A stretch of 64,000 nucleotides of DNA from Chloropicon primus (lineage: Eukaryota): the NCBI GenBank assembly GCA_023205875.1, contig CP060770.1, positions 248,001 to 312,000 on the forward strand. The letters run 5' to 3'. The position numbers were made by a program, and so were the translations under genes. Positions within the stretch are counted from its first letter, which is position 1, and each line of letters starts with the position of its first letter. This document shows positions 1 through 64,000 of the stretch, one piece after another. The notes below the pieces were generated by a model, which was given only the letters and a program-made list of their open reading frames with translations, was not told the origin of the DNA and searched no databases.

Positions 1-440
1 CCCCCTTTCTTCTCAGCCACTCTTTGAGCTCCTTGATGCTGTACTCATCGAATTGGGGCGAGGACCTCGACCCTGACGAGGATCCAGCGCCACTGGCATC
101 ACCCGACCCTCTCTTCCTCTTCCTCTCCCTCTCCCTCTCCCCGTCCATCCTTCCTGCCAAGCTCTCGTTCTCGTCCAAACTAAAACCAGGAGGTGGCACC
201 TTTGGGTCACCCGAAAGGGTCCGAATGAGGACACAACCAAGCGATCCGCATACCAAGCTTCCCAATCTCTCCTTCCCTTCACCGCTCCCTCGTCCTCCAC
301 GCGGCAACAGCTGCGAGCCCGAGTCTGGGCTCTCCCTTCCCGTCTTCCCAAGCCCTTCACCCAGCCTCAACTCCTTCCTTGGAGAAGAAAATCGGTCATG
401 CGACCACTCAAACGAAAGAACACAAGACGACAATTCGCTC
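1..440 (-). CDS. Partial exon of a gene running off the left edge; SAP/LEM-like motif at the edge
   Basis: My minus-strand translation is open from a GTATAG acceptor-like site at ~441 to base 1: ...LSFEWSHDRFSSPRKELRLG...VLIRTLSGDPKVPPPGF...FDEYSIKELKEWLRRKG. It is absent from the ORF track because there is no stop inside the window. Confidence 0.45.
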
Positions 441-899
441 TATACCTCGTTTGCTCCCTCCCTCTCTCCCCCTCGCCGCTAATCGTCCCCTCCCTTCAAA
501 CGCTTCGGCCTCCCTTCGTCTTCCTCATCCAATGGAAACACTTCTCGGGAGCCATCCCGGGCGCCAAATGGGTCGAGTGAGAGCTCTTTAGAAAGACCAA
601 GAGACGGAGCGTCGTTCTACGGTCCCCTCTTGTCCTCTTTCTCCCATCCCCGTCGACCAAACCTTCGAACACCTTGTTCTCCTGCCTGGAAGGAAGCTGC
701 TTCGCGCCAAAAAGTGACAGACGTCCTAAACGAAGAGGAGAGGCAGAAGAGCGCGAGGCGTGGAGTGCGTTAGCGGGCGGCGAGGGTCGAGAGAGGGGAA
801 AGGGACCAGTCGAGGAGAATCTTCATCCCTTCCTCTTTCCAAAGAGCCCTCGGTCGAGTATTATGGCGTCCTAGTGAGCCAGCGAAGGGAAGGCGGAAG

Positions 900-2910
900 A
901 TGGCGGGAAAGAGTTTGCTCTCTGCAATCCTCGCTGCTTCGGAGAGGAAGAGGACGAGGGAGGATGGGAGCGGAGGCCAACGCCGCGAGGGAAGGGTCCA
1001 GCCCTCCTCGATGCTCTCCTCCTCCTTCGGGTCGAGAGCGAAGGGGAGTGAACCCAGAACCAGCGAGGCATCACCATCATCACCATCATCACCAGCACCA
1101 GCACCACCAGCAGGAGGAGGAGGAGGAGGAGGAGGAGGAGGTTGTTTGTGCAAGAAGGATCGTGAGACGTTTTATGGCAGGAGGTGGGAGGATCAGCTTT
1201 GCAAGAAGGGAGTGCCAGGCCACCTGTTTGCCTTCTTTCGATCCTGTTGGGAGTTTCAGAGGGAGGAACTTGGCCAGGTGAGTCACGGACGACGTCGTCG
1301 GGTCGGTAGAGGACTTTGCAGACCTGACGTTCTCTGCTTGTATCGTTCGTTCCAGTCCTCCCCTTTGTCTTCTTCCGTGTTCAGCGATCCCTTCAAGACC
1401 TTCTCGAGGCAGAAGCAAATGTTCCAGTGGGTGGATGGGTTGGGGGCAACGGAGAAGCGGAGCGTGAAGTACTTCACCTTTGAGACCAGCGTGGTGAGAT
1501 CGGCCTCCTCCTCATTCTCGTCGTCGCAGGAGCACAGGAGGACGAAGAGGGTATTCCTGGCAACGACTTTGAGGCGGTTCTGGAGGCACTACAGCATTAT
1601 GCCAGCATTGTCTAGGCATCACTACGGTGAGATTATCCTTCGGGCGAAGAGCCTGAATCCCGGGCGAGCTTGTTCTGACGACGTTCTCTCTCTCTCTCTC
1701 TCTCTTCCTGCGCTTCAGAACTCATCAGAGAAGGGGAGCCTTGCTCCATGTATTTCGATTTGGAGTTTGCGGTGAAGCACAACGCCGGCCTCACCGCTCA
1801 GGGGGATCATCTCGTGGACGTCGTCCTGGAGCTAACCGCGCGTGAGCTACTCGAACGCTTCGGTCTCGGGATCGACTTGGGGAAGGACGTGGTCGAGCTG
1901 GATTCCTCGACAGAAACGAAATGGAGCCGGCACTTGATCATCCACTGGTAAGTTTAGAGTCCCTTCCTCGGGAACCCGATCAAATCCTCTCTGCTGTTGC
2001 CTGACTCTGCTCCCGTTGTTGCAGTGGCGGGAACTCTCTGTTGGCTTCCAACGCCCACGCCGGAGCTATAGCTCTGTCGGTGGTGAACCGATTGTTTTCG
2101 AAACTCGAAGAGGATGGTGGCGACAGGTACAGGAGCCTCCTTGTTCGCAATGGCGAGGGCGCGGAGACTCCGCTGATTGATCTGAGCGTCTACTCGAGGA
2201 ACAGGACCTTCAGAATTTTCAAGTCGAGCAAATTCGGGAAGCACGCGGAGCTGCGGTCCACCAGCCGTTTTGTGGGAGGGGATTACCTGAAGGAAGAGGC
2301 TGGCCAGGTAAACGCAGATCAGAAAGACAAGACCTTTTTCCTCAGCAGCCTTGTTTGTGGCCAATGCCCGAAGGAGAAGAAACTCTTGCACTGCGAGGAG
2401 GTTCTTAGGGTAGCCTCAGAATCAAAGCCATTCAATCCAACGAGCCGTTCCAATGCCAGGGCGGGTTGCGCGTCCGCTCCAGCGAGGATCGAGGAGGGCG
2501 ATGGACATTTGGCGAAGTTTCCATTGCTGGCAAGCTTCATCGCGAGGACAATGAGTCCCGATGGCCAGCCCCTGGGAAGGATCCGGTCGCACGTTCACTT
2601 TGTAGAATCCGGGACAATCATTCTGAACCTCGCGACGAATCGGTACTGCTCTCGCATCAAGAGGCAGCACAAGTCCAACGGAGTGTTCCTGGTCGTAGAT
2701 TGCAGCTTGGGTTACTGGTGGCAAAAGTGTTACGACCCGGATTGCAGGAGTTACCGTGGCGACCCCCAGGCGCTTCCTTTGGACGTTCTCGTTGAAGTCT
2801 CCGAAGAGATTCAGCAAGTCGCGGAGGACGAAGACTTTCTGAGAGCGATCGACGAGATCGAGGAGAGGCACTTGCACTGCCAAAACAAACATGTTGTAAG
2901 TAAATATTAA
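900..2910 (+). CDS. PRIMPOL: PrimPol DNA primase-polymerase (AEP domain plus UL52-type Zn finger), 3 introns (1278-1355, 1627-1718, 1948-2024)
   Basis: Splicing joins HHY-E-LIREGEPCSMYFDLEF (DxE motif), KWSRHLII (SxH), DLSVYSRNRTFR and the C-terminal RYC..IKRQHKSN...QKCYDPDC Zn finger. All introns are GT..AG with CTGAC branch points and preserve frame. Confidence 0.92.
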
Positions 2911-2930
2911 TAACATTGTATTAACAATTA

Positions 2931-5117
2931 TCAACTGAAACTCAGCGTGAGCTTCAGAGATCCTTCCTCCTCGGGACCCACGTTAACTGCGAGCTTCACT
3001 GGACTTTTTTGTGCTTCCTCGATCGACTCCTGGCTCACCTCCTCTACGAGATTATCCACGAGGTCGTCGATATTGTCTGAGCTCAACTCCTCGATAAGGC
3101 CGTCCACCAGGCTGTCGATGTATTGGCTGTTTTCGTCTGTCTGACCCTCCAGAGGTTCCTCTCCCATCATTTGGTCGGGGCTCTCTTCCGCCAAGTCCGG
3201 GTTGAGAGGGCCGAAGCCAGCTGAGCCTCGGCTCATCATTCCCATGGTGCCCCTGCTCGTCGCCCTGCTTGACGCGTTGGCAGTGGTCGCACGAGAGGTG
3301 CTGCCGCTCGTGCTCGGCGGCGTGTCGTACAAGCCGTTCACCCGATCCATCTCAGCCCACTTGTCTTGCCCCTCGTACAGAAGAACCGTCTGCTGCTTGG
3401 CATCGTGAATGGCCAAGATGTCCAAGAGCTCGGCAAAGTGCACTCCCAAGATGGCATCTTTCTCCACCTCCTCGGGCACGGAGACGATCGCAGGCAAGTC
3501 CTGCTCCTTCTTGGTCTGCAACTCCTCGATGAGGTCCAACCGCCTCTCCTTGCCGCTGTACATCTCGTTCTGGGTCGCCCTGCCCCTCAGGAGCCTCTGA
3601 AGGAGAATGATGGCGTTCTCGCTCGCCACTTGGTTTGGATCCGGAATCTCCACCATCACCACCTCCTCCTTCTCCAGCTGGACCTTCTTCTTCTTCTTGA
3701 CCTGTTCGAGGGCAGACGGCGCGGATGCCTTCTGCTGGTTCGTCGCAGCGAGTGGCTGCGGCCAGCAAGAACCGATGCCCCTCCTGCCGTTGTCCTCCTT
3801 GCTCTTCTCCAAGAGATCCATCACGTGCTCAAGCTGCTTGGTCACCACCTTGGCTGCCTTCTGCCCCAAGTCCCTGTCCTTGTGGCCAGGGATGTCATTG
3901 GCCTTCTCGTTCTGCAACGCCCTGTACTCCTCCGGAGCGAGAGACTCGAAGTTCAGAGTGTTCTGCATGGAAACGAAGTTGGTGATCTCGCGCGGCTGGT
4001 AAGGCACCGGATCGATCGTGGTCTCGTCCATCACGGCATCGGCGGCCTTGCCCTCCCTCGTGAGGGGGGCGTAGACCTTGCTGCCGTAGTTGGCGTACTC
4101 CTCTGCCCTCGTGGGCTTCTCTGGCTTGAATGCGGAGAACTGCCTCTTCTTCTCCAGCTTCCTCATCGTCTTGATTCGCCTCTTCTGGATGTCAGCGAGC
4201 AGGGACTGGTTGTCCGCGATCTTCTGCCTCTCCAGCTTCTCCAGCCTCTTCTTCGTCTCGGCCTCCAGCCTCCTCTCCCTCTTCAGCAGCTGCTGCTCCA
4301 TCTTGTCCAGCCTCTCGTCCTGGACGATCTTGATCTCATTCTCGCGGTACGCCCACTCCTTGGACTCCCACTCGTCCAGCATGCGCTTCCTGACGTGAAT
4401 CTTGGATTGGTCCGACAATGGAGGCAAGCTCGCCTCGAAAGCACGCTTCTCTCTCATTTTCTCGATCTTCTGCACCTCGTACAAGCCCACCGGAAGCTGA
4501 AGCTTCTCGTCCGTGCCGTACTTGAAGTCCTTGAGGGTGAGCACCTCAGGCATGCCATTCAGATGGAACTTGTCGTCCAGCTTCTGCTGCTTCAGGGACA
4601 TGTCCTTGGGCAACACGTAGTCCGGCTCGTAAGGCTGCGTCTGCGTCTCCATCTCACGGTAGTCCGACTGCGTGCCGAACGTCCGGGACAACTTGGGCAG
4701 GCCCACAGGCTTCACCTCGTTGTCTGGAATGGGGTCCTGCGGCTCAAGCACGACGTTTGGTGGCGGCTGATCCAGCATCTGGTTGCTTGGTGCATAGAGC
4801 GGCCGCCTGAAGAACATGTACCGGTTGTTCCCACTCACGCGGTCCGCGTTTGACTTGTGTGTTACCTCTGCCAACGTCGCCGAAGCGTTGCCTTGGAACT
4901 CCCGGTTCACCGTGGGTGGCACCTTGTCCACATTGCGAAAGCGAACAGTCTGTGACGGATACGTCGGTATCTCACTGAACAGGTTGCCATACTGAGGCAC
5001 ACGTTCCAGGGTGAACCCGCCTGCTCTTGCCTGGTCGCGGTAAAAGTCTCTCGAGCCCGACACCGTATAGTCCTTGTCGTACAACGAGTCATAAGCTCTC
5101 GTCGGTTGGGACGTCAT
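2931..5117 (-). CDS. CFAP91: Cilia- and flagella-associated protein 91 (MAATS1/FAP91)
   Basis: TQSDYREMETQTQPYEPDYV, PEVLTL, GLYEVQKIEKMREKRAFEASLPPL, EWESKEWAYRENEI and IQ-like ILLQRLLRGRATQ. First ATG at 5117. Confidence 0.88.
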   Translation of the reverse strand: MTSQPTRAYDSLYDKDYTVSGSRDFYRDQARAGGFTLERVPQYGNLFSEIPTYPSQTVRFRNVDKVPPTVNREFQGNASATLAEVTHKSNADRVSGNNRYMFFRRPLYAPSNQMLDQPPPNVVLEPQDPIPDNEVKPVGLPKLSRTFGTQSDYREMETQTQPYEPDYVLPKDMSLKQQKLDDKFHLNGMPEVLTLKDFKYGTDEKLQLPVGLYEVQKIEKMREKRAFEASLPPLSDQSKIHVRKRMLDEWESKEWAYRENEIKIVQDERLDKMEQQLLKRERRLEAETKKRLEKLERQKIADNQSLLADIQKRRIKTMRKLEKKRQFSAFKPEKPTRAEEYANYGSKVYAPLTREGKAADAVMDETTIDPVPYQPREITNFVSMQNTLNFESLAPEEYRALQNEKANDIPGHKDRDLGQKAAKVVTKQLEHVMDLLEKSKEDNGRRGIGSCWPQPLAATNQQKASAPSALEQVKKKKKVQLEKEEVVMVEIPDPNQVASENAIILLQRLLRGRATQNEMYSGKERRLDLIEELQTKKEQDLPAIVSVPEEVEKDAILGVHFAELLDILAIHDAKQQTVLLYEGQDKWAEMDRVNGLYDTPPSTSGSTSRATTANASSRATSRGTMGMMSRGSAGFGPLNPDLAEESPDQMMGEEPLEGQTDENSQYIDSLVDGLIEELSSDNIDDLVDNLVEEVSQESIEEAQKSPVKLAVNVGPEEEGSLKLTLSFS

Positions 5118-6240
5118 CTTGATGTTACCCAATGGGGCAAGGAACTGGTGAGTTAAGAGAAGCTCTGCCTCCTCGGTAGGTCAACAACCTCTTCTGCTTC
5201 ACCAAGGTCCTTGGTGGCCACGAAGCCTCTGCTGTATCCTTATGGCCCCTCTCTCCACTCTCTCCCTCTCCACTCTCTCTCTCTCTCTCTCTTGGGCCGG
5301 CTCACCGAAGCCAATGGGTAATGAGGAGGGGACTCGTTCCAACGCCGGTCAACACCTTCCGCTTCCCTTGGCTCCTGCCTTGCACCCTATGCTCCTCCTC
5401 TCTCCACCCTGGCTCAAGGACTCTAATACCTTGGAGATGGAATCTTTCCAAGAATGCCGGGACCAAATCACAAGAGTGAGGGGTCTATGGAAAGGTACCG
5501 AGTTGCTCTACAATCTTGCGCAATCTTTTTGCGGTATCACTGCGTCTTTCCTCGTCAAAGGTGTCGTCCAAAGTGACCCCTTTGGCCCTCCGCCGGTGGC
5601 CTCGATCTCCCTAGAGTCAAATGAATTTTTGGTGAATTTCTCGAACGCGAGAAATCGGCACAAAAAAAACGCGGAAATGTTGAAGACACACTGGAAAATC
5701 TACTCTGGAAATCTTCGAAAAGAAACAAAAAAAAAAGGGAAAACGAAGGAGGAACCATTTAATGCGGGATTTCTACTGTGGGGCCCCCAAAATTGAAATT
5801 TTGACCGTAGCGTTCGATTATAGTGTTAACACGTGTACACTCGTTCTCCATTTTTGAGAGAGAGAGAGTGAGAGTGGCTGAGGGCTAGAGAGGTTTGAAG
5901 ACAAGTCGGCGCCTTTTCAAGGGTTTCTGGTCGACAAGAGGGAGGAGGAAACCGCATTGTTCGATAGATCATCTTCTTCTCTTTTGAATGAGCCCCTCCT
6001 GAACGATTTTGGCTCTCGGACGGCTCGGCAAAAGTTGGTTGAAGGCATTGTTTCGTCTTGGCGAGTGAGGAGGCTTCAGAGGGAAGTCGGCGACGTCAAG
6101 GGAAGAGGTCGATATCGTGAACAACGGCATCAGAGAGATCATCTCACGATCTTTCGATTGATCGTTTCCTCGTTCGATTTGGCTTCGTACTCGATCCGCT
6201 GGAGTGTGATGATCAGCGAGTGAGCGCCAGCGTGGTCGCC

Positions 6241-8706
6241 ATGGGAGGAGCGAAGAAGAGGAGGCCGGAAGAGGCCGAGGAAGGGGATCCAGCGGTGAAG
6301 CGGCTGAGGGTGACGATCAGGAGGCCCAAGGAGGATGCTGCCCGAGATTCAAGCCATTTGGACGAATGGAGCGACGAGGAGGGGGAGAGAACTTCGTACT
6401 CGTTTCTGGACCTGGCACTGAAGCCGGACCACAGGAACAGGCCGGTGTGGGTGACGCCGGACAGGAGGGTGTTCTTGGAAAGCTTCTCGCCCCTTTACCG
6501 CCAGGCCTACGACTTTTTGATTGCGATTGCCGAGCCGGTGAGTCGACCCCAGTGCGTGCACGAGTACATGCTCACGGCGCACTCGCTCTACGCGGCGGTG
6601 TCCATAGGCTTGGACGCGGACACGATCGTCAAGGTGCTCGGCAAGCTGTCCAAGGTGAGCGTGTCGAAGAGCTTGGCTGATTTCGTCCACGTCACCACGC
6701 AGAACTGCGGGAAGCTAAAGCTCGTGATTCAGGACAACAAGTTCTTGCTCGAGTCCCCGTACCCAGAAGTGCTGAGAGAGATCGTGAAGGACGAGGTCAT
6801 CGCCAAGGCCGTCAAGGACAAGAGCTTGCTGGCGAGGATCTTGGGCAAGGGCGAGGGGGCGGAGGCAGCGGGCGGCGGGGGCCAAGAAGCCGGGGCGGCC
6901 GCGGATTTTATCGTCAAGAAAGACGTGGGGAAGGGCAAGGTGGCGGACGAGATCACTGCGATTGATTTGGAGGGCGATGAAATCGAAGAGATCTTCGACG
7001 AGAGGGGGGGGGGAAAGGCCGCGGAAAGGGGCGGCGGTTTCACCCACGCCATCGAAATCCTGCCGAGCATGATCGAGCACGTGAAGCAGAGGTGCTTGCC
7101 GGGGAGCGGGAGTCTGAACTACCCCATCCTCGAGGAGTACGACTTCCAGAACGACAAGAAGAACCCGGACCTCCTCATGGAGCTCAAGCCAACGGCCAAG
7201 CTCAGGAGCTACCAGCAGAAGTCTCTCAGCAAGATGTTCTCGAATGGAAGGGCCCGGAGTGGCGTCATCGTGCTGCCTTGCGGCGCAGGCAAGTCCCTCA
7301 CGGGCGTGGCCGCCGCGAGCAGGGTGAAGAAGTCGATCATATGCCTGTGCCTCAACTCCGTTTCCGTGGACCAGTGGAGGCACCAGTTCTTGCTTTGGAC
7401 GAATCTGCAGGAGCACCAGGTCACCAAGTTCACCGCAGAGAACAAGCAAATGTTTGCGACCGACTCTGGCGTGCTTGTCACGACCTACTCGATGCTGACG
7501 CACGAGGGAAGAAGGTCGGAGGAGGCCTCGAGGATACTCAGGGAGATGCAGTCCAAGGAGTGGGGGCTTATGCTGCTGGACGAGGTCCACGTGGTGCCGG
7601 CGGAAACGTTCAGGAAGGTCATCGCCATCGTCAAGTCCCACTGCAAGCTAGGTCTCACCGCGACCCTTGTGAGGGAGGACAACCTCATCGATCACCTGAA
7701 TTTCCTCATCGGGCCCAAGCTGTACGAGGCAAACTGGCTTGACTTGGTGAGCCAGGGCTACCTCGCCAACGTCCAGTGCGCGGAGGTGTGGTGCGAGATG
7801 ACAAAGGAATTCTTTGCCGAGTACTTGAAGAAGGACAACAGGAGAAGGAGGGAGTTGCTTTATGTGATGAACCCTATCAAGTTCATGACCTGCCAGTTCC
7901 TCATCGAGTACCACGAGCAGCACAGGAGGGACAAGGTCATCGTGTTCAGCGACAACATTTTTGCCCTGCGCGAGTACGCCATGAAGCTGAGGAGGCCTTT
8001 CATTTACGGTGCCACGGCTCATAACGAGAGGACGAGGATCTTGCACCACTTCAAGCACTCGAGCGAAGTGAACACCATCTTCATCTCCAGGGTCGGGGAC
8101 AATTCGATTGACATTCCCGAAGCCAACGTCATCATTCAGATCGCGTCGCACGCTGGTGCGAGGAGGCAAGAGGCCCAAAGGCTAGGAAGAATTCTTAGGC
8201 CCAAGCAATCCATGGCGATTGGTTCCGGGAACACCGGCGAGTTCAACGCCTTTTTCTACTCTCTGGTCTCGAAAGACACGCAAGAGATGTTCTACTCCAC
8301 CAAACGGCAGCAATTCCTCATCGATCAGGGTTACGCGTTCAAGGTTGTCACGGGGCTGTTGGACAACATGGACAAGGCCGAGTACGACAGGCTCTCGTAT
8401 TCCAAGAGGGAGGACCAGATAGACCTCTTGTCGAGGATATTGACCGTGGGGGAGGCTGACCAGGGAGACGAAGTGCTGGCGACGGACAAGGAGCAGCAGA
8501 TTCAAGAGAAGAACTTGCTTTCTGCGGCGAGAAGAAACGTCTCTTCCCTGGCCGGCCTTTCTGGTGCCCGGGGCATGACTTACATGGAGTACCAGACGGG
8601 AACCCAGCCCAAGCAGCTGTCGGAGGCGCAAAAGAGGAGGAACAAGATCAACCCTTACAAGGAGAGGCACCACCTCTTCAAATTCAGGAAAAAGTACCAG
8701 AGGTGA
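6241..8706 (+). CDS. XPB: TFIIH helicase/translocase subunit XPB
   Basis: LESFSPLYRQAYDFLIAIAEPVSRP, RSGVIVLPCGAGKSL (motif I), LLDEVH, LGLTATLVRED, RRQEAQRLGRILR. Confidence 0.98.
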   Translation: MGGAKKRRPEEAEEGDPAVKRLRVTIRRPKEDAARDSSHLDEWSDEEGERTSYSFLDLALKPDHRNRPVWVTPDRRVFLESFSPLYRQAYDFLIAIAEPVSRPQCVHEYMLTAHSLYAAVSIGLDADTIVKVLGKLSKVSVSKSLADFVHVTTQNCGKLKLVIQDNKFLLESPYPEVLREIVKDEVIAKAVKDKSLLARILGKGEGAEAAGGGGQEAGAAADFIVKKDVGKGKVADEITAIDLEGDEIEEIFDERGGGKAAERGGGFTHAIEILPSMIEHVKQRCLPGSGSLNYPILEEYDFQNDKKNPDLLMELKPTAKLRSYQQKSLSKMFSNGRARSGVIVLPCGAGKSLTGVAAASRVKKSIICLCLNSVSVDQWRHQFLLWTNLQEHQVTKFTAENKQMFATDSGVLVTTYSMLTHEGRRSEEASRILREMQSKEWGLMLLDEVHVVPAETFRKVIAIVKSHCKLGLTATLVREDNLIDHLNFLIGPKLYEANWLDLVSQGYLANVQCAEVWCEMTKEFFAEYLKKDNRRRRELLYVMNPIKFMTCQFLIEYHEQHRRDKVIVFSDNIFALREYAMKLRRPFIYGATAHNERTRILHHFKHSSEVNTIFISRVGDNSIDIPEANVIIQIASHAGARRQEAQRLGRILRPKQSMAIGSGNTGEFNAFFYSLVSKDTQEMFYSTKRQQFLIDQGYAFKVVTGLLDNMDKAEYDRLSYSKREDQIDLLSRILTVGEADQGDEVLATDKEQQIQEKNLLSAARRNVSSLAGLSGARGMTYMEYQTGTQPKQLSEAQKRRNKINPYKERHHLFKFRKKYQR

Positions 8707-8809
8707 TCACACCCGGCAAAGCTTCTTCTTCCTATTATTTCTCTGTAGATTACATTTACGTGTATACAAAGCTCTGCGTCCGTCCGTCCTTTGCGAAGGG
8801 CTGCCTTGG

Positions 8810-10162
8810 TCAACCCGAACCTTCCTTGATAGCTCGTAACTTGTGCAACAGAGCCAAGAAATCCTTGCACGACATGTCCTGCGGCCTTGTCTCTGGCTTG
8901 AGGCTCAAACTTTCCATCGCCGTGGCCACGGCCTCCCCCTCGTACATGTTCGAAGGGATGTTGTTCTTGACCATCTTCCTTCTCCTGCTGAAGCACTGGT
9001 TCACGAAAGTGTGGAATTGCTTGGCAGAGATCCCAGTTCCAGCGCTTTCCTCGTGTGCACCAGAGGAGAGAGAAAGCGCGCGTTCGTGGGGCATGATCTT
9101 GAAGTGAACCATCGCGCCGTCCACGTTCGGTGCCGGAAAGAAAGCCTTCCTGTCAATCTTGAAGAGGTACTCTCGGCCAGAGCAGAAGCAATCCACGAGA
9201 ACATTCATGGCTCTGTAGTTCGCATCGCCGACACTGCAGTTGCAAAGTCTGTGAGCGGCCTCGTCCTGCAGGAGCAGGTAGACGTCTCCGGAGGGCTCGG
9301 CGGACAAGGAGTCCTGCGCAGGGCGGAACAAGCTGTTGCACCTCGGCAGGAGGAACTTCAGAAGATCCGTCGTGATGTTGAAGGGGAGGTTCGCCACGAC
9401 CTTGTCGAATTTCCGCAACTGAGGTTTGCCTTCGCCGTCACCCCTCCCCTCCCTTTCCACTTGATCCCTCTGTGCCAGCCACCTCATCACATCGGCGTGT
9501 ACAATTCGAAGCTGCTTGCTTTCCAGCTCCTTCTCGAACTCCTTGGCGAAAGCCTCGAAAAGCCTGTCGTCCTTCTCCACGCACACCACCTCACAACCCT
9601 TGGCCAGCATGTACCTCGTCAAGTTCCCCGTCCCACTGCCTATCTCCAGCACCCTGTCCCCAGCACTGAGGTTCGCGTACGCAACAATCTTGTTCAGCAC
9701 TTTCTCTTGCACCATGAAGTTTTGTCCCAAGGATTTCTTCGCCCTGAAGTCCATCTTCCTCAAGTAAGCATCCGTCTTCTCAATCCCAGGCCAAAGCACT
9801 TTGGATGGATAGTACTCCTCATCCTGCTGGTCTGACACTGCACCACAGCGAAGGGTTGACTTCCGAGCACGACCACGTTCCCTTCCGAGGAGACCAAGAC
9901 CACCACCACGGCGTCCAGAGCAAGCTGAGGACCTAAACATGGTCTCTCTTCCTCTCCTCGTCAACCTTCGCGTGCCATGATGGCATGAGGACTGAAGCAT
10001 TGCATCAACATCATCATCAGCTTCATCAGCAGCAGCAGCGTGGGATGGAAACCGCTTGAGGATGGAAACGCGTCGTCTGTTTCCGTGAAAAAAAGAGGAG
10101 GAGGAGGAAGGGGTGAGATGACGGGAGGTGACGCGGTGTCGCGTCCTTCCGGTGCACGTCAT
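8810..10162 (-). CDS. KsgA/RsmA/Dim1-family rRNA adenine dimethyltransferase, probably plastid-targeted (PFC1-like)
   Basis: AKKSLGQNF, VLEIGSGTGNLT, VEKDDRL, KVVANLPFNITT, FFPAPNVDG, RRKM. Long Ser/Arg-rich N-terminal extension; exact start uncertain. Confidence 0.92.
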   Translation of the reverse strand: MTCTGRTRHRVTSRHLTPSSSSSFFHGNRRRVSILKRFPSHAAAADEADDDVDAMLQSSCHHGTRRLTRRGRETMFRSSACSGRRGGGLGLLGRERGRARKSTLRCGAVSDQQDEEYYPSKVLWPGIEKTDAYLRKMDFRAKKSLGQNFMVQEKVLNKIVAYANLSAGDRVLEIGSGTGNLTRYMLAKGCEVVCVEKDDRLFEAFAKEFEKELESKQLRIVHADVMRWLAQRDQVEREGRGDGEGKPQLRKFDKVVANLPFNITTDLLKFLLPRCNSLFRPAQDSLSAEPSGDVYLLLQDEAAHRLCNCSVGDANYRAMNVLVDCFCSGREYLFKIDRKAFFPAPNVDGAMVHFKIMPHERALSLSSGAHEESAGTGISAKQFHTFVNQCFSRRRKMVKNNIPSNMYEGEAVATAMESLSLKPETRPQDMSCKDFLALLHKLRAIKEGSG

Positions 10163-10579
10163 GGTCGCCGTCCCTCGTTCAGAAAGTGATTTCGATTTTA
10201 TCCAAAAAAAGGAAAAGGAGAGGAGAGGAGAAGAGGAAGAAAAAATTGGATTGGATTGGGATTGGATGGGATTGGGATGGGGCTTGGCTTGTGTGGAGGA
10301 TCCCAAAGCCTTCCTTTCCTTTCCTTTCACCCATTCCTCTCTTTCACTTTCTCGTTTTCTTTCTCTCTCAGCAGCAGCAGCAGCAGCAGTAGAAGAAGAA
10401 GAAGAAGAAGAAGAAGTTTTGAAGATCACCAAGATGAGGATAACGGATGATCCATTGCATTGCCATTGGATTGGATTGGATGGAGCTTGGCATGGGTATA
10501 CAAGCAGTTACTATTACACTACAAAGCAAGTGGGGAGAGCAAAAACGGGCCCTCGGGTCGACATGGTACGCGGTTGTAT

Positions 10580-11834
10580 CTATCCCGTCGCCTCCACGAC
10601 GTCTTTGATGAGTTTCGCCAGGACCTTCGCATCGTCCGATTCCGTGGACTTACTCTTCTCCCTAAGGGCATTCAAGACGCGCTTCTTTGTGTCCTCCTGC
10701 TCTTTCTTCCTCTTGGCAACGGCCTTGAGCTCTTGATCCAGAATTGCCGTGGGACTCACCTTCCCGGCCTCGTCTGAGCATGCATCCGAAGCAGGAGCTT
10801 GTGAAGGTGGTCCCGCAGGCGCCGCTCTCTTCGTCGCCTTGCTCCAAAACTCCATCGCGGGCTGAAGCATCATACCAACCAGGGTGGACTTCTTCTTTTT
10901 GGCAGGCGGCGCCGGAACCGGGTCGTCGGCAGCCTTGTGCGGCCTTTTGCACCCCTTTACTTTAACAGTGACCTTGTTTTCCTTTCCCCCTCCCCGGTGA
11001 TTCTGATTTGCTCTCTTCTTGTGTTCTCGTTGCTCTGGCCTCTGGCCTTTCTTGTCGCTGGTCAATTTTGGCTTGGGCTTTGAGCTTTCAAGCCCTTCCT
11101 TCATGTGGTCCCTGACGTCCAAGAGGTCCAAATCTATTTCCACGCCCGTTTCTTTCCTCCTCCTCGCGAGATCCCGCCGGAGCGCCGTCAGCTTGTCCTG
11201 TGATGGCTTAACGCGGTGCTTGTAAGCACAGTACGTGATCTCGCTGACAGCTTGCAAGTAAAGCTTTTTACTGCTCTCGTCCTTCATCCTGTGGAGCTTC
11301 TTTACAGCTCCTTCGATGGTTTTGTCGTTTCTGCTGCTGTCGCACCACAGCTTCATCATCCCTTGCAAGCGGATCACGAATACAACAAGTAACAGGACAG
11401 AGAGAAATAAACAGGTCAGAACGAATCGATCGGCCGAGGCAATGGCCCCACCCCGGGTGCGCGGATGCTCCCGAGTGGCGGTCACTCCACCGCAGTGTGG
11501 ACCGACACCTCCGCTGTCGTCGTCGTCGTCGTCGTCGTCGTCGTGCGTAGGCCACTTTACCTTTCTGGACGAATTCCCACGAACCATCGCCGTAAAATCG
11601 CACCAGGAACGTCTCAGTCGACTTCTTGTTCATCCTCAGCTTCGCCCTGTGGTCCTCCTGCACCTTGAGGACGTCAGCCTTGTCCAAGCCCAAAACAAGT
11701 TTCGAGAGATCTAGGGGTATGACTTGAGCTGGCCACATGGGAAACGGCTTGAGCTCGCACAAAACCAAGTCACCGTCATGAATTTCACTCGAGGAGGTGC
11801 TGGACTGTCCCTTCCCCCTCTCTCCGTCCGTCAT
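10580..11834 (-). CDS. PWWP-domain chromatin protein, one intron (11362-11560)
   Basis: GDLVLCELKPFPMWPAQV...FLVRFYGDGSWEFV is a PWWP signature. The GT..AG intron joins it in frame to the ORF ending at 10580 (KGMMKLW...LYLQAVSEI). Confidence 0.75.
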
Positions 11835-11859
11835 CCCCTTCACGTTGCTGTTGCAGTTG

Positions 11860-11908
<49 letters not shown>
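11860..11908. repeat. (GAT)n microsatellite
   Basis: About 16 perfect GAT units read directly. Confidence 0.9.
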
Positions 11909-11915
11909 CTATTCC

Positions 11916-12210
11916 TCAAATCTTCTTCACGACGCTTCTCGAGGCAAGCCACCGATCGATCGAAAGATAATGAAGAGATGACCACTTCAGTGATGGTCTC
12001 CCTCGCTCTCACCTCCTCCTCGCGCTCTCTCCCTCCCTCGGAACGACAACCTCCTATCTCTCTCTCTCTGTCGACCGTTTCACTTGGTCAAAATCCTCTT
12101 CACGACGCTTCTCGAGGCAAGCGACCGATCGATCGAAAGAGAATGAAGGGGCGATCACTTCTGTATCGGTCTCCCTCGCTCTCCCCCTCCGCCTCGCGCG
12201 CCCTCTCTCT
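11916..12210. repeat. Diverged direct duplication, period ~173 bp
   Basis: CACGACGCTTCTCGAGGCAAGC...GATCGATCGAAAGA...GGTCTCCCTCGCTCTC begins at 11928 and 12101. Confidence 0.85.
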
Positions 12211-12231
12211 CCCTCTCTCTCTCTCTCTCTT

Positions 12232-12327
12232 GTCCTCCGATCGATCGCGATGATCCCGCCAAAAAGGTGATCGACAGAGGAGAGAGAGAGAGAGAGAGAC
12301 CATCGCGATCGCGATCGATCGGAGGAC
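12232..12327. repeat. 20-bp perfect inverted repeat with 56-nt spacer
   Basis: GTCCTCCGATCGATCGCGAT (12232-12251) pairs with ATCGCGATCGATCGGAGGAC (12308-12327). Flanking CT and GA runs could extend the stem. Confidence 0.8.
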
Positions 12328-12778
12328 GAGGATCGCGAGAGGAGAGAGAGAGGAGTTGCTAAGAAGACGACGCGTCCGTAGATCTTTCGAACGCTACCTC
12401 GGTTGGCAATTTTGGATCATTCCGGAGTGATTTGCACCTCGGAGGAGCATCGAAGCAGAGCATATAGCATTGACATAACTTTTGTCTTTCGAGGCAGTGG
12501 CGACGAGAGCGAGAGGGAGGGAGAGGAAGGGGACGAGGTGCAGCTCTTTCGAAAGACAATCTCGCGATCTTTCGAAAGAGTGGTCGCTCGACTCGTTTGG
12601 ATCATGGGAGTGAATGATACGGCGGCTTGCTTCGAAGACGTAAGGTGCAGGAGAAGTGTGCAGTGAGGGTGGCAGAGGTTTCGCTCACCGTGTTATAGAG
12701 GGAGCATGCGGCGTTGTGGCATCGAGGAGTATCGTGCTCATCGGATTGAGTAGCTCCTTTCCTTTATTTTTTTCCGTG

Positions 12779-14410
12779 ATGGCTGTCTTCTTCAGAGCTG
12801 GTTTCAACGCCGTGAGGAGGAAGGGGAGCCTCCTGGGTTGGAGCGGCCCTGGTCACGTCCAGCCATGCTTGTTTGGGTTTCACAGAAGTTTCAGCCGCGA
12901 TGCCGATGCTTCGGACGTCGTAGGAAACGCGGATGCTTACGACTATGACCTGCCAGAGGACCTAATTGCTCAGAAGCCGATCACTTGGCTCGACACCGAC
13001 CGGGCCGAGGTTCGACGCAGGGACGCTTCGAGGCTGCTGTGCGTGGACGTCACTGACGAGGGGAGTCATCCAATTCAGTTCCTGAGGCAATGCAAGTTCA
13101 CTGACGTGGCCTCGTTCTTGCCCAAAGGAAGCTTGCTTGTCGCGAACAACACAAAAGTTGTCCACGCCAGACTGCAGATGAGAAAGCGCACGACTGGGGG
13201 AGCGGTGGAGCTGCTGGTGGTCTCCCCCGCGGAGGGGTCGTGCGAATCGGGCCTGAGCTCCGGTCCAGCAGAGGCATCTGCGACGTGGAAGTGCATGGTG
13301 AAGGGAAAGAATGTGAATGAGGGCACTGTTTTGATCAAGCAGCACAGCTCTGGAGTGGTTCTGAGTGCGACCATTCTGAAGAGGAGTGAGGAGAGCAGCA
13401 AGTTTGCGGACGTTGAATTCAATTGGTCGGTGGAGGGCTCCTCCGATTCGAGTGGAAGGAAGTTTGGGGACGTCCTTGAGGCCTTGGGCTCGATCCCCTT
13501 GCCGCCGTACATGAAGAGAGCGGCGGAGACTCGGGACGCGGAATCGTATCAGACGATATACGCCGGAGTGCCGGGAAGTGTCGCTGCACCAACCGCAGGT
13601 CTTCACTTCACGGAGGACCTCGTGGGGAAGCTTGAGAGGTCCAGGAGCATCTGCTTGGAGAAAGTCACTTTGCACACCGGCCCTGGGACATTTGTGCCGC
13701 TGCAGTCGAGCAAAGTCCAGGACCACCATATGCACACAGAAACATTCTCCGTCACCAGAGAAGCTCTGGCCAACGTGTGCGAGTACTTGAGGGAGGGCAA
13801 AGACGGGGCGAAGAACCTCATTGCAGTCGGAACGACGACAGTCCGGACCCTGGAAACGCTGTACTGGCTGGGTCTGCGAAGGATGCTGCGAGAACCGGGG
13901 GGGAAGCCGATGGATGATGCCACACCGCTTGATCAGCGCGATGATGAGGGGAAGTCAAAGGTCTTAACTTTTAGCCTGGACCAATGGGAACCCTACGACG
14001 TGGTTCGAGACGCTTGCGGCCAGGATTGGAGCAAGCTGCCCGATGCCTGGGCTTGCTACCAGAACCTTTTGGAGGAGTTGGACGACCAAGGAAAGGACGG
14101 GGTTTTGGGCCAGACATCCTTGCTGATCATGCCGGGCTACAGGTTCCGGGTCTGCGACCAGCTCTTCACCAACTTTCATGCGCCGAAGACGACTCTGATG
14201 CTTCTCGTTTCGGCCTTTGCCTCGTCCTCGTGTGGCACACAAAACGACCTCGGCTTGCTCGACAGGCAAGGGAGGCAGAAAGTCCTCCATGCTTACGAGC
14301 AAGCAGTGAAGCACCGGTTTCGATTCCTCAGTTACGGCGATGCTTGTTTTTTCGCCAGGTTCAAAGACCTCCCATCACCCATGTTTGAGCAAGCCACAAG
14401 TTTGCTGTAA
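12779..14410 (+). CDS. queA: S-adenosylmethionine:tRNA ribosyltransferase-isomerase QueA with N-terminal organelle (mitochondria-like) presequence
   Basis: DYDLPEDLIAQ, RDASRLL, LVANNTKVVHARL, GSIPLPPYMKR, YQTIYA...GSVAAPTAGLHFT, VTLHTGPGTF, HHMHTE, IAVGTTTVRTLE, TNFHAPKTTLMLLVSAF, YEQAV...RFLSYGDA. All the QueA family motifs are present in order. Confidence 0.96.
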   Translation: MAVFFRAGFNAVRRKGSLLGWSGPGHVQPCLFGFHRSFSRDADASDVVGNADAYDYDLPEDLIAQKPITWLDTDRAEVRRRDASRLLCVDVTDEGSHPIQFLRQCKFTDVASFLPKGSLLVANNTKVVHARLQMRKRTTGGAVELLVVSPAEGSCESGLSSGPAEASATWKCMVKGKNVNEGTVLIKQHSSGVVLSATILKRSEESSKFADVEFNWSVEGSSDSSGRKFGDVLEALGSIPLPPYMKRAAETRDAESYQTIYAGVPGSVAAPTAGLHFTEDLVGKLERSRSICLEKVTLHTGPGTFVPLQSSKVQDHHMHTETFSVTREALANVCEYLREGKDGAKNLIAVGTTTVRTLETLYWLGLRRMLREPGGKPMDDATPLDQRDDEGKSKVLTFSLDQWEPYDVVRDACGQDWSKLPDAWACYQNLLEELDDQGKDGVLGQTSLLIMPGYRFRVCDQLFTNFHAPKTTLMLLVSAFASSSCGTQNDLGLLDRQGRQKVLHAYEQAVKHRFRFLSYGDACFFARFKDLPSPMFEQATSLL

Positions 14411-14490
14411 AGCCACGCAACCTTCCCACACAAAACCATCTGATTATATTATATATTATTATATTCTACACTGCTGTACAACAAACAAAC

Positions 14491-15309
14491 TCAAACCTTT
14501 CCCTTGCGGCTCCTCTGGACGAGAGCTCGGAAGGGCAAGAGGGATGCCAAGGCCACTGCAATTTTGATGGCGTAGTCCCCAGTTGCGAGCGTGGCCCAGT
14601 GAGGCATACTCGCGTCGCCATAAAAAGCCAGGAACTGTTTCATCCGGCAAGGCAGGAGCGTCGCGGTTAGCAAAGAATCGTGGTATCGAGGACTTGCAGG
14701 GTGTGCTGCGCTTGGCACTTACCGTGAATAAATAGCTATCGACGCAAGAGCTGATGCTCGTGCTGACCAGCGGAGCCTTCCACCATTCCTTGTCCCTTAA
14801 TTTGCTGAATATGTAAACGTCAAGAAGCTGGGAGAGCAGGAAGGAAGTCCCAGAAGCTGCTGCGATGCGCACTGGACTCAACAGCAGTGAGGCAGATACT
14901 CCCGCGCCGAATCCAAAGTAGACCACTTGACGCGCGCGATCCGCACCGTAGAGTCTGTTCGTAACGTCTGTGACGAGGAAAGCAACCGGGTAAGTGAGCG
15001 ATCCGACGGTGAGCCAATCCGACAACGGGAATTGCGCGAGGTAATTGCTTGCCACGACACTGACGACCATCGCACCCGTGGGAAACACGGGAAGGTCGGG
15101 CAGGCGAGGTCCCTCCCCCTCGACGGCGGCCTCTTGTCCATCCACCTGCTCGTTCTCCTTGGTCTTGCCACTGAAGCAGACTCCGTGGCCACTTCTCGTG
15201 CTGTAACAACTCGTGCTGTAACAAGACCGTCCTCGATTGAGATCAGGAGAGTTGGCCCCGAGCAAGCGCCTCCGAACAGCAACCACGCCCCCTCGACTCG
15301 CCGTCACCA

Positions 15310-15341
<32 letters not shown>

Positions 15342-15574
15342 TCGGTCGACGCCACTCTCGACCATGAAGCGGAGGAGGCAACGGAAGTGTGCTGATGCCT
15401 CAATCGGGGTTCACATGCCGCAGCTGCTGCTGCTCTTTCAACTCCTCCTCCGCCGTTGTGGAGGCACAGCAGCCGGTGAGCTGGTAAAGACTTGTCCCCT
15501 TGAAGGGATGAAAGCCAAACTCCTGGAGAGCATCGAGTCAAGAAGGCGACTCCTCTTGACAGGAATTCCGCCAT
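14491..15574 (-). CDS. yhhQ: YhhQ/Vut_1 (COG1738) queuosine-precursor transporter with long N-terminal targeting-like extension, one intron (14635-14722)
   Basis: MVVSVVASNYL, WLTVGSLTYPVAFLVTDVTNRLYGADRARQVV, RIAAASGTSFLLSQLLDVYIFSKLR..WWKAP..S...SSCVDS. A GTAAGT..CTAAC..CAG intron restores LFTFLAFYG...WATLATGDYAIKIAVAL..LPFRAL. Confidence 0.9.
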
Positions 15575-15809
15575 GATGAAGCGTCTAGGAGACCAACCTC
15601 CACTGGGATCAATCCACCACCTTCCTCCTCACCAGTTTGGGACGCTTCCCTGAGTTGTTGTTGATATTGTTGCTGATGATGAACCCAGGAGGATGAGGAA
15701 CGTCATCCTCCCTCCCTCCTCCTTCACAGCGTCAACCCCTTCGAAAGAGGCGTCAATCGAAAGATCAAAACACGAAGCTTCTTCCTCTTAACCTCTCCTC
15801 CTCCTCCTC

Positions 15810-15850
<41 letters not shown>

Positions 15851-16031
15851 CCCTCTAACTCTCTGTCTCTCTCTCCTCCCTGCTCCTCATCCAAACCTCA
15901 ACCTCATTCCCTCACCCGAGCGCCGTTCGTTTCGTGCGAGACGTCGATTTGAAAAGCTATTCGTAACGCTTGCGAGCGTCAACCTCCCTCACGCCGTAAC
16001 GCCCGCCCTCCTCTTCCACCAAACCCTAACG

Positions 16032-16063
<32 letters not shown>

Positions 16064-16777
16064 AGTAGCGTAGCAACTTGTGGCTGTCGAGGGAGGAGAG
16101 CCAAAGGGGGTTTGTTTGAGCCGAGGCAGAGAGCGGAGGAGGCAGAGAGAGTGGAGGAGAAAGGTACGAGCGGAACTGTCGCGTTTTCCTCTTTCGAACG
16201 ACCGGTCACTCGAAAGGAATGGCGCAAGGGTGAGGATGAAAAGGGACTGATGGATGGATGCTCTTCTTCTCTTTTGTCTTGATGGTGGTGGTGGTGGTGG
16301 TGATGAGCAGGTGAAGCGACGAGGGAGAGGAGGAGAGGGAGCAAAGGATCGAAGAGGCTTCTCACGATCTTTCCATCAAGTGGTCACTCAACTGGTTTGG
16401 TGAGCGGAGGGATCGGGAGGAGTTGAGTGAAGCGGGATCAAGGCATCAGGATAGAGAGAGAGAGAGGGAGAGAGGTGAGTTCGTGGTGGAAGGGACAGTG
16501 AAGGGGATGGGTGGTGCGTCGGGTGAGATGCTTCGATGCTTCGGTGCTTCGGTGCTCCGTGTCTTCCTCTTTCGCTTGACATGAGTGATGACCCGGTGAA
16601 GGAGTTTGCTGACTTGTGTGTCTCGGACCCATCATCTTCACCCACAGGTGACAGAGAGACCAGAGCGAGCGTTTTCGTGCGATTGAGGCGGAGAGGAGGG
16701 GCGAGCGCACAGGCAGAAAGTGGAGGTTCTCTTCACGTTTCCATTGACCCCGGGATTGCCCAGGGCTCGTTGCCTCG

Positions 16778-18508
16778 ATGGCATCATCATCCAGTGTGGT
16801 GATCCATGGGCTGAAGCAGCGAGGCCTTCGAGTGAGGAGGAGGCCCGCAGTGGAGTCGAAGAAGGTTGTGTGGACGAGTTCCAGTGCCGCCAGAGCCTTC
16901 GGTTCCAAGTCTGAGTTCGGTTTCCCTGACTTGGAGAAGGCAAGAAAGCTGGCACAGGATGCCTTTCAAACGATTATCGTGGACAGCGACGACCCCATCG
17001 CTGGGGCCAAGAGAGTGGCCCAGGCTCTGCAAGCTGGGGCCTCTGTCTTGGGCGAGGCCATTGAGTCCGGAGAGTCCGAAGCTTTGATAAAGGACGCAAC
17101 GGACGCGTTCCGGCAAGCCGTCGCGGAGATTGAGCAACAACAGGACCCCGCATCGCCGACGACTGCGTTGATGTCAAGCTCGGAAGAGTCGCTGAAGAGG
17201 TCAGCAAAGTTGTTGAGAAAGTTTTTCGAGAAGATGGGAGCAGCTTACGTCAAGCTCGGCCAATTCATAGCGTCATCGCCGACTTTGTTCCCAAAAGTCA
17301 TCGTGGACGAGTTTCAAGAGTGCTTGGACTCGGTACCTCCGCTGAGCTACGACGAGGAGATTTACAAGATCATCCAGCAAGAGTTGGGCGGCGAGTCAAG
17401 GGTGAGGGAGGTATTCACGAGAATCGACAAGGCCCCGTTGGCAAGCGCGTCGATTGCGCAGGTGCACAGGGGCACCTTGAGATCGACGGGGGAGAGCGTG
17501 GTCCTGAAAGTCTGCAAACCTGACGTGGCGAAGTCCCTCCGGACGGACTTGGATGCCGTGTACCTTGCTTGCAGGGCGTTCGAGCTCTTTGATCCAACCC
17601 TCGAGGAGAGGGTTGGCCTCTCAAGCATCATTCAGGACGCCAGGGACTCAATATTGGCGGAGACCAACTTGGAGCAGGAAGCGAAGAACATGCAGGTGTT
17701 CAGAGAATTTTTGAGCGCAAGTTCAGGGGCGGGTGCCTTTCGGGATGTTTACGTGCCAAAAGTGTACAAGCAGTACAGCACGAGGAAGGTCCTCGTCATG
17801 GAAGAGCTCCGGGGCGTCTCCTTGTCGGATTACCTTGAAGGGGATGCCGGCTACAAGAGAATGGCGAGTTCCATGGGCACGGAGGGGCTTATCATCGAGG
17901 CGTTGAACGCGTGGATTGCTTCCGTGGGCATGTGCGAGTCCTTCCATGCAGATGTCCACGCCGGCAACCTCTTTGTCCTCAGCGACGGAAGGCTGGCCTT
18001 CATTGACTTCGGCTCGGTGGGTAGGATCTCTCCAAAGACGAAGAGGTCCTTGGAGAACTTGGCGTACTGCCTCCCAAGGGGAGACTGGAGGGGAGCCGCG
18101 AGTGCTCTGGTGGGGATGGGGGCCATCATGGGAACCGAGGCGGAGACTAGCGCTGTGATCGACCCCCTGGCAAGGGACCTGGAGTACATGACCGACAGGG
18201 TGGACAGGTTGGTGCAAGATATGATGGTCATGGAAGTCAACGTCACCACGGCCTCGATTGGGGCTCTCTCTGGTGACATTGACCCGAGCTCCATGCCTCC
18301 GCCACAGCTGAACTCTTTGGACATCGCCGAGAGGATCAACAGGCTTGTTCTTGACGTGGTCGACATTGCTGAGAAGAGAGGTTTGAGGTTCCCAAGGGAA
18401 TTCGCTTTGCTGATCAAGCAAATGCTTTACTTCGACAGGTTTGTTCAAGAGCTGGCGCCCGAGCTCGACGTGCTGACCGACGACAGAGTCGACAAGACTC
18501 TGACGTGA
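16778..18508 (+). CDS. ABC1/UbiB-family atypical kinase (ABC1K), probably plastid
   Basis: MGAAYVKLGQFIASSPTLFP, PLASASIAQVH, VVLKV, VLVME, FHADVHAGN, FIDFGSVG, FPREFALLIKQMLYFD. Confidence 0.93.
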   Translation: MASSSSVVIHGLKQRGLRVRRRPAVESKKVVWTSSSAARAFGSKSEFGFPDLEKARKLAQDAFQTIIVDSDDPIAGAKRVAQALQAGASVLGEAIESGESEALIKDATDAFRQAVAEIEQQQDPASPTTALMSSSEESLKRSAKLLRKFFEKMGAAYVKLGQFIASSPTLFPKVIVDEFQECLDSVPPLSYDEEIYKIIQQELGGESRVREVFTRIDKAPLASASIAQVHRGTLRSTGESVVLKVCKPDVAKSLRTDLDAVYLACRAFELFDPTLEERVGLSSIIQDARDSILAETNLEQEAKNMQVFREFLSASSGAGAFRDVYVPKVYKQYSTRKVLVMEELRGVSLSDYLEGDAGYKRMASSMGTEGLIIEALNAWIASVGMCESFHADVHAGNLFVLSDGRLAFIDFGSVGRISPKTKRSLENLAYCLPRGDWRGAASALVGMGAIMGTEAETSAVIDPLARDLEYMTDRVDRLVQDMMVMEVNVTTASIGALSGDIDPSSMPPPQLNSLDIAERINRLVLDVVDIAEKRGLRFPREFALLIKQMLYFDRFVQELAPELDVLTDDRVDKTLT

Positions 18509-18580
18509 GTATAATGATAAAGTACACGAAAATCGATTGAAGTGGTGGTGGACGCCAAATAATTATGGTCTTGAGCCTTT

Positions 18581-19588
18581 TCACGCGTAGTCCATCTGCG
18601 AAGGAAGGAAGCGAGAGAGAGAGAGAGAGAGAGAGAAACGGAAATAATGTCAGTCCATCCACGTTCCTTGGCACGGAAGAAAGCAAAAACGTACCACCTC
18701 GTGAGGGGCTTGTTGCCCAAGGGAGCAGCGCTGCTGGTTCTGGCCCCTCATCAGCATCTCCCTCGCGGTCGTGAACCCAGCTCTCGGGACGGCCGCTCCA
18801 CCACTCTGAGAATTGAAAGTGAAGTCCTCTTCCTCTTCATTCTCGGAGGCGGCTCTCGCTCGATGGCTGCCCCTCGCCGCACTGCTGGCAGCACTCGCTC
18901 CGCTCCACCTTCTCGATCCGTCTGCTCTCCCACCTTCCCTCCCGACTGGGCTTCCACCGCTCCTGTCCGGCAAGTTACTCAGGTGGTTGGTGAGGTCCAA
19001 CTCAGGCCCCTCCCCCGCCAAGTCGCTCGGGTCGTTGCCGTGATTCTCCTCCGCGAGCCGCAGCATAAACCCCGCGCTGTCGTTCAAGTTTGCAGTCATT
19101 GGCGAAGCACTGCCAACCGGTCTCTGTGGAAGCTTCCACTGCGGCGATTTGAGCTCCAAACGAGGGAAAAGCATCTGAATCACGTTCCAAAGCGCCGAGT
19201 TCACCGCAAACAAGTTCTCCTTCTCTTCCTTGGTCGCTCGCGCCAATACCTTTCTGCACTTTGGACACTCCACAGTCTCCTTCCCTTGAGTGAGACACGT
19301 CTTCTGCAATGCCTTGATGCAGTTCTGACAAAAGTTGTGTCCACATGGAGTGGAGCATGGCTTCACACATACCTCAAGACAAATCCCACAAGTCAACTCT
19401 CCCTTCAAGTCACTGATGCACTTCAACCTGGATGGCGTAGCCAAACAAGTTCCTGCTGCTGTTGTTGGATGATTCATCGAATCCTTCCTGCAGGATGAGA
19501 GAGAGAATGGCGTAGGAGTCACACAATCGTCGAGCACGACGCTTCGACGAGAACGCTTCGAAGACGTCGACGTTGGCGTCGTGAACAT
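18581..19588 (-). CDS. C3HC4 RING-finger E3 ligase-like protein, probable 3' intron (18596-18694)
   Basis: LTCGICLEVCVKPCSTPCGHNFCQNC...VECPKC followed by VNSALWNVIQMLFP. The last exon is inferred from GTACGT..CAG. Confidence 0.8.
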
Positions 19589-19865
19589 CTTCCCCAATGG
19601 AATCCAAAAGGAAAAAAAAATCCAACTTGGATTCCCAAAGCAATGTCTTGAGAGATTCGAAACCAATGAGGTCAAATGAGGTACCAATGGAAAGGTCTCG
19701 AGTCAAGGAATCGTTTTGTGTAGCGCTTTGGACCACCTCTTGCCGTCCTTGTCCTCGAAATTGCTCCGAAACCTCTCCGCTTTTTCAAAAACTCTGCAGC
19801 TGTCTTCCCCCCTTTTTGGTTCCTGGAGACCAACGGCCATATGGGTGCACTCATCCCACAGAAAC

Positions 19866-20195
19866 GTTTCAGCCCGTTTTGAGGCCAAAGGGGGTGGAAA
19901 GAAAGGCAAAGGACGCGCAACAAGGAGCGTATCGGCGCGAAGGGATCACGCACGTCCATGATACGTTTCACGAGCATTCCAAAGACCGCTCACTCGAAGC
20001 GGTTGGCGTCGTTTTGAGGTATTTATAGCCTAATACTTTTGGGAAAAGTTTCAGCCCGTTTTGAGGCCAAAGGGGGTGGAAAGAAAGGCAAAGGACGCGC
20101 AACAAGGAGCGTATTGGCGTGAAGGGATCACGCACGTCCACGGTACGTCTAACAAGCATTCCAAAGACCGCTCACTCGAAGCGGTTGGCGTCGTG
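19866..20195. repeat. Direct duplication, period 182 bp, with a degenerate partial third copy near 20365
   Basis: GTTTCAGCCCGTTTTGAGGCCAAAGGGGGTGG...CTCGAAGCGGTTGGCGTCGT begins at 19866 and 20048. Confidence 0.9.
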
Positions 20196-20621
20196 GTGAA
20201 GGATTTTGTCGCTGACATCTACATCTAGTCGTGTGTCTGTCATACAGAGTTGGAGCCAACCCAAGGTGAGTGGGGACGGGGGTGGAGGGCAAGGGGGAAG
20301 AGGTGGGACGGTGGAGTTGGTCACCAACAGGTGTGATCACTCGTGTCACGAGTTCTCGAAAGGGGCGCTCGCTCGAAGCCGTTAGCGTCGTTGGTGAAGC
20401 AGTTTGAACTAATACTTGGAGTTGTTGTGTTCCCCTCGCAGCAGGGAGGGTAAGCTTGCTGCAAGCAGGCTGGAGGAAGTCCGCCATGAGGAGAGCAGAG
20501 GGACGGAAGCCGCTTGGCAGGAGAAGTGGATGCGATCCCTGCAAGCATTAGGTCGGGAGCCTTGCCGTTGTTTCATCCATCCCATCCTTCTGGTGGGTGA
20601 AGTGCTTGGGGGGAGAGGTGG

Positions 20622-22538
20622 ATGACGAAGAACAAAAGCAGCAGAAGCAGGCCTTCGAGTCGTAAGTCTTCCCGTGGACGTGTGACCGCAATGCCGAGCT
20701 CCTCGTCCATCGACGTGAAAGAGAAGCTTCACCAGACACATCTGAAGAAGATAGTCGTGCCGCTGGACGAGGAACACGAAGAGAGTTGCGACATGCTCAG
20801 GACGAACTGTTGCAACGCTTTCTTTCATTACCTTGCGGACAGAATCGAACAAGTGTACGATGTAACCGACAAGAATCGGGAAGCCACAGCCAACGCTTGT
20901 GGCATCAGTGACGGCAGTGCGAAGCCAAAGAAGTACAGAAAGGTTCGGACCAAGTTGAAGCTCCAGATCCCGATGACGTGCATGCGGAGGAATGGCGGCT
21001 TCTCGCTTTTGTACACGAACGAAACAAGCGGCTGCTTGGAACTCAAGATCTGCATGACAAGGAAGACGTTGCACAAGTGCTTTGCTTCGTTCGGCTGCCA
21101 CGATGGCAGGGCAGTGGCTGCCGTGGCAAAGCAGCAGGACACGAGGAACTCGAACACGAGCGCAGGAGTGCGCGTGGGAAACCTTGCATCGATCTTAGGC
21201 TTGCAGCAACCAACAGCAACAGCAGCAGCAGTGAGAAGTGACGAGGCCGGGGAAGGTGCTGGAAGTCAGGAATGTTTTGACTTTTCGTTTTGGACGAAAG
21301 AGTCCATCCTGCAGCAGTACGTTCCGTCCAAGGGACCAAGCAATACACTGTACCGGGTCTCGTGGCAACAATCCTCCTCCTCCTCGTGCACTCCCCGGCC
21401 CTCAAAAGTCTGGAAGCTCTCATCGCTCCTGCCGTCGGCACAGCACCCTCTGGTTGACGTCTACAGCGCCAAGAAGTGCAGTATTCAGGACGTGAGCGGG
21501 AAAAAGTTCGTACAAGGCGCCGTCGAGGTCACAGCAAGGTTTGCCAACAGCATCGAAGCGATCTCTTGCCGTGGACCCAAGCGCATCAAGGTGGTCGAGA
21601 TGGTGCTGGACTTGGTCCTGAGCGATGCCGAGGACTGGAACGTGATTCAGGTGAAGGCAATCAAGTGCGCCAGCATTACCAGCGCGTCGAGGAGGACCAC
21701 GGGGACTCCGAGCAAGTGCTTTGGTGATTATTGCGGGAGATTGAGCTTGAGAGAGAACCAATTCAGCGCAGCGGGGTACAAGCCCGCGTCCTCACCCCAT
21801 GGCAGGAAGAATGTAGTGACAGTGAGGCCCTTCATGCACAACAACAGCGTGAAGCCAGGATATGGGACCCTCTCGCTTGCTGCCAAGAAGAGCGGGGGCT
21901 TTGTCTTGTGCGAGGAAGAGAACGATCCGAACGACAAGGTCTACTTCAAGATTCCGTACAAGTTGATCCTGAACGACAGGTCGGGCGTGTACCGCGAGAG
22001 CGACAACACGGTGAAGTGGATGTACAAGAGCGAGGGCGAGGACAGGTTCGGGCGCTCGGAGTGGGAGACCTTCAAGAGCGGCGAGTCCACGCTTATCGAG
22101 GATGCTTTCCAGAAGGGGTGCAAATTCTTCAGACTTCGCGAGGGCGCCTCGATCTCCTTCGTGGAGGAGAAGATGGAGTGCCTTGGATCCCATCACAACA
22201 CTCCTCCTCCGTGCTCAAGGGATGCCGTGACGCACGACATTAAGAGGCACCCACCCTTCGTGACCCAGCAGTACATTCTGGATCGAAGCAAAGCGTCAAA
22301 GGAGAAGGCATCTGCCGTGGTCAAGAATAACGAGGGGGAGTTCTCGCCGAGCAAACCCAGATCGCCCCTCCGGTACGTTGACGGCAAGCCCTTCGTTCGA
22401 CACCTTGGCGTCTCCGTGGCAAGGCCCCCTGACCTGGAGAAGAAGAAGGTCTACGACATGGTCACCGTGTGCAGAGATTGTTACAGAATCTACTTGTGCA
22501 AGGAGCACATGAAGCTCCAAGGTATGCTGAGAGAATGA
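20622..22538 (+). CDS. Uncharacterised 638-aa protein; possible WWE-like segment and paired Cys motifs
   Basis: Long ORF with coding-like composition, convergent on RPN12. VKWMYK...WETFKSGESTLIEDAFQKG resembles WWE; also CFGDYC and VTVCRDCYRIY. Confidence 0.65.
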   Translation: MTKNKSSRSRPSSRKSSRGRVTAMPSSSSIDVKEKLHQTHLKKIVVPLDEEHEESCDMLRTNCCNAFFHYLADRIEQVYDVTDKNREATANACGISDGSAKPKKYRKVRTKLKLQIPMTCMRRNGGFSLLYTNETSGCLELKICMTRKTLHKCFASFGCHDGRAVAAVAKQQDTRNSNTSAGVRVGNLASILGLQQPTATAAAVRSDEAGEGAGSQECFDFSFWTKESILQQYVPSKGPSNTLYRVSWQQSSSSSCTPRPSKVWKLSSLLPSAQHPLVDVYSAKKCSIQDVSGKKFVQGAVEVTARFANSIEAISCRGPKRIKVVEMVLDLVLSDAEDWNVIQVKAIKCASITSASRRTTGTPSKCFGDYCGRLSLRENQFSAAGYKPASSPHGRKNVVTVRPFMHNNSVKPGYGTLSLAAKKSGGFVLCEEENDPNDKVYFKIPYKLILNDRSGVYRESDNTVKWMYKSEGEDRFGRSEWETFKSGESTLIEDAFQKGCKFFRLREGASISFVEEKMECLGSHHNTPPPCSRDAVTHDIKRHPPFVTQQYILDRSKASKEKASAVVKNNEGEFSPSKPRSPLRYVDGKPFVRHLGVSVARPPDLEKKKVYDMVTVCRDCYRIYLCKEHMKLQGMLRE

Positions 22539-22601
22539 CCCCGCCGCCGCCGCCGCTTGTTGCCCGACGGCGAGTGCAACCAACGATGAAAAAAACCTGT
22601 A

Positions 22602-23588
22602 TTATACAATTCTTTCAATCTCCTTGGCGTAGTACAAGGTGTTCTTAATCAATGCCATCGAGTCAAGCTCCACGCTCTCCGAGGCGGCCTCGTTCTTGAA
22701 CAGTATGCGGTCTCCTTCCACCTCCCAATCGCTCTCCTTGGCGTAGTCGAGAAGAGCCTGCTTTGTGTCGAAGCGCATGATCTTCTGCGCCTCCGCTATT
22801 GTCAAGGAGTTGTACGCCTCCTCGCTGCAAGCGCAGATCTCGTCCCTCACCGTCTCGATAAGCTTCTCCGCGAACGGCACGTACAACTGGCTCGGGCAGT
22901 CCTTGGACGAGTTCAAGATCTTGTTGTACGCTCCCTCCATGTGAGACTGCTCGAGCTGGATCACATACTTGATGTAAGGCGAACTGTTCTGCACGTGAGG
23001 AGGGATAGTCTCGAGCTCGGTGTGGAACTCCGCTATTCTGTTCTGCACCAAAAGCCTCAGCAAGTTCAACCCTCTCACCACGAGCTCCTGCTCCGATGGC
23101 GGCACCAGATCCTTCGTGTCCGTGTAGTACGTGTTCAGCTGCAAGAAGTTCCTCTCAAACGCTGCTTCATCTCTGAACTGCACGGAGCAAAGCACAGCTT
23201 GTTCGAGACACTCTCTGCCAAGAAGGATCTCCTCTTGAGCGGTAGCCGTCTTCTCAAAACGTGGAGGCAATCCGCGCAAGTTCGTCAAGTGAAGCTTGAT
23301 CTCCACAAGAGTCTCCTCGCACAAGGACGCCTTCCCTTTCGACGCCTCGGCCTTCGTATTCGTGACGAGAACAAAAGTATGAATGAGGTCAGTCCATCAA
23401 CGACACGGCACTAGATCACGCTCGAGGAAGGGAGGAAGATGGCCACGAAAGGGCGCGAGACTTGGCAGGATGGTAGATCGTGAGCATCTCCTTCGATTGA
23501 TGTGCGCCATGATCGGTTCGGGTACCTCCTTGTCTCTTACCTTGAGCTTCTCAAGAAGGCGCTTTCCTCTCTGCAAAACGTTCGCCAT
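22602..23588 (-). CDS. RPN12: 26S proteasome regulatory subunit RPN12/PSMD8, one intron (23352-23540)
   Basis: FERNFLQLNTYYTD, GLNLLRLLVQNRIAEFHTELE, LEQSHMEGAYNK, TVRDEI, YAKEIERIV*. A 16-codon first exon is joined by GTAAGA..AG. Confidence 0.96.
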
Positions 23589-23654
23589 CTCGTGAGTTCT
23601 CTCTGAATTTAAAAACTCGATCACCATCATCTCATCGTCGTCATCAGATCAGGG

Positions 23655-23938
23655 GGGAGGAGGAGGGGACCTGGCAACATGATGAGAAGATGGGCGACGA
23701 AGGAGGCAAGGGATGCCAAAGTGAAGAGTGATCAGGGATAGTACGTCTCACGGGCTTTCGGTGGATCGGTCATTCGACCTGTTTGGTGGCCTGAGTCGTT
23801 CACGAGAGCGTGATTACGAGGATACATCATCTGAGGAGGAGGAGGGGACCTGGCAATACGATGAGAAGATGGGCGACGAATGGGGCGAGGTATGCCAAAG
23901 TTAAGAGTGATCAGGGATAGTACGTCTCACGGGCTTTG
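23655..23938. repeat. Diverged direct duplication, period ~178 bp
   Basis: GGAGGAGGGGACCTGGCAA...GATGAGAAGATGGGCGACGAA...AAGAGTGATCAGGGATAGTACGTCTCACGGGCTTT occurs twice. Confidence 0.88.
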
Positions 23939-24106
23939 GTTGGATCCAAAGTCCGCCGAGTTTGACGCCCCGAGTCGTCTGGAAACTCCATAGCGAGGAG
24001 GAGAGGTGCAGCGGACTCCCCCAGCACCCGCGGTCGTCGCCAAGCGTACTACAGAGGCTGCGTCGGTGAGCTCAAAAGTGAGAGACATGATTACGATTCC
24101 GTGTTT

Positions 24107-25010
24107 TTACGTCTGCGACACTTGAAGCTTTTCGCACGTTTGTTCCAGGACAGAAATAAGGGATTCCTCCGTGGTGTCCCTCTCCTTCTTTTCCCCTTCA
24201 AGCTCCTTCTGCAGGTGCTCCGCAATGTCCGAAAGCATCCTCAAGATCGCCTCTTCGAGCTCCTCCCTCAAGTGCTTCTCTTCCAAGATTGCAGTCTTCA
24301 GTCTGTTTGTTACGTCTTGCCTCTTCCTCGCCACCCTCGCTTCCATACCATCCCGCTCGGACTGAAACAGGTTCAGGGAAAGAGCAAGCAAACGCGGTCA
24401 GCTCAGCTCCGAGGAGGCTGCAGACCCCAAGACACGCACGCACGCACGCAACCCCCTTACAGCAGGGGTCACTCACTCACTCACTCACCTTGAGACGGTT
24501 CAGTTTCTCTTGCAGCAAGGGAAGGTCCTTCTCGGCTACCGTGGCCATATCCCTCCTTGCTTCGTCCAGGAGACCCATCTCCTTGACGAATTCTGCCCTG
24601 AGAGACCCCGTGGCCTCGTCCAAGACCTTAGAGACGTAAGCCTCGCTCTCCTTGCGACTGATGGTGACTTCCTTTAGCTCGTGTGCCAAGTTCTGTTGCA
24701 AGGTCTTGATACCACCCAAGTATCGACTGAGGAGGGCCTCCCTCTCCTCCCTCTCCTCCCCTATCAGCTTCTCGATGCCGTACACCTCGGTCTGGACATC
24801 TCTGGACACTGCAGTCTCTTGCTGCCCAACCTCCACGATCCTCTCCTCGGCGTGCAACAGCTTTACCTCCAAAGCTTCTGTCCTCTTTTGACTATCCAAC
24901 TCCAAGTTCGCTTGCAGAGTCTCAAGCCTTTGGGACAGGGCCAGTATCCTCTGCCGATGAGGCTCTCGGTCAACCTCCTCGTAGGTGGACGAGTAGGACG
25001 GGGGCGTCAT
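24107..25010 (-). CDS. Coiled-coil protein, SF-assemblin/beta-giardin-like (flagellar rootlet), one intron (24362-24488)
   Basis: About 260 aa all-helical coiled coil ending EKKERDTTEESLISVLEQTCEKL, typical of striated-fibre-assemblin-like proteins. The GTGAGT..TTTCAG intron joins the two ORFs in frame. Confidence 0.65.
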
Positions 25011-25190
25011 GGTCGTGATGCACTTCCTTGGCCTCCTCACTGCTCACTGCTCACTGCTCTCTCTCTCTCTCTCTCTCTCTTTCTTAAAGTGTCCAAGTAG
25101 GTGCTGCTATGAGAACATTATTTCATCAACACCAACTGGACAAGTGGAGGGATGACGTGAGGAGGCGATGGATGGATGGCGATGGATGGG

Positions 25191-26435
25191 TCAATCGACA
25201 TCCATGACACCGAATGAGTCTATTTCCCTTTCCCCTACATCTTCCTCCTCTGTGGTCTCTTCTTCGTCGGAGTACGTGGAAGAGGCCACGTCACCGTAAT
25301 CATTTCCCCCCTCTCCCTCGTTCTTCTCGTCGTTGGGCAGCGCGAGGGCGTCCCTCCGAAGGCCCCAAAAGCATTCCAGCTGGGGTCCCCCTCCCTGTGA
25401 GCACCGGGTGAATCTCCAGCCCAAGTGGTTGCCACAGTGGTCGCAAACGGCGATGGTCCACGCGTAACCTGGAAACCACGAGTGTGCTGTCTCGGGGCCG
25501 CCTTGGAGATCGACTCCTTGCACCTCATGAATGGTCACGATATCGTGGAGCGCGCCGTGGTTGTTCACAAACACGCCCGTTGCGCCTTCCCTGTTCATTT
25601 TGAAGATGTCGCTGCTCGTCGCGACTCGCCTGTGGCACCAACAGCAATTGAGCTGCTTCCTTTCCAGCATCTGCGTCATCCATTTCATCTCCCTGAGGAG
25701 CCTCAGGCTGCAATGCCGAGCCTCGAGCAGTCTCTGCTGCTTGTTGGCGTTCAAGGGCAGCCTGGCAGCGACAAAGAAGGAGAACTGGACAGGGTCGTCC
25801 ATGAGTAGTGAAAGCTCCGCGTTCTCACCGCCGTGGTCCGGGAAGAGGTCTGCGTACAACCTCTCCACCTCTCTCAGCATTCGCCAAGCGTCGAACGGCC
25901 TGTAGAAATCCTTCGCCCAGAAGGACGAGGACTCGCGGACGTGGCGAGGAATTCTGTTCGGGGGCTCGTCCTCCAGTATGGTGACCCCGCACCTCAGAAG
26001 CCCCGACCGGTCTACCCGGATCATCGAATCCAAGGAGATGTCACGGATCTCGAACCTTTGGTGCGCTCTCACCAGTATCGAAGTGCCCCCTCCCCCGTCC
26101 TCGCCCCCCTCGGCGTTCACGTCCCCCACCTGCAAGAGCTCTACCGTGCAGCCCACCCGCGACGACAAGTTGAAGTGAAGCATGCCAAAAAGCCTCTTGT
26201 ACGGGTTGGGCGCGTTGAGAACCGATTCCATGAGCAAGCGCGCCCTGTCGGACGGCATTATCAGTGGACAGCACTCCCCTGGGAATATCACCGTCCTCTG
26301 CATGGGATAGATGGACAGCTCCGTCCTCGTTCCGGCTTGAAGGCACGAACCGTTTCCGCTCCCGGCGCCGTCCACGTCCCCCGTCTGACCCAAGTAAGCA
26401 TGCCGGTGGCTTGCCTCGCCCACCGAGGCCTCCAT
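25191..26435 (-). CDS. CRBN: Cereblon (LON-N plus CULT domain)
   Basis: H.YLG, VIFPGECCPL, QRF, LPL...LL, CxxC, FVNNHGALHDIVT, HSWFPGYAWTIAVCDHCGNHLGWRF, FWGL. The 5' end may have an upstream exon. Confidence 0.92.
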   Translation of the reverse strand: MEASVGEASHRHAYLGQTGDVDGAGSGNGSCLQAGTRTELSIYPMQRTVIFPGECCPLIMPSDRARLLMESVLNAPNPYKRLFGMLHFNLSSRVGCTVELLQVGDVNAEGGEDGGGGTSILVRAHQRFEIRDISLDSMIRVDRSGLLRCGVTILEDEPPNRIPRHVRESSSFWAKDFYRPFDAWRMLREVERLYADLFPDHGGENAELSLLMDDPVQFSFFVAARLPLNANKQQRLLEARHCSLRLLREMKWMTQMLERKQLNCCWCHRRVATSSDIFKMNREGATGVFVNNHGALHDIVTIHEVQGVDLQGGPETAHSWFPGYAWTIAVCDHCGNHLGWRFTRCSQGGGPQLECFWGLRRDALALPNDEKNEGEGGNDYGDVASSTYSDEEETTEEEDVGEREIDSFGVMDVD

Positions 26436-26546
26436 CGATGACCACGATCGAATCCCTTCCCCTCTCGACCTGTTCTCTCTCCTGAAAGGTCAACCAGGAG
26501 GACTACTGCCACGGGGCATGGCGCCTGTTGGACTGATGCTGGAGGG

Positions 26547-26880
26547 GATGATGTCAATGAAGTCGCCACCAGCGTCCCAAGTGGCGTCAAAATCGGGCAA
26601 ACGAGGTATCACTCGAAAGCATGGAGACCCACGATTGATATCTGTAACGTTCTCGGGCTCTCACCGCCGTTCCTTTCGTCCAGGGGCGTTACAAACCGAG
26701 TCCTGCACCAAACTTAGAGGTGTTGACGTTGATGAAGTCGCCACCAGCGCTCCAAATCGCGTCCAAATCGGGAAAACGAGGTATCAATCGAAAGCCAGGA
26801 AGATCACTCACCACCTTTAACGACTCAAATTGAGCTCTTACCACCGTTACTTCTGTTCAGGAGCGTTACAAACCCAGCCA
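26547..26880. repeat. Diverged direct duplication, period ~175 bp
   Basis: ATGAAGTCGCCACCAGCG...AAATCGGG.AAACGAGGTATCA.TCGAAAGC...GCGTTACAAACC begins at 26557 and 26732. Confidence 0.85.
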
Positions 26881-27359
26881 AAGGCTTCACTCCCTCTCTC
26901 TCCTCCTCCTCCTCCGGGTCTATCATCGAGTGTACCAAATCTGTACACTCCAACGGAGGTATCTATTATATAGTGTACCGTACACTACAAGTAAAATTCG
27001 TCGAGAGGCGGTACAATGAGTGTTAAGATCCCATATGATGTATGACGTCTTGTGAAGAATCTTCTGGCGGCGCTGAAAAACGCGTTTTCGTGTGGGTTCC
27101 TCTCTCTCACTGTGTTTGAGGCAGGACTCGCGCAGGGAGAGAGTGTTTATTGGCTTAGTTTCAGAACGAAGTCTTCCATCCATCACGTCGTGTGACCTAT
27201 CATTGGAAACTACGTTTCACGAGCTTTCGATTGAGTGGTCCCTTGCTCCATTACGTTATCATTGAAGTACCGTGATTGGCGTTTCAAGGTGTTGAGTCTC
27301 TTGGGCATCCCTTTTTTTGAGGAGGAGCGGATAGTTTCTGTTTCTTTTGTTCGTGCGTT

Positions 27360-27998
27360 ATGAGGGCACCGATGGGACGTTACGGCGGCGGAGGCGGCAG
27401 AGGTCGAGGTGGAGGAGGTTACGGTCGCGGAGGTGGAAGGGGTGGTCGTGGTGGGTACGGTGGACGCGGTGGATACGACCAGGGTCCACCTTCTCAAGTG
27501 ATTGAGGTTGGAACCTTTTCTCATGCTTGTGAGGGTGAAGCTGTGTGCAAGCTTACGATTAAGGACAAGGTGCCTTACTTCAATGGATATATATTTTTGG
27601 AGAACAAGACGCAGATTGGCAAGGTGGAAGAGATCTTTGGTCCCATCAACTCTGCTATGTTCACGATAAAGATGCAGGAAGGTGTGGTGGCGACGTCGTA
27701 CAAGGAGGGAGACAAGTTTTACATCAGTCCGGACAAGCTTTTGCCCCTGGATCGCTTCTTGCCCAAGCCAAAGGGATCGGGCGGTGGGTCCCGCGGAGGA
27801 AGAGGGGGAGGAAGAGGAGGAAGGGGAGGAAGAGGAGGTGGAAGAGGAGGAAGAGGGGGCTTCGGAGGTAGAGGAGGAAGGGGAGGCCGGGGAGGAGGGT
27901 TCAGTCCTCGCGGTGGGAGAGGAGGGTTCAGCCCTAGAGGCAGGGGCGGATTTGGTGGAAGGGGTGGGGGAAGAGGAGGAGGTGGTGGAAGGTGGTGA
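27360..27998 (+). CDS. GAR1: H/ACA snoRNP subunit GAR1
   Basis: RGG-rich termini around [18 protein letters not shown]...[27 protein letters not shown]...[10 protein letters not shown]. Confidence 0.97.
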
Positions 27999-28135
27999 AA
28001 AGGTGATCTCTTTCTCGGCAACTGTATTTCCTACGACGACGATTAATCCAACCAAGAAAAGATCCGAACGAAAACCTAAACTCTGTAAATCTACGCTAGA
28101 ACTGCTTTCTGAAAAAAATGTCGCCGTGTGGTGCC

Positions 28136-29767
28136 TCACAAGTTTTTCTCCAAGTGCTTGTCGATCCTCCCGAGCAGGAGGAGGGTGCTCGCGCTGGGCT
28201 TGAAGTTGAGCCTGGCGAGGCAGCGCAAGAACGTCGCGAGATCCTGGTTCTCCGCGTGGTCAAGCTTCTTGCTGAAGTACGTCACGATCTTGTCGATGTA
28301 GGCCTCGTCCACCCGGGTTTCCATGATGGAGAGGGAGTGTATGGTCGTCAAAAGCTCCGCGGAAGTCGTCTTGAACCGGTTTTCGTAGGACAGCTGGTGG
28401 TTCAGACACTTCTGCAGCGGAACCTTGTGCGGGCTGAATCCCATGTCCGCGGCGATGCCCAGCATCTCCGAAACCGCACCCGGCCCCCTCGTCAGCTTCA
28501 CCTTGTTCGCGAACACGCCGAAGACCTCCTCGATCACCTGGTACGCCAGCTTCCAGTGCAACTTCCTCACGGCTTGCAGCGTGGGCAGAAGCGACGAGTC
28601 CCTGATTTGGGACACTCTAAGGCTCCCCACAAGCTCCTCGATGCCGTCGTGGGTGTAAGGAAGGGAAAGGTTGGCGATGGCCATGAGCACCGTGGCCACG
28701 TGATCCCCCGATTGGCCTGCAGCCCCTCTCCCCCCCTTTCTCATGGAGGACAAGAACTCCTCCACCAGGTCCTCCACCGGCACTTTGTGCCCCAAATCAA
28801 ACGCGTCGATCGCGCTCACGACCCGGCTCAGGGTCTTTGACGCCGCCTTTGCCCTCAAGTCGAGAAACTGCACCAGGAGCCTCTCCACGTCCCCGGTGTC
28901 CAAGCTGACGCTTGCCCTGGAGGCGGTGTACAGCAAGTCCGCAATTCTCTGGGCCTGGAGCACGTGGTCCTGCTCCGATGATTCAAGGAGGGACATGTAC
29001 TCGCGGCAAAGGCTTTCGAGCATGGCGTCCGAAATTTCCCGCCGCATCCAGTCCGTGCTGTCGACGAGATCCCCGAGGCACCGGTGGCTGTACGCGTAGC
29101 GGGCCACGGCGCCCACGTGTTTCGGGTCCATCCTCCTCTCCTTGTCCGAGATGAAGCTGACCATGTAGGCCACGAAGGAGAGGTCCAACCGGCGGCTACC
29201 CCCCTCCTCGAGCTTGGCCACGAAGGAATCGATGTGCTCGAGCTGCCGAGAGCGCTGAAGATCCCTCCAAACCATGGTCTTGCGCAAAAAGTGCGCGTAA
29301 ACCTCCACCACCTCCGCCTTGCCCTGTTCGGAGGAGTTGTCGGAGGACTCCAAGGCGTGCTTCAACACCTCCCTCACGCACTTCTTGTCCTCCCTGTTCT
29401 GGGGAATCCACCCCACCCCACCGATCTCTTGAAGGCTCCTTGGCTTCGTGCTCAGGCTCTCGGGACACGAATCCGGCTTGAGGAGGTCCTCCACCGCCTC
29501 TTCCACGCGCTCCCTCCTTCTCGCGCCCTCGGTCGAGTCCCAACCTTCCTCCTCCCCCTCCCCTGGAGAGCCTCCCTTCCTCGCCAGCGCAAAGGATTTG
29601 GTCCACGAGGACGAGGACGACGCGAGGCCCCTCTGAGACCCCGGAAACCTGCGCAGGGGTGGGCGAAACGACGATGGAGGCCAAGCACCCCAGCCAGGAG
29701 CTCCGAGGCCAAGGCGAAGCACCAGGCCCAGAGGAAGCCTCAGCCTTGTTGACATCGCGATAATCAT
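28136..29767 (-). CDS. Uncharacterised 543-aa alpha-helical protein with organelle-targeting-like N-terminus (possible helical-repeat RNA-binding protein)
   Basis: Long ORF, Arg/Ser/Leu-rich N-terminus, repeated motifs like VATVLMAIANL, LLTTIHSLSIM and LATFLRCLARL. Family not firmly recognised. Confidence 0.6.
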   Translation of the reverse strand: MIIAMSTRLRLPLGLVLRLGLGAPGWGAWPPSSFRPPLRRFPGSQRGLASSSSSWTKSFALARKGGSPGEGEEEGWDSTEGARRRERVEEAVEDLLKPDSCPESLSTKPRSLQEIGGVGWIPQNREDKKCVREVLKHALESSDNSSEQGKAEVVEVYAHFLRKTMVWRDLQRSRQLEHIDSFVAKLEEGGSRRLDLSFVAYMVSFISDKERRMDPKHVGAVARYAYSHRCLGDLVDSTDWMRREISDAMLESLCREYMSLLESSEQDHVLQAQRIADLLYTASRASVSLDTGDVERLLVQFLDLRAKAASKTLSRVVSAIDAFDLGHKVPVEDLVEEFLSSMRKGGRGAAGQSGDHVATVLMAIANLSLPYTHDGIEELVGSLRVSQIRDSSLLPTLQAVRKLHWKLAYQVIEEVFGVFANKVKLTRGPGAVSEMLGIAADMGFSPHKVPLQKCLNHQLSYENRFKTTSAELLTTIHSLSIMETRVDEAYIDKIVTYFSKKLDHAENQDLATFLRCLARLNFKPSASTLLLLGRIDKHLEKNL

Positions 29768-30815
29768 GCCGTGCTTCGCTTCACCGGTGCGGTGACTTCA
29801 ATCGGAACACGGCACAAGAAGCAGAAAAACATTCCTCATGACGGTGACGAACTCAATCCCTTGCTCAAGCAACAACGCTGTCCATGGGAGTTGGTGACCT
29901 GATTGATGCTCCCTTGCGTAGTGTCTCGCCCCGCTAACCGATGCCAGCGTCTGTGGAACGGTCGTGAGACAATCTACCGCTTCAGAATGGGCCACTCTCC
30001 CGAGATGTCGAGAACCAAAAGAGATGCGACGCCAAACAAACTTTGTTGGAGATGATGCTGGTGCTGGTGCTGATTGACGATGTTCCTCAAGTATCGTCGC
30101 GAATCCGAGGCAAAACCCAAGCAATGCCGGGTGGAATCGAAAGACCGAGAGATGATCTACCACTTGATCGTGCTCTCTCTCCCTCTGCTGCGCTCCCCTT
30201 TCTTCCAGAGGCGCCCAAACCCAAGCCAATCGCCGCCTCGCTCGCAAGGCTCCAATGGTACACTCAGGAAACGCCTCCCTCGCTTCCCACCTTCAGATTT
30301 AAAAAACGTCTCCTGAAGAATATTGAGGTCTACATAACGATGTACCAAGATTTCCACAAAAGTTCAGATTACGAAACGTCTCGCGAAGAAATTGAGAAGA
30401 TTTCCGAATTGACCTTTGACCTGAAAATTGAAAATCCGTTGAGGGGGTTCACACCATCGAGGCCCGAGGCTGCCAAAGGGATCAGGTGAGTTGGCGCAGG
30501 TGTATCGAGCGAGCCAAGGCGTTCCCGAGCAAGTCACTCCCTTGATTCGAAAGTTCGCATCTTTGTCTTTCGTTTGACCCATCTTTGGGTCGATAGGGTC
30601 CCTTGGTTTGTTGTGACAAGTGTCCTTTATTGACTCTTTTCGTCTCGTGTGTTTGGTACCTTTGCCTCTTGGTAAGCGTGGTTCACCAGAGGCCCAGCCA
30701 GAGGAAGGGAGAGGGGACCGTGGATTCTCTGAAAGCCATTCGTTTGCTGATGGTTTCCATCGCCTTTTAGGGTTTTTTTCTTTATTGGCAGCAGTACCAG
30801 TCAGTGGACCCAACT

Positions 30816-33800
30816 ATGGCAGAAGAAGGGGAGGAGGTGCCTCCACCAGAGGCAGCAAAGGAGGAGGAGGAAGTTGTGGGCGGGGAGGAGGAACAAGCGT
30901 CGGCGGACGCCGTGGAGGGGGCAGGAGAGGCACCAACTGAGGAGGAGCTTCAGCTTCAAAGGGCTCAGTCTGCGGTGTCTGCCCAACAGGAGGCAGAGGA
31001 GCCACAGGAGGAGCCACAGGAGGCTGCTCCAGCGGAAGCAGAAGCAGCAGAAGAAGCGGCTGCTGCCGCTCCAGCAGAAGCAGCAGCGCAAGGAAAGGAA
31101 GAAGTAGTCGCTGCCGCTCCAGCAGGAGCAGCAGAAGAAGAAGCTGCTGCTGAAGCTGCGGGTGACGAGTCTGCGGGTGACGCGGACTCTGGCTCCCCTG
31201 CGGAGAAGGAGGCCGACCTCGCGGACGAGGAAGCCGCTGCGATCAAAATTCAGGCGGCTGCCCGGTCCAAGGCGACGCGCAAGAAGCTGGCCAAGGAGAA
31301 GCAGGAGAAGGAGGAGGCCCTGTCGCAGTCGCACTGGGCCGAGTCTGGGCTGCCGGACGACAGGTACCTCGCAGACGGGTACTATAAGCGTAGCCAGTTC
31401 GACATCGATGCATCCATTGCCGGCAGCAACGTTGCTGGCCTTTCCCTCAAGCAGGGCCTCGGTTTCGAGTCGACCAAGAGGCACAACACCATGCTGGTGG
31501 AGGACGACGTTCTCCTCTACTCTACTGGAAAGTTCTTGGTGCTCCACAAGTACAGCTTGGGCACGAGGCTCTACCTGCCTAGCTTGGACGGAGGTGGCAT
31601 CGGAAGCTTCGATGTCCACCCATCGCGCAAGTACATCTGCGTCTGCGAGAGGTTGGAGCCGGCCCTGATCGCGACGGGGAGGACGCCAAACGTTTACATT
31701 TACGAGTACCCGAGCTTGAGGATCTACAAGGTGCTGAAGAGCGGCACGGAGAGGGCGTACTGCGCGTGCAAGTTCAACCAGCTGGACCAGGGAGCGACCT
31801 TGGCCACGGTGGGCTGCTACCCTGACTTCCTCCTTTCGGTGTGGAACTGGAAGGAGGAGAAGATGATCCTGAGGTCCAAGGCTTTCAGTCAGGACATTTA
31901 CAGCGTCAACTTCTCACCAAAGTTCGAGGGGCAGCTGACCACCAGCGGGACGGGTCACATTAGGTTCTGGAAGATGGCCGGCACGTTCACCGGACTCAAG
32001 CTGCAGGGAGCGATTGGCAAGTTCGGAAGCGTCGAAATCTCAGACGTAGCCGCCTTTGCCGAGCTCCCGAATGGCAGCGTGGCCTGCGGTACGGAGAATG
32101 GTGACATCTTGGTCTGGGACGGAGGCTTCATCAAGACGTTCTTCACTCTGCCGAACGGCGAGCCTTGCCACAAGGATATGATCGAGGTGGCCCAGATTTG
32201 CAAGGCCAAGGACAACAGCCAGTACTTGATGACGGGAGGAATGGACGGGTACCTCAAGTTCTGGGACTTGAAACTGCTAATGGAGCTCGAGTCGGACGAC
32301 GACGCGGGAATCAATTGCAGCATCGCCCCAGCCAAGCAGGCTCTCATCGAGTGTCCTGGAAGGCCAGGCAAGAAGGTGGCCATCAAGACTGTGATCGAGA
32401 AGGGGAAGGACAGGTACATCATCCAGGACCACAACGGCGCCATCATCGAGTTGGCTGCCAGGAAACCAAAAGACGCCTCAAGCGATGCGTCGGAGGGCAC
32501 ACTTGAGCTCTCCGTTTCATCGTCGAAGGCGATCATGAAGTGCCACAGCGGTAACATCGTCGGCCTCATGCCTTCCCCCGTGTCTCACCACATGGTCACC
32601 GCGGGCGAGGACGGCTCCGTGAGGGTGTACAACTATACCCAGGACACCACCAAGTCCTTGTTCGAGATTTCCTTCCCGGTTCCTGCCACGGCGCTGACGG
32701 GCGTGCCCAAGTCAAGCGATCCTTCGGGCCGAATCGTCATCGTTGGTTTCGAAGATGGCGTTGTCAGAGTCCTACTGAGGTGCCTCGACGGCTTCAAGAC
32801 GTTGTACGTCGGCAAACCGCACAAGGACGCCGTCACTTCGGCTTGCGTGTCCCCAGATGGTTCCTACTGCGTGACTGGCTCCAAGGACAAGACACTTTTC
32901 TTCTTCTCCACCAAGATACCTTTGAGCGACGCCAACGGTGCGGGTGCCATGGGGATGGTAGAGGAAGACGGCAGCGACCAAGCCAAGTCAGAGGACGGGA
33001 CTGGACCAGAGGGAGCGGGAACGGCCACAAATGACTTGGAATTCAAGCCCCTTGCGTACATTCCCACTCCGGACGAGGTGACCACCGTGAGTTGGCACGC
33101 CGAGTCTCAAGTCTTGCTCGTCGGATGCACCAATGGTGACATCCTTGAAGTGGAGCGCCCTCCGCTGGACGTGGATACCTTCAAGACGTTCGAGACGCAG
33201 TGCAAGACGAGGTTTTACGACTTCCAGAAGCCCAAGCTGAAGAAGCCCAAGGAGAAGGAGGAGGAGGAGGGCAAGGAGGAGAAGAAGGGCGAGGGCGATG
33301 CCGACAAGGCGGAAGGAGCCGATGATGGCGAACAGAAGGAGGAGGAAGAAGAGGAGGAGGAGGAAGAGGACGAGACATCGGGTTACCCTGTAAGGGAAAT
33401 CATGTACGTCACCGATAAGGATGGCAATGCGAGCCACAACTTCTACGCTACCTTTGGAGGGAAAGCGGCCGGCCACATGTTCTTGTGCAACGTTGATGAG
33501 GACGAGGTTCTTGAAGCCATTCCCACGCACGACATGCCAATGACCCACCTTTCGTACTCGCACAAGTCCAAGTATTTGGTGTCCGGATCCACGAACGGTG
33601 TCGTGCGCATCTGCTCCCTGGATAGCGAGAAGACAAAGGATTCCAAGGATGAGAGCGGAAAGCTCAGCGATTTTGTTGAGGTGGGCATGCACGGCGGGAA
33701 CGTGTCCTGCGTTGCGACCTCTTTTGACGAATCGGTCATCATCACCGCGGCTTCGGATGGCTCCTGTTTCATCGTGAAGAACTTCCTCGAGGAGGAAACC

Positions 33801-36629
33801 GTGGAGTCCCGAATCAAGATTCCAAAGGCTCCATCGGTGCCGTTGCCCACTATGCTGGCAGAGGAACGCACTCAAACCTCCGAGGAGATTGTCGGCAAGG
33901 AGCACTACAGCATCGAAGAGGCGAAGAAGAAGACTGACAGGGATAAGAAACTGAGCAACGCTGAGGCCAAGAAGGCTGCCTTGCGCGACAAGGTCGCAGA
34001 AATTCGTAACGCTTTCCAGGCCTTGCTGAATGCAAACAAAAGCAAGGAGGATGTGAAGCAGCTGAACAGAGAGGAGTTCCTCATCGACATGAACCTGCAA
34101 GAGATGCTGGACAAGAACCTGGCCAGCGCTTTGAACGAAGTTGAGCTAGAGGAAGCGTATGAAAGCGAAAAGGGTCGCATTGGCCGCGAAAAGCTTCAGC
34201 AGTGGTTCTTCGACAAGGTCGAAGTGGAGCGCATCGAGCTGCATGCTTTCAAGTCGGAGCTCAGCACGTCGACATTCCGAACGACCAAGCTGCCTCCCGC
34301 CGTCCAAGAGGAGCTGGACGCCGCCAGGAAAGAGGCCCAGACAAAGGAGACTGAGGAGGAGGCCAAGGACGGCGCTGCGATGGAGAATGCTGCCGCCGTG
34401 GAGGCGCCGAAGGCAGGTGCAGGGGACAGGAGGGCCTCAAGAACCACGCAGAGCGAGGTGCAGGACAGCAAGGCTGCGAAGAAGGAAGACACGCACGCAA
34501 GGGAGGTCGAAAAGAAGCTCAACAAGCAAGAAATGAGAAGAGAGCAGCGAAGGAAGAGGGACAAGGAATGGCAAGTCTTCAACAAGACGAAGCCTGACGA
34601 GAAGTTTGAGAACCCAGAGGATGTTGCGGCCATTCAGACGGCTGTCGACAACATGGGGGATTTCAAGCTGAAGAGTGATCCGAATTATATCGCCCCTGAG
34701 GAGGAGCGAACCAATGTGGACAAGAAGAGGAGGCAGCTCCATTTGCTCGATGCGAAGATCCACGGCATCAAGATGAGCTTTAACAACAGACTCCTCTCGC
34801 TCCGTGACTTGAAGAAGGATCTCATCGCTCAGATTGACGAAAGCAACAAGAAGCTCACCACTCTTCGAAAAGACTTGAAGCAGTCGGAGGAGCTGTTTAC
34901 CCCCAAGATGCTGCCCACCGAAATGCCGGAGCTGAGGTACGAGGTCAGCAACGAGGAGGTAGCGGAGTTCCTCAACAAGGCGAAGGAATCGGAGAAGAAA
35001 GAGGGTTTGGGTGGAGGCGGCTTTGGTGGGTTTGGCGGGGCGGCCAAGGCAGCGGTGGCTGCAAAGAAGGGGCCTAGCATCGGAACTGCAGCAAAGGTTC
35101 ACAGTTTTGCGAAGAAGATCAGAAGAAGCAGTTTGGCTGGTGAGAGGCGCTACAGTGCCATTGCTGAGTTCCGTGCGTCCGACGTGGAGATCAAGGAGAT
35201 GCTTCTGCAGAAGAGGATGCTTCAGCACGAGATCGAAAACATCGAGGATCAGATCAAGAACAGCATTGTTGACTTCGACAAGAACCTCGACAAGCTGAGG
35301 CAGGACAAGTTCACGCTTCAGGCTGATCTCAAGATGGCCGAAATCAGGAGGATCATCCTGGTCAAAGAGCTCGCGATTCTGAAAGAGTGCGAGAAGAGGG
35401 ACAACTTGCTGATCAACAAGATGGACACCAAGGGGGGGGAGAAGAAGGACATTATTGACAAGATCAAGTCTTGCACCGAGAAGATCGAAGAGAAGGAGGG
35501 CGAGATTCACAAGGTTCTGGAGAAGAAGAACAAGATCTTGTCAGAGTTCGACTCTCTGGTTGAGGATGGGTCCACCTTCAGGGAGCAGCTTCAGAAGATC
35601 TTCTTGAGGAAAATCAAGAGGCACAAGAAGAATGCAAAGAGGACCGAGGACTTCGACTCGGAGGAGGAGTCCGACAGCGAGGAGGAAGACGACGACGATG
35701 ATGACTGGGATGAGGACGAGGCCGAGGAGATTTGCCCACCTGGTTGCGACCAGGCCCTCTACGAGAAGGTCTGCGACCTTCGTGAGAAGAGGCTGGACCA
35801 GGAAGAGATCGACGTGGAGCTGAAGAAGCAGCTGGAAACCTTTAACAAGGAAAGGGAATCCATGAAGAAGAAGCAGAACCTCATCAACCAATCGGTGAAG
35901 GCCATTAACGAGGAGATCATCAGCTTCCAGAAGGAGAAGCAGGCAAAGTTGAACGAGATTCTTCTCGTGGTTACTTTGAAGATGCACCAGATCGAGTATC
36001 TCGTGGAATCTAAACTGCCACTGAACCTCACTGACGCTCTCGTCTTCCCAAAGACGACGTTGAGGAGGCTCGAGGAGCGTGTCGGCGAATTGATAGAGGA
36101 GAAGGCACAGCTGAAGCAGGAGCAGAAGGAGTTGCGGAAGCAGCACAAACAGATGCTTCGTGACAGCAAGGTGAAGGAGGGACGAATCAATGAGCTTCAG
36201 TCCAAGGCAAGAGATATCCAGCTCTTGAAGTTCGGACAGTTGATTGATTTGGACTTGTTGGACAAGATGGGTGTGAACAAAACCACCGAAGACCTCAAGG
36301 CGAATTTGCTAAGGCAGGAGAAGCAGTTCATCCACGACTTGGCTCAGTGGAACAAGAGGATCGAGGGGGCGAAGAGAGAGTTGGCCGATTTCACGCAAGA
36401 GAATACCAACTACTTGAACATGCTCGCCGATTTGACTTCCTCCCAGAGGCAGATTGATCTCAAGTTGCACTCGACCCAGAATGAACTTTTCACCAACCCC
36501 GCGGCTCAGAGGAAGAAGGAGATTGCTGCCAGAGACCACCTCATCGAAGTCATTAACGTGCAGGCCCAGCAGATCGACGCTCTCAAGCACGAGATCAATT
36601 TGTTGAGACACAAGTCGGGCAAGCTTTAA
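30816..36629 (+). CDS. CFAP44: Cilia- and flagella-associated protein 44 (WDR52/FAP44)
   Basis: LATVGCYPDFLLSVWNW...ILRSKAFSQD, TSGTGHIRFWKMAGTFTGLKLQG.IGKFG..EISD, NMGDFKLKS, CPPGCDQALYEKVCDLREKRLD, LKFGQLIDLD. N-terminal IQ motif. Confidence 0.95.
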   Translation: MAEEGEEVPPPEAAKEEEEVVGGEEEQASADAVEGAGEAPTEEELQLQRAQSAVSAQQEAEEPQEEPQEAAPAEAEAAEEAAAAAPAEAAAQGKEEVVAAAPAGAAEEEAAAEAAGDESAGDADSGSPAEKEADLADEEAAAIKIQAAARSKATRKKLAKEKQEKEEALSQSHWAESGLPDDRYLADGYYKRSQFDIDASIAGSNVAGLSLKQGLGFESTKRHNTMLVEDDVLLYSTGKFLVLHKYSLGTRLYLPSLDGGGIGSFDVHPSRKYICVCERLEPALIATGRTPNVYIYEYPSLRIYKVLKSGTERAYCACKFNQLDQGATLATVGCYPDFLLSVWNWKEEKMILRSKAFSQDIYSVNFSPKFEGQLTTSGTGHIRFWKMAGTFTGLKLQGAIGKFGSVEISDVAAFAELPNGSVACGTENGDILVWDGGFIKTFFTLPNGEPCHKDMIEVAQICKAKDNSQYLMTGGMDGYLKFWDLKLLMELESDDDAGINCSIAPAKQALIECPGRPGKKVAIKTVIEKGKDRYIIQDHNGAIIELAARKPKDASSDASEGTLELSVSSSKAIMKCHSGNIVGLMPSPVSHHMVTAGEDGSVRVYNYTQDTTKSLFEISFPVPATALTGVPKSSDPSGRIVIVGFEDGVVRVLLRCLDGFKTLYVGKPHKDAVTSACVSPDGSYCVTGSKDKTLFFFSTKIPLSDANGAGAMGMVEEDGSDQAKSEDGTGPEGAGTATNDLEFKPLAYIPTPDEVTTVSWHAESQVLLVGCTNGDILEVERPPLDVDTFKTFETQCKTRFYDFQKPKLKKPKEKEEEEGKEEKKGEGDADKAEGADDGEQKEEEEEEEEEEDETSGYPVREIMYVTDKDGNASHNFYATFGGKAAGHMFLCNVDEDEVLEAIPTHDMPMTHLSYSHKSKYLVSGSTNGVVRICSLDSEKTKDSKDESGKLSDFVEVGMHGGNVSCVATSFDESVIITAASDGSCFIVKNFLEEETVESRIKIPKAPSVPLPTMLAEERTQTSEEIVGKEHYSIEEAKKKTDRDKKLSNAEAKKAALRDKVAEIRNAFQALLNANKSKEDVKQLNREEFLIDMNLQEMLDKNLASALNEVELEEAYESEKGRIGREKLQQWFFDKVEVERIELHAFKSELSTSTFRTTKLPPAVQEELDAARKEAQTKETEEEAKDGAAMENAAAVEAPKAGAGDRRASRTTQSEVQDSKAAKKEDTHAREVEKKLNKQEMRREQRRKRDKEWQVFNKTKPDEKFENPEDVAAIQTAVDNMGDFKLKSDPNYIAPEEERTNVDKKRRQLHLLDAKIHGIKMSFNNRLLSLRDLKKDLIAQIDESNKKLTTLRKDLKQSEELFTPKMLPTEMPELRYEVSNEEVAEFLNKAKESEKKEGLGGGGFGGFGGAAKAAVAAKKGPSIGTAAKVHSFAKKIRRSSLAGERRYSAIAEFRASDVEIKEMLLQKRMLQHEIENIEDQIKNSIVDFDKNLDKLRQDKFTLQADLKMAEIRRIILVKELAILKECEKRDNLLINKMDTKGGEKKDIIDKIKSCTEKIEEKEGEIHKVLEKKNKILSEFDSLVEDGSTFREQLQKIFLRKIKRHKKNAKRTEDFDSEEESDSEEEDDDDDDWDEDEAEEICPPGCDQALYEKVCDLREKRLDQEEIDVELKKQLETFNKERESMKKKQNLINQSVKAINEEIISFQKEKQAKLNEILLVVTLKMHQIEYLVESKLPLNLTDALVFPKTTLRRLEERVGELIEEKAQLKQEQKELRKQHKQMLRDSKVKEGRINELQSKARDIQLLKFGQLIDLDLLDKMGVNKTTEDLKANLLRQEKQFIHDLAQWNKRIEGAKRELADFTQENTNYLNMLADLTSSQRQIDLKLHSTQNELFTNPAAQRKKEIAARDHLIEVINVQAQQIDALKHEINLLRHKSGKL

Positions 36630-36737
36630 AGGTCTTGTATTACTATAGTTTCTCTTGTTTGTCTTGATTTTGAGTTTGACCTCCTTGGCCAAGGGGGACA
36701 GCACGCAGCGGTGTTGTTCGTTGTGTGGTGCTGCCCT

Positions 36738-37799
36738 CTATATGTAGATGCCCTTCTTGGTCTTGAGCATCCCGTTCAAGTGTCTCAACTGCTCGGGCGT
36801 GTCGACGCCGTGGACAGCTTTCTCGACGAGGCCGACTTTGATCTTGTATCCGGCCTCGATGACTTTGTTCTGCTCGAGATCCTCTTGCTTCTGCAACAAG
36901 CTTTGTGGCATTTCATTCACGTACGTGTTCAAGAAGCTTGCTCGGTACGCGTAGATCCCTAGCTTGCGCCAGTACAAGCACTTGAGAGTAGGGGAGAGCA
37001 ATCCCAGAGTCAGAAAGAGACAAAGGCGGGCCACATGCCAATGAGAAAAGTCAACAAACAAACAAAAACTTACCTTGGGGTCGTACTTCCCCCTCTTGTT
37101 GTACGGTATCATAGCTCGAGAAAAGTACAGTGCGTTGTTGGTCTTGTCCAAGACAACCTTGACGTTGTTCACATTCGTCACATCTTCAGAATCATTCAGG
37201 TTGGCAGGCCTTGCCAAAGTCCCCATCACAACCGAAGCATCACCAGCTTCTATTCCACTCCTGATACAGTCCACGACCTTCTCCACGTGCTCTGATTCGA
37301 TAAACGGTTCATCCCCTTGAACGTTCACAACGATGTCATAATTCTTCTCACCGAGATGTTGCAGCACCTCCAAGCATCTCTCGGTTCCATTGTTGCACGA
37401 CTCGCTCGTCATCACAACCTTCCCACCAAAGTCTCTGACACACTCCGCGATGCGTTCATCGTCTGTGGCCACCACAAGCTCGTCAAAACAGTTGCTCTTC
37501 TTGGCATTGGTGTACGTGTGCCAGATCATTGGGTTGCCACAGAGGTCTGCCAATGGCTTGCCAGGGAATCGGGTCGAGTTGTACCTCGCAGGGATGACAC
37601 CCAACACCTTGTTGGTTGTCATCCTATTGTGCAACCACTTGTGAACCTTTGGAAGGAACCTTTTTGCCACCACCTCGTACACGAAGGCATGGAGAACAAA
37701 GGTCGCCAAGTGTTTGTTAATTTTGGATGATCTTTCGTGATCTTTCGTGATCTTCGTGGTGTCCTCCTTGGGACTCTTTTTCTTGCCGAAGAGAGACAT
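36738..37799 (-). CDS. kdsB: CMP-KDO synthetase (3-deoxy-manno-octulosonate cytidylyltransferase), one in-frame intron (36981-37073)
   Basis: VIPARYNSTRFPGKPL, VVATDDERI, GTER, VNVQGDEP, VKVV..ALYFSRA.IP, GIYAYR, EDLEQ, GVDTPEQL. The 93-nt GTAAGT..AG segment is non-homologous. Confidence 0.95.
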   Translation of the reverse strand: MSLFGKKKSPKEDTTKITKDHERSSKINKHLATFVLHAFVYEVVAKRFLPKVHKWLHNRMTTNKVLGVIPARYNSTRFPGKPLADLCGNPMIWHTYTNAKKSNCFDELVVATDDERIAECVRDFGGKVVMTSESCNNGTERCLEVLQHLGEKNYDIVVNVQGDEPFIESEHVEKVVDCIRSGIEAGDASVVMGTLARPANLNDSEDVTNVNNVKVVLDKTNNALYFSRAMIPYNKRGKYDPKVSFCLFVDFSHWHVARLCLFLTLGLLSPTLKCLYWRKLGIYAYRASFLNTYVNEMPQSLLQKQEDLEQNKVIEAGYKIKVGLVEKAVHGVDTPEQLRHLNGMLKTKKGIYI

Positions 37800-37802
37800 A
37801 CT

Positions 37803-38285
37803 GCTCCTTGGTTGTCCTCTCCTCTCTCTGTCTCTGCTTCAGCTGTCCAGAACATCACCAAGGAATCTCCGGGATCATAGGGAGAGGAAGCAGAGAGGAT
37901 GATGGGTGATGGAGGATCAGGGAGGGGTCAAGCAAAGGCGTTCATTCGTTTGCTTTGATTCAGGCTCCTTGGTTGTCCTCTCCTCTCTCTGTCTCTGCTT
38001 CAGCTGTCCAGAACATCACCAAGGAATCTCCGGGATCATAGGGAGAGGAAGCAGAGAGGATGATGGGTGATGGAGGATCAGGGAGGGGTCAAGCAAAGGC
38101 GTTCATTCGTTTGCTTTGATTCAGGCTCCTTGGTTGTCCTCTCCTCTCTCTGTCTCTGCTTCAGCTGTCCAGAACATCACCAAGGAATCTCCGGGATCAT
38201 AGGGAGAGGAAGCAGAGAGGATGATGGGTGATGGAGGATCAGGGAGGGGTCAAGCAAAGGCGTTCATTCGTTTGCTTTGATTCAG
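37803..38285. repeat. Near-perfect tandem repeat, 161 bp x3, directly upstream of kdsB
   Basis: GCTCCTTGGTTGTCCTCTCC... begins at 37803, 37964 and 38125. Confidence 0.95.
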
Positions 38286-38357
38286 GAGGCAAGGAGAAAG
38301 GAAAGTGAGGTGTGACAGGTCAAAAACTAGAATGAACGACAAAACTGGCGAGCGAGT

Positions 38358-39869
38358 TCAGCCTTCATCCATGAGCGCATCCACGATGATCCGAGGGCCA
38401 ATTTGCTTGTCCATCAACAGTCGAAGGAGGTCATATTTGTTTCCCTTGTGCCCTAGGCCGGTCAGCCAGTCCAACAGGACTTGAGGATTATCAGACATGC
38501 TAGGAAGGGCATCCTCGTGCATCGTGACCAAGTGATTGGCTTTGGAGGGTGGGAGGGACTCTGAAAGCAGCTTGGCAACGCGGCCCCGGCTTCCTTTTCT
38601 CGAGAACTTGACCTTATGCTCCCTCTTCATCGATCGGCTCCTCACGTTTTTCCTCACCCCCAGCTGCTTGCGCATGTCAGCAAGAACGTCTGATGCTTTC
38701 ACGAGCAGGTTTTGCTTGTTTTGTGCTGCAGACTGTGATGGCGAGCTCATGACTTTGGAGCCTTTGTTGCTCCTGTGCAGCGACTCGTTCATGTCTGTCA
38801 GAACATCCACCAGCTTGACCATGCTTCTGTCGTCCATGTTATTGGTGGCTCCTTCATCCACAAGCAACTTCTCCAGAGCGCCGTACTCCTCGACGGCATC
38901 GTGGGAGACGCGACAGACGTCCTCAGCATCCGGCCAGTTGAACTCCTCCTCCTCCTCCTCCTCTTCCTCTTGGTTCTTCTCGATCCAGTCGAGCTTCAAG
39001 AACTCCCCGAACGAACCCTTTGTGATGTCTGGGTGAAATAATTTACATAAGCGAGCCTGGAACTTGTCCCACTTTTTCTCGAGCGCACCTCCGCTGCCGC
39101 TGGCTTTCTCCCTCGCCACGCCGTAGCTCGTGCTTGCTTCGGGCTGCACATTCATTGGCTTGTCCTTGGCCAAAGGCTCTCTCCTGGTGCATTTTCGCTT
39201 CCCTTTCGAAGACTGTTGCGATTGCCTCGATAGTCCGGGCTCTTTGTCATCGTCCATCATAGTGACGTTCTCGCTCATCCCTCCAAGGTCAGCCTCAGAG
39301 CCTGCAGGGGTCGTGTTCGTGCTCAGGAACCTGCGCCTCACGCCAAATGTGGAGCTCCTTGTCCTCTCCGGGGGGAAGCCATCACCCGTACCGAAGCCGC
39401 TGTGACTCGGCTCGCCGTTGTACACGGTCCGCTCGTGGTGGTACGCCGGCACCGCTGGCCTGCCCGATACGACGCTATTGATCCCCCGATAATGCGGGTG
39501 ATGTTGCCGTACAGAGTGTTGTTGCTCGTTCTCACTCTCTGCATTCCTTTTGGCTCTGCGCAGGAAGCCCGAAGACCTGCCAGCGCCGCTGGGTCTTGAC
39601 CTCCCAACCGCAAGCGGGATGCCCCCCCCACCGACGTTGACGCTACCAGGCACATTGTCCTTGCCAAGCAAAGCGCCAAAACCACCGGCTGGAGGCTCAA
39701 ACACGCCATGGTCACCATTCTCGCCACCGTTGAAGCCGGCCAGAGTGTCACTCAGCCTCCCCAGCGATACCTCTCGCCCGTGATTCCTATTCCTCGCCGG
39801 AGCGACGTCGTTGAACCTGTCCCCAAAGCCCTCCATCCACGAGCCCAGCTGACCCGAGTGTTGAGACAT
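38358..39869 (-). CDS. Uncharacterised 503-aa protein, disordered N-terminal half
   Basis: Long ATG-initiated ORF with coding-like composition; no recognised motif. Confidence 0.6.
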   Translation of the reverse strand: MSQHSGQLGSWMEGFGDRFNDVAPARNRNHGREVSLGRLSDTLAGFNGGENGDHGVFEPPAGGFGALLGKDNVPGSVNVGGGGIPLAVGRSRPSGAGRSSGFLRRAKRNAESENEQQHSVRQHHPHYRGINSVVSGRPAVPAYHHERTVYNGEPSHSGFGTGDGFPPERTRSSTFGVRRRFLSTNTTPAGSEADLGGMSENVTMMDDDKEPGLSRQSQQSSKGKRKCTRREPLAKDKPMNVQPEASTSYGVAREKASGSGGALEKKWDKFQARLCKLFHPDITKGSFGEFLKLDWIEKNQEEEEEEEEEFNWPDAEDVCRVSHDAVEEYGALEKLLVDEGATNNMDDRSMVKLVDVLTDMNESLHRSNKGSKVMSSPSQSAAQNKQNLLVKASDVLADMRKQLGVRKNVRSRSMKREHKVKFSRKGSRGRVAKLLSESLPPSKANHLVTMHEDALPSMSDNPQVLLDWLTGLGHKGNKYDLLRLLMDKQIGPRIIVDALMDEG

Positions 39870-40688
39870 CGTTCAAGCACTTCAAGCCTCGTGGACCAAC
39901 TGCCAAGCAAGGCAGGCCATGACACAACAACGCGGTTCCTCACACCTTTGACTTCTTCATCGAAGGGTCCTCGAGTTTTTCGAAACAAAAGGCAGGCACA
40001 CCGCCAGACGTTACGAGCAACGGCAGTCCTCGTCCCCCTCCCGGCTTCACAATGGTCTAACTCCAACTCCAACTCCAACTCGTCCCCTGGAGACCAACGA
40101 CAACGATAGACTGCTGTCCTTTCTGTGGGAAGAAGATGATGAAGATGATTGTGTGGTGCAGGCCTTTCGTCAGTCAGTGCATGCTTATGAAGAGGAGGAG
40201 GAAGACAAACTGGAAGCAGGAACCTCCACCTCTCTCTCTCTCTCTCTCTCTCCTCTGTGTGTGTGTGTGTGTGTGTGTGACCAAACTTTCAAAGGTGCTT
40301 CTACTTGTTGTTCAGGCACTTGGAGAGAGAGAGAAGAGAAACAGAGAGGGACAGGGAGAGGGGAGGCGGTGCTGGAAGAGCGAGAAAGAGACAGGCGAGA
40401 ATGACGGCTTCTGACCCTTTCCCTCCCTGTGTCCTCTCCTGCTCCTTGGTCCTGCTCTCGGTCACCCACCTTCACTGACTCGCTACAGTGTTGTTGTCCA
40501 ACCTTCAGCAGTCAATAATACTATGAAGACAGACAGTCAGACAGAGAGAGACAGAGAGAGACAGAGAGAGAGAGAGGAACCAGGTGGCCTGCCCACTCAC
40601 CTCCCTGTCTTGCGTTGCTCCTTGACCCCACTGCCGTTGTCTGTAGCCTGTCCACAGAGTGGTCTCAGTACTCCATAAAACTATCAAT

Positions 40689-40719
<31 letters not shown>

Positions 40720-41129
40720 AGAGGAAGAAGATGACACTGTCCTCGAAAAGAGAGAGAGAGAGAGGAGCAAGATGACCCACCTCCACCTCTACGCGTCCCT
40801 GCTGTGCTCTCCAAAAAATGTTTCCGTGGGATCCATGCACATCGTTTTATTGGTGTCCATATTCCATTACACTCTAAATGCATTCGAGGGTTTTCAGAGG
40901 GTTTCAGCGATCGCGTCGCCGACGAGTGTGGAGAGCGGCGACGGGTTCAAGCGGAGTTTTAGGGCGGAGAACGTTACGGAACGAGGGTAACGCCTGCACC
41001 AAACGAAAGTACGTTTCAAGACCTTTCGATTGGTCCGTCATTTGCCCACGAAAGTCTTCGTGACGTCCATCGTTTCCTTTGGGAAAGAGTACGAGCAAGA
41101 AAGAAGCTTGGGATTGGATACGTACGACG

Positions 41130-43937
41130 ATGGTTCTCGCAGGTCAGACGGAGACGTACTGCACGGTGCTCGTGTCGTACGACAAGCAAGTGAATGGTAA
41201 CCAGATTCAGGAGGCGCTTGAGGGCGGAAGCTCCAAGGACAAGCGCGAAGCCATGAAAAAGTGCGTGTACATGATGCTCAACGGAGAGGACATGTCCCAA
41301 CTGTTCATGACGATCGTGAGATACGTCCTTCCTAGTGAGGATCACACGATCCAGAAGCTGCTGCTTTTGTACCTGGAGCAGCTGCAGAAGAAGGACAGCG
41401 ATGGGAAACTCCTTCCGGAGATGATATTGATCTGCCAGAACTTGAGGAACAACCTCCAGCACCCGAACGAGTACCTGAGGGGAGTGACGTTGAGGTTCTT
41501 GTGCAGGATCAAGGAGCTTGAGATCTTGGAGCCTTTGATTCCTTCGATACTGAGCAACTTGGAGCACAGGCACTCGTTCGTGAGGCGCAGCGCTGCGATG
41601 TGTGTCAAGGCGATATACGACCTGTTCGGAGACCAGCTCCTTCCGGACGCGAGCGAGATGATATTGGAGAACTTTCTTGCGAACGAGCAGGACGTGTCCG
41701 CGAGGAGGAATGCCCTGCTGATGCTTTGCACCACCGCCCCGGATCTCGCCGTCCAGTACCTCATGTCGCAGCTGGACCAGCTCCCGACGTGGCCGGATAT
41801 TTTGCAGCTCGTGGTCCTCGACCTTGTCAGATCGGTCTGCAGGACTCAGCCAGAGAACAAGGGCAAGTACATCAAGCTCATATTGGCCCTCATGTCTTCG
41901 AAGCACACCTCGGTGGCTTACGAGTGCGCCAACACCCTGATACAGCTTTCCAGGGCCAGCTCTGCGATCAGAGCCGCTGCCATGTGCTACTGCCAGCTCC
42001 TGATCAACCATAGCGACAACAACGTCAAGCTTATTGTGCTGGGCAAGCTCGAGGAGATGAAGGCGCAGCACGGAGACATCCTGAAGGACATGGTGATGGA
42101 CATTCTCAGGGCTCTATCTTCGCCAAACGTGGACATCAAGAAGAAGATTTTGGACATCGTTTTGGACCTCCTGTCCTCCAAGAACATCGAGGAGGTGGTC
42201 CTCGCCCTCAAGAAGGAGGTGGTGAAGGTGGACGACCTGAGCGAGAGCGCTGGGGAGCACAGGCAGATGCTGGTGCAAGCTATCCACAAGTGCACCGTGA
42301 ACTTCCCAGACGTCGCGGGAGCTGTGGTTCCACTCTTGATGGGCTTCTTGACCGACTCCAACACAGTCTCGGCCGTGGACGTGATCTATTTCGTCAGGGA
42401 AATCATGGAGACCAACCCAAAGCTGCAGCAGCAAGTGCTCGAGCTCCTTTTGGACGTCTTCCCTCAGATTAGAACTTCAAGGGTCTGCAGCTGCAGTCTG
42501 TGGATTCTTGGGGAATATAGCAACACCGCGGAGGAGGTGATGACGGCTCTCGAGGCCATCAAAGAATGCGTTGGACCCCTGCCTTTCTTCCACACGGACG
42601 AGGAGGACGGAAGCGTCAAGGTCGACATGGCCGAGTCCGTCACGAGCGTCGGCGGCGGAAGTTCCTCGGGACCAAAGATCCTTGCGGACGGATCGTACGC
42701 AACCGAGTCCGCGGTCACCATGAGTGCTGCGACTTCCTTCATGTCGTCTCCCAACCTGAGGGCTCTGATTCTGGCCTGCGACTATTTCTTGGCCTCAATC
42801 GTTGCCAGCACGTACACCAAACTCGTGATCAAGCTGATGAACCTGGGATCTGCGGGACAGGTGAACAAGGAGACCGCAGAGAGCATGCTTTACATTGCGA
42901 GCTTGCTCAGGCTCAGTGAGTCGGGGGCCGTCAGCCACTCGATGGACTTGGACAGCAAAGACAAGATCAACGTTTGCTTGAACATTCTGACGAACCCCTC
43001 GGAGGCTAGCCTCCTGGAGGAGTGCAGGAACTCTTTCGCAGCGATGATCGAGGAGAAGCATAGGGAGGAGGAGGAGGATAAGAAGAAGAACGCCGCCCCA
43101 GTGGTCCAGCCAGACGACTTGATTGACTTCTACCACCTGAAGAACACCCAGGGAATGAGCCAGATTGAGATGGAAGATGCCGTTGCCACTGACTTGAGCA
43201 GGGCGATGGGAGTGAACACTGGTTCCGAGGAGAACGGAGGTGAAGAGAAGGTTGTGCAGCTCACAGGTTTCTCGGATCCGGTCTATGCCGAGGCCTTCAT
43301 GACGGTGCACCAATACGACATTGTCCTTGACATTTACGTTGCCAACAGGCACGACGAGACCCTCCAGGACGTCAGCCTGGAGCTGGCGACCATGGGAGAC
43401 CTCAAGCTTGTAGAGAGGCCCTCTCCAGTGACTCTGGGAGTCGGGGAGTCGGCAATGCTTCGGGCAAACATCAAGGTGTCGAGCACAGAGACCGGGGTCA
43501 TCTTTGGCTCCCTGGTTACGGGGGATATCGTAATTGTGCTGAACGACATCCACTTGGATATTGCTGACTACCTTCACAAGAAGAGCGAGCTTTCGGACGC
43601 CAGCTTTAGAAGCCGCTGGGCGGAGTTCGAGTGGGAGAACAAGGTCGCAATCAACACCACTATTGCGGATCCAGGTGCTTTCCTGGACAAGATCATCAAG
43701 AGCACGTCCTTGCAGCTGCTCACGCCTGATCCTAGCTTGGAGGGAAACTGTGGTTACCTTGCCGCGAACCTCTTCACCCGATCTGTTTTCGGTGAGGATG
43801 CCCTGGTGAACATCAGTGTGGAGAAGAACGCTGAGGGCGAGCTCGTGGGCTACGTTCGGATTAGGAGCAAAACGCAGGGCATTGCTCTTTCGCTTGGAGA
43901 CAAGATCACCCTCAAGCAGAAAAGCTTGACTGCATAG
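41130..43937 (+). CDS. COPB1: Coatomer subunit beta (beta-COP)
   Basis: EMILICQNLRNNLQHPNEYLRGVTLRFLC, QLTGFSDPVYAEA, LELATMGDLKLVERP, WAEFEWENKV, RIRSKTQGIALSLGDKI. Confidence 0.98.
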   Translation: MVLAGQTETYCTVLVSYDKQVNGNQIQEALEGGSSKDKREAMKKCVYMMLNGEDMSQLFMTIVRYVLPSEDHTIQKLLLLYLEQLQKKDSDGKLLPEMILICQNLRNNLQHPNEYLRGVTLRFLCRIKELEILEPLIPSILSNLEHRHSFVRRSAAMCVKAIYDLFGDQLLPDASEMILENFLANEQDVSARRNALLMLCTTAPDLAVQYLMSQLDQLPTWPDILQLVVLDLVRSVCRTQPENKGKYIKLILALMSSKHTSVAYECANTLIQLSRASSAIRAAAMCYCQLLINHSDNNVKLIVLGKLEEMKAQHGDILKDMVMDILRALSSPNVDIKKKILDIVLDLLSSKNIEEVVLALKKEVVKVDDLSESAGEHRQMLVQAIHKCTVNFPDVAGAVVPLLMGFLTDSNTVSAVDVIYFVREIMETNPKLQQQVLELLLDVFPQIRTSRVCSCSLWILGEYSNTAEEVMTALEAIKECVGPLPFFHTDEEDGSVKVDMAESVTSVGGGSSSGPKILADGSYATESAVTMSAATSFMSSPNLRALILACDYFLASIVASTYTKLVIKLMNLGSAGQVNKETAESMLYIASLLRLSESGAVSHSMDLDSKDKINVCLNILTNPSEASLLEECRNSFAAMIEEKHREEEEDKKKNAAPVVQPDDLIDFYHLKNTQGMSQIEMEDAVATDLSRAMGVNTGSEENGGEEKVVQLTGFSDPVYAEAFMTVHQYDIVLDIYVANRHDETLQDVSLELATMGDLKLVERPSPVTLGVGESAMLRANIKVSSTETGVIFGSLVTGDIVIVLNDIHLDIADYLHKKSELSDASFRSRWAEFEWENKVAINTTIADPGAFLDKIIKSTSLQLLTPDPSLEGNCGYLAANLFTRSVFGEDALVNISVEKNAEGELVGYVRIRSKTQGIALSLGDKITLKQKSLTA

Positions 43938-44068
43938 AGAACTTAACACGAACTTTTGCAAATATATATTGAACCAAAAGTTTTGTATTTACTTTTTTAG
44001 GAAAAGGAAGGAAAAGAAAAGAATAAAATGGATCTCATATTGTTTCTTGCTGTGTAGTTGCGGTCCTC

Positions 44069-45949
44069 TCACCTGGAGCTCAAGCTCACCGTAAGCTCGC
44101 GGTAGGCCGTCTGAAGCATCTCGAGCCTCTTGGAGCACACCTCCCTCCTCTGCATGACCTCCTCGTTCTCTCCCAGGAGCCTCCTGAGGGACTCTGCGTC
44201 CTTGCCAGCGACTTCCTCGACAAACTTGTCGAGGAGAGATTTCTTGGCCTGCAGCACCAAGCAGTGGACAATCGCTTTGGGGATCGTGGCCTTGAGCTGG
44301 TTGCAGACAACCCCGAGGTAAGCAGAAACGTGGTTGGCGATCTGCTTCATGTGGAGGTCCTCCGAGGTTCCTCCATCCGATCCAGGCTTGATGTTTCTGC
44401 CAGAGAAGGTCTTCAAGCCCTGCATGCCCTCCTCCGCGTCTTGGGCTCTCAAGATCTCTCTGAAAAACTCAGCAGTGAGGTAAGAGGCCTCCATGTCGAC
44501 CATCGTCATGACCATGGACTTTGCCTCGTCCCTCATCCTCTCCAGGGCAAGGCCGGATTGCGCCAGGATCTCCGTGCTGAGGAGCGAGTACCTGCTCAGG
44601 CCCTCGCAATCCTTGGAGCCAAGGACGGTCTGAACGAGCTGCTGCAGGATGAGGTAGACCTCCTCGACGCAGATGACCGACGGGTCCTTGAGGAGCTTGA
44701 GGCCGGCCTCGATCAGCCTCCTGTAGCCCATCTCCGGGGCAATGAGGTGAGGCTGGTAGCCATCCGCCTCGTTGATGACCTTCTTGATGTTGGACAAGGA
44801 GTACACCTGCTTGAAGGGAAGCTCCCTGATGTGCTTGGTGAGCTTCCCCTCGAAGACGTCGAGGATGGCCTCCCCCCCGCCCTTGCCGCCATCAAGCATC
44901 GTGGCATACGAGGAGTCGAACTCCCTGCACATGGAAAGGATCTCGTGGACCATCGCGCCCCTGTTGTTCGCTGTCATGGGGCCCAAGGCCTTGAGCTCCT
45001 TCTGCATGTCTTGGACGCCCTTGTTGATGGTCTGCTGGATCTTCGGGATCTGCCTGACGATGGCTTCCTCCAGCTTCCTGCAGAGCTTGTGGGTGAGGGA
45101 AGACATTCCGACGTTCCTCAGGCCCCTGTAGTGAGGGCTCCCGTTGAAGAACTCCATCTCCTTCTTCCTGCACTCCTCCATGGTCATCTTGCTGTTGATG
45201 TCGGCCTGGGCCCTGTTCACCACCGCGATCCAGCCGTGCTTGAGCTGCACGGACCTGCCCTCCAGGACATCCCTCGCGTTGGTCCCCCTGTCCATGATGT
45301 CGAGCTTGGTGAGGACGCCGATGGTCCTCTCCCCGGCAGGGTCCACCTCCCTCGCCAGCCTCAGGCCGTCGCTGGTGGCCATGTCCGCGTTCGCCGGCGA
45401 GACGGCGAGGATGATGGCGTTCTCCCCCTTGATGTACGCCCGGGCCATGTCCTCGATGTCCTTGACGATGGACTTGGGCTGCCCCTCCGTGGCGATCTTC
45501 GTCAGGCCAGGCATGTCCACCAGCGTCAAGTTGGGCACGTCCGGCGAGTGGATGGTCAAGTGGATGGGGTCGGGGGAAACGGCCTTGCCGCTCCCGAGGG
45601 ACCTGTGGGTCTCGGCCTCGATCTCCTGCCTGATGGCGTCGAACTGCGTGAACTTCTCCCCCATCTTGTGCAGGAACTCGCCGTACTCCTTGGCTCCGGC
45701 CTTGCTCTGCACGAGCTGAAGAAGCAAGGGCCTCCTCGTCACGATGCCCGAACCCCTCGGCAGGAAGTCCTTCCCCACCACGGCCTCCAGTACCGAACTC
45801 TTTCCGCTGCTTTGGCCGCCAATCACCACGATGCTCGGCAAGACTTCCCACAAGCTCGGAAGGTTGTCGTCCCTCGAGTTCCCAGCATTGTCGCCAAGCG
45901 AGGTACACACCTGCTGGAGCTTGTTCACGAGCTCACGAAGCTGGTCCAT
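44069..45949 (-). CDS. DRP1: Dynamin-related protein, plant DRP1/phragmoplastin type
   Basis: VIGGQSSGKSSVLE, FLPRGSGIVTRRPL, LVDMPG, GVLTKLD, EADGYQPHLIAPEMGYRRLI, GED domain IPKAIVHC; no PH domain. Confidence 0.96.
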   Translation of the reverse strand: MDQLRELVNKLQQVCTSLGDNAGNSRDDNLPSLWEVLPSIVVIGGQSSGKSSVLEAVVGKDFLPRGSGIVTRRPLLLQLVQSKAGAKEYGEFLHKMGEKFTQFDAIRQEIEAETHRSLGSGKAVSPDPIHLTIHSPDVPNLTLVDMPGLTKIATEGQPKSIVKDIEDMARAYIKGENAIILAVSPANADMATSDGLRLAREVDPAGERTIGVLTKLDIMDRGTNARDVLEGRSVQLKHGWIAVVNRAQADINSKMTMEECRKKEMEFFNGSPHYRGLRNVGMSSLTHKLCRKLEEAIVRQIPKIQQTINKGVQDMQKELKALGPMTANNRGAMVHEILSMCREFDSSYATMLDGGKGGGEAILDVFEGKLTKHIRELPFKQVYSLSNIKKVINEADGYQPHLIAPEMGYRRLIEAGLKLLKDPSVICVEEVYLILQQLVQTVLGSKDCEGLSRYSLLSTEILAQSGLALERMRDEAKSMVMTMVDMEASYLTAEFFREILRAQDAEEGMQGLKTFSGRNIKPGSDGGTSEDLHMKQIANHVSAYLGVVCNQLKATIPKAIVHCLVLQAKKSLLDKFVEEVAGKDAESLRRLLGENEEVMQRREVCSKRLEMLQTAYRELTVSLSSR

Positions 45950-47400
45950 GATGAAGACAACCCACGCACGCACTGAAGAAGATGAAGATGCAGATGCTTC
46001 CTTCCTTGGTGTCGCCGCTGCTGCTGCTGCTGCTGCTGCTGCTCGTCGTCGTCGTCGTCGTCGTCGGTCGCACGAACGAAGAATGAACTGAACTGAACGA
46101 AACGAACCGCTCTTTCTCTCTCTCTCTCTCGGGTCGAGGCGTCGAGGGGTTCAAAAAAATAATTTTGAGCGTTACGTCTCCGCCCTCGTTTCCTCAAACT
46201 GATAACGCCCGCCTTGTTGAGCTCGAAAAAATCGGTCGGAGGAATTGTGGAGATGGAAGGAGAGGAAGGGAGGGAGGGGGCAATGCGGGGCGGAAGACGG
46301 GGAGTGGGAGGTGGGGGAGGGGCACGTGTCGATAGAGTTTTCTTTCCTCTTTCCAAAGACTACTCACTTGCCCGCACAACACAAAGTTTAGTTTTGACAA
46401 CCCCAATGTTGGTGGTTTTGCGTAAGGGAGGGAGTCTTCGTGGAACGGTGGGGGGAGGGGCACAACAACGTTTGGGCGCGGAAGATGGGTCAAGAAGTCG
46501 CCAGAGGAGATCATTTCGAGCTCCTGTGCGCGACGATGTTCCGGCTCCTGCGATGGCGCCACCGTGGGTGACAACACGCGCGCACGCACGCCGGTGCCAG
46601 TCAAGTGAGCAGTCCAGCAGCGTGGCATCATGGGGGGTAAGGGGGAGGTGCGCCGCGCCGGCGATGGTTTTCTTTGCGCCTCCACATCACTCGCACTGGC
46701 TGTAGCCAGCACTGCTGCCCGCAACCTTTTCGTGGTGCGCACCGCGAGTCCTCGATAGTGATCCGGAAGCCGTCGGTCCTCGGGAAAAGAGAGCCGACCA
46801 AAGAGTTGGATCCAGGAAGGTGCGAGGAGAACCAAGACTAAAGGCCACCTGATCGAGAGGATGGAGAAGCCTCTGTCCCTCTATCCCTCCTCCTCCATCC
46901 CTTGCAGCACTCACTACTTCCTTCCACCAACTCCCGTGACATCTTCGTCCTTTTGCTCATTCATCACCTTTCTCCTCCTGTTTCCCAGCAAGTGATGACT
47001 CTTTGGAAAGAGGAAGAGGAGGAGGAAGACACAGATACCTGTGCCACCCGTCACCAGCATCTCTCCTGGCTTCATTGCTCTCCTCCATCCCTTGCATCGC
47101 CCACCGCCCTCACCAACTCCCATTGGTCCTCTGATTTCAAATCTGTTGCCTTTGAAGCCTTGGAGCCCAGGAGTTCGAACAGGAGGGCCTTGCGGTTGCT
47201 TTCTTTTGCGGCGGCAGAGGACGTCAGGGGATCTGTTGAGCCTGACGAATCGAATCTTCATCTCTCGAGCTTTCCATTGATACCTCGTTCGAGGCATTGG
47301 GCGACTGGGAACTTCATCTTTGGTGGAGCAAAGGAGCAGAGGAGCAGAGAGAGGAGAGGTGGAGCAGAGGAGCAGAGGAGCAGAGGGGAGGTCCAAGGCG

Positions 47401-48849
47401 ATGGAGAAGGTGGACCAGGAGACAATTCGCCTCGTGCGCCGCTTGAAGAGCTTGAACAAGTCGGAGAGTTTCCAAGGAGGGCAGGAAGCAGATGCACAAA
47501 AGGACAAGTCATCCAAGTGGAATCGTATCAGGCAAGTGACGCATACTCCGAGAGGGGAGGGGACTGCGGAGGGGACGGGTGATGGAAGGGATGGTATGCA
47601 GGAGCCGAGTGGTGAAGCGGAGAGGCCCACCGGTGAGCGGGGGATCTACAATGCATTGTTTGCTCCGACACCTTCGGTGAGTAGTGCAAGTGGTGGTGCA
47701 GACAAGGATAAGGACAAGGCGTCGGGCCCAGCCTCGAAGGAGGTGGTCTTCCTGCCTCACTTGAACCTGGAGAATCGTTTTCTGGTGAGCGCCCAGACGG
47801 CGGTTCACTACGGCGGTTGGCTGCTGAAGCGAGGGTCTCACATGAAGGTGTGGAGGAGGAGGTGGTTCACGGTGGAGAACGAGTGCATATTGTATAGGAA
47901 AGACCCACAAGACTTTGAGATCAAAGGGAGCATACCTTTGTGCTGCGTGAGAAACATCTTTCGCACGGACAATGTCAAGAGCAAAGCCAAGTACGAGAAC
48001 GCTTGCATCTGCATCAAGACGGATTGGAGGACTTACGTGGTCGTGGCGGAGACCGCGCTTGAAGCCAGGCAGTGGAACTTCTATCTGTTCAGACTCTGGA
48101 GGGAGGTCATCTCGAGGGCGAGGCAGACTGTGCACAAGGTGGAGAACATCTCGAGTTCAGACTTGATCGAGGAGACGAGGCTGCGTTTCGGGGGCGGTGG
48201 TGGCGAAGGGGAGGACCACGAGGAAGCCATCAAGAACGATTTACCGGCGGCCAACGACACCTTTGTGGCTCAGCTGAAGAGTGCGGACGCGACCCGGTCC
48301 ATGCTCGTCCAGAGATTGTGGAAGCTCGCGTACAAGCTCGTGGTGCTGAAGAAGAATGTGGACTTTGCGAAGGATGTTGCGGACTTGTACCAAAAGCAGA
48401 TCGATGTGGTGACCCAGCAGAGGCAAGGGGACACGAAGACGCAGAGGAGGGCGCAGGAAACGATCAAGCTGCTGAAGAAGACGCTGCACAAGGTGAATGG
48501 GTTGTACGAGAAGGAGATGAAGGAAAGGGAGAAGCAGGAAGGGAGGGCGGAGTCCTTGGAAGCAGACTTGAGCCAGGCACGGGAACAGATCAAAGAAAAG
48601 GATGACATGATCGCCGGCAAGGACAAGGAGAACAGGCAGCTGGAAGAGGACGTCCTGCAGTACCAAAAGCAGGTGGAGGACTATTACATGAACCTCAAGA
48701 AGCAGCAGGAGGACCACATCAGGACCAGCCGGCCCTGGCTGGCCAGCACCCTGCAACAGAACACTCCTCTGCTCCAACTGCAGCGGGGCGATCCCGCCAT
48801 GAACGCGGACAGGGAGAGGCAACCGAGGAGAAGGAGCAGTCGGCAGTAA
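47401..48849 (+). CDS. PH-domain plus coiled-coil protein
   Basis: GWLLKRGSHMKVWRRRWF...KGSIPL...RTYVVVAET..EARQW, followed by a long coiled coil. Confidence 0.85.
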   Translation: MEKVDQETIRLVRRLKSLNKSESFQGGQEADAQKDKSSKWNRIRQVTHTPRGEGTAEGTGDGRDGMQEPSGEAERPTGERGIYNALFAPTPSVSSASGGADKDKDKASGPASKEVVFLPHLNLENRFLVSAQTAVHYGGWLLKRGSHMKVWRRRWFTVENECILYRKDPQDFEIKGSIPLCCVRNIFRTDNVKSKAKYENACICIKTDWRTYVVVAETALEARQWNFYLFRLWREVISRARQTVHKVENISSSDLIEETRLRFGGGGGEGEDHEEAIKNDLPAANDTFVAQLKSADATRSMLVQRLWKLAYKLVVLKKNVDFAKDVADLYQKQIDVVTQQRQGDTKTQRRAQETIKLLKKTLHKVNGLYEKEMKEREKQEGRAESLEADLSQAREQIKEKDDMIAGKDKENRQLEEDVLQYQKQVEDYYMNLKKQQEDHIRTSRPWLASTLQQNTPLLQLQRGDPAMNADRERQPRRRSSRQ

Positions 48850-48948
48850 AAAAAATCGATCTACTACGCTACGCGTGTGAAGTAAAAAGTAGTAAGTATG
48901 TTCCATTACACATGATCATTCTCAATGCGAGTGTTGTTTAGAAGCTGC

Positions 48949-51489
48949 TTAGAGCTTATCCTCATAGTCTTTCGTGGATGGGATAATCTCCTTGAGACCC
49001 TTTCTCTTTCTGGCGTCGAGGCAGATCTCGTTAGACTTGGAGCCCTCGTCATGTGGATCAGATCCCATCATCTCCCAATGATCGAACACAGACTGTGGGA
49101 AGGCCTGTCCAGAGGTGGCAGCTCTCAAGACACCGGTGAAACCGAAGGACTCGATGACTGGCAAGTAGGCCTTGATGTTGTAGATAGGGGTACCAGGTCT
49201 CTGAACCTCCTCGAACACAATACCTCTCTTCTGGTTCAGCACAGAGTAGACACCACCAATGGCGTTCTCTGGACACTGGATCTCGACCAAGTAGACAGGC
49301 TCCATGAGCTTTGGTCCGGCGTTAAGCTCGGCGGCGTACATAACCCTCCTGGAGGTAGGGATGATCTGTCCACCACCTCTATGGATCGCATCGGCGTGCA
49401 AGACGACATCCTCGATCTCGAAGGCGATACCTCTCATGTTCTCCTCGGCAAGAGGACCGTCCTTGGAGGCCCACTGCAAGGCGGCGACGACGCTATCCTT
49501 GATCTCATTCAGGTACTGGACTCCCTTGGTCATATCAACAACCATGTTTGGTCCAGTGGTGTCAGGTCCGAAGCACCAAATCTTCCTGGCACCAATATCC
49601 TTGTCCCACTCGAACTTCTCGGCAAGGTATCTTCCCCTGGCCTTAGGCTCGTCTCTTGGTCCAACGAGTCCCTCGTCAATGGCCTCTGGGAGTCCTTCCT
49701 CGAGTGGCCTGGCGGTCATGTATACTCTGTTATGCTTGTTGGGGGACTTGGACATGACGGTCTTCTCGGACGGCTTGGAGACAGTCTCCCTGAAGGACAC
49801 GACAGGATCGGAGACTCTGATAGGGGCTCCTCCCATGAAATCCTCCTGCAGATCCTTGAGGCAAATCTCCAAGTGAAGCTCACCGGCACCGGCGATAATG
49901 TGCTCACCAGTGTCCTCGATGGAGCACTGAACCATAGGATCAGACTTGGCCAAGCGCTTGAGACCCTCCACAAGCTTTGGAAGATCAGAGGCGGTCTTGC
50001 ACTCGACGGCGACACGCACGACAGGGGACACGGAGAACTTCATGGCCTTGATAGGGTGGGCATCCGCGTTCTTCTCGTTGGTCAAGGTGGCGTTCTTGGT
50101 GATGAACTGATCGAGTCCGACCATGGCGACGGTGTTACCGCAAGGGACGTCCTCGACGGCGTCCTGCCTCCTTCCCATGCACAACACGGTTCTCTGGACG
50201 GCCTTGATGTACAAGTCCTTCTTCTGTCCAGGGATGTAGTTTGGTCCCATGATCCTGACCTTCTGGCCAGTTCCGACCTTACCGGCGAAGACACGTCCGA
50301 AGGCGAAGAACCTACCCTTATCGGAGGAAGGAATCATCTTGGAAACGTAGAGCATCAATGGACCGTTAGGGTCGCAGTTGGCGATGGCGGTTCCGTAGAC
50401 GTCATCCGGTGGTCCCTCGTACAAGGTCTCGACTCTGTAAGCCTGGGCGATGGCTGGGGATGGCAAGTGGTAGATCATCATCTCCAGGAGGGCCCTGTCG
50501 GCTGGGAGCCAGGTCTGCATGACACGCTTCATGAGTGGCTTTCCGTCGAGGTCCCTGTCCTCGGCCTTGAGGAGGTCGAAGATTCCCAAGGAGGTCATCT
50601 TCTTGAAGACGTCGTCCTTCTTTCCAGCCATGCAACCGTCGATGATGGCCTTGATCGGGTTGTAGATGAACTGGACGAAGGCCCTCTGGCAGGTTCCGGA
50701 CCCGGTGTCCTTCTTGGTCCACTTCTTGGTCTTAGGATCAAAGAAGTTGTCTCCCCAGAGCTTGCTCATCATCTTCTCCTCGGCGACTCCGAACTTCTTG
50801 GAGTAGAGCTGAGCAAAGGTGGTGAGGGTGAAGGCCCATCCGTGAAGACCGGCCGAGAAGGAGACGGTTCCCTTGTCAGGGTACACCTGAACCTCCCCGA
50901 GCTTCTCGTCGGTGTAGGTGGCCATGATAACGTTGGCGTTCTCGATCACGCGCAAGAAGTTGGTGTACGCCTCCTCTCCCTCAAGCATGAGCTCCAAGAA
51001 GCACCTGTCCATCTTGTTGACGGTCAGCACCGGGCGAATCCTCTCACCCAACGCCTGCCTCAGCACGGTCTCGGTCTGCACGCAGACTCCCTCCACGCAG
51101 TCCACCACAACCAAAGCTCCGTCGGTGATACGCAGGGCCGCAGTCACCTCGGAACTGAAGTCAACGTGACCGGGAGAGTCGATCAAGTTGACAAGGAAAT
51201 CGTTCCCGTCCCTCTTTCCCTTGAAAGCGGCGAGCCACTCCTCCTCCATCTGGTAGTACAGAGAGATTCCGGTCGACTTGATGGTGATGCACCTGTCCTG
51301 CTCGTCCTGCCTCGTGTCGGTAAGCCTCTGGTCACCCGCGTTCTCCACGGCGATGATTCCAGCAGCAGCAACGAGACTATCCGTCAGCGTACTCTTCCCG
51401 TGGTCCACGTGAGCGATCACACTCATGTTCCTAATGTTGTGCTGCTTGTCCATCAAGGCACGGATCTCATCAATCGTGAACTTCACCAT
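48949..51489 (-). CDS. EEF2: Eukaryotic translation elongation factor 2
   Basis: [37 protein letters not shown], diphthamide motif [15 protein letters not shown]. Confidence 0.99.
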
Positions 51490-52457
51490 GGTGGCTGCTG
51501 AATGAAAATGAACTCAAGCGGAAAGGAAAAGGAAAAAAAAAGAAAAGAAAACGCGGACAAGCGTTACAAATTCGTCGAGCGTAGGACGAACGAAAGTGAA
51601 CGCGATTGCGAAGGTACTTCGCGCGCAGTTGTCTTGCGTCTCGCTTGGTTTTGTTTTGTTCTCTGGGCGCCTCGTGCGACGACGGCGGAGGAACAGAATG
51701 AAAACCGGCTTGGCTGCTTGGGGCCTCTGTCGTCCGGATGTTTCGACAGGAAACGTTCGACGTGAGGAGAGAGATAAGAAGAGAGAACAGTTGTTTTGGG
51801 GTGAATCTGTGTGACGCCTCTTGTCGAAAGAGGAGGGGCGAGGAGCGCCGCCACTTGGTGGCTTCGTGTAGAAAACGCTTCTTGTTGGTGGTTCCCCTAT
51901 TTTTTTTGGAATTTTTCGAGGGCGGGGGGCGAGGAGAGCGAGCGAGAAGGCTGCGGAGTGATGGATGGATGGATGGATGGATGGATGGATGGATGGAGGG
52001 AGGGATGGAGGGAGGGATGGAGGGAGGGAGGGAGGGACGGTGGGAGTTCCTTAAGGAAATAGGAGGGTGTTTATGGATGGATTGGGATCTCTCTCTCTCT
52101 CTCTCTCTCATCACTCGAGGAGAATGTGGGTTGGTGGGGGTGACCTCCAAGATGCTTAATTCTTTGAAGAGTGTATACTTCGAGAAGTGTGGATTGAAGC
52201 TGCTGGAGGCCTTGCCATTGATGAGTGTAGTGTAGTGTAGTTGTAGTGTACCACACGGAAGGGAGGAGGAGGAAGGACCGCCATTTCGGAGTGTACACGA
52301 TGTAAACGATGGCTTCTGTTGAGGAGAATAATGTAATAATGGATCCACCATTGCCTTCCACAAGCATGGCAATCGCAAATACCATCCTTGAGTCTCCCTT
52401 GAGTCATCGTGGCAGGAAAGGAAAATGATGAGGGGATGATTGAGGGAATCTTCATTC

Positions 52458-52496
<39 letters not shown>

Positions 52497-52645
52497 ACCA
52501 GACCAGACCAATTTAGTTACGATTACACAAAAAGAGGATCCGAGGAGGAGGAGGTGTGGGCGCGTGTGGGCGTTTCTCTGGCTCTGGCTCCGAATCGCAT
52601 TCCACGTTCGATCCTCCTCCTCCTCCTCCTCCTCCTCCTCAATTA

Positions 52646-54130
52646 TCAGGAAGTCTTGGCCAAGTTGTACTGCAGCACGAAGTTGTCCTTCCTCACGATG
52701 TCCCACGCCATGCTGTCGAAGACGAGGAAGGACCCGCGCTCGTACCTATCTGTTTTTACAACCGGATCCGTGTTCGGCACCCTGGCCAGCCAGAGCTTGT
52801 GCTCCATGTGGTACCACCAGCCCCTGGACCAGAGCTCCTCCGCGGCGAGGGCCTTGAAGTTGTTCGTCCCGCCCCCCTGGCCGTTGGAGTTCGGCACCAC
52901 CACGCTCCCCTCCTCCCCCCTCTCCCCGGTGGAGTAAAACATGTAGAAAAGAGTCTCCAGGGGGAAGCTCTTAATGCTGTTCGGCTGCAGCAGAGGAACC
53001 TGCTGGAGGTAGCACTGGGGGACCTTGAAGTTGGGCTCCTTGTCCGAAGAGGAGGCCTGGTCACCGGGGGAGGACCCCGTGGAGGGGAACCCGCCACCGC
53101 CACCGCCACTACCCTGCTGCTGCTGGGGGATCAGGCCCGCGGCGTCGGACCACGGAGACGCGAAGGACTTGTACAGGCTCCCCAGGGAGTTCAGGTTGAG
53201 GCCCAGGGTCGTGAGGTCCGTGCCGAGAGCCAGGGTCGTGAGGTCGGCGTCGCTCATTCGGATGACGCCCAGGAGACCCAGGAGGCCGAACTTCTCCGTC
53301 GGCTTGTCGCCCGTGGGAGGGGGAGGCACCAACTCGTCCAGGGACTGCTGCTGCTGCTCCTTGGGCGGAGGCGGGGGGGGCATCCCAAGCTGGCCATAAG
53401 GCTGCAGGAACTGCGACCCGAGGCCCCCCGAAGCCTTGGAGCCGCTGCTGTTCGCCTGCTGACCCGCGGCTCCCCCCCCGAGCGCAGGAAACTCCTCGTT
53501 CTGGATACTGAACTCTCCGTTCTGGTTCCCTCCGTGCTTGTGTCGAAGCATCCCGAACTGCAGGCTGTAGGCGTCGGTCATCCCGAGTCCCATGCCCGCT
53601 CCTCCGAGTCCCATGCCCCCCAGACCCCCCGTCGCGGCCACCCCGGGCCCGAGACCTCCCAGGGCACCCCCCGCTGCCGCGCCGGGCGCCGGGCCCGAGC
53701 GAGGGGCCGACGCTCCCCCCGCAGCCCGGTCCAGGGACGGGAAGTCCGACGCATCGAATGGCGTCGTTGTCGTCGTCGTCCCCAAAGTTGGCGACGTGCT
53801 CAACGACGCCGCCGCGAACACCGTCTGCTGGTGAGGTGGGTCAGCCTCGCTACCGCCGAACACCATTTGCTGCTGCTGCTGCTGCTGCTGCTGAGGAGGA
53901 GGCACTTCGACGAAAGGATCTTGGGCATGGCCGACAGGCATTGTCGTCATGTACGATCCACGAGACAAGGCCTGCAACCCTCCGCCGCTTCCTTCTCTCT
54001 GCTGCTGCTGCTGCTGCTGTCCATGACCCACCGGTGGCTGGACGCCAAAACGAAACCCGCCGGTGGTGGTGCCGGGGTAACCACTCGAAGGTCCGGACGC
54101 ACCAGGCGGAGGCGTCGGGTTCTGCTGCAT
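52646..54130 (-). CDS. NOT2: CCR4-NOT subunit NOT2
   Basis: FSIQNEEFPAL, KFGLLGLLGVIRM...LALGTDLTTLGLNLN...FASPW, ETLFYMFYS, AAEELWSRGWWYH, YERGS..FD...W. Confidence 0.93.
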   Translation of the reverse strand: MQQNPTPPPGASGPSSGYPGTTTGGFRFGVQPPVGHGQQQQQQQREGSGGGLQALSRGSYMTTMPVGHAQDPFVEVPPPQQQQQQQQQMVFGGSEADPPHQQTVFAAASLSTSPTLGTTTTTTPFDASDFPSLDRAAGGASAPRSGPAPGAAAGGALGGLGPGVAATGGLGGMGLGGAGMGLGMTDAYSLQFGMLRHKHGGNQNGEFSIQNEEFPALGGGAAGQQANSSGSKASGGLGSQFLQPYGQLGMPPPPPPKEQQQQSLDELVPPPPTGDKPTEKFGLLGLLGVIRMSDADLTTLALGTDLTTLGLNLNSLGSLYKSFASPWSDAAGLIPQQQQGSGGGGGGFPSTGSSPGDQASSSDKEPNFKVPQCYLQQVPLLQPNSIKSFPLETLFYMFYSTGERGEEGSVVVPNSNGQGGGTNNFKALAAEELWSRGWWYHMEHKLWLARVPNTDPVVKTDRYERGSFLVFDSMAWDIVRKDNFVLQYNLAKTS

Positions 54131-54351
54131 CGTCGTCGTCGTCGGAGGAGGTTGCTTGCTTGTGCTTCTTCTTTTGAATGAATGAATGAATGAATGAAGG
54201 AAGGAAGGGTCCTCTGCTTCTTCTTTTCAAGGAAGGAAGCGTATGCCGGCTCTTGTAGAGCGTTGCCGGCGAGCAGAGCGGCAAGCAGAGCGAGCGAGCG
54301 AGATTGTTAGTTGCTCTCTCCCTCTCTCTCTCTCTCGTTTGCTCTCTCTCT

Positions 54352-54385
<34 letters not shown>

Positions 54386-54454
54386 TATGTGTTGTATTGA
54401 TAGGGTTTGCTCTGAGAAAATAGAGAAGGATCCTGAGGAGGGAGCAGAGGCAGA

Positions 54455-54926
54455 GGCAGAGGAGGAGGAGGAGGAGAGGAGGGGGATCAGGAAGGGAAGG
54501 GGCTTGGGTTTGGGTTTGGTTTGGTTTGGATCACACATTCATTGTGTCTCTCGGTTTCTCTCTCTCTGTCTCTCGGTCTCTGTGTGAATGATGAGAATGA
54601 TGAGAGTGATGGAGAGGAGGAGGAGGAGGAGAGGAGGGGGATCAGGAAGGGAAGGGGCTTGGGTTTGGGTTGGGTTTGGGTTGGATCACACATTCATTGT
54701 GTCTCTCGGTTTCTCTCTCTCTGTCTCTCGGTCTCTGTGTGAATGATGAGAATGATGAGAGTGATGGAGGAGGAGGAGGAGGAGGAGAGGAGGGGGATCA
54801 GGAAGGGAAGGGGCTTGGGTTTGGGTTTGGGTTGGGTTGGATCACACATTCATTGTGTCTCTCGGTTTCTCTCTCTCTGTCTCTCGGTCTCTGTGTGAAT
54901 GATGAGAATGATGAGAGTGATGGAGG
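54455..54926. repeat. Tandem repeat, ~155-156 bp x3, built from simple motifs (GGA, GGGTTT, CT, GATGAGA)
   Basis: TCACACATTCATTGTGTCTC begins at 54531, 54686 and 54842. Confidence 0.92.
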
Positions 54927-56143
54927 AGTAGGCACCGTTGGACATATATCGAAGTAGACTTGGCGACGTCAGTTCCAGGCGACGTACGGGCAATACCTAC
55001 GAGGAGAAGGGGTTTCCCGTGCTTCTGCTCCCCCGGCTTCTCCAGATTCTCCAGCTTGTGCCTCAGGACGTGCTCGACGTGTTCGACGAGGAGACAAAGT
55101 TCCTCAGAAGTGTGTTGGCCCGATGCTACAGAACAACGGGTGGCGCCGGACTTGAGCATGCAGTGCGACGCCGAGTACACGGCGTGCCCGTCCGAGGTGC
55201 TTGCAGCCTTGCTCATGTACTTTTTGAGCTCCTCTTTCTTTTCCTCCCCAATCAAAGCTGCTGCATGGGACGTCGGGATACACGCCAGTATAGAGGCCTG
55301 CCCTGCGCGCTCAGCAAGGTAGTCGAGGTCCTCGTCAGCTTGTGACCGTCTCGACAATCGCGACAAGGCAGCTACAAGAAGCGCGCAAGGCTCGCCCTTC
55401 TCCTTCGCAAGGGCAAGAGCTTTCGTAAGAACTTTGCGGTCCTTGAGGCATCGCGAGCGGCTGGCGGTCCCAAGCTCCACGAAACGAAATGCTTTCACCT
55501 GTTTAGGAAGATCTTTGCCGAGCAACGCGCTTGAGATCGTGGCCGCCTGACCAGCGAGCTTGTTCCCAAGCCCCTCCTGCGCAAGGGACTCGCGGAGGAA
55601 GACGATGCAGTGGGTCAGTTCTTTCAAGCCCTCAACGCGCTCCAGGTGGACTCCGCCACGGCCTCGGACCACGCGGACCAGGGTCAGCTCCTCAGGCTGG
55701 CGAGTTCGCTCCGCCCGTGTACCCTCGCGTGCAAGGGTGGGCCGCGCGCCAGCTAATTCGTCGTCTGCGAAGCGAAGAGAGGCAATAAGTCCATCCGCAT
55801 TGAGAAGCGTCGTCGGATCCACGTTCTCCTCGATGGCGGCCATCTCCCGCTCCCTATGAGGTCCCGCGGAGATCGCCAGGGCCACTGTGCAAGCGTTGGT
55901 GTCCAGGCTTGTTCCGAGTGCCACCGCGCCGCACGGCTGCCCGCTGCCCTGCAAGTGGGTGAAGACAGAGACATTGGCACCACAATCCTTGGGCGCCACC
56001 CGCCATCCTTGGGCGCCACCCACCTGGAGAACCGCGGCCGGGGTGGCGCCACCAGCCCCTTCTTCACATGACGTCCCAGTATTCGTCAGTCTCCTCTTCT
56101 TCGTCGGCAACCAGTGGCCGAAGTATTCCAGGAGGTAACTCAT
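54842..56143 (-). pseudogene. Serine-recombinase/resolvase-like ORF, apparently 3'-truncated, mobile-element derived
   Basis: IVFLRES...LAGQ...FVELGTASRS...DRKVLTKALALAK...LLVAALSRLSRR follows the resolvase catalytic pattern (YxRxS...Q...D/E.SG...R..L...LVV.LDRL.R). A second start, LVGIARTS...SIYVQRCLL, is cut where the tandem repeat begins (~54925). Confidence 0.55.
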
Positions 56144-56253
56144 CGCTTTCTCTCTGGTCGTGGTCTTCTCGTCCCCACTCGTCGGCCGCCTCGTTCGCGG
56201 CTCTGGCGTTACGGCGGCTCTCTTTCTCTCTCCAGCTCCCGCCAGGTCACACA

Positions 56254-56376
56254 CCTCGCCGTCCTCCGCCGTTACGATCTCGTTGTGATCCTTGTATAAC
56301 TAACGTCAGTCGCCGTCGTCCTCCTCGCCGTCCTCCGCCGTTACGATCTCGTTGTGACCCTTGTATAATTAACGTC
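56254..56376. repeat. 54-bp direct repeat x2 (period 69 bp) between the recombinase-like ORF and the tRNA
   Basis: CCTCGCCGTCCTCCGCCGTTACGATCTCGTTGTGAYCCTTGTATAAYTAACGTC at 56254 and 56323. Confidence 0.9.
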
Positions 56377-56513
56377 TCTCACCGAACCCTTGTCTCACGG
56401 AGCAAGAGGTAAGGCGGCTGTTGTTTCGCCGCGGGGCCCATGTGACTGGGTTTGTTTGTTTGTATTTTTTGCCGGATCAACTTGTTAGTTTGTTGATGCG
56501 AAGTTCGAGCTTC

Positions 56514-56586
56514 CGCGGACGCCGGGATTCGAACCCGGGTCTCCCGCGTGACAGGCGGGGATACTGACCGACTATACTACATCCAC
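56514..56586 (-). tRNA. tRNA-Asp(GUC): tRNA-Asp (anticodon GTC), cytosolic type
   Basis: GTGGATG acceptor pairs with CGTCCGC; D arm TAGTATAGTCGGTCAGTAT; anticodon arm CCCGC-CTGTCAC-GCGGG; T arm CCGGG-TTCGAAT-CCCGG; discriminator G. Confidence 0.95.
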
Positions 56587-56741
56587 TATCGTGTAGATTT
56601 TCCATGGAGAAATGCCACGCCCGGGTGGGGAGGGCCGTGTTCCAATGGATGAAATTTTGTGCGATTTTGTCCTCTATATTCTTCAGGGGACAACGCTACG
56701 CTCTCCAACCTCCGGAGAGCGCGAGCGCGAGCGCGAGAGCG

Positions 56742-57397
56742 GCGCCTCGAGAGGGCGTCCGTCCGATTGAGGCTCCGTACCGATCGACAGATCGTATCCC
56801 GAGCTTCTCATCGACGACCCCTTCATTCGAGCGGCGCCTCGAGAGGGCGTCCGTCCGATTGAGGCTCCGTACCGATCGACAGATCGTATCCCGAGCTTCT
56901 CATCGACGACCCCTTCACTCGAGCGCGAGCGCCTCGAGAGGGCGTCCGTCCGATTGAGGCTCCGTACCGATCGACAGATCGTATCCCGAGCTTCTCATCG
57001 ACGACCCCTTCATTCGAGCGCGAGCGCCTCGAGAGGGCGTCCGTCCGATTGAGGCTCCGTACCGATCGACAGATCGTATCCCGAGCTTCTCATCGACGAC
57101 CCCTTCACTCGAGCGCGAGCGCCTCGAGAGGGCGTCCGTCCGATTGAGGCTCCGTACCGATCGACAGATCGTATCCCGAGCTTCTCATCGACGACCCCTT
57201 CACTCGAGCGCGAGCGCCTCGAGAGGGCGTCCGTCCGATTGAGGCTCCGTACCGATCGACAGATCGTATCCCGAGCTTCTCATCGACGACCCCTTCACTC
57301 GAGCGCGAGCGCCTCGAGAGGGCGTCCGTCCGATTGAGGCTCCGTACCGATCGACAGATCGTATCCCGAGCTTCTCATCGACGACCCCTTCACTCGA
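56742..57397. repeat. CpG-rich minisatellite, 95 bp x7 (first spacing 92 bp)
   Basis: GCGCCTCGAGAGGGCGTCCGTCCGATTGAGG... begins at 56742, 56834, 56929, 57024, 57119, 57214 and 57309. Units are nearly identical with no spacers. Confidence 0.97.
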
Positions 57398-57402
57398 CGG
57401 GA

Positions 57403-58506
57403 ATGGATCAGGGGATCGGGCGAAAGGTGAGGGCGAGAGAGAGAGAGCAGCATGGTCAACAACACCATGATCGTTGTTTCGGACCACCTCTCCCTGGCCT
57501 CACCTCGACATCCCGTCGTCGCAAGAGCAAGAGGGCGAAGCATGCCTTCGAAGTCCTCCCAGGAAGCGCATGGCTCCTGGTCGCTACCCATCTTCACCCC
57601 CACGACAGGATCGCGTTCGCCTTGACCTGCCGGACTTTCCTCGATGCGGTGAAGGGTCTTCCCCTGAGAACGGAGACCCTCGGAGACCCTCGCTTCAGCC
57701 TGAGTTGGTACCAATGGGTGTTTCTCTCGTTCAAGAGGAGCCCGACTCAAATGGCTCCACAAGAACCTGCCAAGCTCTTCTTTTACTCCAAGGTGTTGTA
57801 CGACACCGACCTGATGGGCCTCGCTGCTCGCCAGGGAAGCATCAAGGCGATGAAATGGCTGATCAGCCGAGGGATACCTTTGGATCAGGGACTTTGGCAT
57901 TGCGCGGATCGAGCTGCTAGCGGCGGTCACCTTGACGCTCTCAAGTGGTTGAGGAGCGAGGGATGCGAGCTCGATGCATCCACTTGCCAACGTGCAGCTG
58001 GAGGAGGTTACCTTGACGTTCTGCAGTGGCTTCGAAGCCAGGACCCGCCTTGCCCTTGGGACGCGAAGGCTTGTGCTGCTGCAGCTCGATTCGGTCACCT
58101 TCAAGTTCTCCAGTGGCTTCGAAATCAGGACCCGCCTTGTGATTGGGACAAGTGGACTTGTTCTTCTGCAGCTGAAGGAGGTCACCTTCAAGTTCTCCAG
58201 TGGCTTCGAAAGCAGGACCCGCCTTGTCCTTGGGACTCGGATACTTGTTCTTGTGCAGCTGCAGGAGGTCACCTTGATGTTCTGAAGTGGGCTCGAAGCC
58301 AGGACCCGCCTTGCCCTTGGACCGAGGTGACTTGCGAATGGGCGGCCTCGTATGGCCACCTTCAAGTTCTCCAGTGGCTGCGGAGCCAGGACCCGCCTTG
58401 CCCTTGGTACCCAGGGGGTTGCCTGTTCATGCTGCACATCCTCGGCACTTCTGAGAACAAGGACATTATTGACTGGGTGGAGCAGAATCGAAATTCTGGC
58501 ACGTGA
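57403..58506 (+). CDS. Ankyrin-repeat protein of the GHLxVLQWLRSQDPPCPW type with an F-box-like N-terminal segment
   Basis: Six ~29-aa (87-nt) repeats AA.GGHL.VLQWLR.QDPPCPW, preceded by LPGSAWLLVATHLHPHDRIAFALTCRTFLDAV. Confidence 0.88.
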   Translation: MDQGIGRKVRAREREQHGQQHHDRCFGPPLPGLTSTSRRRKSKRAKHAFEVLPGSAWLLVATHLHPHDRIAFALTCRTFLDAVKGLPLRTETLGDPRFSLSWYQWVFLSFKRSPTQMAPQEPAKLFFYSKVLYDTDLMGLAARQGSIKAMKWLISRGIPLDQGLWHCADRAASGGHLDALKWLRSEGCELDASTCQRAAGGGYLDVLQWLRSQDPPCPWDAKACAAAARFGHLQVLQWLRNQDPPCDWDKWTCSSAAEGGHLQVLQWLRKQDPPCPWDSDTCSCAAAGGHLDVLKWARSQDPPCPWTEVTCEWAASYGHLQVLQWLRSQDPPCPWYPGGCLFMLHILGTSENKDIIDWVEQNRNSGT

Positions 58507-58858
58507 GGACGACGACGACGACGACGAGTCGTGGACTCGTTCTGAAAAAGCAAACCATAGCTCAAGTCGGAACTCTAAAAACCACACGCTCCCCGTGATG
58601 GAACCAACCATTGTGAGACTTTGTGAGACCGCCCCTCTCTCCCCATCCTTCCTTCCTCCTCCCTCCTCATGATCATCACATCACATCACATCATCTCCCC
58701 CTCATTTCTTCCGAACAACCAAAACAAAAACCGCCGTCGGTCGTCGTCGGTCGTCGTTCCCCTCCAGCCGTTACGTTACGTGTTTTTTTGGTAACGGACG
58801 GACGGACGGGACGGAAGAGCAGAGCGTCAGACGCATCGCATCACCTTCGGCTCCTCCG

Positions 58859-59767
58859 ATGTCGACTCCTCCTCCTCCTGTTTCTTCTTCTTCTTCTCCT
58901 TCGCCTGGACGCGAGCGGCGGTTCCCTCCTGGGACCTTGCTCGCTTCCGGGCGTTACAGGGTGCTGCGGGAGGTGAACCGGGGTGGGTCGGCGATCGTGT
59001 ACGAGGCGGTGGACCTCAAGGAGTCCACGGCCGTGGCCCTGAAGACCCACGACCTTCGTTCGGCGGACCCGAGGTCGCTGGACAGGCTGAAGCGGGAGAT
59101 CATGAACGCCAAGGATGTGGTGCACAAGAACGTGGTCAGGTTGTACAACGTGGTGCTGGAAGGGGACTGCCTGGTGCTGGTGCTGGAGCTCGTGCGGGGC
59201 TGCGACCTCCTGGAGGTGATCAACCGGGCCGGGGGGAGGCTCAAGGAGGGGGTGGCGCGGTCTTACTTTGTGCAGCTGGTCAGCGGGGTGGCCAAGCTCC
59301 ACGAGTCCAACTTGTGCCACCGGGACCTCAAGCCGGAGAACTGCATGGTGGATCTGGGCTCAAACACTCTCAAGGTCATCGACCTGGGGCTGTCGAAGCA
59401 CCTGACGAGCGCGCACACGCTGGGGGTCGGCACACCGGACTACATGGCGCCGGAGCTCGTCAACTTCACGGGGGACTTCGGGCAGGACAAGGGGCAGCCC
59501 TACAACGCCAGCGCGAGCGATGTCTGGTCCATGGGGGCCACGCTGTACCTCATGGTGGTGGGCGTGTACCCGTTCGAGGACCCGAACAACCCCAGGGACA
59601 TCACGAGCACGCTGCGGAACGTCCTGAGCGGCAGGTACAGGCCCCTCCCCGACCGGATCAAGGACAGGCCCTGCGCGGACCTCCTGAGGAAGATGCTGGT
59701 GCCCCAGCCCCACGACAGGATCACGATGGAAAACATCTGGGAGCACCCTTGGGTCAAGGGAAAGTGA
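58859..59767 (+). CDS. Ser/Thr protein kinase (CAMK/SnRK-like)
   Basis: VALK, REI, HKNVVRL, CHRDLKPEN, KVIDLGLSK, VGTPDYMAPE, DVWSMG, HPW. Confidence 0.95.
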   Translation: MSTPPPPVSSSSSPSPGRERRFPPGTLLASGRYRVLREVNRGGSAIVYEAVDLKESTAVALKTHDLRSADPRSLDRLKREIMNAKDVVHKNVVRLYNVVLEGDCLVLVLELVRGCDLLEVINRAGGRLKEGVARSYFVQLVSGVAKLHESNLCHRDLKPENCMVDLGSNTLKVIDLGLSKHLTSAHTLGVGTPDYMAPELVNFTGDFGQDKGQPYNASASDVWSMGATLYLMVVGVYPFEDPNNPRDITSTLRNVLSGRYRPLPDRIKDRPCADLLRKMLVPQPHDRITMENIWEHPWVKGK

Positions 59768-60010
59768 TGAGGATGCTCGATCCCCCTCCACCCCAAAAAA
59801 AATAAAAGTAAAAGCAAAAAATAAAGGAGAGAGAGCCGACGACGATGTGTCCGCAGTTGTAACAGACCCTCCTCCCCCCTCCAAAAAAAAAATATTGCCA
59901 CTTGTGAATAGCCATATTCCCTTTTATATACTCGCCATCATCCACACCATCATCACCTCTCTCTCTCTCTCTCACTTCTCTCTCATCACCACCACCACCA
60001 CCATCATCAT

Positions 60011-60041
<31 letters not shown>

Positions 60042-60113
60042 CCTCTCTCTTCTTCTTGTGTCCGCAGTTGTAACAGACCCTCCCCCCTCCCCCCCTCCTC
60101 TCCTCCTTCCTAT

Positions 60114-61653
60114 TCACTCATCTCTCTCCTCCCTCTGCACGGCCCTCCAGCCGATGTCCCTCCTGCAGAACCCTTGGGGCCAGTCGATCCTGTTGTCCAC
60201 GGCCTCGTAGGCCTTCTTCTGGGCCTCCTTGACGGTGGATCCGGAAGCGGTGACGGCGAGGACCCTCCCCCCGACCGCAAGGGTCTCCCCCTCCTCCCCC
60301 TCCTTGGTGCCCGCGTGGAAGACCTTGGCCCCTCCTCCTCCTTCCTCCTCCTCGATCATCTTGATCACGGTCCCCTTGTCGTACTCCCCGGGGTAGCCCT
60401 CCGCGGCCATGATCACAACCAGGGCCGGGTCGTCTCTCCACTGGATGCCCTCGCCGTCGTCGTCGAACTTGTCCAGGGTTCCGTCGCAGGACGACAGGAT
60501 GATGTCCAGCAGGTCCGTCTGCAGCCTGTGCATCAGGACCTCGCACTCCGGGTCGCCGAACCTGACGTTGAACTCCAGGACTTTGACCGCCCCCTCGTCG
60601 TCGATCATCAGCCCAGCGAAGATGACCCCCTGGAAGGGGCAGCCCTCCTCCCTGAGGCCCCGGACGAGGGGCTCGATGACGGACTCCATCACCTCGGCCT
60701 CCATCTCCGGGGTGAGGACAGGGGCGGGGGAGTACGCGCCCATGCCCCCCGTGTTCGGCCCCCTGTCCCCGTCGTAGGCGGCCTTGTGGTCCTGCGCCGA
60801 GTGGAGGGGCTGGGTGTTCCCCTTGGAGTCCACGATGACGAAGAACGAGGCCTCTTCTCCGGCGAGAAAGTCCTCGATAACGATCGAGCTTCCCGCCGAA
60901 CCGAATCTGTTCCCAAGAAGCATGGAGTCCACCGCCTCGGTGGCCTCCTCCATGGTCTGCGCCACCACCACGCCCTTGCCCGCCGCAAGCCCGTCCGCCT
61001 TGACGACGACTGGAAACTCGTCCTTCCTCCCGAGGTACGCCTTGGCCTTCTCCGGATCCACGAAGACCTCGTACCCCGCGGTGGGGATGCCGTACTTGTC
61101 GCAGAGGTCCTTCATGAACGTCTTCGAGCCCTCCAGCTGGGCCGCTTTCCTCGACGGTCCGAAGGCCCTGATCCCGTTCTCTCGCAGGGAATCCGCCAAT
61201 CCGGCCACAAGCTCCGCCTCAGGCCCAATGACGACGAGGGAAACGCCATTCTCGTTGCAGAACTCGACCACGTCCTCGTGCTTGTCGCAGTCCAGCTCCT
61301 CCTTGCTCACCAGACTCGTCTTCGGTTCTCTCTCGATTCCGGCATTCCCGGGAGCACAAAAGATTCTCGCGCACTGAGAGCTTCGCGCCATGGCCCAAAC
61401 GAGAGCGTGCTCCCTCCCACCGCCGCCCACGACGAGAACCCTCACCGCTTCACCTCCAGAGGCTGCCAACTCGGAGGAGGCGACGACAGCTCTGTGCCTC
61501 CTCCCTCGACGCCGTCCGCCAAAGGAGGAGGAGGAGGACCACCACCCAATCGACGATGATGCGTTCACCATCGAGGACAACGACGACCCTCTCCACCCCA
61601 TCGCCAGGGCGAAACCTCTGCCATCGCCTCTCCCATGCATGGCAACGGAACGA

Positions 61654-61684
<31 letters not shown>

Positions 61685-61781
61685 GATGTTGTTGTTGATG
61701 CGTTCCTCTTCGCGAAGAAGATCTCCTCGTCGCGTGGCATCCTGCCAATGCCCTCCCGGATGTCATAACGCTCGACGCCAT
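60114..61781 (-). CDS. purD: Phosphoribosylamine-glycine ligase (GAR synthetase) with plastid-type transit peptide
   Basis: VLVVGGGGREHAL, APGNAG, QLEGSK.F.K, VVKADGLAAGKGV, QDHK...GPNTGGMGAYSP, EFNVRFGDPE, GGRVL, RRDIG. Confidence 0.98.
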
Positions 61782-62526
61782 CGCTTCGCTTTCGTCAATC
61801 CCTTCCTCTCTGACTCTTCTGCTCCCCCCCCCCCAAAAAAAAAAAAGAGAGAGACAACGCGACTTCGTCAGGGGCTCCAATCCTCATCCCTCGGTCAATC
61901 CTCTCGTCCGAATAGTCATTCGAAAGAGGACATGACGACGCTTCGATATCTCAAGACCCTCGACGCACTCGACCTCGTCCTCGTCCTCGATTGCCGCTCC
62001 AAAGGGAACCCCTTTCCCGTTCCCAGACCTCACCTCCCCACACGCACGTTTTTTGCCAGATGGCAGCTCAGCAAGAGAGAGAGAAGAGAGAGAAGAGAGA
62101 AGAGAGTTTTCGTTGATGGACTGGATGGATCCATTCATTCATTCATTCATTCATTCATTCATTCGATCTCTGAATCTTTCTTCCTTCATCCTTCTTCTCT
62201 CTTACTCTCGTCCTGCTTGAGTTGCTCTCGTCCTCCTTCACCGACAGACCACCTCTCCTCTCTCGTCCTCTCTCGTCCTCTCTCGTCCTCCTTCACCGAC
62301 AGACCACCTCTCCTCTCCTCGATATTATATTACATGGCATGGCATGGCATGGTATGATATGGCGTATGGTGTGTGCCTTTCCTAAACCCTAAACCTCATC
62401 ATCACGTCATCCCCACCACCACAATAATCCATCCCCCAACCTGATGCTCTCCCCTCGAATTCACTCAGGTGCTCTCCATCTCTCCCCAGTTGGTTCAGGC
62501 CTCCATCACATCACTCACTCACTCCT

Positions 62527-63696
62527 TCATGCCTCCATCACATCACTCGCCTCGTTCTTGTTCTTCTTGTTGTTGTTGAAGAGCCTGTCCTTGAGGATCT
62601 GGGAGAGCATGGAGTGGACCTGCTCGGTCGCGACTTTGCAGCCGTCTTGCGCGATTTTCGAGAGCCGCCCCAAGTTCTGCTTCTTCTTGTCACCGGACAC
62701 CAGGAAGAGCCCCCCGATCCTGCCGGCGTGTGCGATGTTGCTCTCCACCTGCTCCAGCTTCTCCACAAGGTCCTTGACCTGACCGGAGAGGTAATCCGAC
62801 CCGGAGACCACCTTACTGCTGGAAAGCGTCGAGACCCAGTACTTGTTCCAAAGCAGCTCGAACAGGTGAGAATCCAGGCTGCTCTTGAAGTACTGGATGT
62901 CGAGAGAGTAGTACTTCTTGCAGTGGACACCAAAGTCCTCCACCTTGTTCAGCGGGATCGTCTGGTACTCGTTCGGACCCTCCTCCGCGGCCTTGTAGTC
63001 CTTTGGGTACGTTCGAAACGCGCCGATCTCCACCTTGCCGGCGGCCTGCGTACGGATCGGATCGATCACAATTGCGAGGAACGGCTCGGTGTACTCCTGG
63101 TTCAGCATCTGGGTGTTCACGTCTATCCCAGACAGCCAGCAGCCGTACCCGGGGTGGCTGTGGTACCAACCCACCACGTTCTCCTGCCTGCCGCTCTCCT
63201 TGCTCCTCTGATTGTACTCCACCATATACTCGTACGCTTCGGCTTGGGCGTTCACCCTCGTCTCCGTGCCCTCCACGGGGAGAACAAAAGCATCGACGAC
63301 GACGATGGCGTCGCCCACGGGCTTCCCCTGGAGCATCCCCATCACCTCGATGTTCCCGCCCTGCTTGGTGTGGATTGCCATCTTCAACAGAGCCAAGGCC
63401 GACACGTACGCCGTCTTGAAGTAGTGAGGGTCCTTGGTCCAAGGAGCTTGCTGCGCCACCGCCTGCTGGGCCTCGTTGTCGTACTTCCAGAACTCATCCC
63501 TCCCCACATTCGCTTGAACCTGGGACGTCCCCGGATCCCGAGAGCTGCTCCCTCCCACGGCCTCCGCTCCCATCTTCCTCTCCTGCTTGTTCAAGTGAGA
63601 CGTAAGACCCTCCTCGTTGTCGTCCACGCACATCGTCACCTCGTTCTCCAGCTCCCACCTCTTCTGTGCTTGCCTCGCTCCACTCTCAGACGCCAT
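62527..63696 (-). CDS. CSN5: COP9 signalosome subunit 5 (JAMM deneddylase)
   Basis: [69 protein letters not shown]. Confidence 0.98.
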
Positions 63697-64000
63697 CCTT
63701 CACTCCCCTTCACTCCCCTGATCTTTCGATTCTTCACCAAACCTCCTCGTGTGACCAGTCTACGGAAAGATCGTGAGACGACGCTTCGAATGACACCGAT
63801 ATTCTCCCCTTTACCCGCCGTTGCCCTCGTCCTCTCCGCCGTCCAAAGTCTCCTCGTCTCCTCCAAAACCCTCCAGATGAACCTTCTTCACGGCCTCCTC
63901 GACCGATCCGGCAGCCGAATGCGTCGATCAAGAGACCGATGGAAAGGTCTCGCGACGATCTTTCGCCTCGTATCCCCCTCTTCCCCTCTCACGCTCTCGT

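Follow-up and report, generated by a model that had tools for sequence, protein, structure and literature searches.

The window, by which we mean the whole 64-kb stretch of DNA analysed, comes from the marine green alga Chloropicon primus and contains a queA and a yhhQ gene, both intact and lying tail to tail with their stop codons 80 bp apart (Table 1). The coordinates confirm the initial annotation, which had described an intact queA on the forward strand and an intact yhhQ on the reverse strand amid eukaryotic genes, and both gene identities were borne out by profile searches, with PF02547 and PF02592 each scoring above cut-off. Nearby genes encode XPB, an rRNA adenine dimethylase, a PWWP-domain protein, an ABC1 kinase and a RING protein, whilst beta-COP, dynamin, EF-2/EF-G and CSN5 are found farther out in the window. 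The GC content of queA is 0.574 and that of yhhQ 0.581, the range in nine other window genes being 0.50-0.64. One contig from run X4 (12767-15301) reaches across both genes, consistent with 3′ ends that abut or overlap but no proof of a single transcript. Neither TGT nor QueG is encoded within the 64-kb window.

Table 1. Features of the queA-yhhQ locus, numbered from the first letter of the window.
Feature	Position	Strand	Remarks
PWWP-domain gene, two exons inferred	10580..11834	-	PF00855; orthologue directly after yhhQ in a relative (contig L001)
queA	12779..14410	+	single exon, 543 aa, ATG 12779 to TAA 14410, no intron
QueA N-terminal extension, ~45 aa, likely mitochondrial presequence	12779..12913	+	no counterpart in bacterial relatives
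Intergenic gap, 80 bp, AT-rich, convergent 3′ ends	14411..14490	.	stop-to-stop distance
yhhQ exon 2 (last 47 codons and TGA)	14491..14634	-	C-terminus matches bacterial relatives
yhhQ intron, GT-AG, 88 nt	14635..14722	-	predicted, then seen as a joint in runs
yhhQ exon 1	14723..15574	-	168-aa extension (15574-15071), then QPTR/Vut_1 membrane domain from Met169
ABC1 atypical kinase, divergent from yhhQ	16781..18508	+	PF03109, 183 bits

The yhhQ gene model required correction. When left unspliced, the frame runs to 371 aa and departs into unrelated sequence after YLFT. Removal of the GT-AG intron (14722-14635) recovers the C-terminus of the family and gives a protein of 331 aa with its stop codon at 14493-14491. 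The corresponding joint (14634-14723) was present in 4/4 runs from three studies (run types guessed, three RNA and one DNA), and a transcriptome-derived protein (P0003) is exactly the 331-aa spliced YhhQ. Two other intron acceptors were ruled out because the resulting C-termini were not those of the family. The related sequence L001 has no intron at this position. The GenBank model (P0291, i.e. A3770_17p79880 / HOP50_17g80100) is 163 aa long, starts at Met169 and lacks the 168-aa extension.

The spliced YhhQ scored 98.6 bits against PF02592 (cut-off 27.2) and 95.5 against TIGR00697 (cut-off 50.95). It lies below the equivalog for E. coli-type preQ0/preQ1 transporters, PRK11212 (105.2 vs 252), which is also missed by the QPTRs of Rhodospirillum (112.7) and Oceanibaculum (116.3). 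These two genera supplied its closest named relatives (61-63% identity), and YhhQ is of the short alphaproteobacterial type. A tree of 60 rows and 176 columns placed three algal rows together, with long branches at the root and no donor that could be named. Among the matches listed, none came from another named eukaryote, and scans of yhhQ loci returned algal loci in 1/39 and 0/38 cases. A hydropathy scan gave weak segments only (maximum 1.7). The transported substrate is seen to differ within the QPTR/YhhQ family.

The QueA protein scored 306.2 bits against PF02547 (gathering score 25), matched PDB entries 1yy3, 1vky and 1wdi, and retains 64 of 68 canonical conserved columns, a column being counted as conserved if nine or more of ten canonical rows agree. 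The spacing from the GTT..R..E motif to TNFH is 104 residues, versus 33-35 in 9/10 canonical rows, and the protein belongs to a ‘long’ QueA subfamily, within whose clade it was placed with SH-aLRT of 98 (77 rows) and 100 (26 rows) in quick LG+G4 runs without bootstrap. Grouping with alphaproteobacterial QueA was rejected (p-AU = 0.023) in an AU test of 26 rows; the 51 left out were the unnamed rows except two QueH fusions, plus five named FCB rows. Chloropicon and red-algal QueA did not group at useful support in these trees, a weaker outcome than that stated by Turmel et al. (2025, PMC12301720). The C. primus protein falls narrowly under the NCBIfam equivalog cut-offs (PRK00147, 311.5 vs 324; TIGR00113, 257.5 vs 267.45). 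Other long-type members pass these cut-offs (P. distasonis 349.1, Kapabacteria 356.6, Galdieria 363.3, Nannochloropsis 327.5), and long-type Porphyridium, the algal relative P0123 and P0622 miss them too; the C. primus miss looks like the product of divergence and insertions.

Two Bacteroidales carry long QueA as their second QueA copy, and Galdieria, Porphyridium and Nannochloropsis have it as well, so that the premise of the initial annotation, that eukaryotes lack QueA, is outdated. Moreover, at least four clusters of Chloropicon-like sequences contain an intact QueA, 50-59% identical to that of C. primus. In two proteins (P0586 and P0622) long-type QueA is fused to QueH, which ties the subfamily to Q synthesis. 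A DNA pattern for algal queA matched once in the window and not at all in metagenome contigs, a count with no bearing on absence.

Both proteins carry Arg-rich, net-positive N-terminal extensions that have no counterpart in bacteria. That of QueA contains 5 Arg (net +4; Ser+Thr 11%), whilst that of YhhQ is Arg/Ser-rich, with 14 Arg and a net charge of +9 in its first 130 aa and Ser+Thr of 24-30% in parts. A long extension rich in Arg and Ser, but differing in sequence, is likewise present on the YhhQ of a relative (P0005, from L001). As judged by composition, both C. primus extensions are likely presequence-like, and both proteins bear such extensions in two algae. DeepLoc and PredAlgo predict the mitochondrion for all four pathway proteins (PMC12301720).

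The queA-yhhQ pair and a predicted mitochondrial pathway are already known from Turmel et al. (2025, PMC12301720), who describe the same locus; the transporter domain found here is 100% identical to A3770_17p79880 / HOP50_17g80100. That paper states the linkage of the two genes on chromosome 17 together with a predicted mitochondrial YhhQ/BL-TGT/QueA/QueG route; its Table 3 assigns QueA to 17p79870/17g80090, the tag adjoining that of YhhQ, and includes BL-TGT, QueG, QTRT1/2 and QNG1. The initial annotation had supposed that the locus might be undescribed; locus and model have been in print since July 2025, still as a prediction, and our finding therefore adds little as discovery. The main text of PMC12301720 does not contain the presequence-bearing 331-aa YhhQ, the assignment of YhhQ to an alphaproteobacterial type, the long QueA subfamily of Bacteroidota type, Nannochloropsis or the QueH fusions (‘Bacteroid’ and ‘Nannochloropsis’ have 0 occurrences); the trees of its Fig. 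S5 may cover some of this. To the published account we add the YhhQ gene model, attention to a conflict over the TGT pocket, and further long-type QueA proteins, the QueH fusions among them.

We favour, with a probability of about 0.62, the reading that YhhQ imports a queuosine precursor, likely preQ1, into the mitochondrion of C. primus and that QueA converts preQ1-tRNA to epoxyqueuosine there, the adjacency of their genes being a lineage-specific rearrangement and not a conserved cluster. Released by bacteria, preQ1 would enter the algal cell and, to judge from the transporter family and the presequence, be moved over the inner mitochondrial membrane by YhhQ. BL-TGT, whose gene lies on chromosome 8 (PMC12301720), is predicted to exchange it for G34 of the Asp, Asn, His and Tyr tRNAs. 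QueA, assigned here by family, would then attach the SAM-derived ring, and QueG (gene per PMC12301720) would carry out the reduction to Q. The mitochondrial preQ1-to-Q route suggested in the initial annotation gains support, the same model having been put forward in PMC12301720 with BL-TGT, QueG and mitochondrial predictions from DeepLoc and PredAlgo. If true, a eukaryote completes queuosine from a bacterial precursor within an organelle, contrary to the rule that eukaryotes salvage queuine only, and marine bacteria and picoalgae would trade preQ1 as a micronutrient.

The TGT pocket speaks against this reading. A preQ1-type pocket has Val233 and Cys158 (Z. mobilis numbering). The algal BL-TGT has Gly and Leu, as in the Chlamydia type, i.e. 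a queuine-type pocket (PMC12301720), and the model hinges on its insertion of preQ1. The TGT of C. trachomatis is described as queuine-only and its QPTR also uses queuine (PMC11570991), whilst a eukaryal-type pocket change reduces preQ1 recognition (PMC3074131). YhhQ might thus mainly import queuine for a Chlamydia-type BL-TGT, with QueA and QueG serving as a back-up for occasional preQ1 or being in the process of loss. This would agree with the related QPTR of Bartonella henselae, the nearest tested transporter, which carries preQ0/preQ1 and also, at concentrations of at least 500 nM, queuine (Quaiyum 2024, PMC11570991), and with the loss of yhhQ independently of its partners, the gene being missing in 2/3 C. 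roscoffensis strains, both of which keep queA and queG (PMC12301720). However, QueA is intact, with its conserved columns kept, across the Chloropicon-like clusters, and is retained in red algae and Nannochloropsis as well; such retention argues for a standing preQ1-tRNA substrate. We consider a queuine-first role unlikely.

The initial annotation had read the gene pair as a functional cluster of consecutive pathway genes. The two steps are not consecutive, because TGT acts between them, and the genes are unlinked in the relatives checked, an outcome that the initial annotation had listed among those that would speak against it. In C. roscoffensis RCC2335 queA and yhhQ are on different chromosomes (PMC12301720), and L001, a single 2,142-bp contig, has the PWWP orthologue directly after yhhQ, without an intervening queA; orthology of the PWWP genes is indicated by PF00855 in both, a BLASTP E-value of 1e-17 and matches in both exons. 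Selection could nevertheless have favoured the adjacency, either by moving queA beside yhhQ into a small metabolic cluster or by assembling an ancestral cluster since broken up in relatives. With 8,639 genes, the raw chance of some adjacent pair among four pathway genes is ~0.0014, the gap is merely 80 bp, QueG is on the same chromosome at a distance of ~27 genes (from the locus tags in PMC12301720, assuming steps of ten), and queA of C. primus sits between two genes, yhhQ and PWWP, that adjoin in L001. However, the chance of some such pair rises to ~0.24 if 200 comparable small pathways are assumed (0.07-0.5 for an assumed 50-500), 9/19 chromosomes are rearranged between the two Chloropicon species, and TGT is on another chromosome (PMC12301720). 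Moreover, the tail-to-tail arrangement leaves no shared promoter. Together with the lack of linkage in relatives, this makes a selected cluster rather improbable.

That one or both proteins act in the plastid, either instead of or as well as the mitochondrion, is a still more doubtful departure from the mitochondrial reading. YhhQ has a long extension rich in Ser; the published targeting prediction for YhhQ may rest on a truncated protein, because the GenBank model lacks the extension; and GUN tRNAs are encoded by both organelles in most green algae (PMC12301720). Set against this are the short, Arg-rich extension of QueA with its low Ser+Thr content and the agreement of the published predictors on the mitochondrion for all four proteins.

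As to origin, queA and yhhQ appear to point to different bacterial sources. YhhQ would derive from the short alphaproteobacterial transporters found by search and QueA from the long subfamily that, in the trees, is common to Bacteroidota and their relatives and to red algae, whilst the algal TGT has been traced to Chlamydiae (PMC12301720). Descent of the pair from one transferred bacterial operon finds a precedent in 2/77 yhhQ loci (L003 and L068, the latter from an alphaproteobacterial MAG), where queA comes directly after yhhQ, and tgt and queG are nearby. In those loci, however, the queA genes are canonical short ones arranged in tandem, unlike the convergent, long-type algal gene; the joint grouping was rejected by the AU test; and red algae also have QueA, whereas the matches listed for YhhQ include no further named eukaryote. 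A single-operon origin is thus very improbable and already largely refuted. Bacterial contamination or misassembly, to which the bacterial best matches of both genes outside Chloropicon-like sequences in word-based searches might point, is refuted by a spliceosomal-type intron spliced in three studies and by orthologues in related algae that share the PWWP synteny, and is further opposed by host-like GC, presequence-like extensions and the presence of both genes in both published C. primus genomes (PMC12301720).

The long QueA may have a wider meaning. In a further, probably eukaryotic clade it is fused to QueH, or to NMT1/THI5-like, FolD or pterin-dehydratase domains, and the QueA-QueH fusion is a putative two-step enzyme taking preQ1 to Q. 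Tentatively, and with slightly less than even odds, we suggest that organellar completion of preQ1 on long QueA is widespread in algae and protists, including Nannochloropsis and the fusion clade, and that Chloropicon alone added a transporter, giving a mosaic of three donors. If so, the route would not be a relic of Chloropicon and red algae, and the Chloropicon transporter would be an alphaproteobacterial protein with a new presequence.

Lastly, we compared the algal proteins with bacterial systems. The long paralogue of Bacteroidota (e.g. WP_010182051.1, WP_055278651.1) shares with C. primus QueA both its clade and an insertion with the motif YW.G...QW.PY, and in tblastn searches of two Bacteroidales strains the long copies matched at E-values of 2e-71 and 7e-66, whereas the canonical copies gave 1e-26 and 6e-21. 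The bacterial long copies lack a presequence and accompany a canonical truB-queA-folK copy, whereas algal QueA has its presequence-like extension; our literature search found no published test of a long QueA paralogue. The preQ1 route of E. coli, QPTR(YhhQ)-bTGT-QueA-QueG/H (Zallot 2017, PMC5372724), involves the same families in the same predicted order of steps, and, as in bacterial preQ1 salvage, the table of PMC12301720 lists no genes for precursor synthesis in the alga. Unlike those of the E. coli route, the algal genes are nuclear-encoded and dispersed, one with an intron, and their products are predicted to be organelle-targeted; the algal TGT is of the Chlamydia type with a queuine-type pocket (PMC12301720), and the algal YhhQ scores far under the E. 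coli-type model (105 vs 252 bits). The QPTR homologues of Bartonella (B. henselae itself not being among those compared), likewise alphaproteobacterial, show 37-43% identity to an algal query and fall in the same short-type group. Bartonella, with a preQ1-type TGT and without QueA or QueG (PMC11570991), is the mirror image of the alga.

The initial annotation described an intact QueA frame on the plus strand and an oppositely oriented YhhQ/Vut_1 gene ending 80 bp from it, between ordinary eukaryotic genes. This arrangement holds, with yhhQ being a spliced gene. In profile searches the queA product scored 306 bits against PF02547, and the minus-strand frame beginning at the ATG at 15574 matched PF02592, the two models named in the proposed check. 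The QueA product also aligned with all three solved sequences of its family (1yy3, 1vky and 1wdi). Three candidate splice forms of yhhQ arise from the donor GTAAGT at 14722; the family C-terminus is produced solely by the 88-nt intron ending at 14635, and the other two forms were rejected for lack of it. The spliced product is 331 aa, with a stop at 14493-14491 that leaves 80 bp to the queA stop. The splice joint was present in 4 of 4 runs from three studies (all contigs, with run types guessed as three RNA and one DNA, between which expression levels are not comparable), and a transcriptome-derived protein (P0003) is identical to the spliced form. The unspliced 371-aa frame (P0002) is itself present in the JGI and MMETSP collections; it would reflect a gene-calling artefact or else a transcript that retains the intron. 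The genes on both sides are eukaryotic housekeeping genes, and the GC and GC3 of queA and yhhQ lie inside the range of the other measured window genes, except for a slightly lower GC3 in yhhQ (0.63 vs 0.66-0.84). Bacterial contamination is excluded by the intron spliced in three studies, the host-like GC and the eukaryotic neighbours. The pair is real, expressed and biologically interesting.

Coordinates of features in the window and at the bacterial loci compared with it
Feature	Sequence	Position	Strand	Remark
queA	window	12779-14410	+	uninterrupted 543-aa ORF
ORF matching UL52/UL70 primase zinc-finger model	window	2005-2907	+	PF03121, 44 bits
CFAP91 flagellar-associated gene	window	2934-5180	-	
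WD40 gene	window	30771-36626	+	CFAP43 coiled-coil match
KdsB-like cytidylyltransferase	window	36741-37838	-	PF02348, 188 bits; lowest GC of measured genes, 0.50
QueA-family gene, P. distasonis or B. finegoldii	L078	3971-5185		
QueA-family gene, P. distasonis or B. finegoldii	L079	2986-4035		
QueA-family gene, P. distasonis or B. finegoldii	L080	3022-4242		
QueA-family gene, P. distasonis or B. finegoldii	L081	986-2044		
yhhQ, queA, tgt, queG cluster	L068	2-3290		bacterial; all one strand
yhhQ, queA, tgt, queG cluster	L003	1995-7566		bacterial

The suggestion that the pair might be undescribed has been overtaken by the literature. The membrane domain of the window YhhQ is 100% identical to Chloropicon primus A3770_17p79880 / HOP50_17g80100, and the accessible text of Turmel et al. 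(Genome Biol Evol 2025, PMC12301720) gives the same two tags as YhhQ and the adjoining tags as QueA. The locus has thus been published together with the linkage and the pathway model, on evidence that, in that text, is genomic and predictive; what is left of value is the untested biochemistry, along with the wider family of long QueA proteins. The gene model can also be improved. The GenBank YhhQ begins at Met169 and has 163 aa, whereas both the open reading frame and the transcriptome-derived protein begin 168 codons further upstream, and transcript contigs cover this stretch on both sides of a short repeat. The YhhQ of a related alga carries an equally long Arg/Ser-rich extension of different sequence. 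Of the two models the 331-aa form is preferable, and it would provide a putative targeting signal of the kind required by the published pathway.

The adjacency had been read as a functional cluster unlikely to arise by chance. Its raw chance is ~0.0014 (four pathway genes among 8,639), and 0.07-0.5 when 50-500 similar pathways are assumed. Of 77 yhhQ loci fetched, one was algal, a 2,142-bp contig of the related alga (63% GC, 71% identity, no intron). Here yhhQ is followed on the same strand by the orthologue of the window PWWP gene that lies beyond queA (BLASTP E 1e-17, with matches to both exons), and no QueA match was found in the 2,142 bp. The adjacency is therefore not kept in this relative: yhhQ-PWWP is the conserved pair and queA the variable element. 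The cluster reading is not supported by the relatives compared. Moreover, queA and queG are separated by ~27-32 genes in both C. primus and C. roscoffensis, judging by locus tags in the accessible text of PMC12301720 and assuming steps of ten. Given this similar spacing, the queA-yhhQ site may be a rearrangement breakpoint, with the order in a single relative giving no direction of change. The two genes lie tail to tail and share no common promoter.

The origins of the two proteins were then considered. Among the 240 listed of 3,094 YhhQ matches, the closest named bacterial relatives were Oceanibaculum and Rhodospirillum (61-63%), most of the other named matches were alphaproteobacterial and a few came from other proteobacteria, and no other named eukaryote appeared; the family is reported from only four eukaryotic genomes in the accessible part of Zallot 2017 (PMC5372724). 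The three algal rows group together in the YhhQ tree, which leaves the donor ambiguous. QueA points elsewhere. Two QueA-family genes are present in Parabacteroides distasonis and likewise in Bacteroides finegoldii: one canonical, of 349-352 aa within truB-queA-folK, and one of 404-406 aa. In both strains the algal protein matches the longer copy far better. GTT..R..E and TNFH are separated by 72-104 residues in the 11 long-type rows measured; the spacing is 33-35 in all but one of 10 canonical rows, Collinsella having 59. The long type occupies one side of a branch with SH-aLRT 98-100. Three of the top 10 profile-search clusters had organism names (Galdieria partita, Porphyridium purpureum and Nannochloropsis oceanica) and seven had none. 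Operon transfer, suggested by the bacterial clusters in L003 and L068, is very unlikely: QueA there is canonical and tandem, and grouping of the algal QueA with alphaproteobacterial QueA was rejected in a quick 26-row tree (p-AU 0.023). With BL-TGT described as of Chlamydial origin in the accessible text of PMC12301720, the differing origins of YhhQ, QueA and BL-TGT make the pathway a mosaic.

The algal QueA keeps 64 of 68 canonical columns and scores slightly below the NCBIfam equivalog cut-offs; of other long-type proteins, four exceed these cut-offs and three fall short. Seventeen long-type proteins, most picked for unusual length, were scanned for domains. The fusion partner was QueH in two, FolD with pterin-4a-carbinolamine dehydratase in four and EPSP synthase (AroA) in seven; four contained QueA alone. 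The QueH fusions (P0586, P0622) support a role of long QueA in Q synthesis. QueH being an epoxyqueuosine reductase, each is a predicted two-step preQ1-tRNA-to-Q enzyme; they are probably eukaryotic, an origin that insertions and tree position suggest for the FolD fusions also. The QueH pair groups with Galdieria and Nannochloropsis at a support of 92, below the 95 mark (26-row tree). The FolD fusions (P0572, P0608, P0613, P0673) span 751-1237 aa, two having an NMT1/THI5-like N-terminal domain, and the three AroA fusions placed in a 77-row tree (from P0555, P0565, P0581, P0595, P0603, P0630 and P0638) fall among Bacteroidales-like rows. A search of partly accessible literature found no test of the long QueA copy and no report of these fusions.

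Elsewhere in the window, a ~40-bp intergenic element (12559-12601) turns up again in further contigs from each of the four runs, and a ~90-bp stretch occurs twice upstream of the PWWP gene (about 11926-12020 and 12098-12190, read by eye); both are probably a small dispersed repeat. The zinc finger matched by the primase model is probably that of a cellular PrimPol. Two genes code for flagellar-associated proteins, in an alga that is not known to form flagella in culture.

The TGT is the weak link of the predicted preQ1 route. Its pocket is described as Chlamydia-like (PMC12301720), the C. trachomatis enzyme as queuine-only (PMC11570991), and a eukaryal-type residue as lowering preQ1 recognition (PMC3074131), in the accessible text of each. 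QueA and QueG are retained, so preQ1 may be argued still to reach tRNA. The nearest tested relative of the transporter, the B. henselae QPTR, transports preQ0/preQ1 and, once its concentration reaches 500 nM, queuine as well, according to the accessible text of PMC11570991.

What the first reader, a model, noticed from the sequence alone, without database searches (positions are those of the whole stretch)
12779..14410. QueA is the long variant and carries a mitochondrial-like presequence
Seen: about 45 residues precede DYDLP (MAVFFRAGFNAVRRKGSLL...FHRSFS), rich in Arg/Ser/Phe, lacking acidic residues until after RSFS, an R-x-F/S-type cleavage pattern. After TTTVRTLE the protein has TLYWLG...DQWEPY, an insertion absent from E. 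coli-type QueA that I recall from the longer Bacteroidota-type QueA paralogues. Inference: horizontal acquisition from a non-endosymbiont bacterium, followed by gain of organelle targeting.
Basis: partly seen in the sequence, partly recalled or inferred. Interest (0 to 1): 0.7.

Follow-up and report, generated by a model that had tools for sequence, protein, structure and literature searches.

The report
Bacteroidota-type QueA in algal mitochondria
This nuclear gene of the tiny green alga Chloropicon primus encodes a bacterial tRNA-modifying enzyme that is predicted to work in mitochondria, as a 2025 paper already reported; what is added here is that it is the long form otherwise seen in Bacteroidota bacteria and is shared with red algae and other protists, so it was likely borrowed long ago rather than from the mitochondrial ancestor.

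Summary
Observation confirmed. 12779-14410 is an intact, intronless, transcribed queA with an acid-free, amphipathic 40-residue leader ending in an R-x-F/S motif and a ~70-residue insertion typical of the second, long QueA paralogue of Bacteroidota s.l. The locus is Chloropicon primus chromosome 17, and Turmel et al. 2025 (PMC12301720) already report this QueA, its link to yhhQ and predicted mitochondrial targeting, so the core is known. Additions not found in print: the protein sits in the long-type clade (SH-aLRT 100), grouping with alphaproteobacterial QueA is rejected (AU p about 1e-8), and the same long type occurs in Galdieria, Porphyridium, Cyanidioschyzon, Nannochloropsis and Cymbomonas (fused to QueH). 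So the transfer is old and not Chloropicon-specific; one eukaryotic origin is the best tree but weakly supported. YhhQ resembles alphaproteobacterial proteins, so the pathway looks like a mosaic. No cyanobacterial QueA could be fetched; targeting and activity are untested. The scan's earlier notes held nothing relevant. Interest 0.35.

The parts
12779..14410 (+). queA CDS, 543 aa, intronless; long (Bacteroidota-type) tRNA preQ1(34) SAM ribosyltransferase-isomerase; C. primus chr17 gene 17p79870/17g80090 of Turmel et al. 2025
   Evidence: RNA contig 12767-14634 without a joint; Table 3 of PMC12301720
12779..12892 (+). predicted mitochondrial presequence, residues 1-38, R-3 cleavage predicted between F38 and S39
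   Evidence: composition and hydrophobic moment; disordered in model; published DeepLoc/PredAlgo call; cleavage site is inference
13862..14101 (+). long-type insertion (about residues 362-441) replacing a 10-residue stretch of B. subtilis QueA; modelled as helix, loop, strand and two helices
14491..15574 (-). yhhQ/QPTR (Vut_1) queuosine-precursor transporter, 331 aa after splicing, convergent with queA, stop codons 80 bp apart; C. primus 17g80100
   Evidence: PF02592 and TIGR00697 over cut-off; spliced product equals a 331-aa MMETSP protein
14635..14722 (-). 88-nt GT-AG intron of yhhQ
   Evidence: joint 14634/14723 in 4 of the 4 runs (4 of 5 different runs over)

Best explanation
The gene encodes an intact long-type QueA that is predicted to be imported into the mitochondrion and there would likely turn preQ1-tRNA into epoxyqueuosine-tRNA as one step of a bacterial-style queuosine salvage route. 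Steps: the neighbouring YhhQ would bring in preQ1, a bacterial-like TGT would insert it at position 34 of GUN tRNAs, QueA would move the ribosyl group of SAM onto it, and QueG would reduce the epoxide (TGT and QueG from the paper, not in this window). The gene descends from the second, long QueA paralogue of Bacteroidota s.l., not from the alphaproteobacterial form; it was most likely gained once, early (before red and green algae split), and lost in most lineages, while yhhQ looks like a separate proteobacterial gain that came to lie beside it in C. primus. Shown: ORF, domain, insertion, leader composition, transcription, linkage, clade membership. Inferred: import, cleavage, activity, single origin and its date, donor of yhhQ.
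For: Keeps 65 of 75 columns that are near-invariant in short QueAs; fold matches only the solved QueA structures (4 matches at E<=0.001). Linked to yhhQ; relatives in Cymbomonas and 3 unnamed clusters are fused to QueH, the next enzyme. Long clade of 25 eukaryote-like and 38 bacterial rows against 13 short rows: SH-aLRT 100. Chloropicon + alphaproteobacteria rejected under LG+G and C20-PMSF. All 80 best GTDB loci of 597 sampled and all 8 organism-named hits of the best 120 proteins are Bacteroidota s.l.. All-eukaryote clade not rejected (AU 0.36/0.24); best ingroup-only tree splits 20 eukaryote-like from 28 bacterial rows (SH-aLRT 82, aBayes 0.99). YhhQ: 9 of 12 organism-named bacterial hits are Alphaproteobacteria, 3 Betaproteobacteria, 52-63% identity. 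Published model and targeting prediction agree.
Against: No activity, import or Q-tRNA measurement exists here or in the paper. P0001 scores just under the NCBIfam QueA cut-offs (311.5 of 324; 257.5 of 267.45). No tgt, queH or yhhQ lay within 80 bacterial long-queA loci (645 kb) and 4 of 5 genomes checked also hold a canonical QueA, so the long paralogue's job in bacteria is open. The paper itself notes that the algal TGT pocket may take queuine directly, which would bypass QueA. Single origin is weak: free trees break the eukaryotes into several groups, the search was started from a constrained tree, and with the outgroup the root falls among eukaryotes. Only 5 of 30 clusters looked up carried a eukaryote name; the other 'eukaryote-like' rows were picked by N-terminus and tree position. 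No cyanobacterial QueA in any tree.
Confidence: 0.65

Rival explanations
1. Same enzyme and place, but several independent transfers from basal Bacteroidota s.l. (Kapabacteria/Ignavibacteria-like) into different algae, or eukaryote-to-eukaryote spread, each with its own gain of a presequence.
For: Free trees need 4 label changes for the eukaryotes; Cyanidioschyzon sits among bacteria; internal branches are very short; the distribution is patchy; leaders are not alignable.
Against: Best likelihood trees keep bacteria on one side; interleaved trees were rejected under PMSF (AU 0.024 and 2e-8, but these were less optimised); no eukaryote nests inside Bacteroidales or Chitinophagales in any tree.
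Confidence: 0.3
2. The protein is targeted to the plastid or to both organelles, since both genomes encode GUN tRNAs in most green algae.
For: Composition alone cannot separate the two signals; I could not run TargetP, PredAlgo or DeepLoc; paper says both organelles encode the four tRNAs in most green algae.
Against: Leader is Phe/Gly/Arg-rich and strongly amphipathic with an R-3 motif, unlike the Ser-rich leaders of PurD and ABC1 in the same window; published predictors call mitochondrion.
Confidence: 0.12
3. The long paralogue does a different job (another substrate or a near-dispensable relic), and the algal mitochondrion gets Q by direct queuine insertion.
For: Bacteria with the long form mostly keep a canonical QueA and show no Q-gene linkage; two C. 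roscoffensis strains lack yhhQ and the TGT pocket looks queuine-accepting.
Against: QueH fusions in eukaryotic relatives, yhhQ linkage, intact motifs, retention in 5 of 5 Chloropicon strains, transcription.
Confidence: 0.12
4. The gene came from the mitochondrial or plastid ancestor by endosymbiotic transfer.
For: Old, organelle-targeted, present in Archaeplastida; cyanobacterial QueA untested here; an endosymbiont could have carried a borrowed long form.
Against: 5 of 5 alphaproteobacterial QueAs lack the insertion and grouping with four of them is rejected; no cyanobacterial or alphaproteobacterial name among the top hits.
Confidence: 0.06

Closest known systems
Chloropicon mitochondrial bacterial-type Q salvage pathway (YhhQ, BL-TGT, QueA, QueG), Turmel et al. 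2025, PMC12301720
   Same: Same gene (chr17 queA next to yhhQ 17g80100), same predicted function and compartment, same idea of an ancient origin shared with red algae.
   Different: The main text names no bacterial donor for QueA ('bacteroid' 0 hits in text and in the machine-read supplement), uses NJ trees of BLAST hits, and does not mention the long paralogue, QueA-QueH fusions or a proteobacterial affinity of YhhQ in the passages read. The labels of its Fig. S5f tree are a picture that I could not read and may already show Bacteroidota.
Canonical QueA (PF02547, TIGR00113, PRK00147; PDB 1YY3, 1VKY, 1WDI)
   Same: Same fold and motifs.
   Different: About 70 extra residues after the GTT-R-LE motif, further loops, an N-terminal leader; scores just under the two NCBIfam cut-offs.
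Long second QueA paralogue of Bacteroidota s.l. (about 400-420 aa)
   Same: Shares the insertion and the clade; 34-39% identity.
   Different: Bacterial copies lack a leader, usually accompany a canonical QueA and show no Q-gene neighbours; I found no paper on their function.
BL-TGT of algae and protozoa, Chlamydia-derived (Manna and Harman 2016, as cited in PMC12301720; not read)
   Same: A non-endosymbiont bacterial gene retargeted to mitochondria in the same pathway.
   Different: Different enzyme and different donor group.

Membership tests
QueA (PF02547) | Pfam match over the gathering score | tested here: met
   306 bits vs 25
QueA (PF02547) | NCBIfam equivalog cut-offs TIGR00113 / PRK00147 | tested here: not met
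   257.5 of 267.45 and 311.5 of 324; five bacterial long forms pass only when their two pieces are summed
QueA (PF02547) | Conserved motifs and two-domain QueA fold | tested here: met
   65 of 75 near-invariant columns kept; pTM 0.83 model matches 1YY3/1VKY/1WDI at E<1e-18
QueA (PF02547) | SAM-dependent ribosyl transfer to preQ1-tRNA | not testable with these tools
   needs complementation or in vitro assay
Long Bacteroidota-type QueA paralogue | Insertion after GTT-R-LE with YWxG and QWE-Y words | tested here: met
Long Bacteroidota-type QueA paralogue | Falls in one clade with the bacterial long forms, apart from short QueA | tested here: met
   SH-aLRT 100; alphaproteobacterial grouping rejected
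Long Bacteroidota-type QueA paralogue | Nests inside a named Bacteroidota lineage (identifies the donor) | tested here: not met
   branches outside or at the unresolved base of the bacterial radiation
Mitochondrial presequence protein | Acid-free, positive, amphipathic N-terminal extension with R-2/R-3 motif | tested here: met
   motif definition recalled
Mitochondrial presequence protein | Start codon confirmed at the 5' end of the mRNA | tested here: inconclusive
   unstranded contig covers 12767 onward unspliced; contigs cannot show a start; no downstream Met keeps the domain
Mitochondrial presequence protein | Import and cleavage in mitochondria | not testable with these tools
   only the paper's DeepLoc/PredAlgo prediction
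Endosymbiotic (cyanobacterial) QueA | Groups with cyanobacterial QueA | not tested
   no cyanobacterial sequence among 54 plasmid or 21 phage records; control genomes give presence only
YhhQ/QPTR (COG1738) | PF02592 and TIGR00697 over cut-off for the neighbour | tested here: met
   76.6 vs 27.2; 68.5 vs 50.95

The most novel reading that the evidence does not exclude
An early eukaryote (at least the ancestor of red and green algae, perhaps older) took the long QueA paralogue once from a stem Bacteroidota bacterium and built a mitochondrial queuosine pathway from three unrelated donors (Chlamydia-type TGT, Bacteroidota-type QueA, proteobacterial YhhQ added later in Chloropicon); the repeated eukaryotic QueA-QueH fusions are then the first evidence that the uncharacterised second QueA of Bacteroidota is a working queuosine enzyme.
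Probability: 0.4. Interest if true: 0.6.

Novelty: already known. Interest (0 to 1): 0.35.

Why it matters
Eukaryotes were long thought only to salvage finished queuine; a bacterial preQ1 route in algal mitochondria (published 2025, untested) changes that and may tie picoalgae to bacterial preQ1 in poor waters. The additions here give it a donor group and a wider range, and make one open point directly testable: whether the long second QueA that many Bacteroidota carry is a real QueA. Because the gene, its linkage and its predicted location are in print, the finding itself is only moderately interesting.

Tried and rejected
No whole genome is held for the window, so TGT, QueG and organelle tRNAs were not checked; Pfam on 36 window ORFs and tblastn with tgt and QueH found no other Q gene in the window. 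A metagenome scan with P0001 found 28 pattern matches, none a relative. An alternative gene model (ATG 12614, GT..AG intron 12640-12795, in frame, also giving an Arg-rich leader) was considered: no such joint in 5 runs, one contig crosses the would-be donor and one the would-be acceptor unspliced; not excluded, since contigs are unstranded and drop rare forms. GC3 of queA (0.70) and yhhQ exon 1 (0.63) lies within the range of 12 native genes (0.63-0.89): no sign of recent arrival or contamination. treekit's AU test on 76 rows did not finish twice; replaced by 45-row IQ-TREE tests. Constraints 'Chloropicon + red algae', 'Chloropicon + Cymbomonas' and 'eukaryotes without C. merolae' had only fast-search trees, so their AU values (0.07 to 0.0002) are not used. 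A bootstrap run on the ingroup timed out twice: no bootstrap values exist. Sigma-70 scan of the upstream region was uninformative. Paper searches for the long paralogue or eukaryotic QueA returned only PMC12301720 as relevant. The search of earlier findings gave two unrelated repeat notes and then nothing.

Full report
What is there. The window is gene-dense eukaryotic nuclear DNA (XPB, COPB, dynamin, EF2, CSN5, CFAP43/91). 12779-14410 (+) is one open frame of 543 aa matching PF02547 at 306 bits and the three solved QueA sequences; an AlphaFold model (pLDDT 81, pTM 0.83) matches only QueA structures at E<=0.001. It keeps 65 of 75 columns that are near-invariant among 13 short QueAs but falls just under both NCBIfam equivalog cut-offs.

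The leader. 54 residues precede DYDLP; bacterial relatives have about 8-15. Residues 1-40 carry six basic and no acidic residues, which no 41-residue window of the mature protein does (0 of 455); the helical moment of residues 4-14 (0.83) is the highest of 19 window genes, and R36-S-F|S fits the R-3 cleavage pattern (pattern recalled). The model leaves 1-46 disordered. The next Met is residue 134, so no downstream start keeps the domain. One RNA contig covers 12767-14634 without a joint; contigs cannot show strand or start. A possible upstream exon (ATG 12614, intron 12640-12795, in frame) found no support in 5 runs and would also give an Arg-rich leader.

The insertion. The spacing from GTT..R..E to TN[FY]H is 103 here, 68-101 in 79 of 80 Bacteroidota s.l. 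loci and 27-33 in 10 of 12 other bacteria, among them E. coli and five alphaproteobacteria. After three close algal-type relatives (51-52%), the best proteins are 400-420 aa forms at 34-39%; all 8 with an organism name are Bacteroidota s.l. Four of five such genomes carry both a 355-aa and a long QueA, and more than half of 201 sampled Bacteroidota genomes show two or more PF02547 matches (second copies not typed one by one).

Tail to tail lies a YhhQ/QPTR transporter gene with an 88-nt intron seen spliced in 4 of 4 runs; the spliced 331-aa product equals an MMETSP protein, and its core equals Chloropicon primus HOP50_17g80100 on a contig of the same length (498,022) as that of P0001.

Prior art. 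Turmel et al. [quoted passage not shown] No experiment is reported. 'Bacteroid' occurs 0 times in text or readable supplement; the tree labels of Fig. S5f are a picture and were not seen. PMC1282579 (passages) gives the older view that QueA is bacteria-only. All other papers were seen as search listings only.

Range in eukaryotes. Three of the five have basic, acid-free N-termini; Nannochloropsis does not, and the Cymbomonas model starts at the domain and is fused to QueH. Three unnamed clusters are also QueA-QueH fusions and three more are fused behind folate-related domains. In contrast, no tgt, queH or yhhQ was found near 80 bacterial long-form genes.

Trees. FastTree on 372 rows and IQ-TREE C20 on 76 rows put all long forms in one clade apart from short QueAs (SH-aLRT 100). 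On 45 rows, Chloropicon + alphaproteobacteria is rejected (AU 1e-8, 9e-8); an all-eukaryote clade is not (0.36, 0.24); the best tree has bacteria monophyletic and the root among eukaryotes, which may be long-branch attraction. Without the outgroup (48 rows) the best tree found separates 20 eukaryote-like from 28 bacterial rows (SH-aLRT 82, aBayes 0.99), but it came from a search seeded with the constrained tree, short free searches gave interleaved trees, and no bootstrap finished. Rows were subsets chosen by me from 372; most 'eukaryote-like' rows are unnamed. No cyanobacterial QueA was obtainable. YhhQ's named bacterial hits are 9 alpha- and 3 betaproteobacteria, by similarity only, and the paper finds it on another chromosome in C. 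roscoffensis, so the linkage is likely secondary.

Verdict. A real, intact, expressed gene that works like QueA and is predicted mitochondrial; published in 2025. Already known, with a modest unpublished addition. Interest 0.35.

Noticed in passing
window 14491-15574 (-): The NCBI model of YhhQ (163 aa) starts at an internal Met and omits a 168-residue N-terminal extension that a complete 331-aa MMETSP transcript product contains; a relative (P0403) has a similar long leader.
   Followed up: partly
proteins P0296/P0186, P0321, P0326, P0371: QueA-QueH fusions in Cymbomonas tetramitiformis and three unnamed clusters, whereas Chloropicon is reported to use QueG: eukaryotes seem to use two different epoxyqueuosine reductases.
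   Followed up: partly
proteins P0318, P0320, P0325, P0218: Unnamed 750-1190 aa proteins join long QueA behind FolD and pterin-4a-carbinolamine dehydratase domains (and PF09084 in three), in the same clade as the QueH fusions.
   Followed up: no
proteins P0140, P0143, P0194, P0263: Bacterial long QueA fused to EPSP synthase, HPPK or NUDIX domains.
   Followed up: no
window 12545-12601: A 40-bp element with palindromic TTTCGAAAG boxes upstream of queA matches contigs of several other transcripts; CTTTCGA/TCGAAAG occurs 30 times in the window: possibly a dispersed promoter motif.
   Followed up: partly
window 11918-12013 and 12091-12186: Two 96-bp direct repeats (88% alike) in the divergent intergenic region between the PWWP gene and queA, with CT/GA-rich inverted arms around 12213-12330.
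   Followed up: no
window 36738-37799 (-): Cytidylyltransferase (PF02348, KdsB/NeuA-like) gene with the lowest GC of the genes compared (0.50).
   Followed up: no
window 2041-2910 (+): ORF matching PF03121 (UL52/UL70 primase zinc-finger), probably the end of a PrimPol-type gene.
   Followed up: no
L097 (Collinsella aerofaciens): A QueA with a different, 58-residue spacing at the same insertion site, next to queH: the site may tolerate independent insertions.
   Followed up: no

What the first reader, a model, noticed from the sequence alone, without database searches (positions are those of the whole stretch)
14491..15574. yhhQ has a spliceosomal intron and a ~150-aa leader: domesticated, not contamination
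Seen: the ORF track splits the gene. Removing an 88-nt GTAAGT...GCTAAC...CAG intron (14635-14722) restores the family C-terminus (DSYLFTFLAFYG...WATLATGDYAIKIAVAL). The Ser/Arg-rich leader looks like an organelle transit peptide. The WLT.G.LTYP.AFLVTD..NR.YG and WW.AP..S motifs resemble the alphaproteobacterial subtype (recalled, not computed). Inference: an organelle inner-membrane carrier for Q precursors, possibly of different origin from the neighbouring queA. If so, the cluster was assembled in the eukaryote.
Basis: partly seen in the sequence, partly recalled or inferred. Interest (0 to 1): 0.72.

Follow-up and report, generated by a model that had tools for sequence, protein, structure and literature searches.

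The report
Spliced algal queuosine-precursor transporter gene
A tiny marine green alga has a real, spliced, expressed nuclear gene for a bacterial-type transporter that likely carries a building block of the tRNA base queuosine into its mitochondria; the gene is already in print, but its public protein models lack the long leader, and leader-bearing relatives also occur in other algae.

Summary
Observation confirmed. The 88-nt intron (14635-14722) is skipped in 4 of 4 RNA runs laid, and the spliced 331-aa product equals a complete transcriptome ORF. The core is identical to Chloropicon primus YhhQ, already published with its queA neighbour and a predicted mitochondrial location (PMC12301720), so the gene is known.

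Not found in my seven literature searches: (1) both deposited models are 163 aa and start at Met169, without the ~156-aa leader and likely clipping helix 1; (2) leader-bearing YhhQs also occur in Pycnococcus, the cryptophyte Hanusia and unnamed lineages, although the paper found only bacterial hits; (3) yhhQ is of a proteobacterial subtype, whereas queA is of the long Bacteroidota/Kapabacteria type, and a tree test rejects grouping it with QueAs from bacterial yhhQ-queA operons (p = 2.7e-5); (4) a relative's gene lacks the intron and has no queA right behind it.

The eukaryote-like YhhQs group together only weakly (85/93, one leaderless sequence inside); one old origin and repeated transfers both survive. 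Organelle and substrate are predicted, not tested.

The parts
14723..15574 (-). yhhQ exon 1, codons 1-284: leader plus most of the Vut_1/COG1738 core; ATG with A at -3 and G at +4
   Evidence: RNA contigs cover 14723-15301 and 15350-15785 with no joint; equals P0003
14635..14722 (-). 88-nt phase-0 GT-AG spliceosomal intron
   Evidence: joint in 4 of 4 runs laid; absent at the same site in relative L001
14666..14671 (-). branch-point-like GCTAAC, about 32 nt before the 3' splice site
   Evidence: sequence; use as branch point inferred
14491..14634 (-). yhhQ exon 2, 47 codons plus stop: end of helix 5 and the last membrane helix
   Evidence: weak PRK11212 and TIGR00697 matches on its own; aligns with homologues
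15107..15574 (-). 156-aa Ser/Arg-rich leader, predicted organelle targeting peptide; missing from both deposited models
   Evidence: similar leaders in P0005, P0434, P0583
15302..15349 (-). trinucleotide repeat coding the poly-Ser run of the leader
   Evidence: sequence; skipped as a repeat by read laying; poly-Ser also in P0005
15068..15070 (-). internal ATG (Met169), start of the 163-aa public models A3770_17p79880 and HOP50_17g80100
15575..16017 (-). transcribed 5' region with three upstream ATGs (15907, 15890, 15706)
   Evidence: RNA contigs at 15350-15785 and 15884-16017; ATGs; contigs cannot show the true start
12779..14410 (+). queA, 543 aa, long Bacteroidota/Kapabacteria type with a basic leader; convergent with yhhQ, 80 bp between the stops
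10580..11834 (-). PWWP-domain gene with an intron at 11361-11559; a similar gene follows yhhQ directly in relative L001

Best explanation
This is a spliced, transcribed nuclear gene of Chloropicon primus for a COG1738 (YhhQ/QPTR) membrane protein whose long leader likely sends it to the mitochondrial inner membrane, where it is predicted to carry preQ1 into the matrix for Q-tRNA synthesis. Steps: (1) shown: transcription, splicing, a 331-aa ORF from Met1; (2) inferred: import through the leader, which is then cleaved or left in the matrix; (3) predicted: the core folds as a six-helix ECF S-component-like carrier working without ATPases, as proposed for bacterial YhhQ; (4) inferred from the paper's gene set (BL-TGT, QueA, QueG; no QueF listed): preQ1 is the precursor the organelle can finish to queuosine. 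The pathway is a mosaic: yhhQ from a proteobacterial subtype, queA from the long Bacteroidota/Kapabacteria type (supported here), TGT of Chlamydia type (paper, not tested). The yhhQ-queA adjacency therefore arose in the eukaryote. The intron is likely a late gain in the C. primus line.
For: Splicing and ORF. Family: PF02592 and TIGR00697 over cut-off. Fold: AF2 core pLDDT 92.2, pTM 0.86, six long helical segments; the top 14 VIA rows are ECF S-component-type chains, best RibU 5kbw Z 12.5, rmsd 3.2, 149 aligned, next unrelated row 8.4. Purifying selection against L001: dN 0.29, dS 2.12 over 174 codons, near saturation. Close bacterial relatives lie in Q operons: yhhQ-queA-tgt followed by queF in G354, yhhQ-queA in L003 and G396. 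All 10 leader-bearing proteins measured have more Arg+Lys than Asp+Glu in the first 40 residues; the Hanusia leader has no hydrophobic signal peptide (max 0.88), which a cryptophyte plastid protein would need (established knowledge). Mitochondrial prediction for YhhQ, BL-TGT, QueA, QueG in PMC12301720. Separate origin: 14 of 14 bacterially named rows among the 120 QueA hits listed are Kapabacteria/Bacteroidota; algal QueA sits with them at 100/99, shares 51 insert columns that proteobacteria lack and none the other way, and AU rejects algae + yhhQ-linked proteobacterial QueA, p 2.7e-5.
Against: No targeting predictor and no transport assay here. The C. primus leader is the least presequence-like of the Chloropicon pair (4 Arg+Lys, 2 Asp+Glu in the first 40; Ser-rich) and could be plastid or dual. 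The paper's location may rest on models without the leader; I could not see which sequence was used. Simple hydropathy finds only 2 windows above 1.4; Foldseek gave no match at E <= 0.001, and Z near 12 is borderline for helical bundles. The protein is below the cut-off of the E. coli-type equivalog PRK11212 (105 of 252 bits). A residue that is aromatic in 42 of 42 other rows is aromatic in only 1 of 11 eukaryote-like rows, so the substrate may have shifted. The paper reports yhhQ missing in 2 of 3 C. roscoffensis strains that keep queA and queG, so it is dispensable. No Bacteroidota yhhQ was in my tree.
Confidence: 0.7

Rival explanations
1. The leader targets the plastid envelope or both organelles, supplying Q precursors to plastid tRNAs.
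For: Ser/Thr-rich (22%), long, with acidic residues early; plastids also encode GUN tRNAs (PMC12301720).
Against: The cryptophyte homologue has no signal peptide; partner enzymes are predicted mitochondrial.
Confidence: 0.12
2. Mitochondrial, but the main cargo is queuine (or preQ0), feeding BL-TGT directly as in Chlamydia.
For: QPTR specificity shifts between members (PMC11130926, PMC11570991 passages); BL-TGT has queuine-type pocket residues; eukaryote-like rows differ at otherwise conserved columns.
Against: Its neighbour QueA acts only on preQ1-tRNA; close bacterial relatives sit with queA, tgt and queF.
Confidence: 0.12
3. The protein starts at Met169 as in the public models, has no leader, and works at the plasma membrane or another non-organellar membrane.
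For: Both deposited models start there; three upstream ATGs lie before Met1; leader similarity to P0005 is only the poly-Ser run (676 of 2000 shuffles as high when masked).
Against: Open frame from Met1 with A at -3 and G at +4, against G at -3 for Met169; RNA covers the leader; bacterial helix 1 starts about 10 residues before this Met and the modelled first helix is only 10 residues; relatives keep open leaders.
Confidence: 0.04
4. yhhQ and queA came together from one bacterial yhhQ-queA operon.
For: Such operons exist among close yhhQ relatives: 2 of 30 genome loci and 1 of 38 metagenome loci (many of the latter have short flanks); algal yhhQ with the queA-linked alpha yhhQ is not rejected (p 0.127).
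Against: QueA side rejected (p 2.7e-5) with 51 insert columns against it; the genes are convergent, not co-directional; not linked in RCC2335 (paper) or behind yhhQ in L001.
Confidence: 0.02
5. Bacterial contamination or a dead insert.
For: GC3 of the core (0.66) is at the low end of the window genes measured (0.67-0.87).
Against: Spliced in 4 of 4 runs, eukaryotic neighbours, orthologues under purifying selection.
Confidence: 0.005

Closest known systems
Chloropicon primus YhhQ A3770_17p79880 / HOP50_17g80100 and the proposed mitochondrial BL-TGT/QueA/QueG salvage pathway (Turmel et al. 2025, PMC12301720)
   Same: The same gene: 100% identical core, same splice, next to queA.
   Different: Deposited proteins are 163 aa without the leader; the paper found only bacterial YhhQ homologues and treats the pathway as one retained ancestral unit, whereas here YhhQ has eukaryotic homologues and a different bacterial affinity from QueA.
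E. coli YhhQ / QPTR, COG1738, PF02592, TIGR00697 (Zallot et al. 2017, PMC5372724)
   Same: Family models over cut-off, six helices, linkage to Q genes.
   Different: Shorter subtype on another branch (E. coli-type outgroup 100/100), below the PRK11212 cut-off; nuclear, intron-bearing, with a leader.
Bartonella henselae QPTR (Quaiyum et al. 2024, PMC11570991)
   Same: Characterised alphaproteobacterial member: preQ0 and preQ1, queuine only at high concentration; probably the nearest tested subtype (inferred from taxonomy).
   Different: Its sequence was not in my alignment; Hyphomicrobiales rows carry an insert after helix 5 that the algal protein lacks.
ECF S-components (RibU, ThiT, BioY, BtuM)
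   Same: Predicted fold (Z 9-12.5).
   Different: 6-13% identity; a shared fold shows neither substrate nor mechanism.

Membership tests
COG1738 / QPTR (YhhQ) | Match to PF02592 and TIGR00697 above curated cut-offs | tested here: met
   PF02592 76.6 bits against 27.2 (unspliced); TIGR00697 95.5 against 50.95
COG1738 / QPTR (YhhQ) | About six membrane helices | tested here: met
   Six long helical segments in a pLDDT-92 model; hydropathy alone finds 2
COG1738 / QPTR (YhhQ) | Genomic association with Q-pathway genes | tested here: met
   queA 80 bp away; relatives in yhhQ-queA-tgt-queF operons
COG1738 / QPTR (YhhQ) | Transport of preQ0, preQ1 or queuine | not testable with these tools
   Needs a complementation assay
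E. coli-type YhhQ equivalog (PRK11212) | Score above 252 bits | tested here: not met
   105 bits; separate branch
Short proteobacterial QPTR subtype | Nearest homologues, and no inserts after helices 3 and 5 | tested here: met
   Oceanibaculum and Rhodospirillum clusters at 58-63% over exon 1; alignment; includes Betaproteobacteria
Spliceosomal intron | GT-AG ends, branch-point motif, removal from RNA | tested here: met
Mitochondrial presequence protein | Basic, amphipathic N-terminus poor in acids; import and cleavage | tested here: inconclusive
   Composition only; no predictor or experiment available
ECF S-component fold | Six-helix S-component topology | tested here: met
   Top 14 VIA rows, best Z 12.5, rmsd 3.2, 149 aligned; Foldseek weak, E 0.11
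Single eukaryotic QPTR clade | Monophyly of eukaryotic members | tested here: inconclusive
   85/93 and 80/67 with P0096 inside; AU p 0.29 for monophyly, 0.15 for Chloropicon + Oceanibaculum
Co-transferred yhhQ-queA operon | Both genes branch with the same donor | tested here: not met
   QueA AU p 2.7e-5

The most novel reading that the evidence does not exclude
Leader-bearing YhhQs of green algae (Chloropicon, Pycnococcus), cryptophytes (Hanusia) and other unnamed protists descend from one ancient alphaproteobacterial gene, possibly the mitochondrial ancestor's own, and form an overlooked mitochondrial carrier family for queuosine precursors, serving a pathway stitched together from three bacterial donors (proteobacterial YhhQ, Bacteroidota-type QueA, Chlamydia-type TGT).
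Probability: 0.3. Interest if true: 0.75.

Novelty: already known. Interest (0 to 1): 0.45.

Why it matters
How queuosine precursors reach organelle tRNAs is open: PMC11130926 (2024) says no eukaryotic Q-precursor transporter gene had been identified, and PMC12301720 says algal organelle tRNAs have not been shown to carry Q. A correct full-length model makes the proposed mitochondrial carrier directly testable (leader-GFP, E. coli complementation), and natural strains with and without the gene exist. If the eukaryotic copies are one clade, this is an old organellar transporter family in abundant plankton. If not, it is a case of the same bacterial subtype being recruited to mitochondria several times.

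Tried and rejected
1. No whole genome is held, so queG, BL-TGT and QueF could not be checked; they rest on the paper. 2. A 5' intron in queA (12643-12797) that I suspected from the sequence: no joint in 4 runs, cover thin; dropped in favour of the public start at 12779. 3. Homology of the C. primus and P0005 leaders: 76 of 2000 shuffles as high, 676 of 2000 with poly-Ser masked; not shown. 4. One origin of algal and Teleaulax QueA: one side of a branch in 0 of 200 bootstrap trees; not supported in this sample, which had no red algal QueA. 5. A named donor for yhhQ: neither Chloropicon + Oceanibaculum (p 0.15) nor Chloropicon + queA-linked alpha rows (p 0.127) is rejected or recovered. 6. A viral vector: 3 viral contigs at 35-39% identity, far below bacterial hits; not followed. 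7. The genome-contig scan gave only 3 Ancylobacter loci. 8. The protein atlas gave no result. 9. X4 (small word share) showed only repeats; no evidence. 10. The paper's supplementary trees S5d-g are pictures; only legends were readable, so its YhhQ and QueA trees may bear on the origin claims. 11. No complex prediction was sent: no binding claim is made.

Full report
Observation. The gene lies on the minus strand, 15574 to 14491. The unspliced frame is open for 371 aa but ends in an unrelated tail. Removing 14635-14722 (88 nt, GTAAGT...GCTAAC...CAG, phase 0) gives 331 aa. Of 8 runs listed, 5 hold part of the stretch. I laid 4, from 3 studies, and all 4 show the joint 14634/14723; one is on record as a polyA seawater metatranscriptome, three are guessed RNA. 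The spliced product equals the complete MMETSP ORF P0003. Splicing raises the TIGR00697 score from 68.5 to 95.5 bits. The neighbours are eukaryotic genes (XPB, coatomer beta, dynamin, CFAP91). Contamination is excluded.

Identity and prior work. The core is identical to Chloropicon primus A3770_17p79880 / HOP50_17g80100. PMC12301720 (abstract, passages, section 16 whole, supplement text searched) reports this YhhQ, its link to queA on chromosome 17, a predicted mitochondrial location with BL-TGT, QueA and QueG, its absence from 2 of 3 C. roscoffensis strains, a different chromosome from queA in the third, and 'exclusively bacterial' BLAST hits. It proposes an ancient retained pathway. The word 'intron' occurs 5 times in the main text; the passages shown concern genome statistics. 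The deposited proteins are already spliced.

Leader. Both deposited proteins are 163 aa and begin at Met169. The only Met before it is Met1, with A at -3 and G at +4. RNA contigs cover 14723-15301 and 15350-15785; the repeat between was skipped by the tool, but P0003 runs through it. In bacterial homologues helix 1 starts about 10 residues before the equivalent Met, and the model of the short form has a first helix of only 10 residues, so the short model likely clips it. The leader (156 aa) is 22% Ser+Thr, 9% Arg and non-hydrophobic. Whether it is mitochondrial or plastid could not be tested; composition alone is ambiguous.

Fold and function. The AF2 model of the core (44-sequence alignment) has pLDDT 92.2 and six long helical segments. 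Foldseek found nothing at E <= 0.001, its best rows being ECF S-components; VIA-align ranks 14 S-component-type chains first, best Z 12.5. PMC5372724 (passages) describes YhhQ as a six-helix carrier without linked ECF ATPases, notes substrate subgroups, and found the family in only four eukaryotic genomes, not named in the passages seen. PMC11570991 and PMC11130926 (passages) give the tested specificities. Close bacterial relatives sit in Q operons, e.g. yhhQ-queA-tgt then queF in G354. preQ1 as cargo is inferred from the paper's gene set.

Relatives in algae. Two unnamed clusters are 72-73% identical over the exon-1 core (P0004, P0005) and group with C. primus at 100/99. P0005 has a 128-aa Ser/Arg-rich leader. 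Its gene reads straight through the intron site on contigs up to 57 kb and in L001; dN/dS against the window is about 0.14, near saturation. Other eukaryote-like rows called on contigs also read through the site (P0451, P0475), so a gain in the C. primus line is the simpler reading (inferred). In L001 a PWWP gene follows yhhQ directly and resembles the window's PWWP gene beyond queA (34% over 94 aa, E 3.7e-15; orthology not proven). queA thus lies between the two only in the window; which order is older cannot be told.

Wider eukaryotic presence. A profile search of 1.84 billion representatives (3588 hits at E <= 0.001, best 150 listed) returned several proteins with basic leaders. Two unnamed clusters break off inside the core, as intron-bearing genes read by a bacterial gene caller would (P0572, P0578; inferred). 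Seven literature searches showed no paper on these; the library lacks most subscription papers.

YhhQ tree. With 66 rows and 176 columns, all 11 eukaryotic or leader-bearing rows fall on one branch (85/93) with two unnamed rows, P0439 (eukaryote-like by its motifs) and the leaderless P0096, sister to Chloropicon at 81/91. After dropping 13 rows (6 outgroup, 7 long-branched including Pycnococcus) support is 80/67, and strict monophyly holds in 8% of 200 bootstrap trees. AU tests reject neither eukaryote monophyly (p 0.29) nor Chloropicon + Oceanibaculum (p 0.15) nor Chloropicon + queA-linked alpha rows (p 0.127). Shared residues exist (Ser/Thr in 10 of 11 where 40 of 42 others have Ala; Pro in 9 of 11; loss of an aromatic in 10 of 11), but these columns were picked after the grouping and could be convergent. 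The origin is unresolved.

QueA origin. Among the 120 best of 7997 hits, all 14 rows with a bacterial organism name are Kapabacteria or Bacteroidota, at 33-39% identity; one is the cryptophyte Teleaulax. In a 39-row tree the algal QueAs lie with this long type, apart from 7 proteobacterial QueAs, at 100/99. They share 51 insert columns with it and none with proteobacteria alone. Holding them with the three QueAs from bacterial yhhQ-queA operons is rejected, p 2.7e-5 (quick tree). Such operons occur in 2 of 30 genome loci and 1 of 38 metagenome loci examined, so the rival was real but fails on the QueA side. Algal and Teleaulax QueA did not group (0 of 200).

Verdict. A real, expressed, selected gene that is already described. 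The additions are a corrected gene model, other eukaryotic members and evidence for a mosaic pathway. Yuan 2019 and Manna and Harman 2016 were seen only as cited in the papers above. The rule that cryptophyte plastid proteins need a signal peptide is recalled, not from a call.

Noticed in passing
window 11361-11559: 199-nt intron holding a GAC repeat in the PWWP gene, skipped by contigs of 3 of 4 runs; the similar gene in L001 has no intron there.
   Followed up: partly
window 12559-12601 and 12024-12165: Short dispersed repeats upstream of queA that also match contigs of other transcripts (loose ends).
   Followed up: no
window 14411-14490: Only 80 bp between the queA and yhhQ stops; one RNA contig runs across both genes and another ends at 14426, so the 3' ends may overlap (contigs cannot show strand).
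   Followed up: no
window about 15200-15230: 15-nt tandem duplication in the leader giving a five-residue repeat after an Arg, resembling a mitochondrial cleavage site (resemblance recalled).
   Followed up: no
window 8810-10507: RsmA/KsgA rRNA dimethyltransferase over the TIGR00755 cut-off, another likely organellar RNA-modifying gene about 3 kb from queA.
   Followed up: no
window 36738-37838 and 2005-2910: A cytidylyltransferase of the CMP-Kdo synthetase type (PF02348) and a UL52/PrimPol-like zinc-finger domain.
   Followed up: no
P0275, P0286: QueA fused to an EPSP synthase domain (PF00275), 883-920 aa, in unnamed records.
   Followed up: no
L097-L099: yhhQ-like genes on three viral contigs, 35-39% identity.
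   Followed up: no
P0096: Leaderless 182-aa YhhQ from an unnamed record, sister to the Chloropicon clade in both trees (81/91, 87/90); a donor candidate or an artefact.
   Followed up: partly
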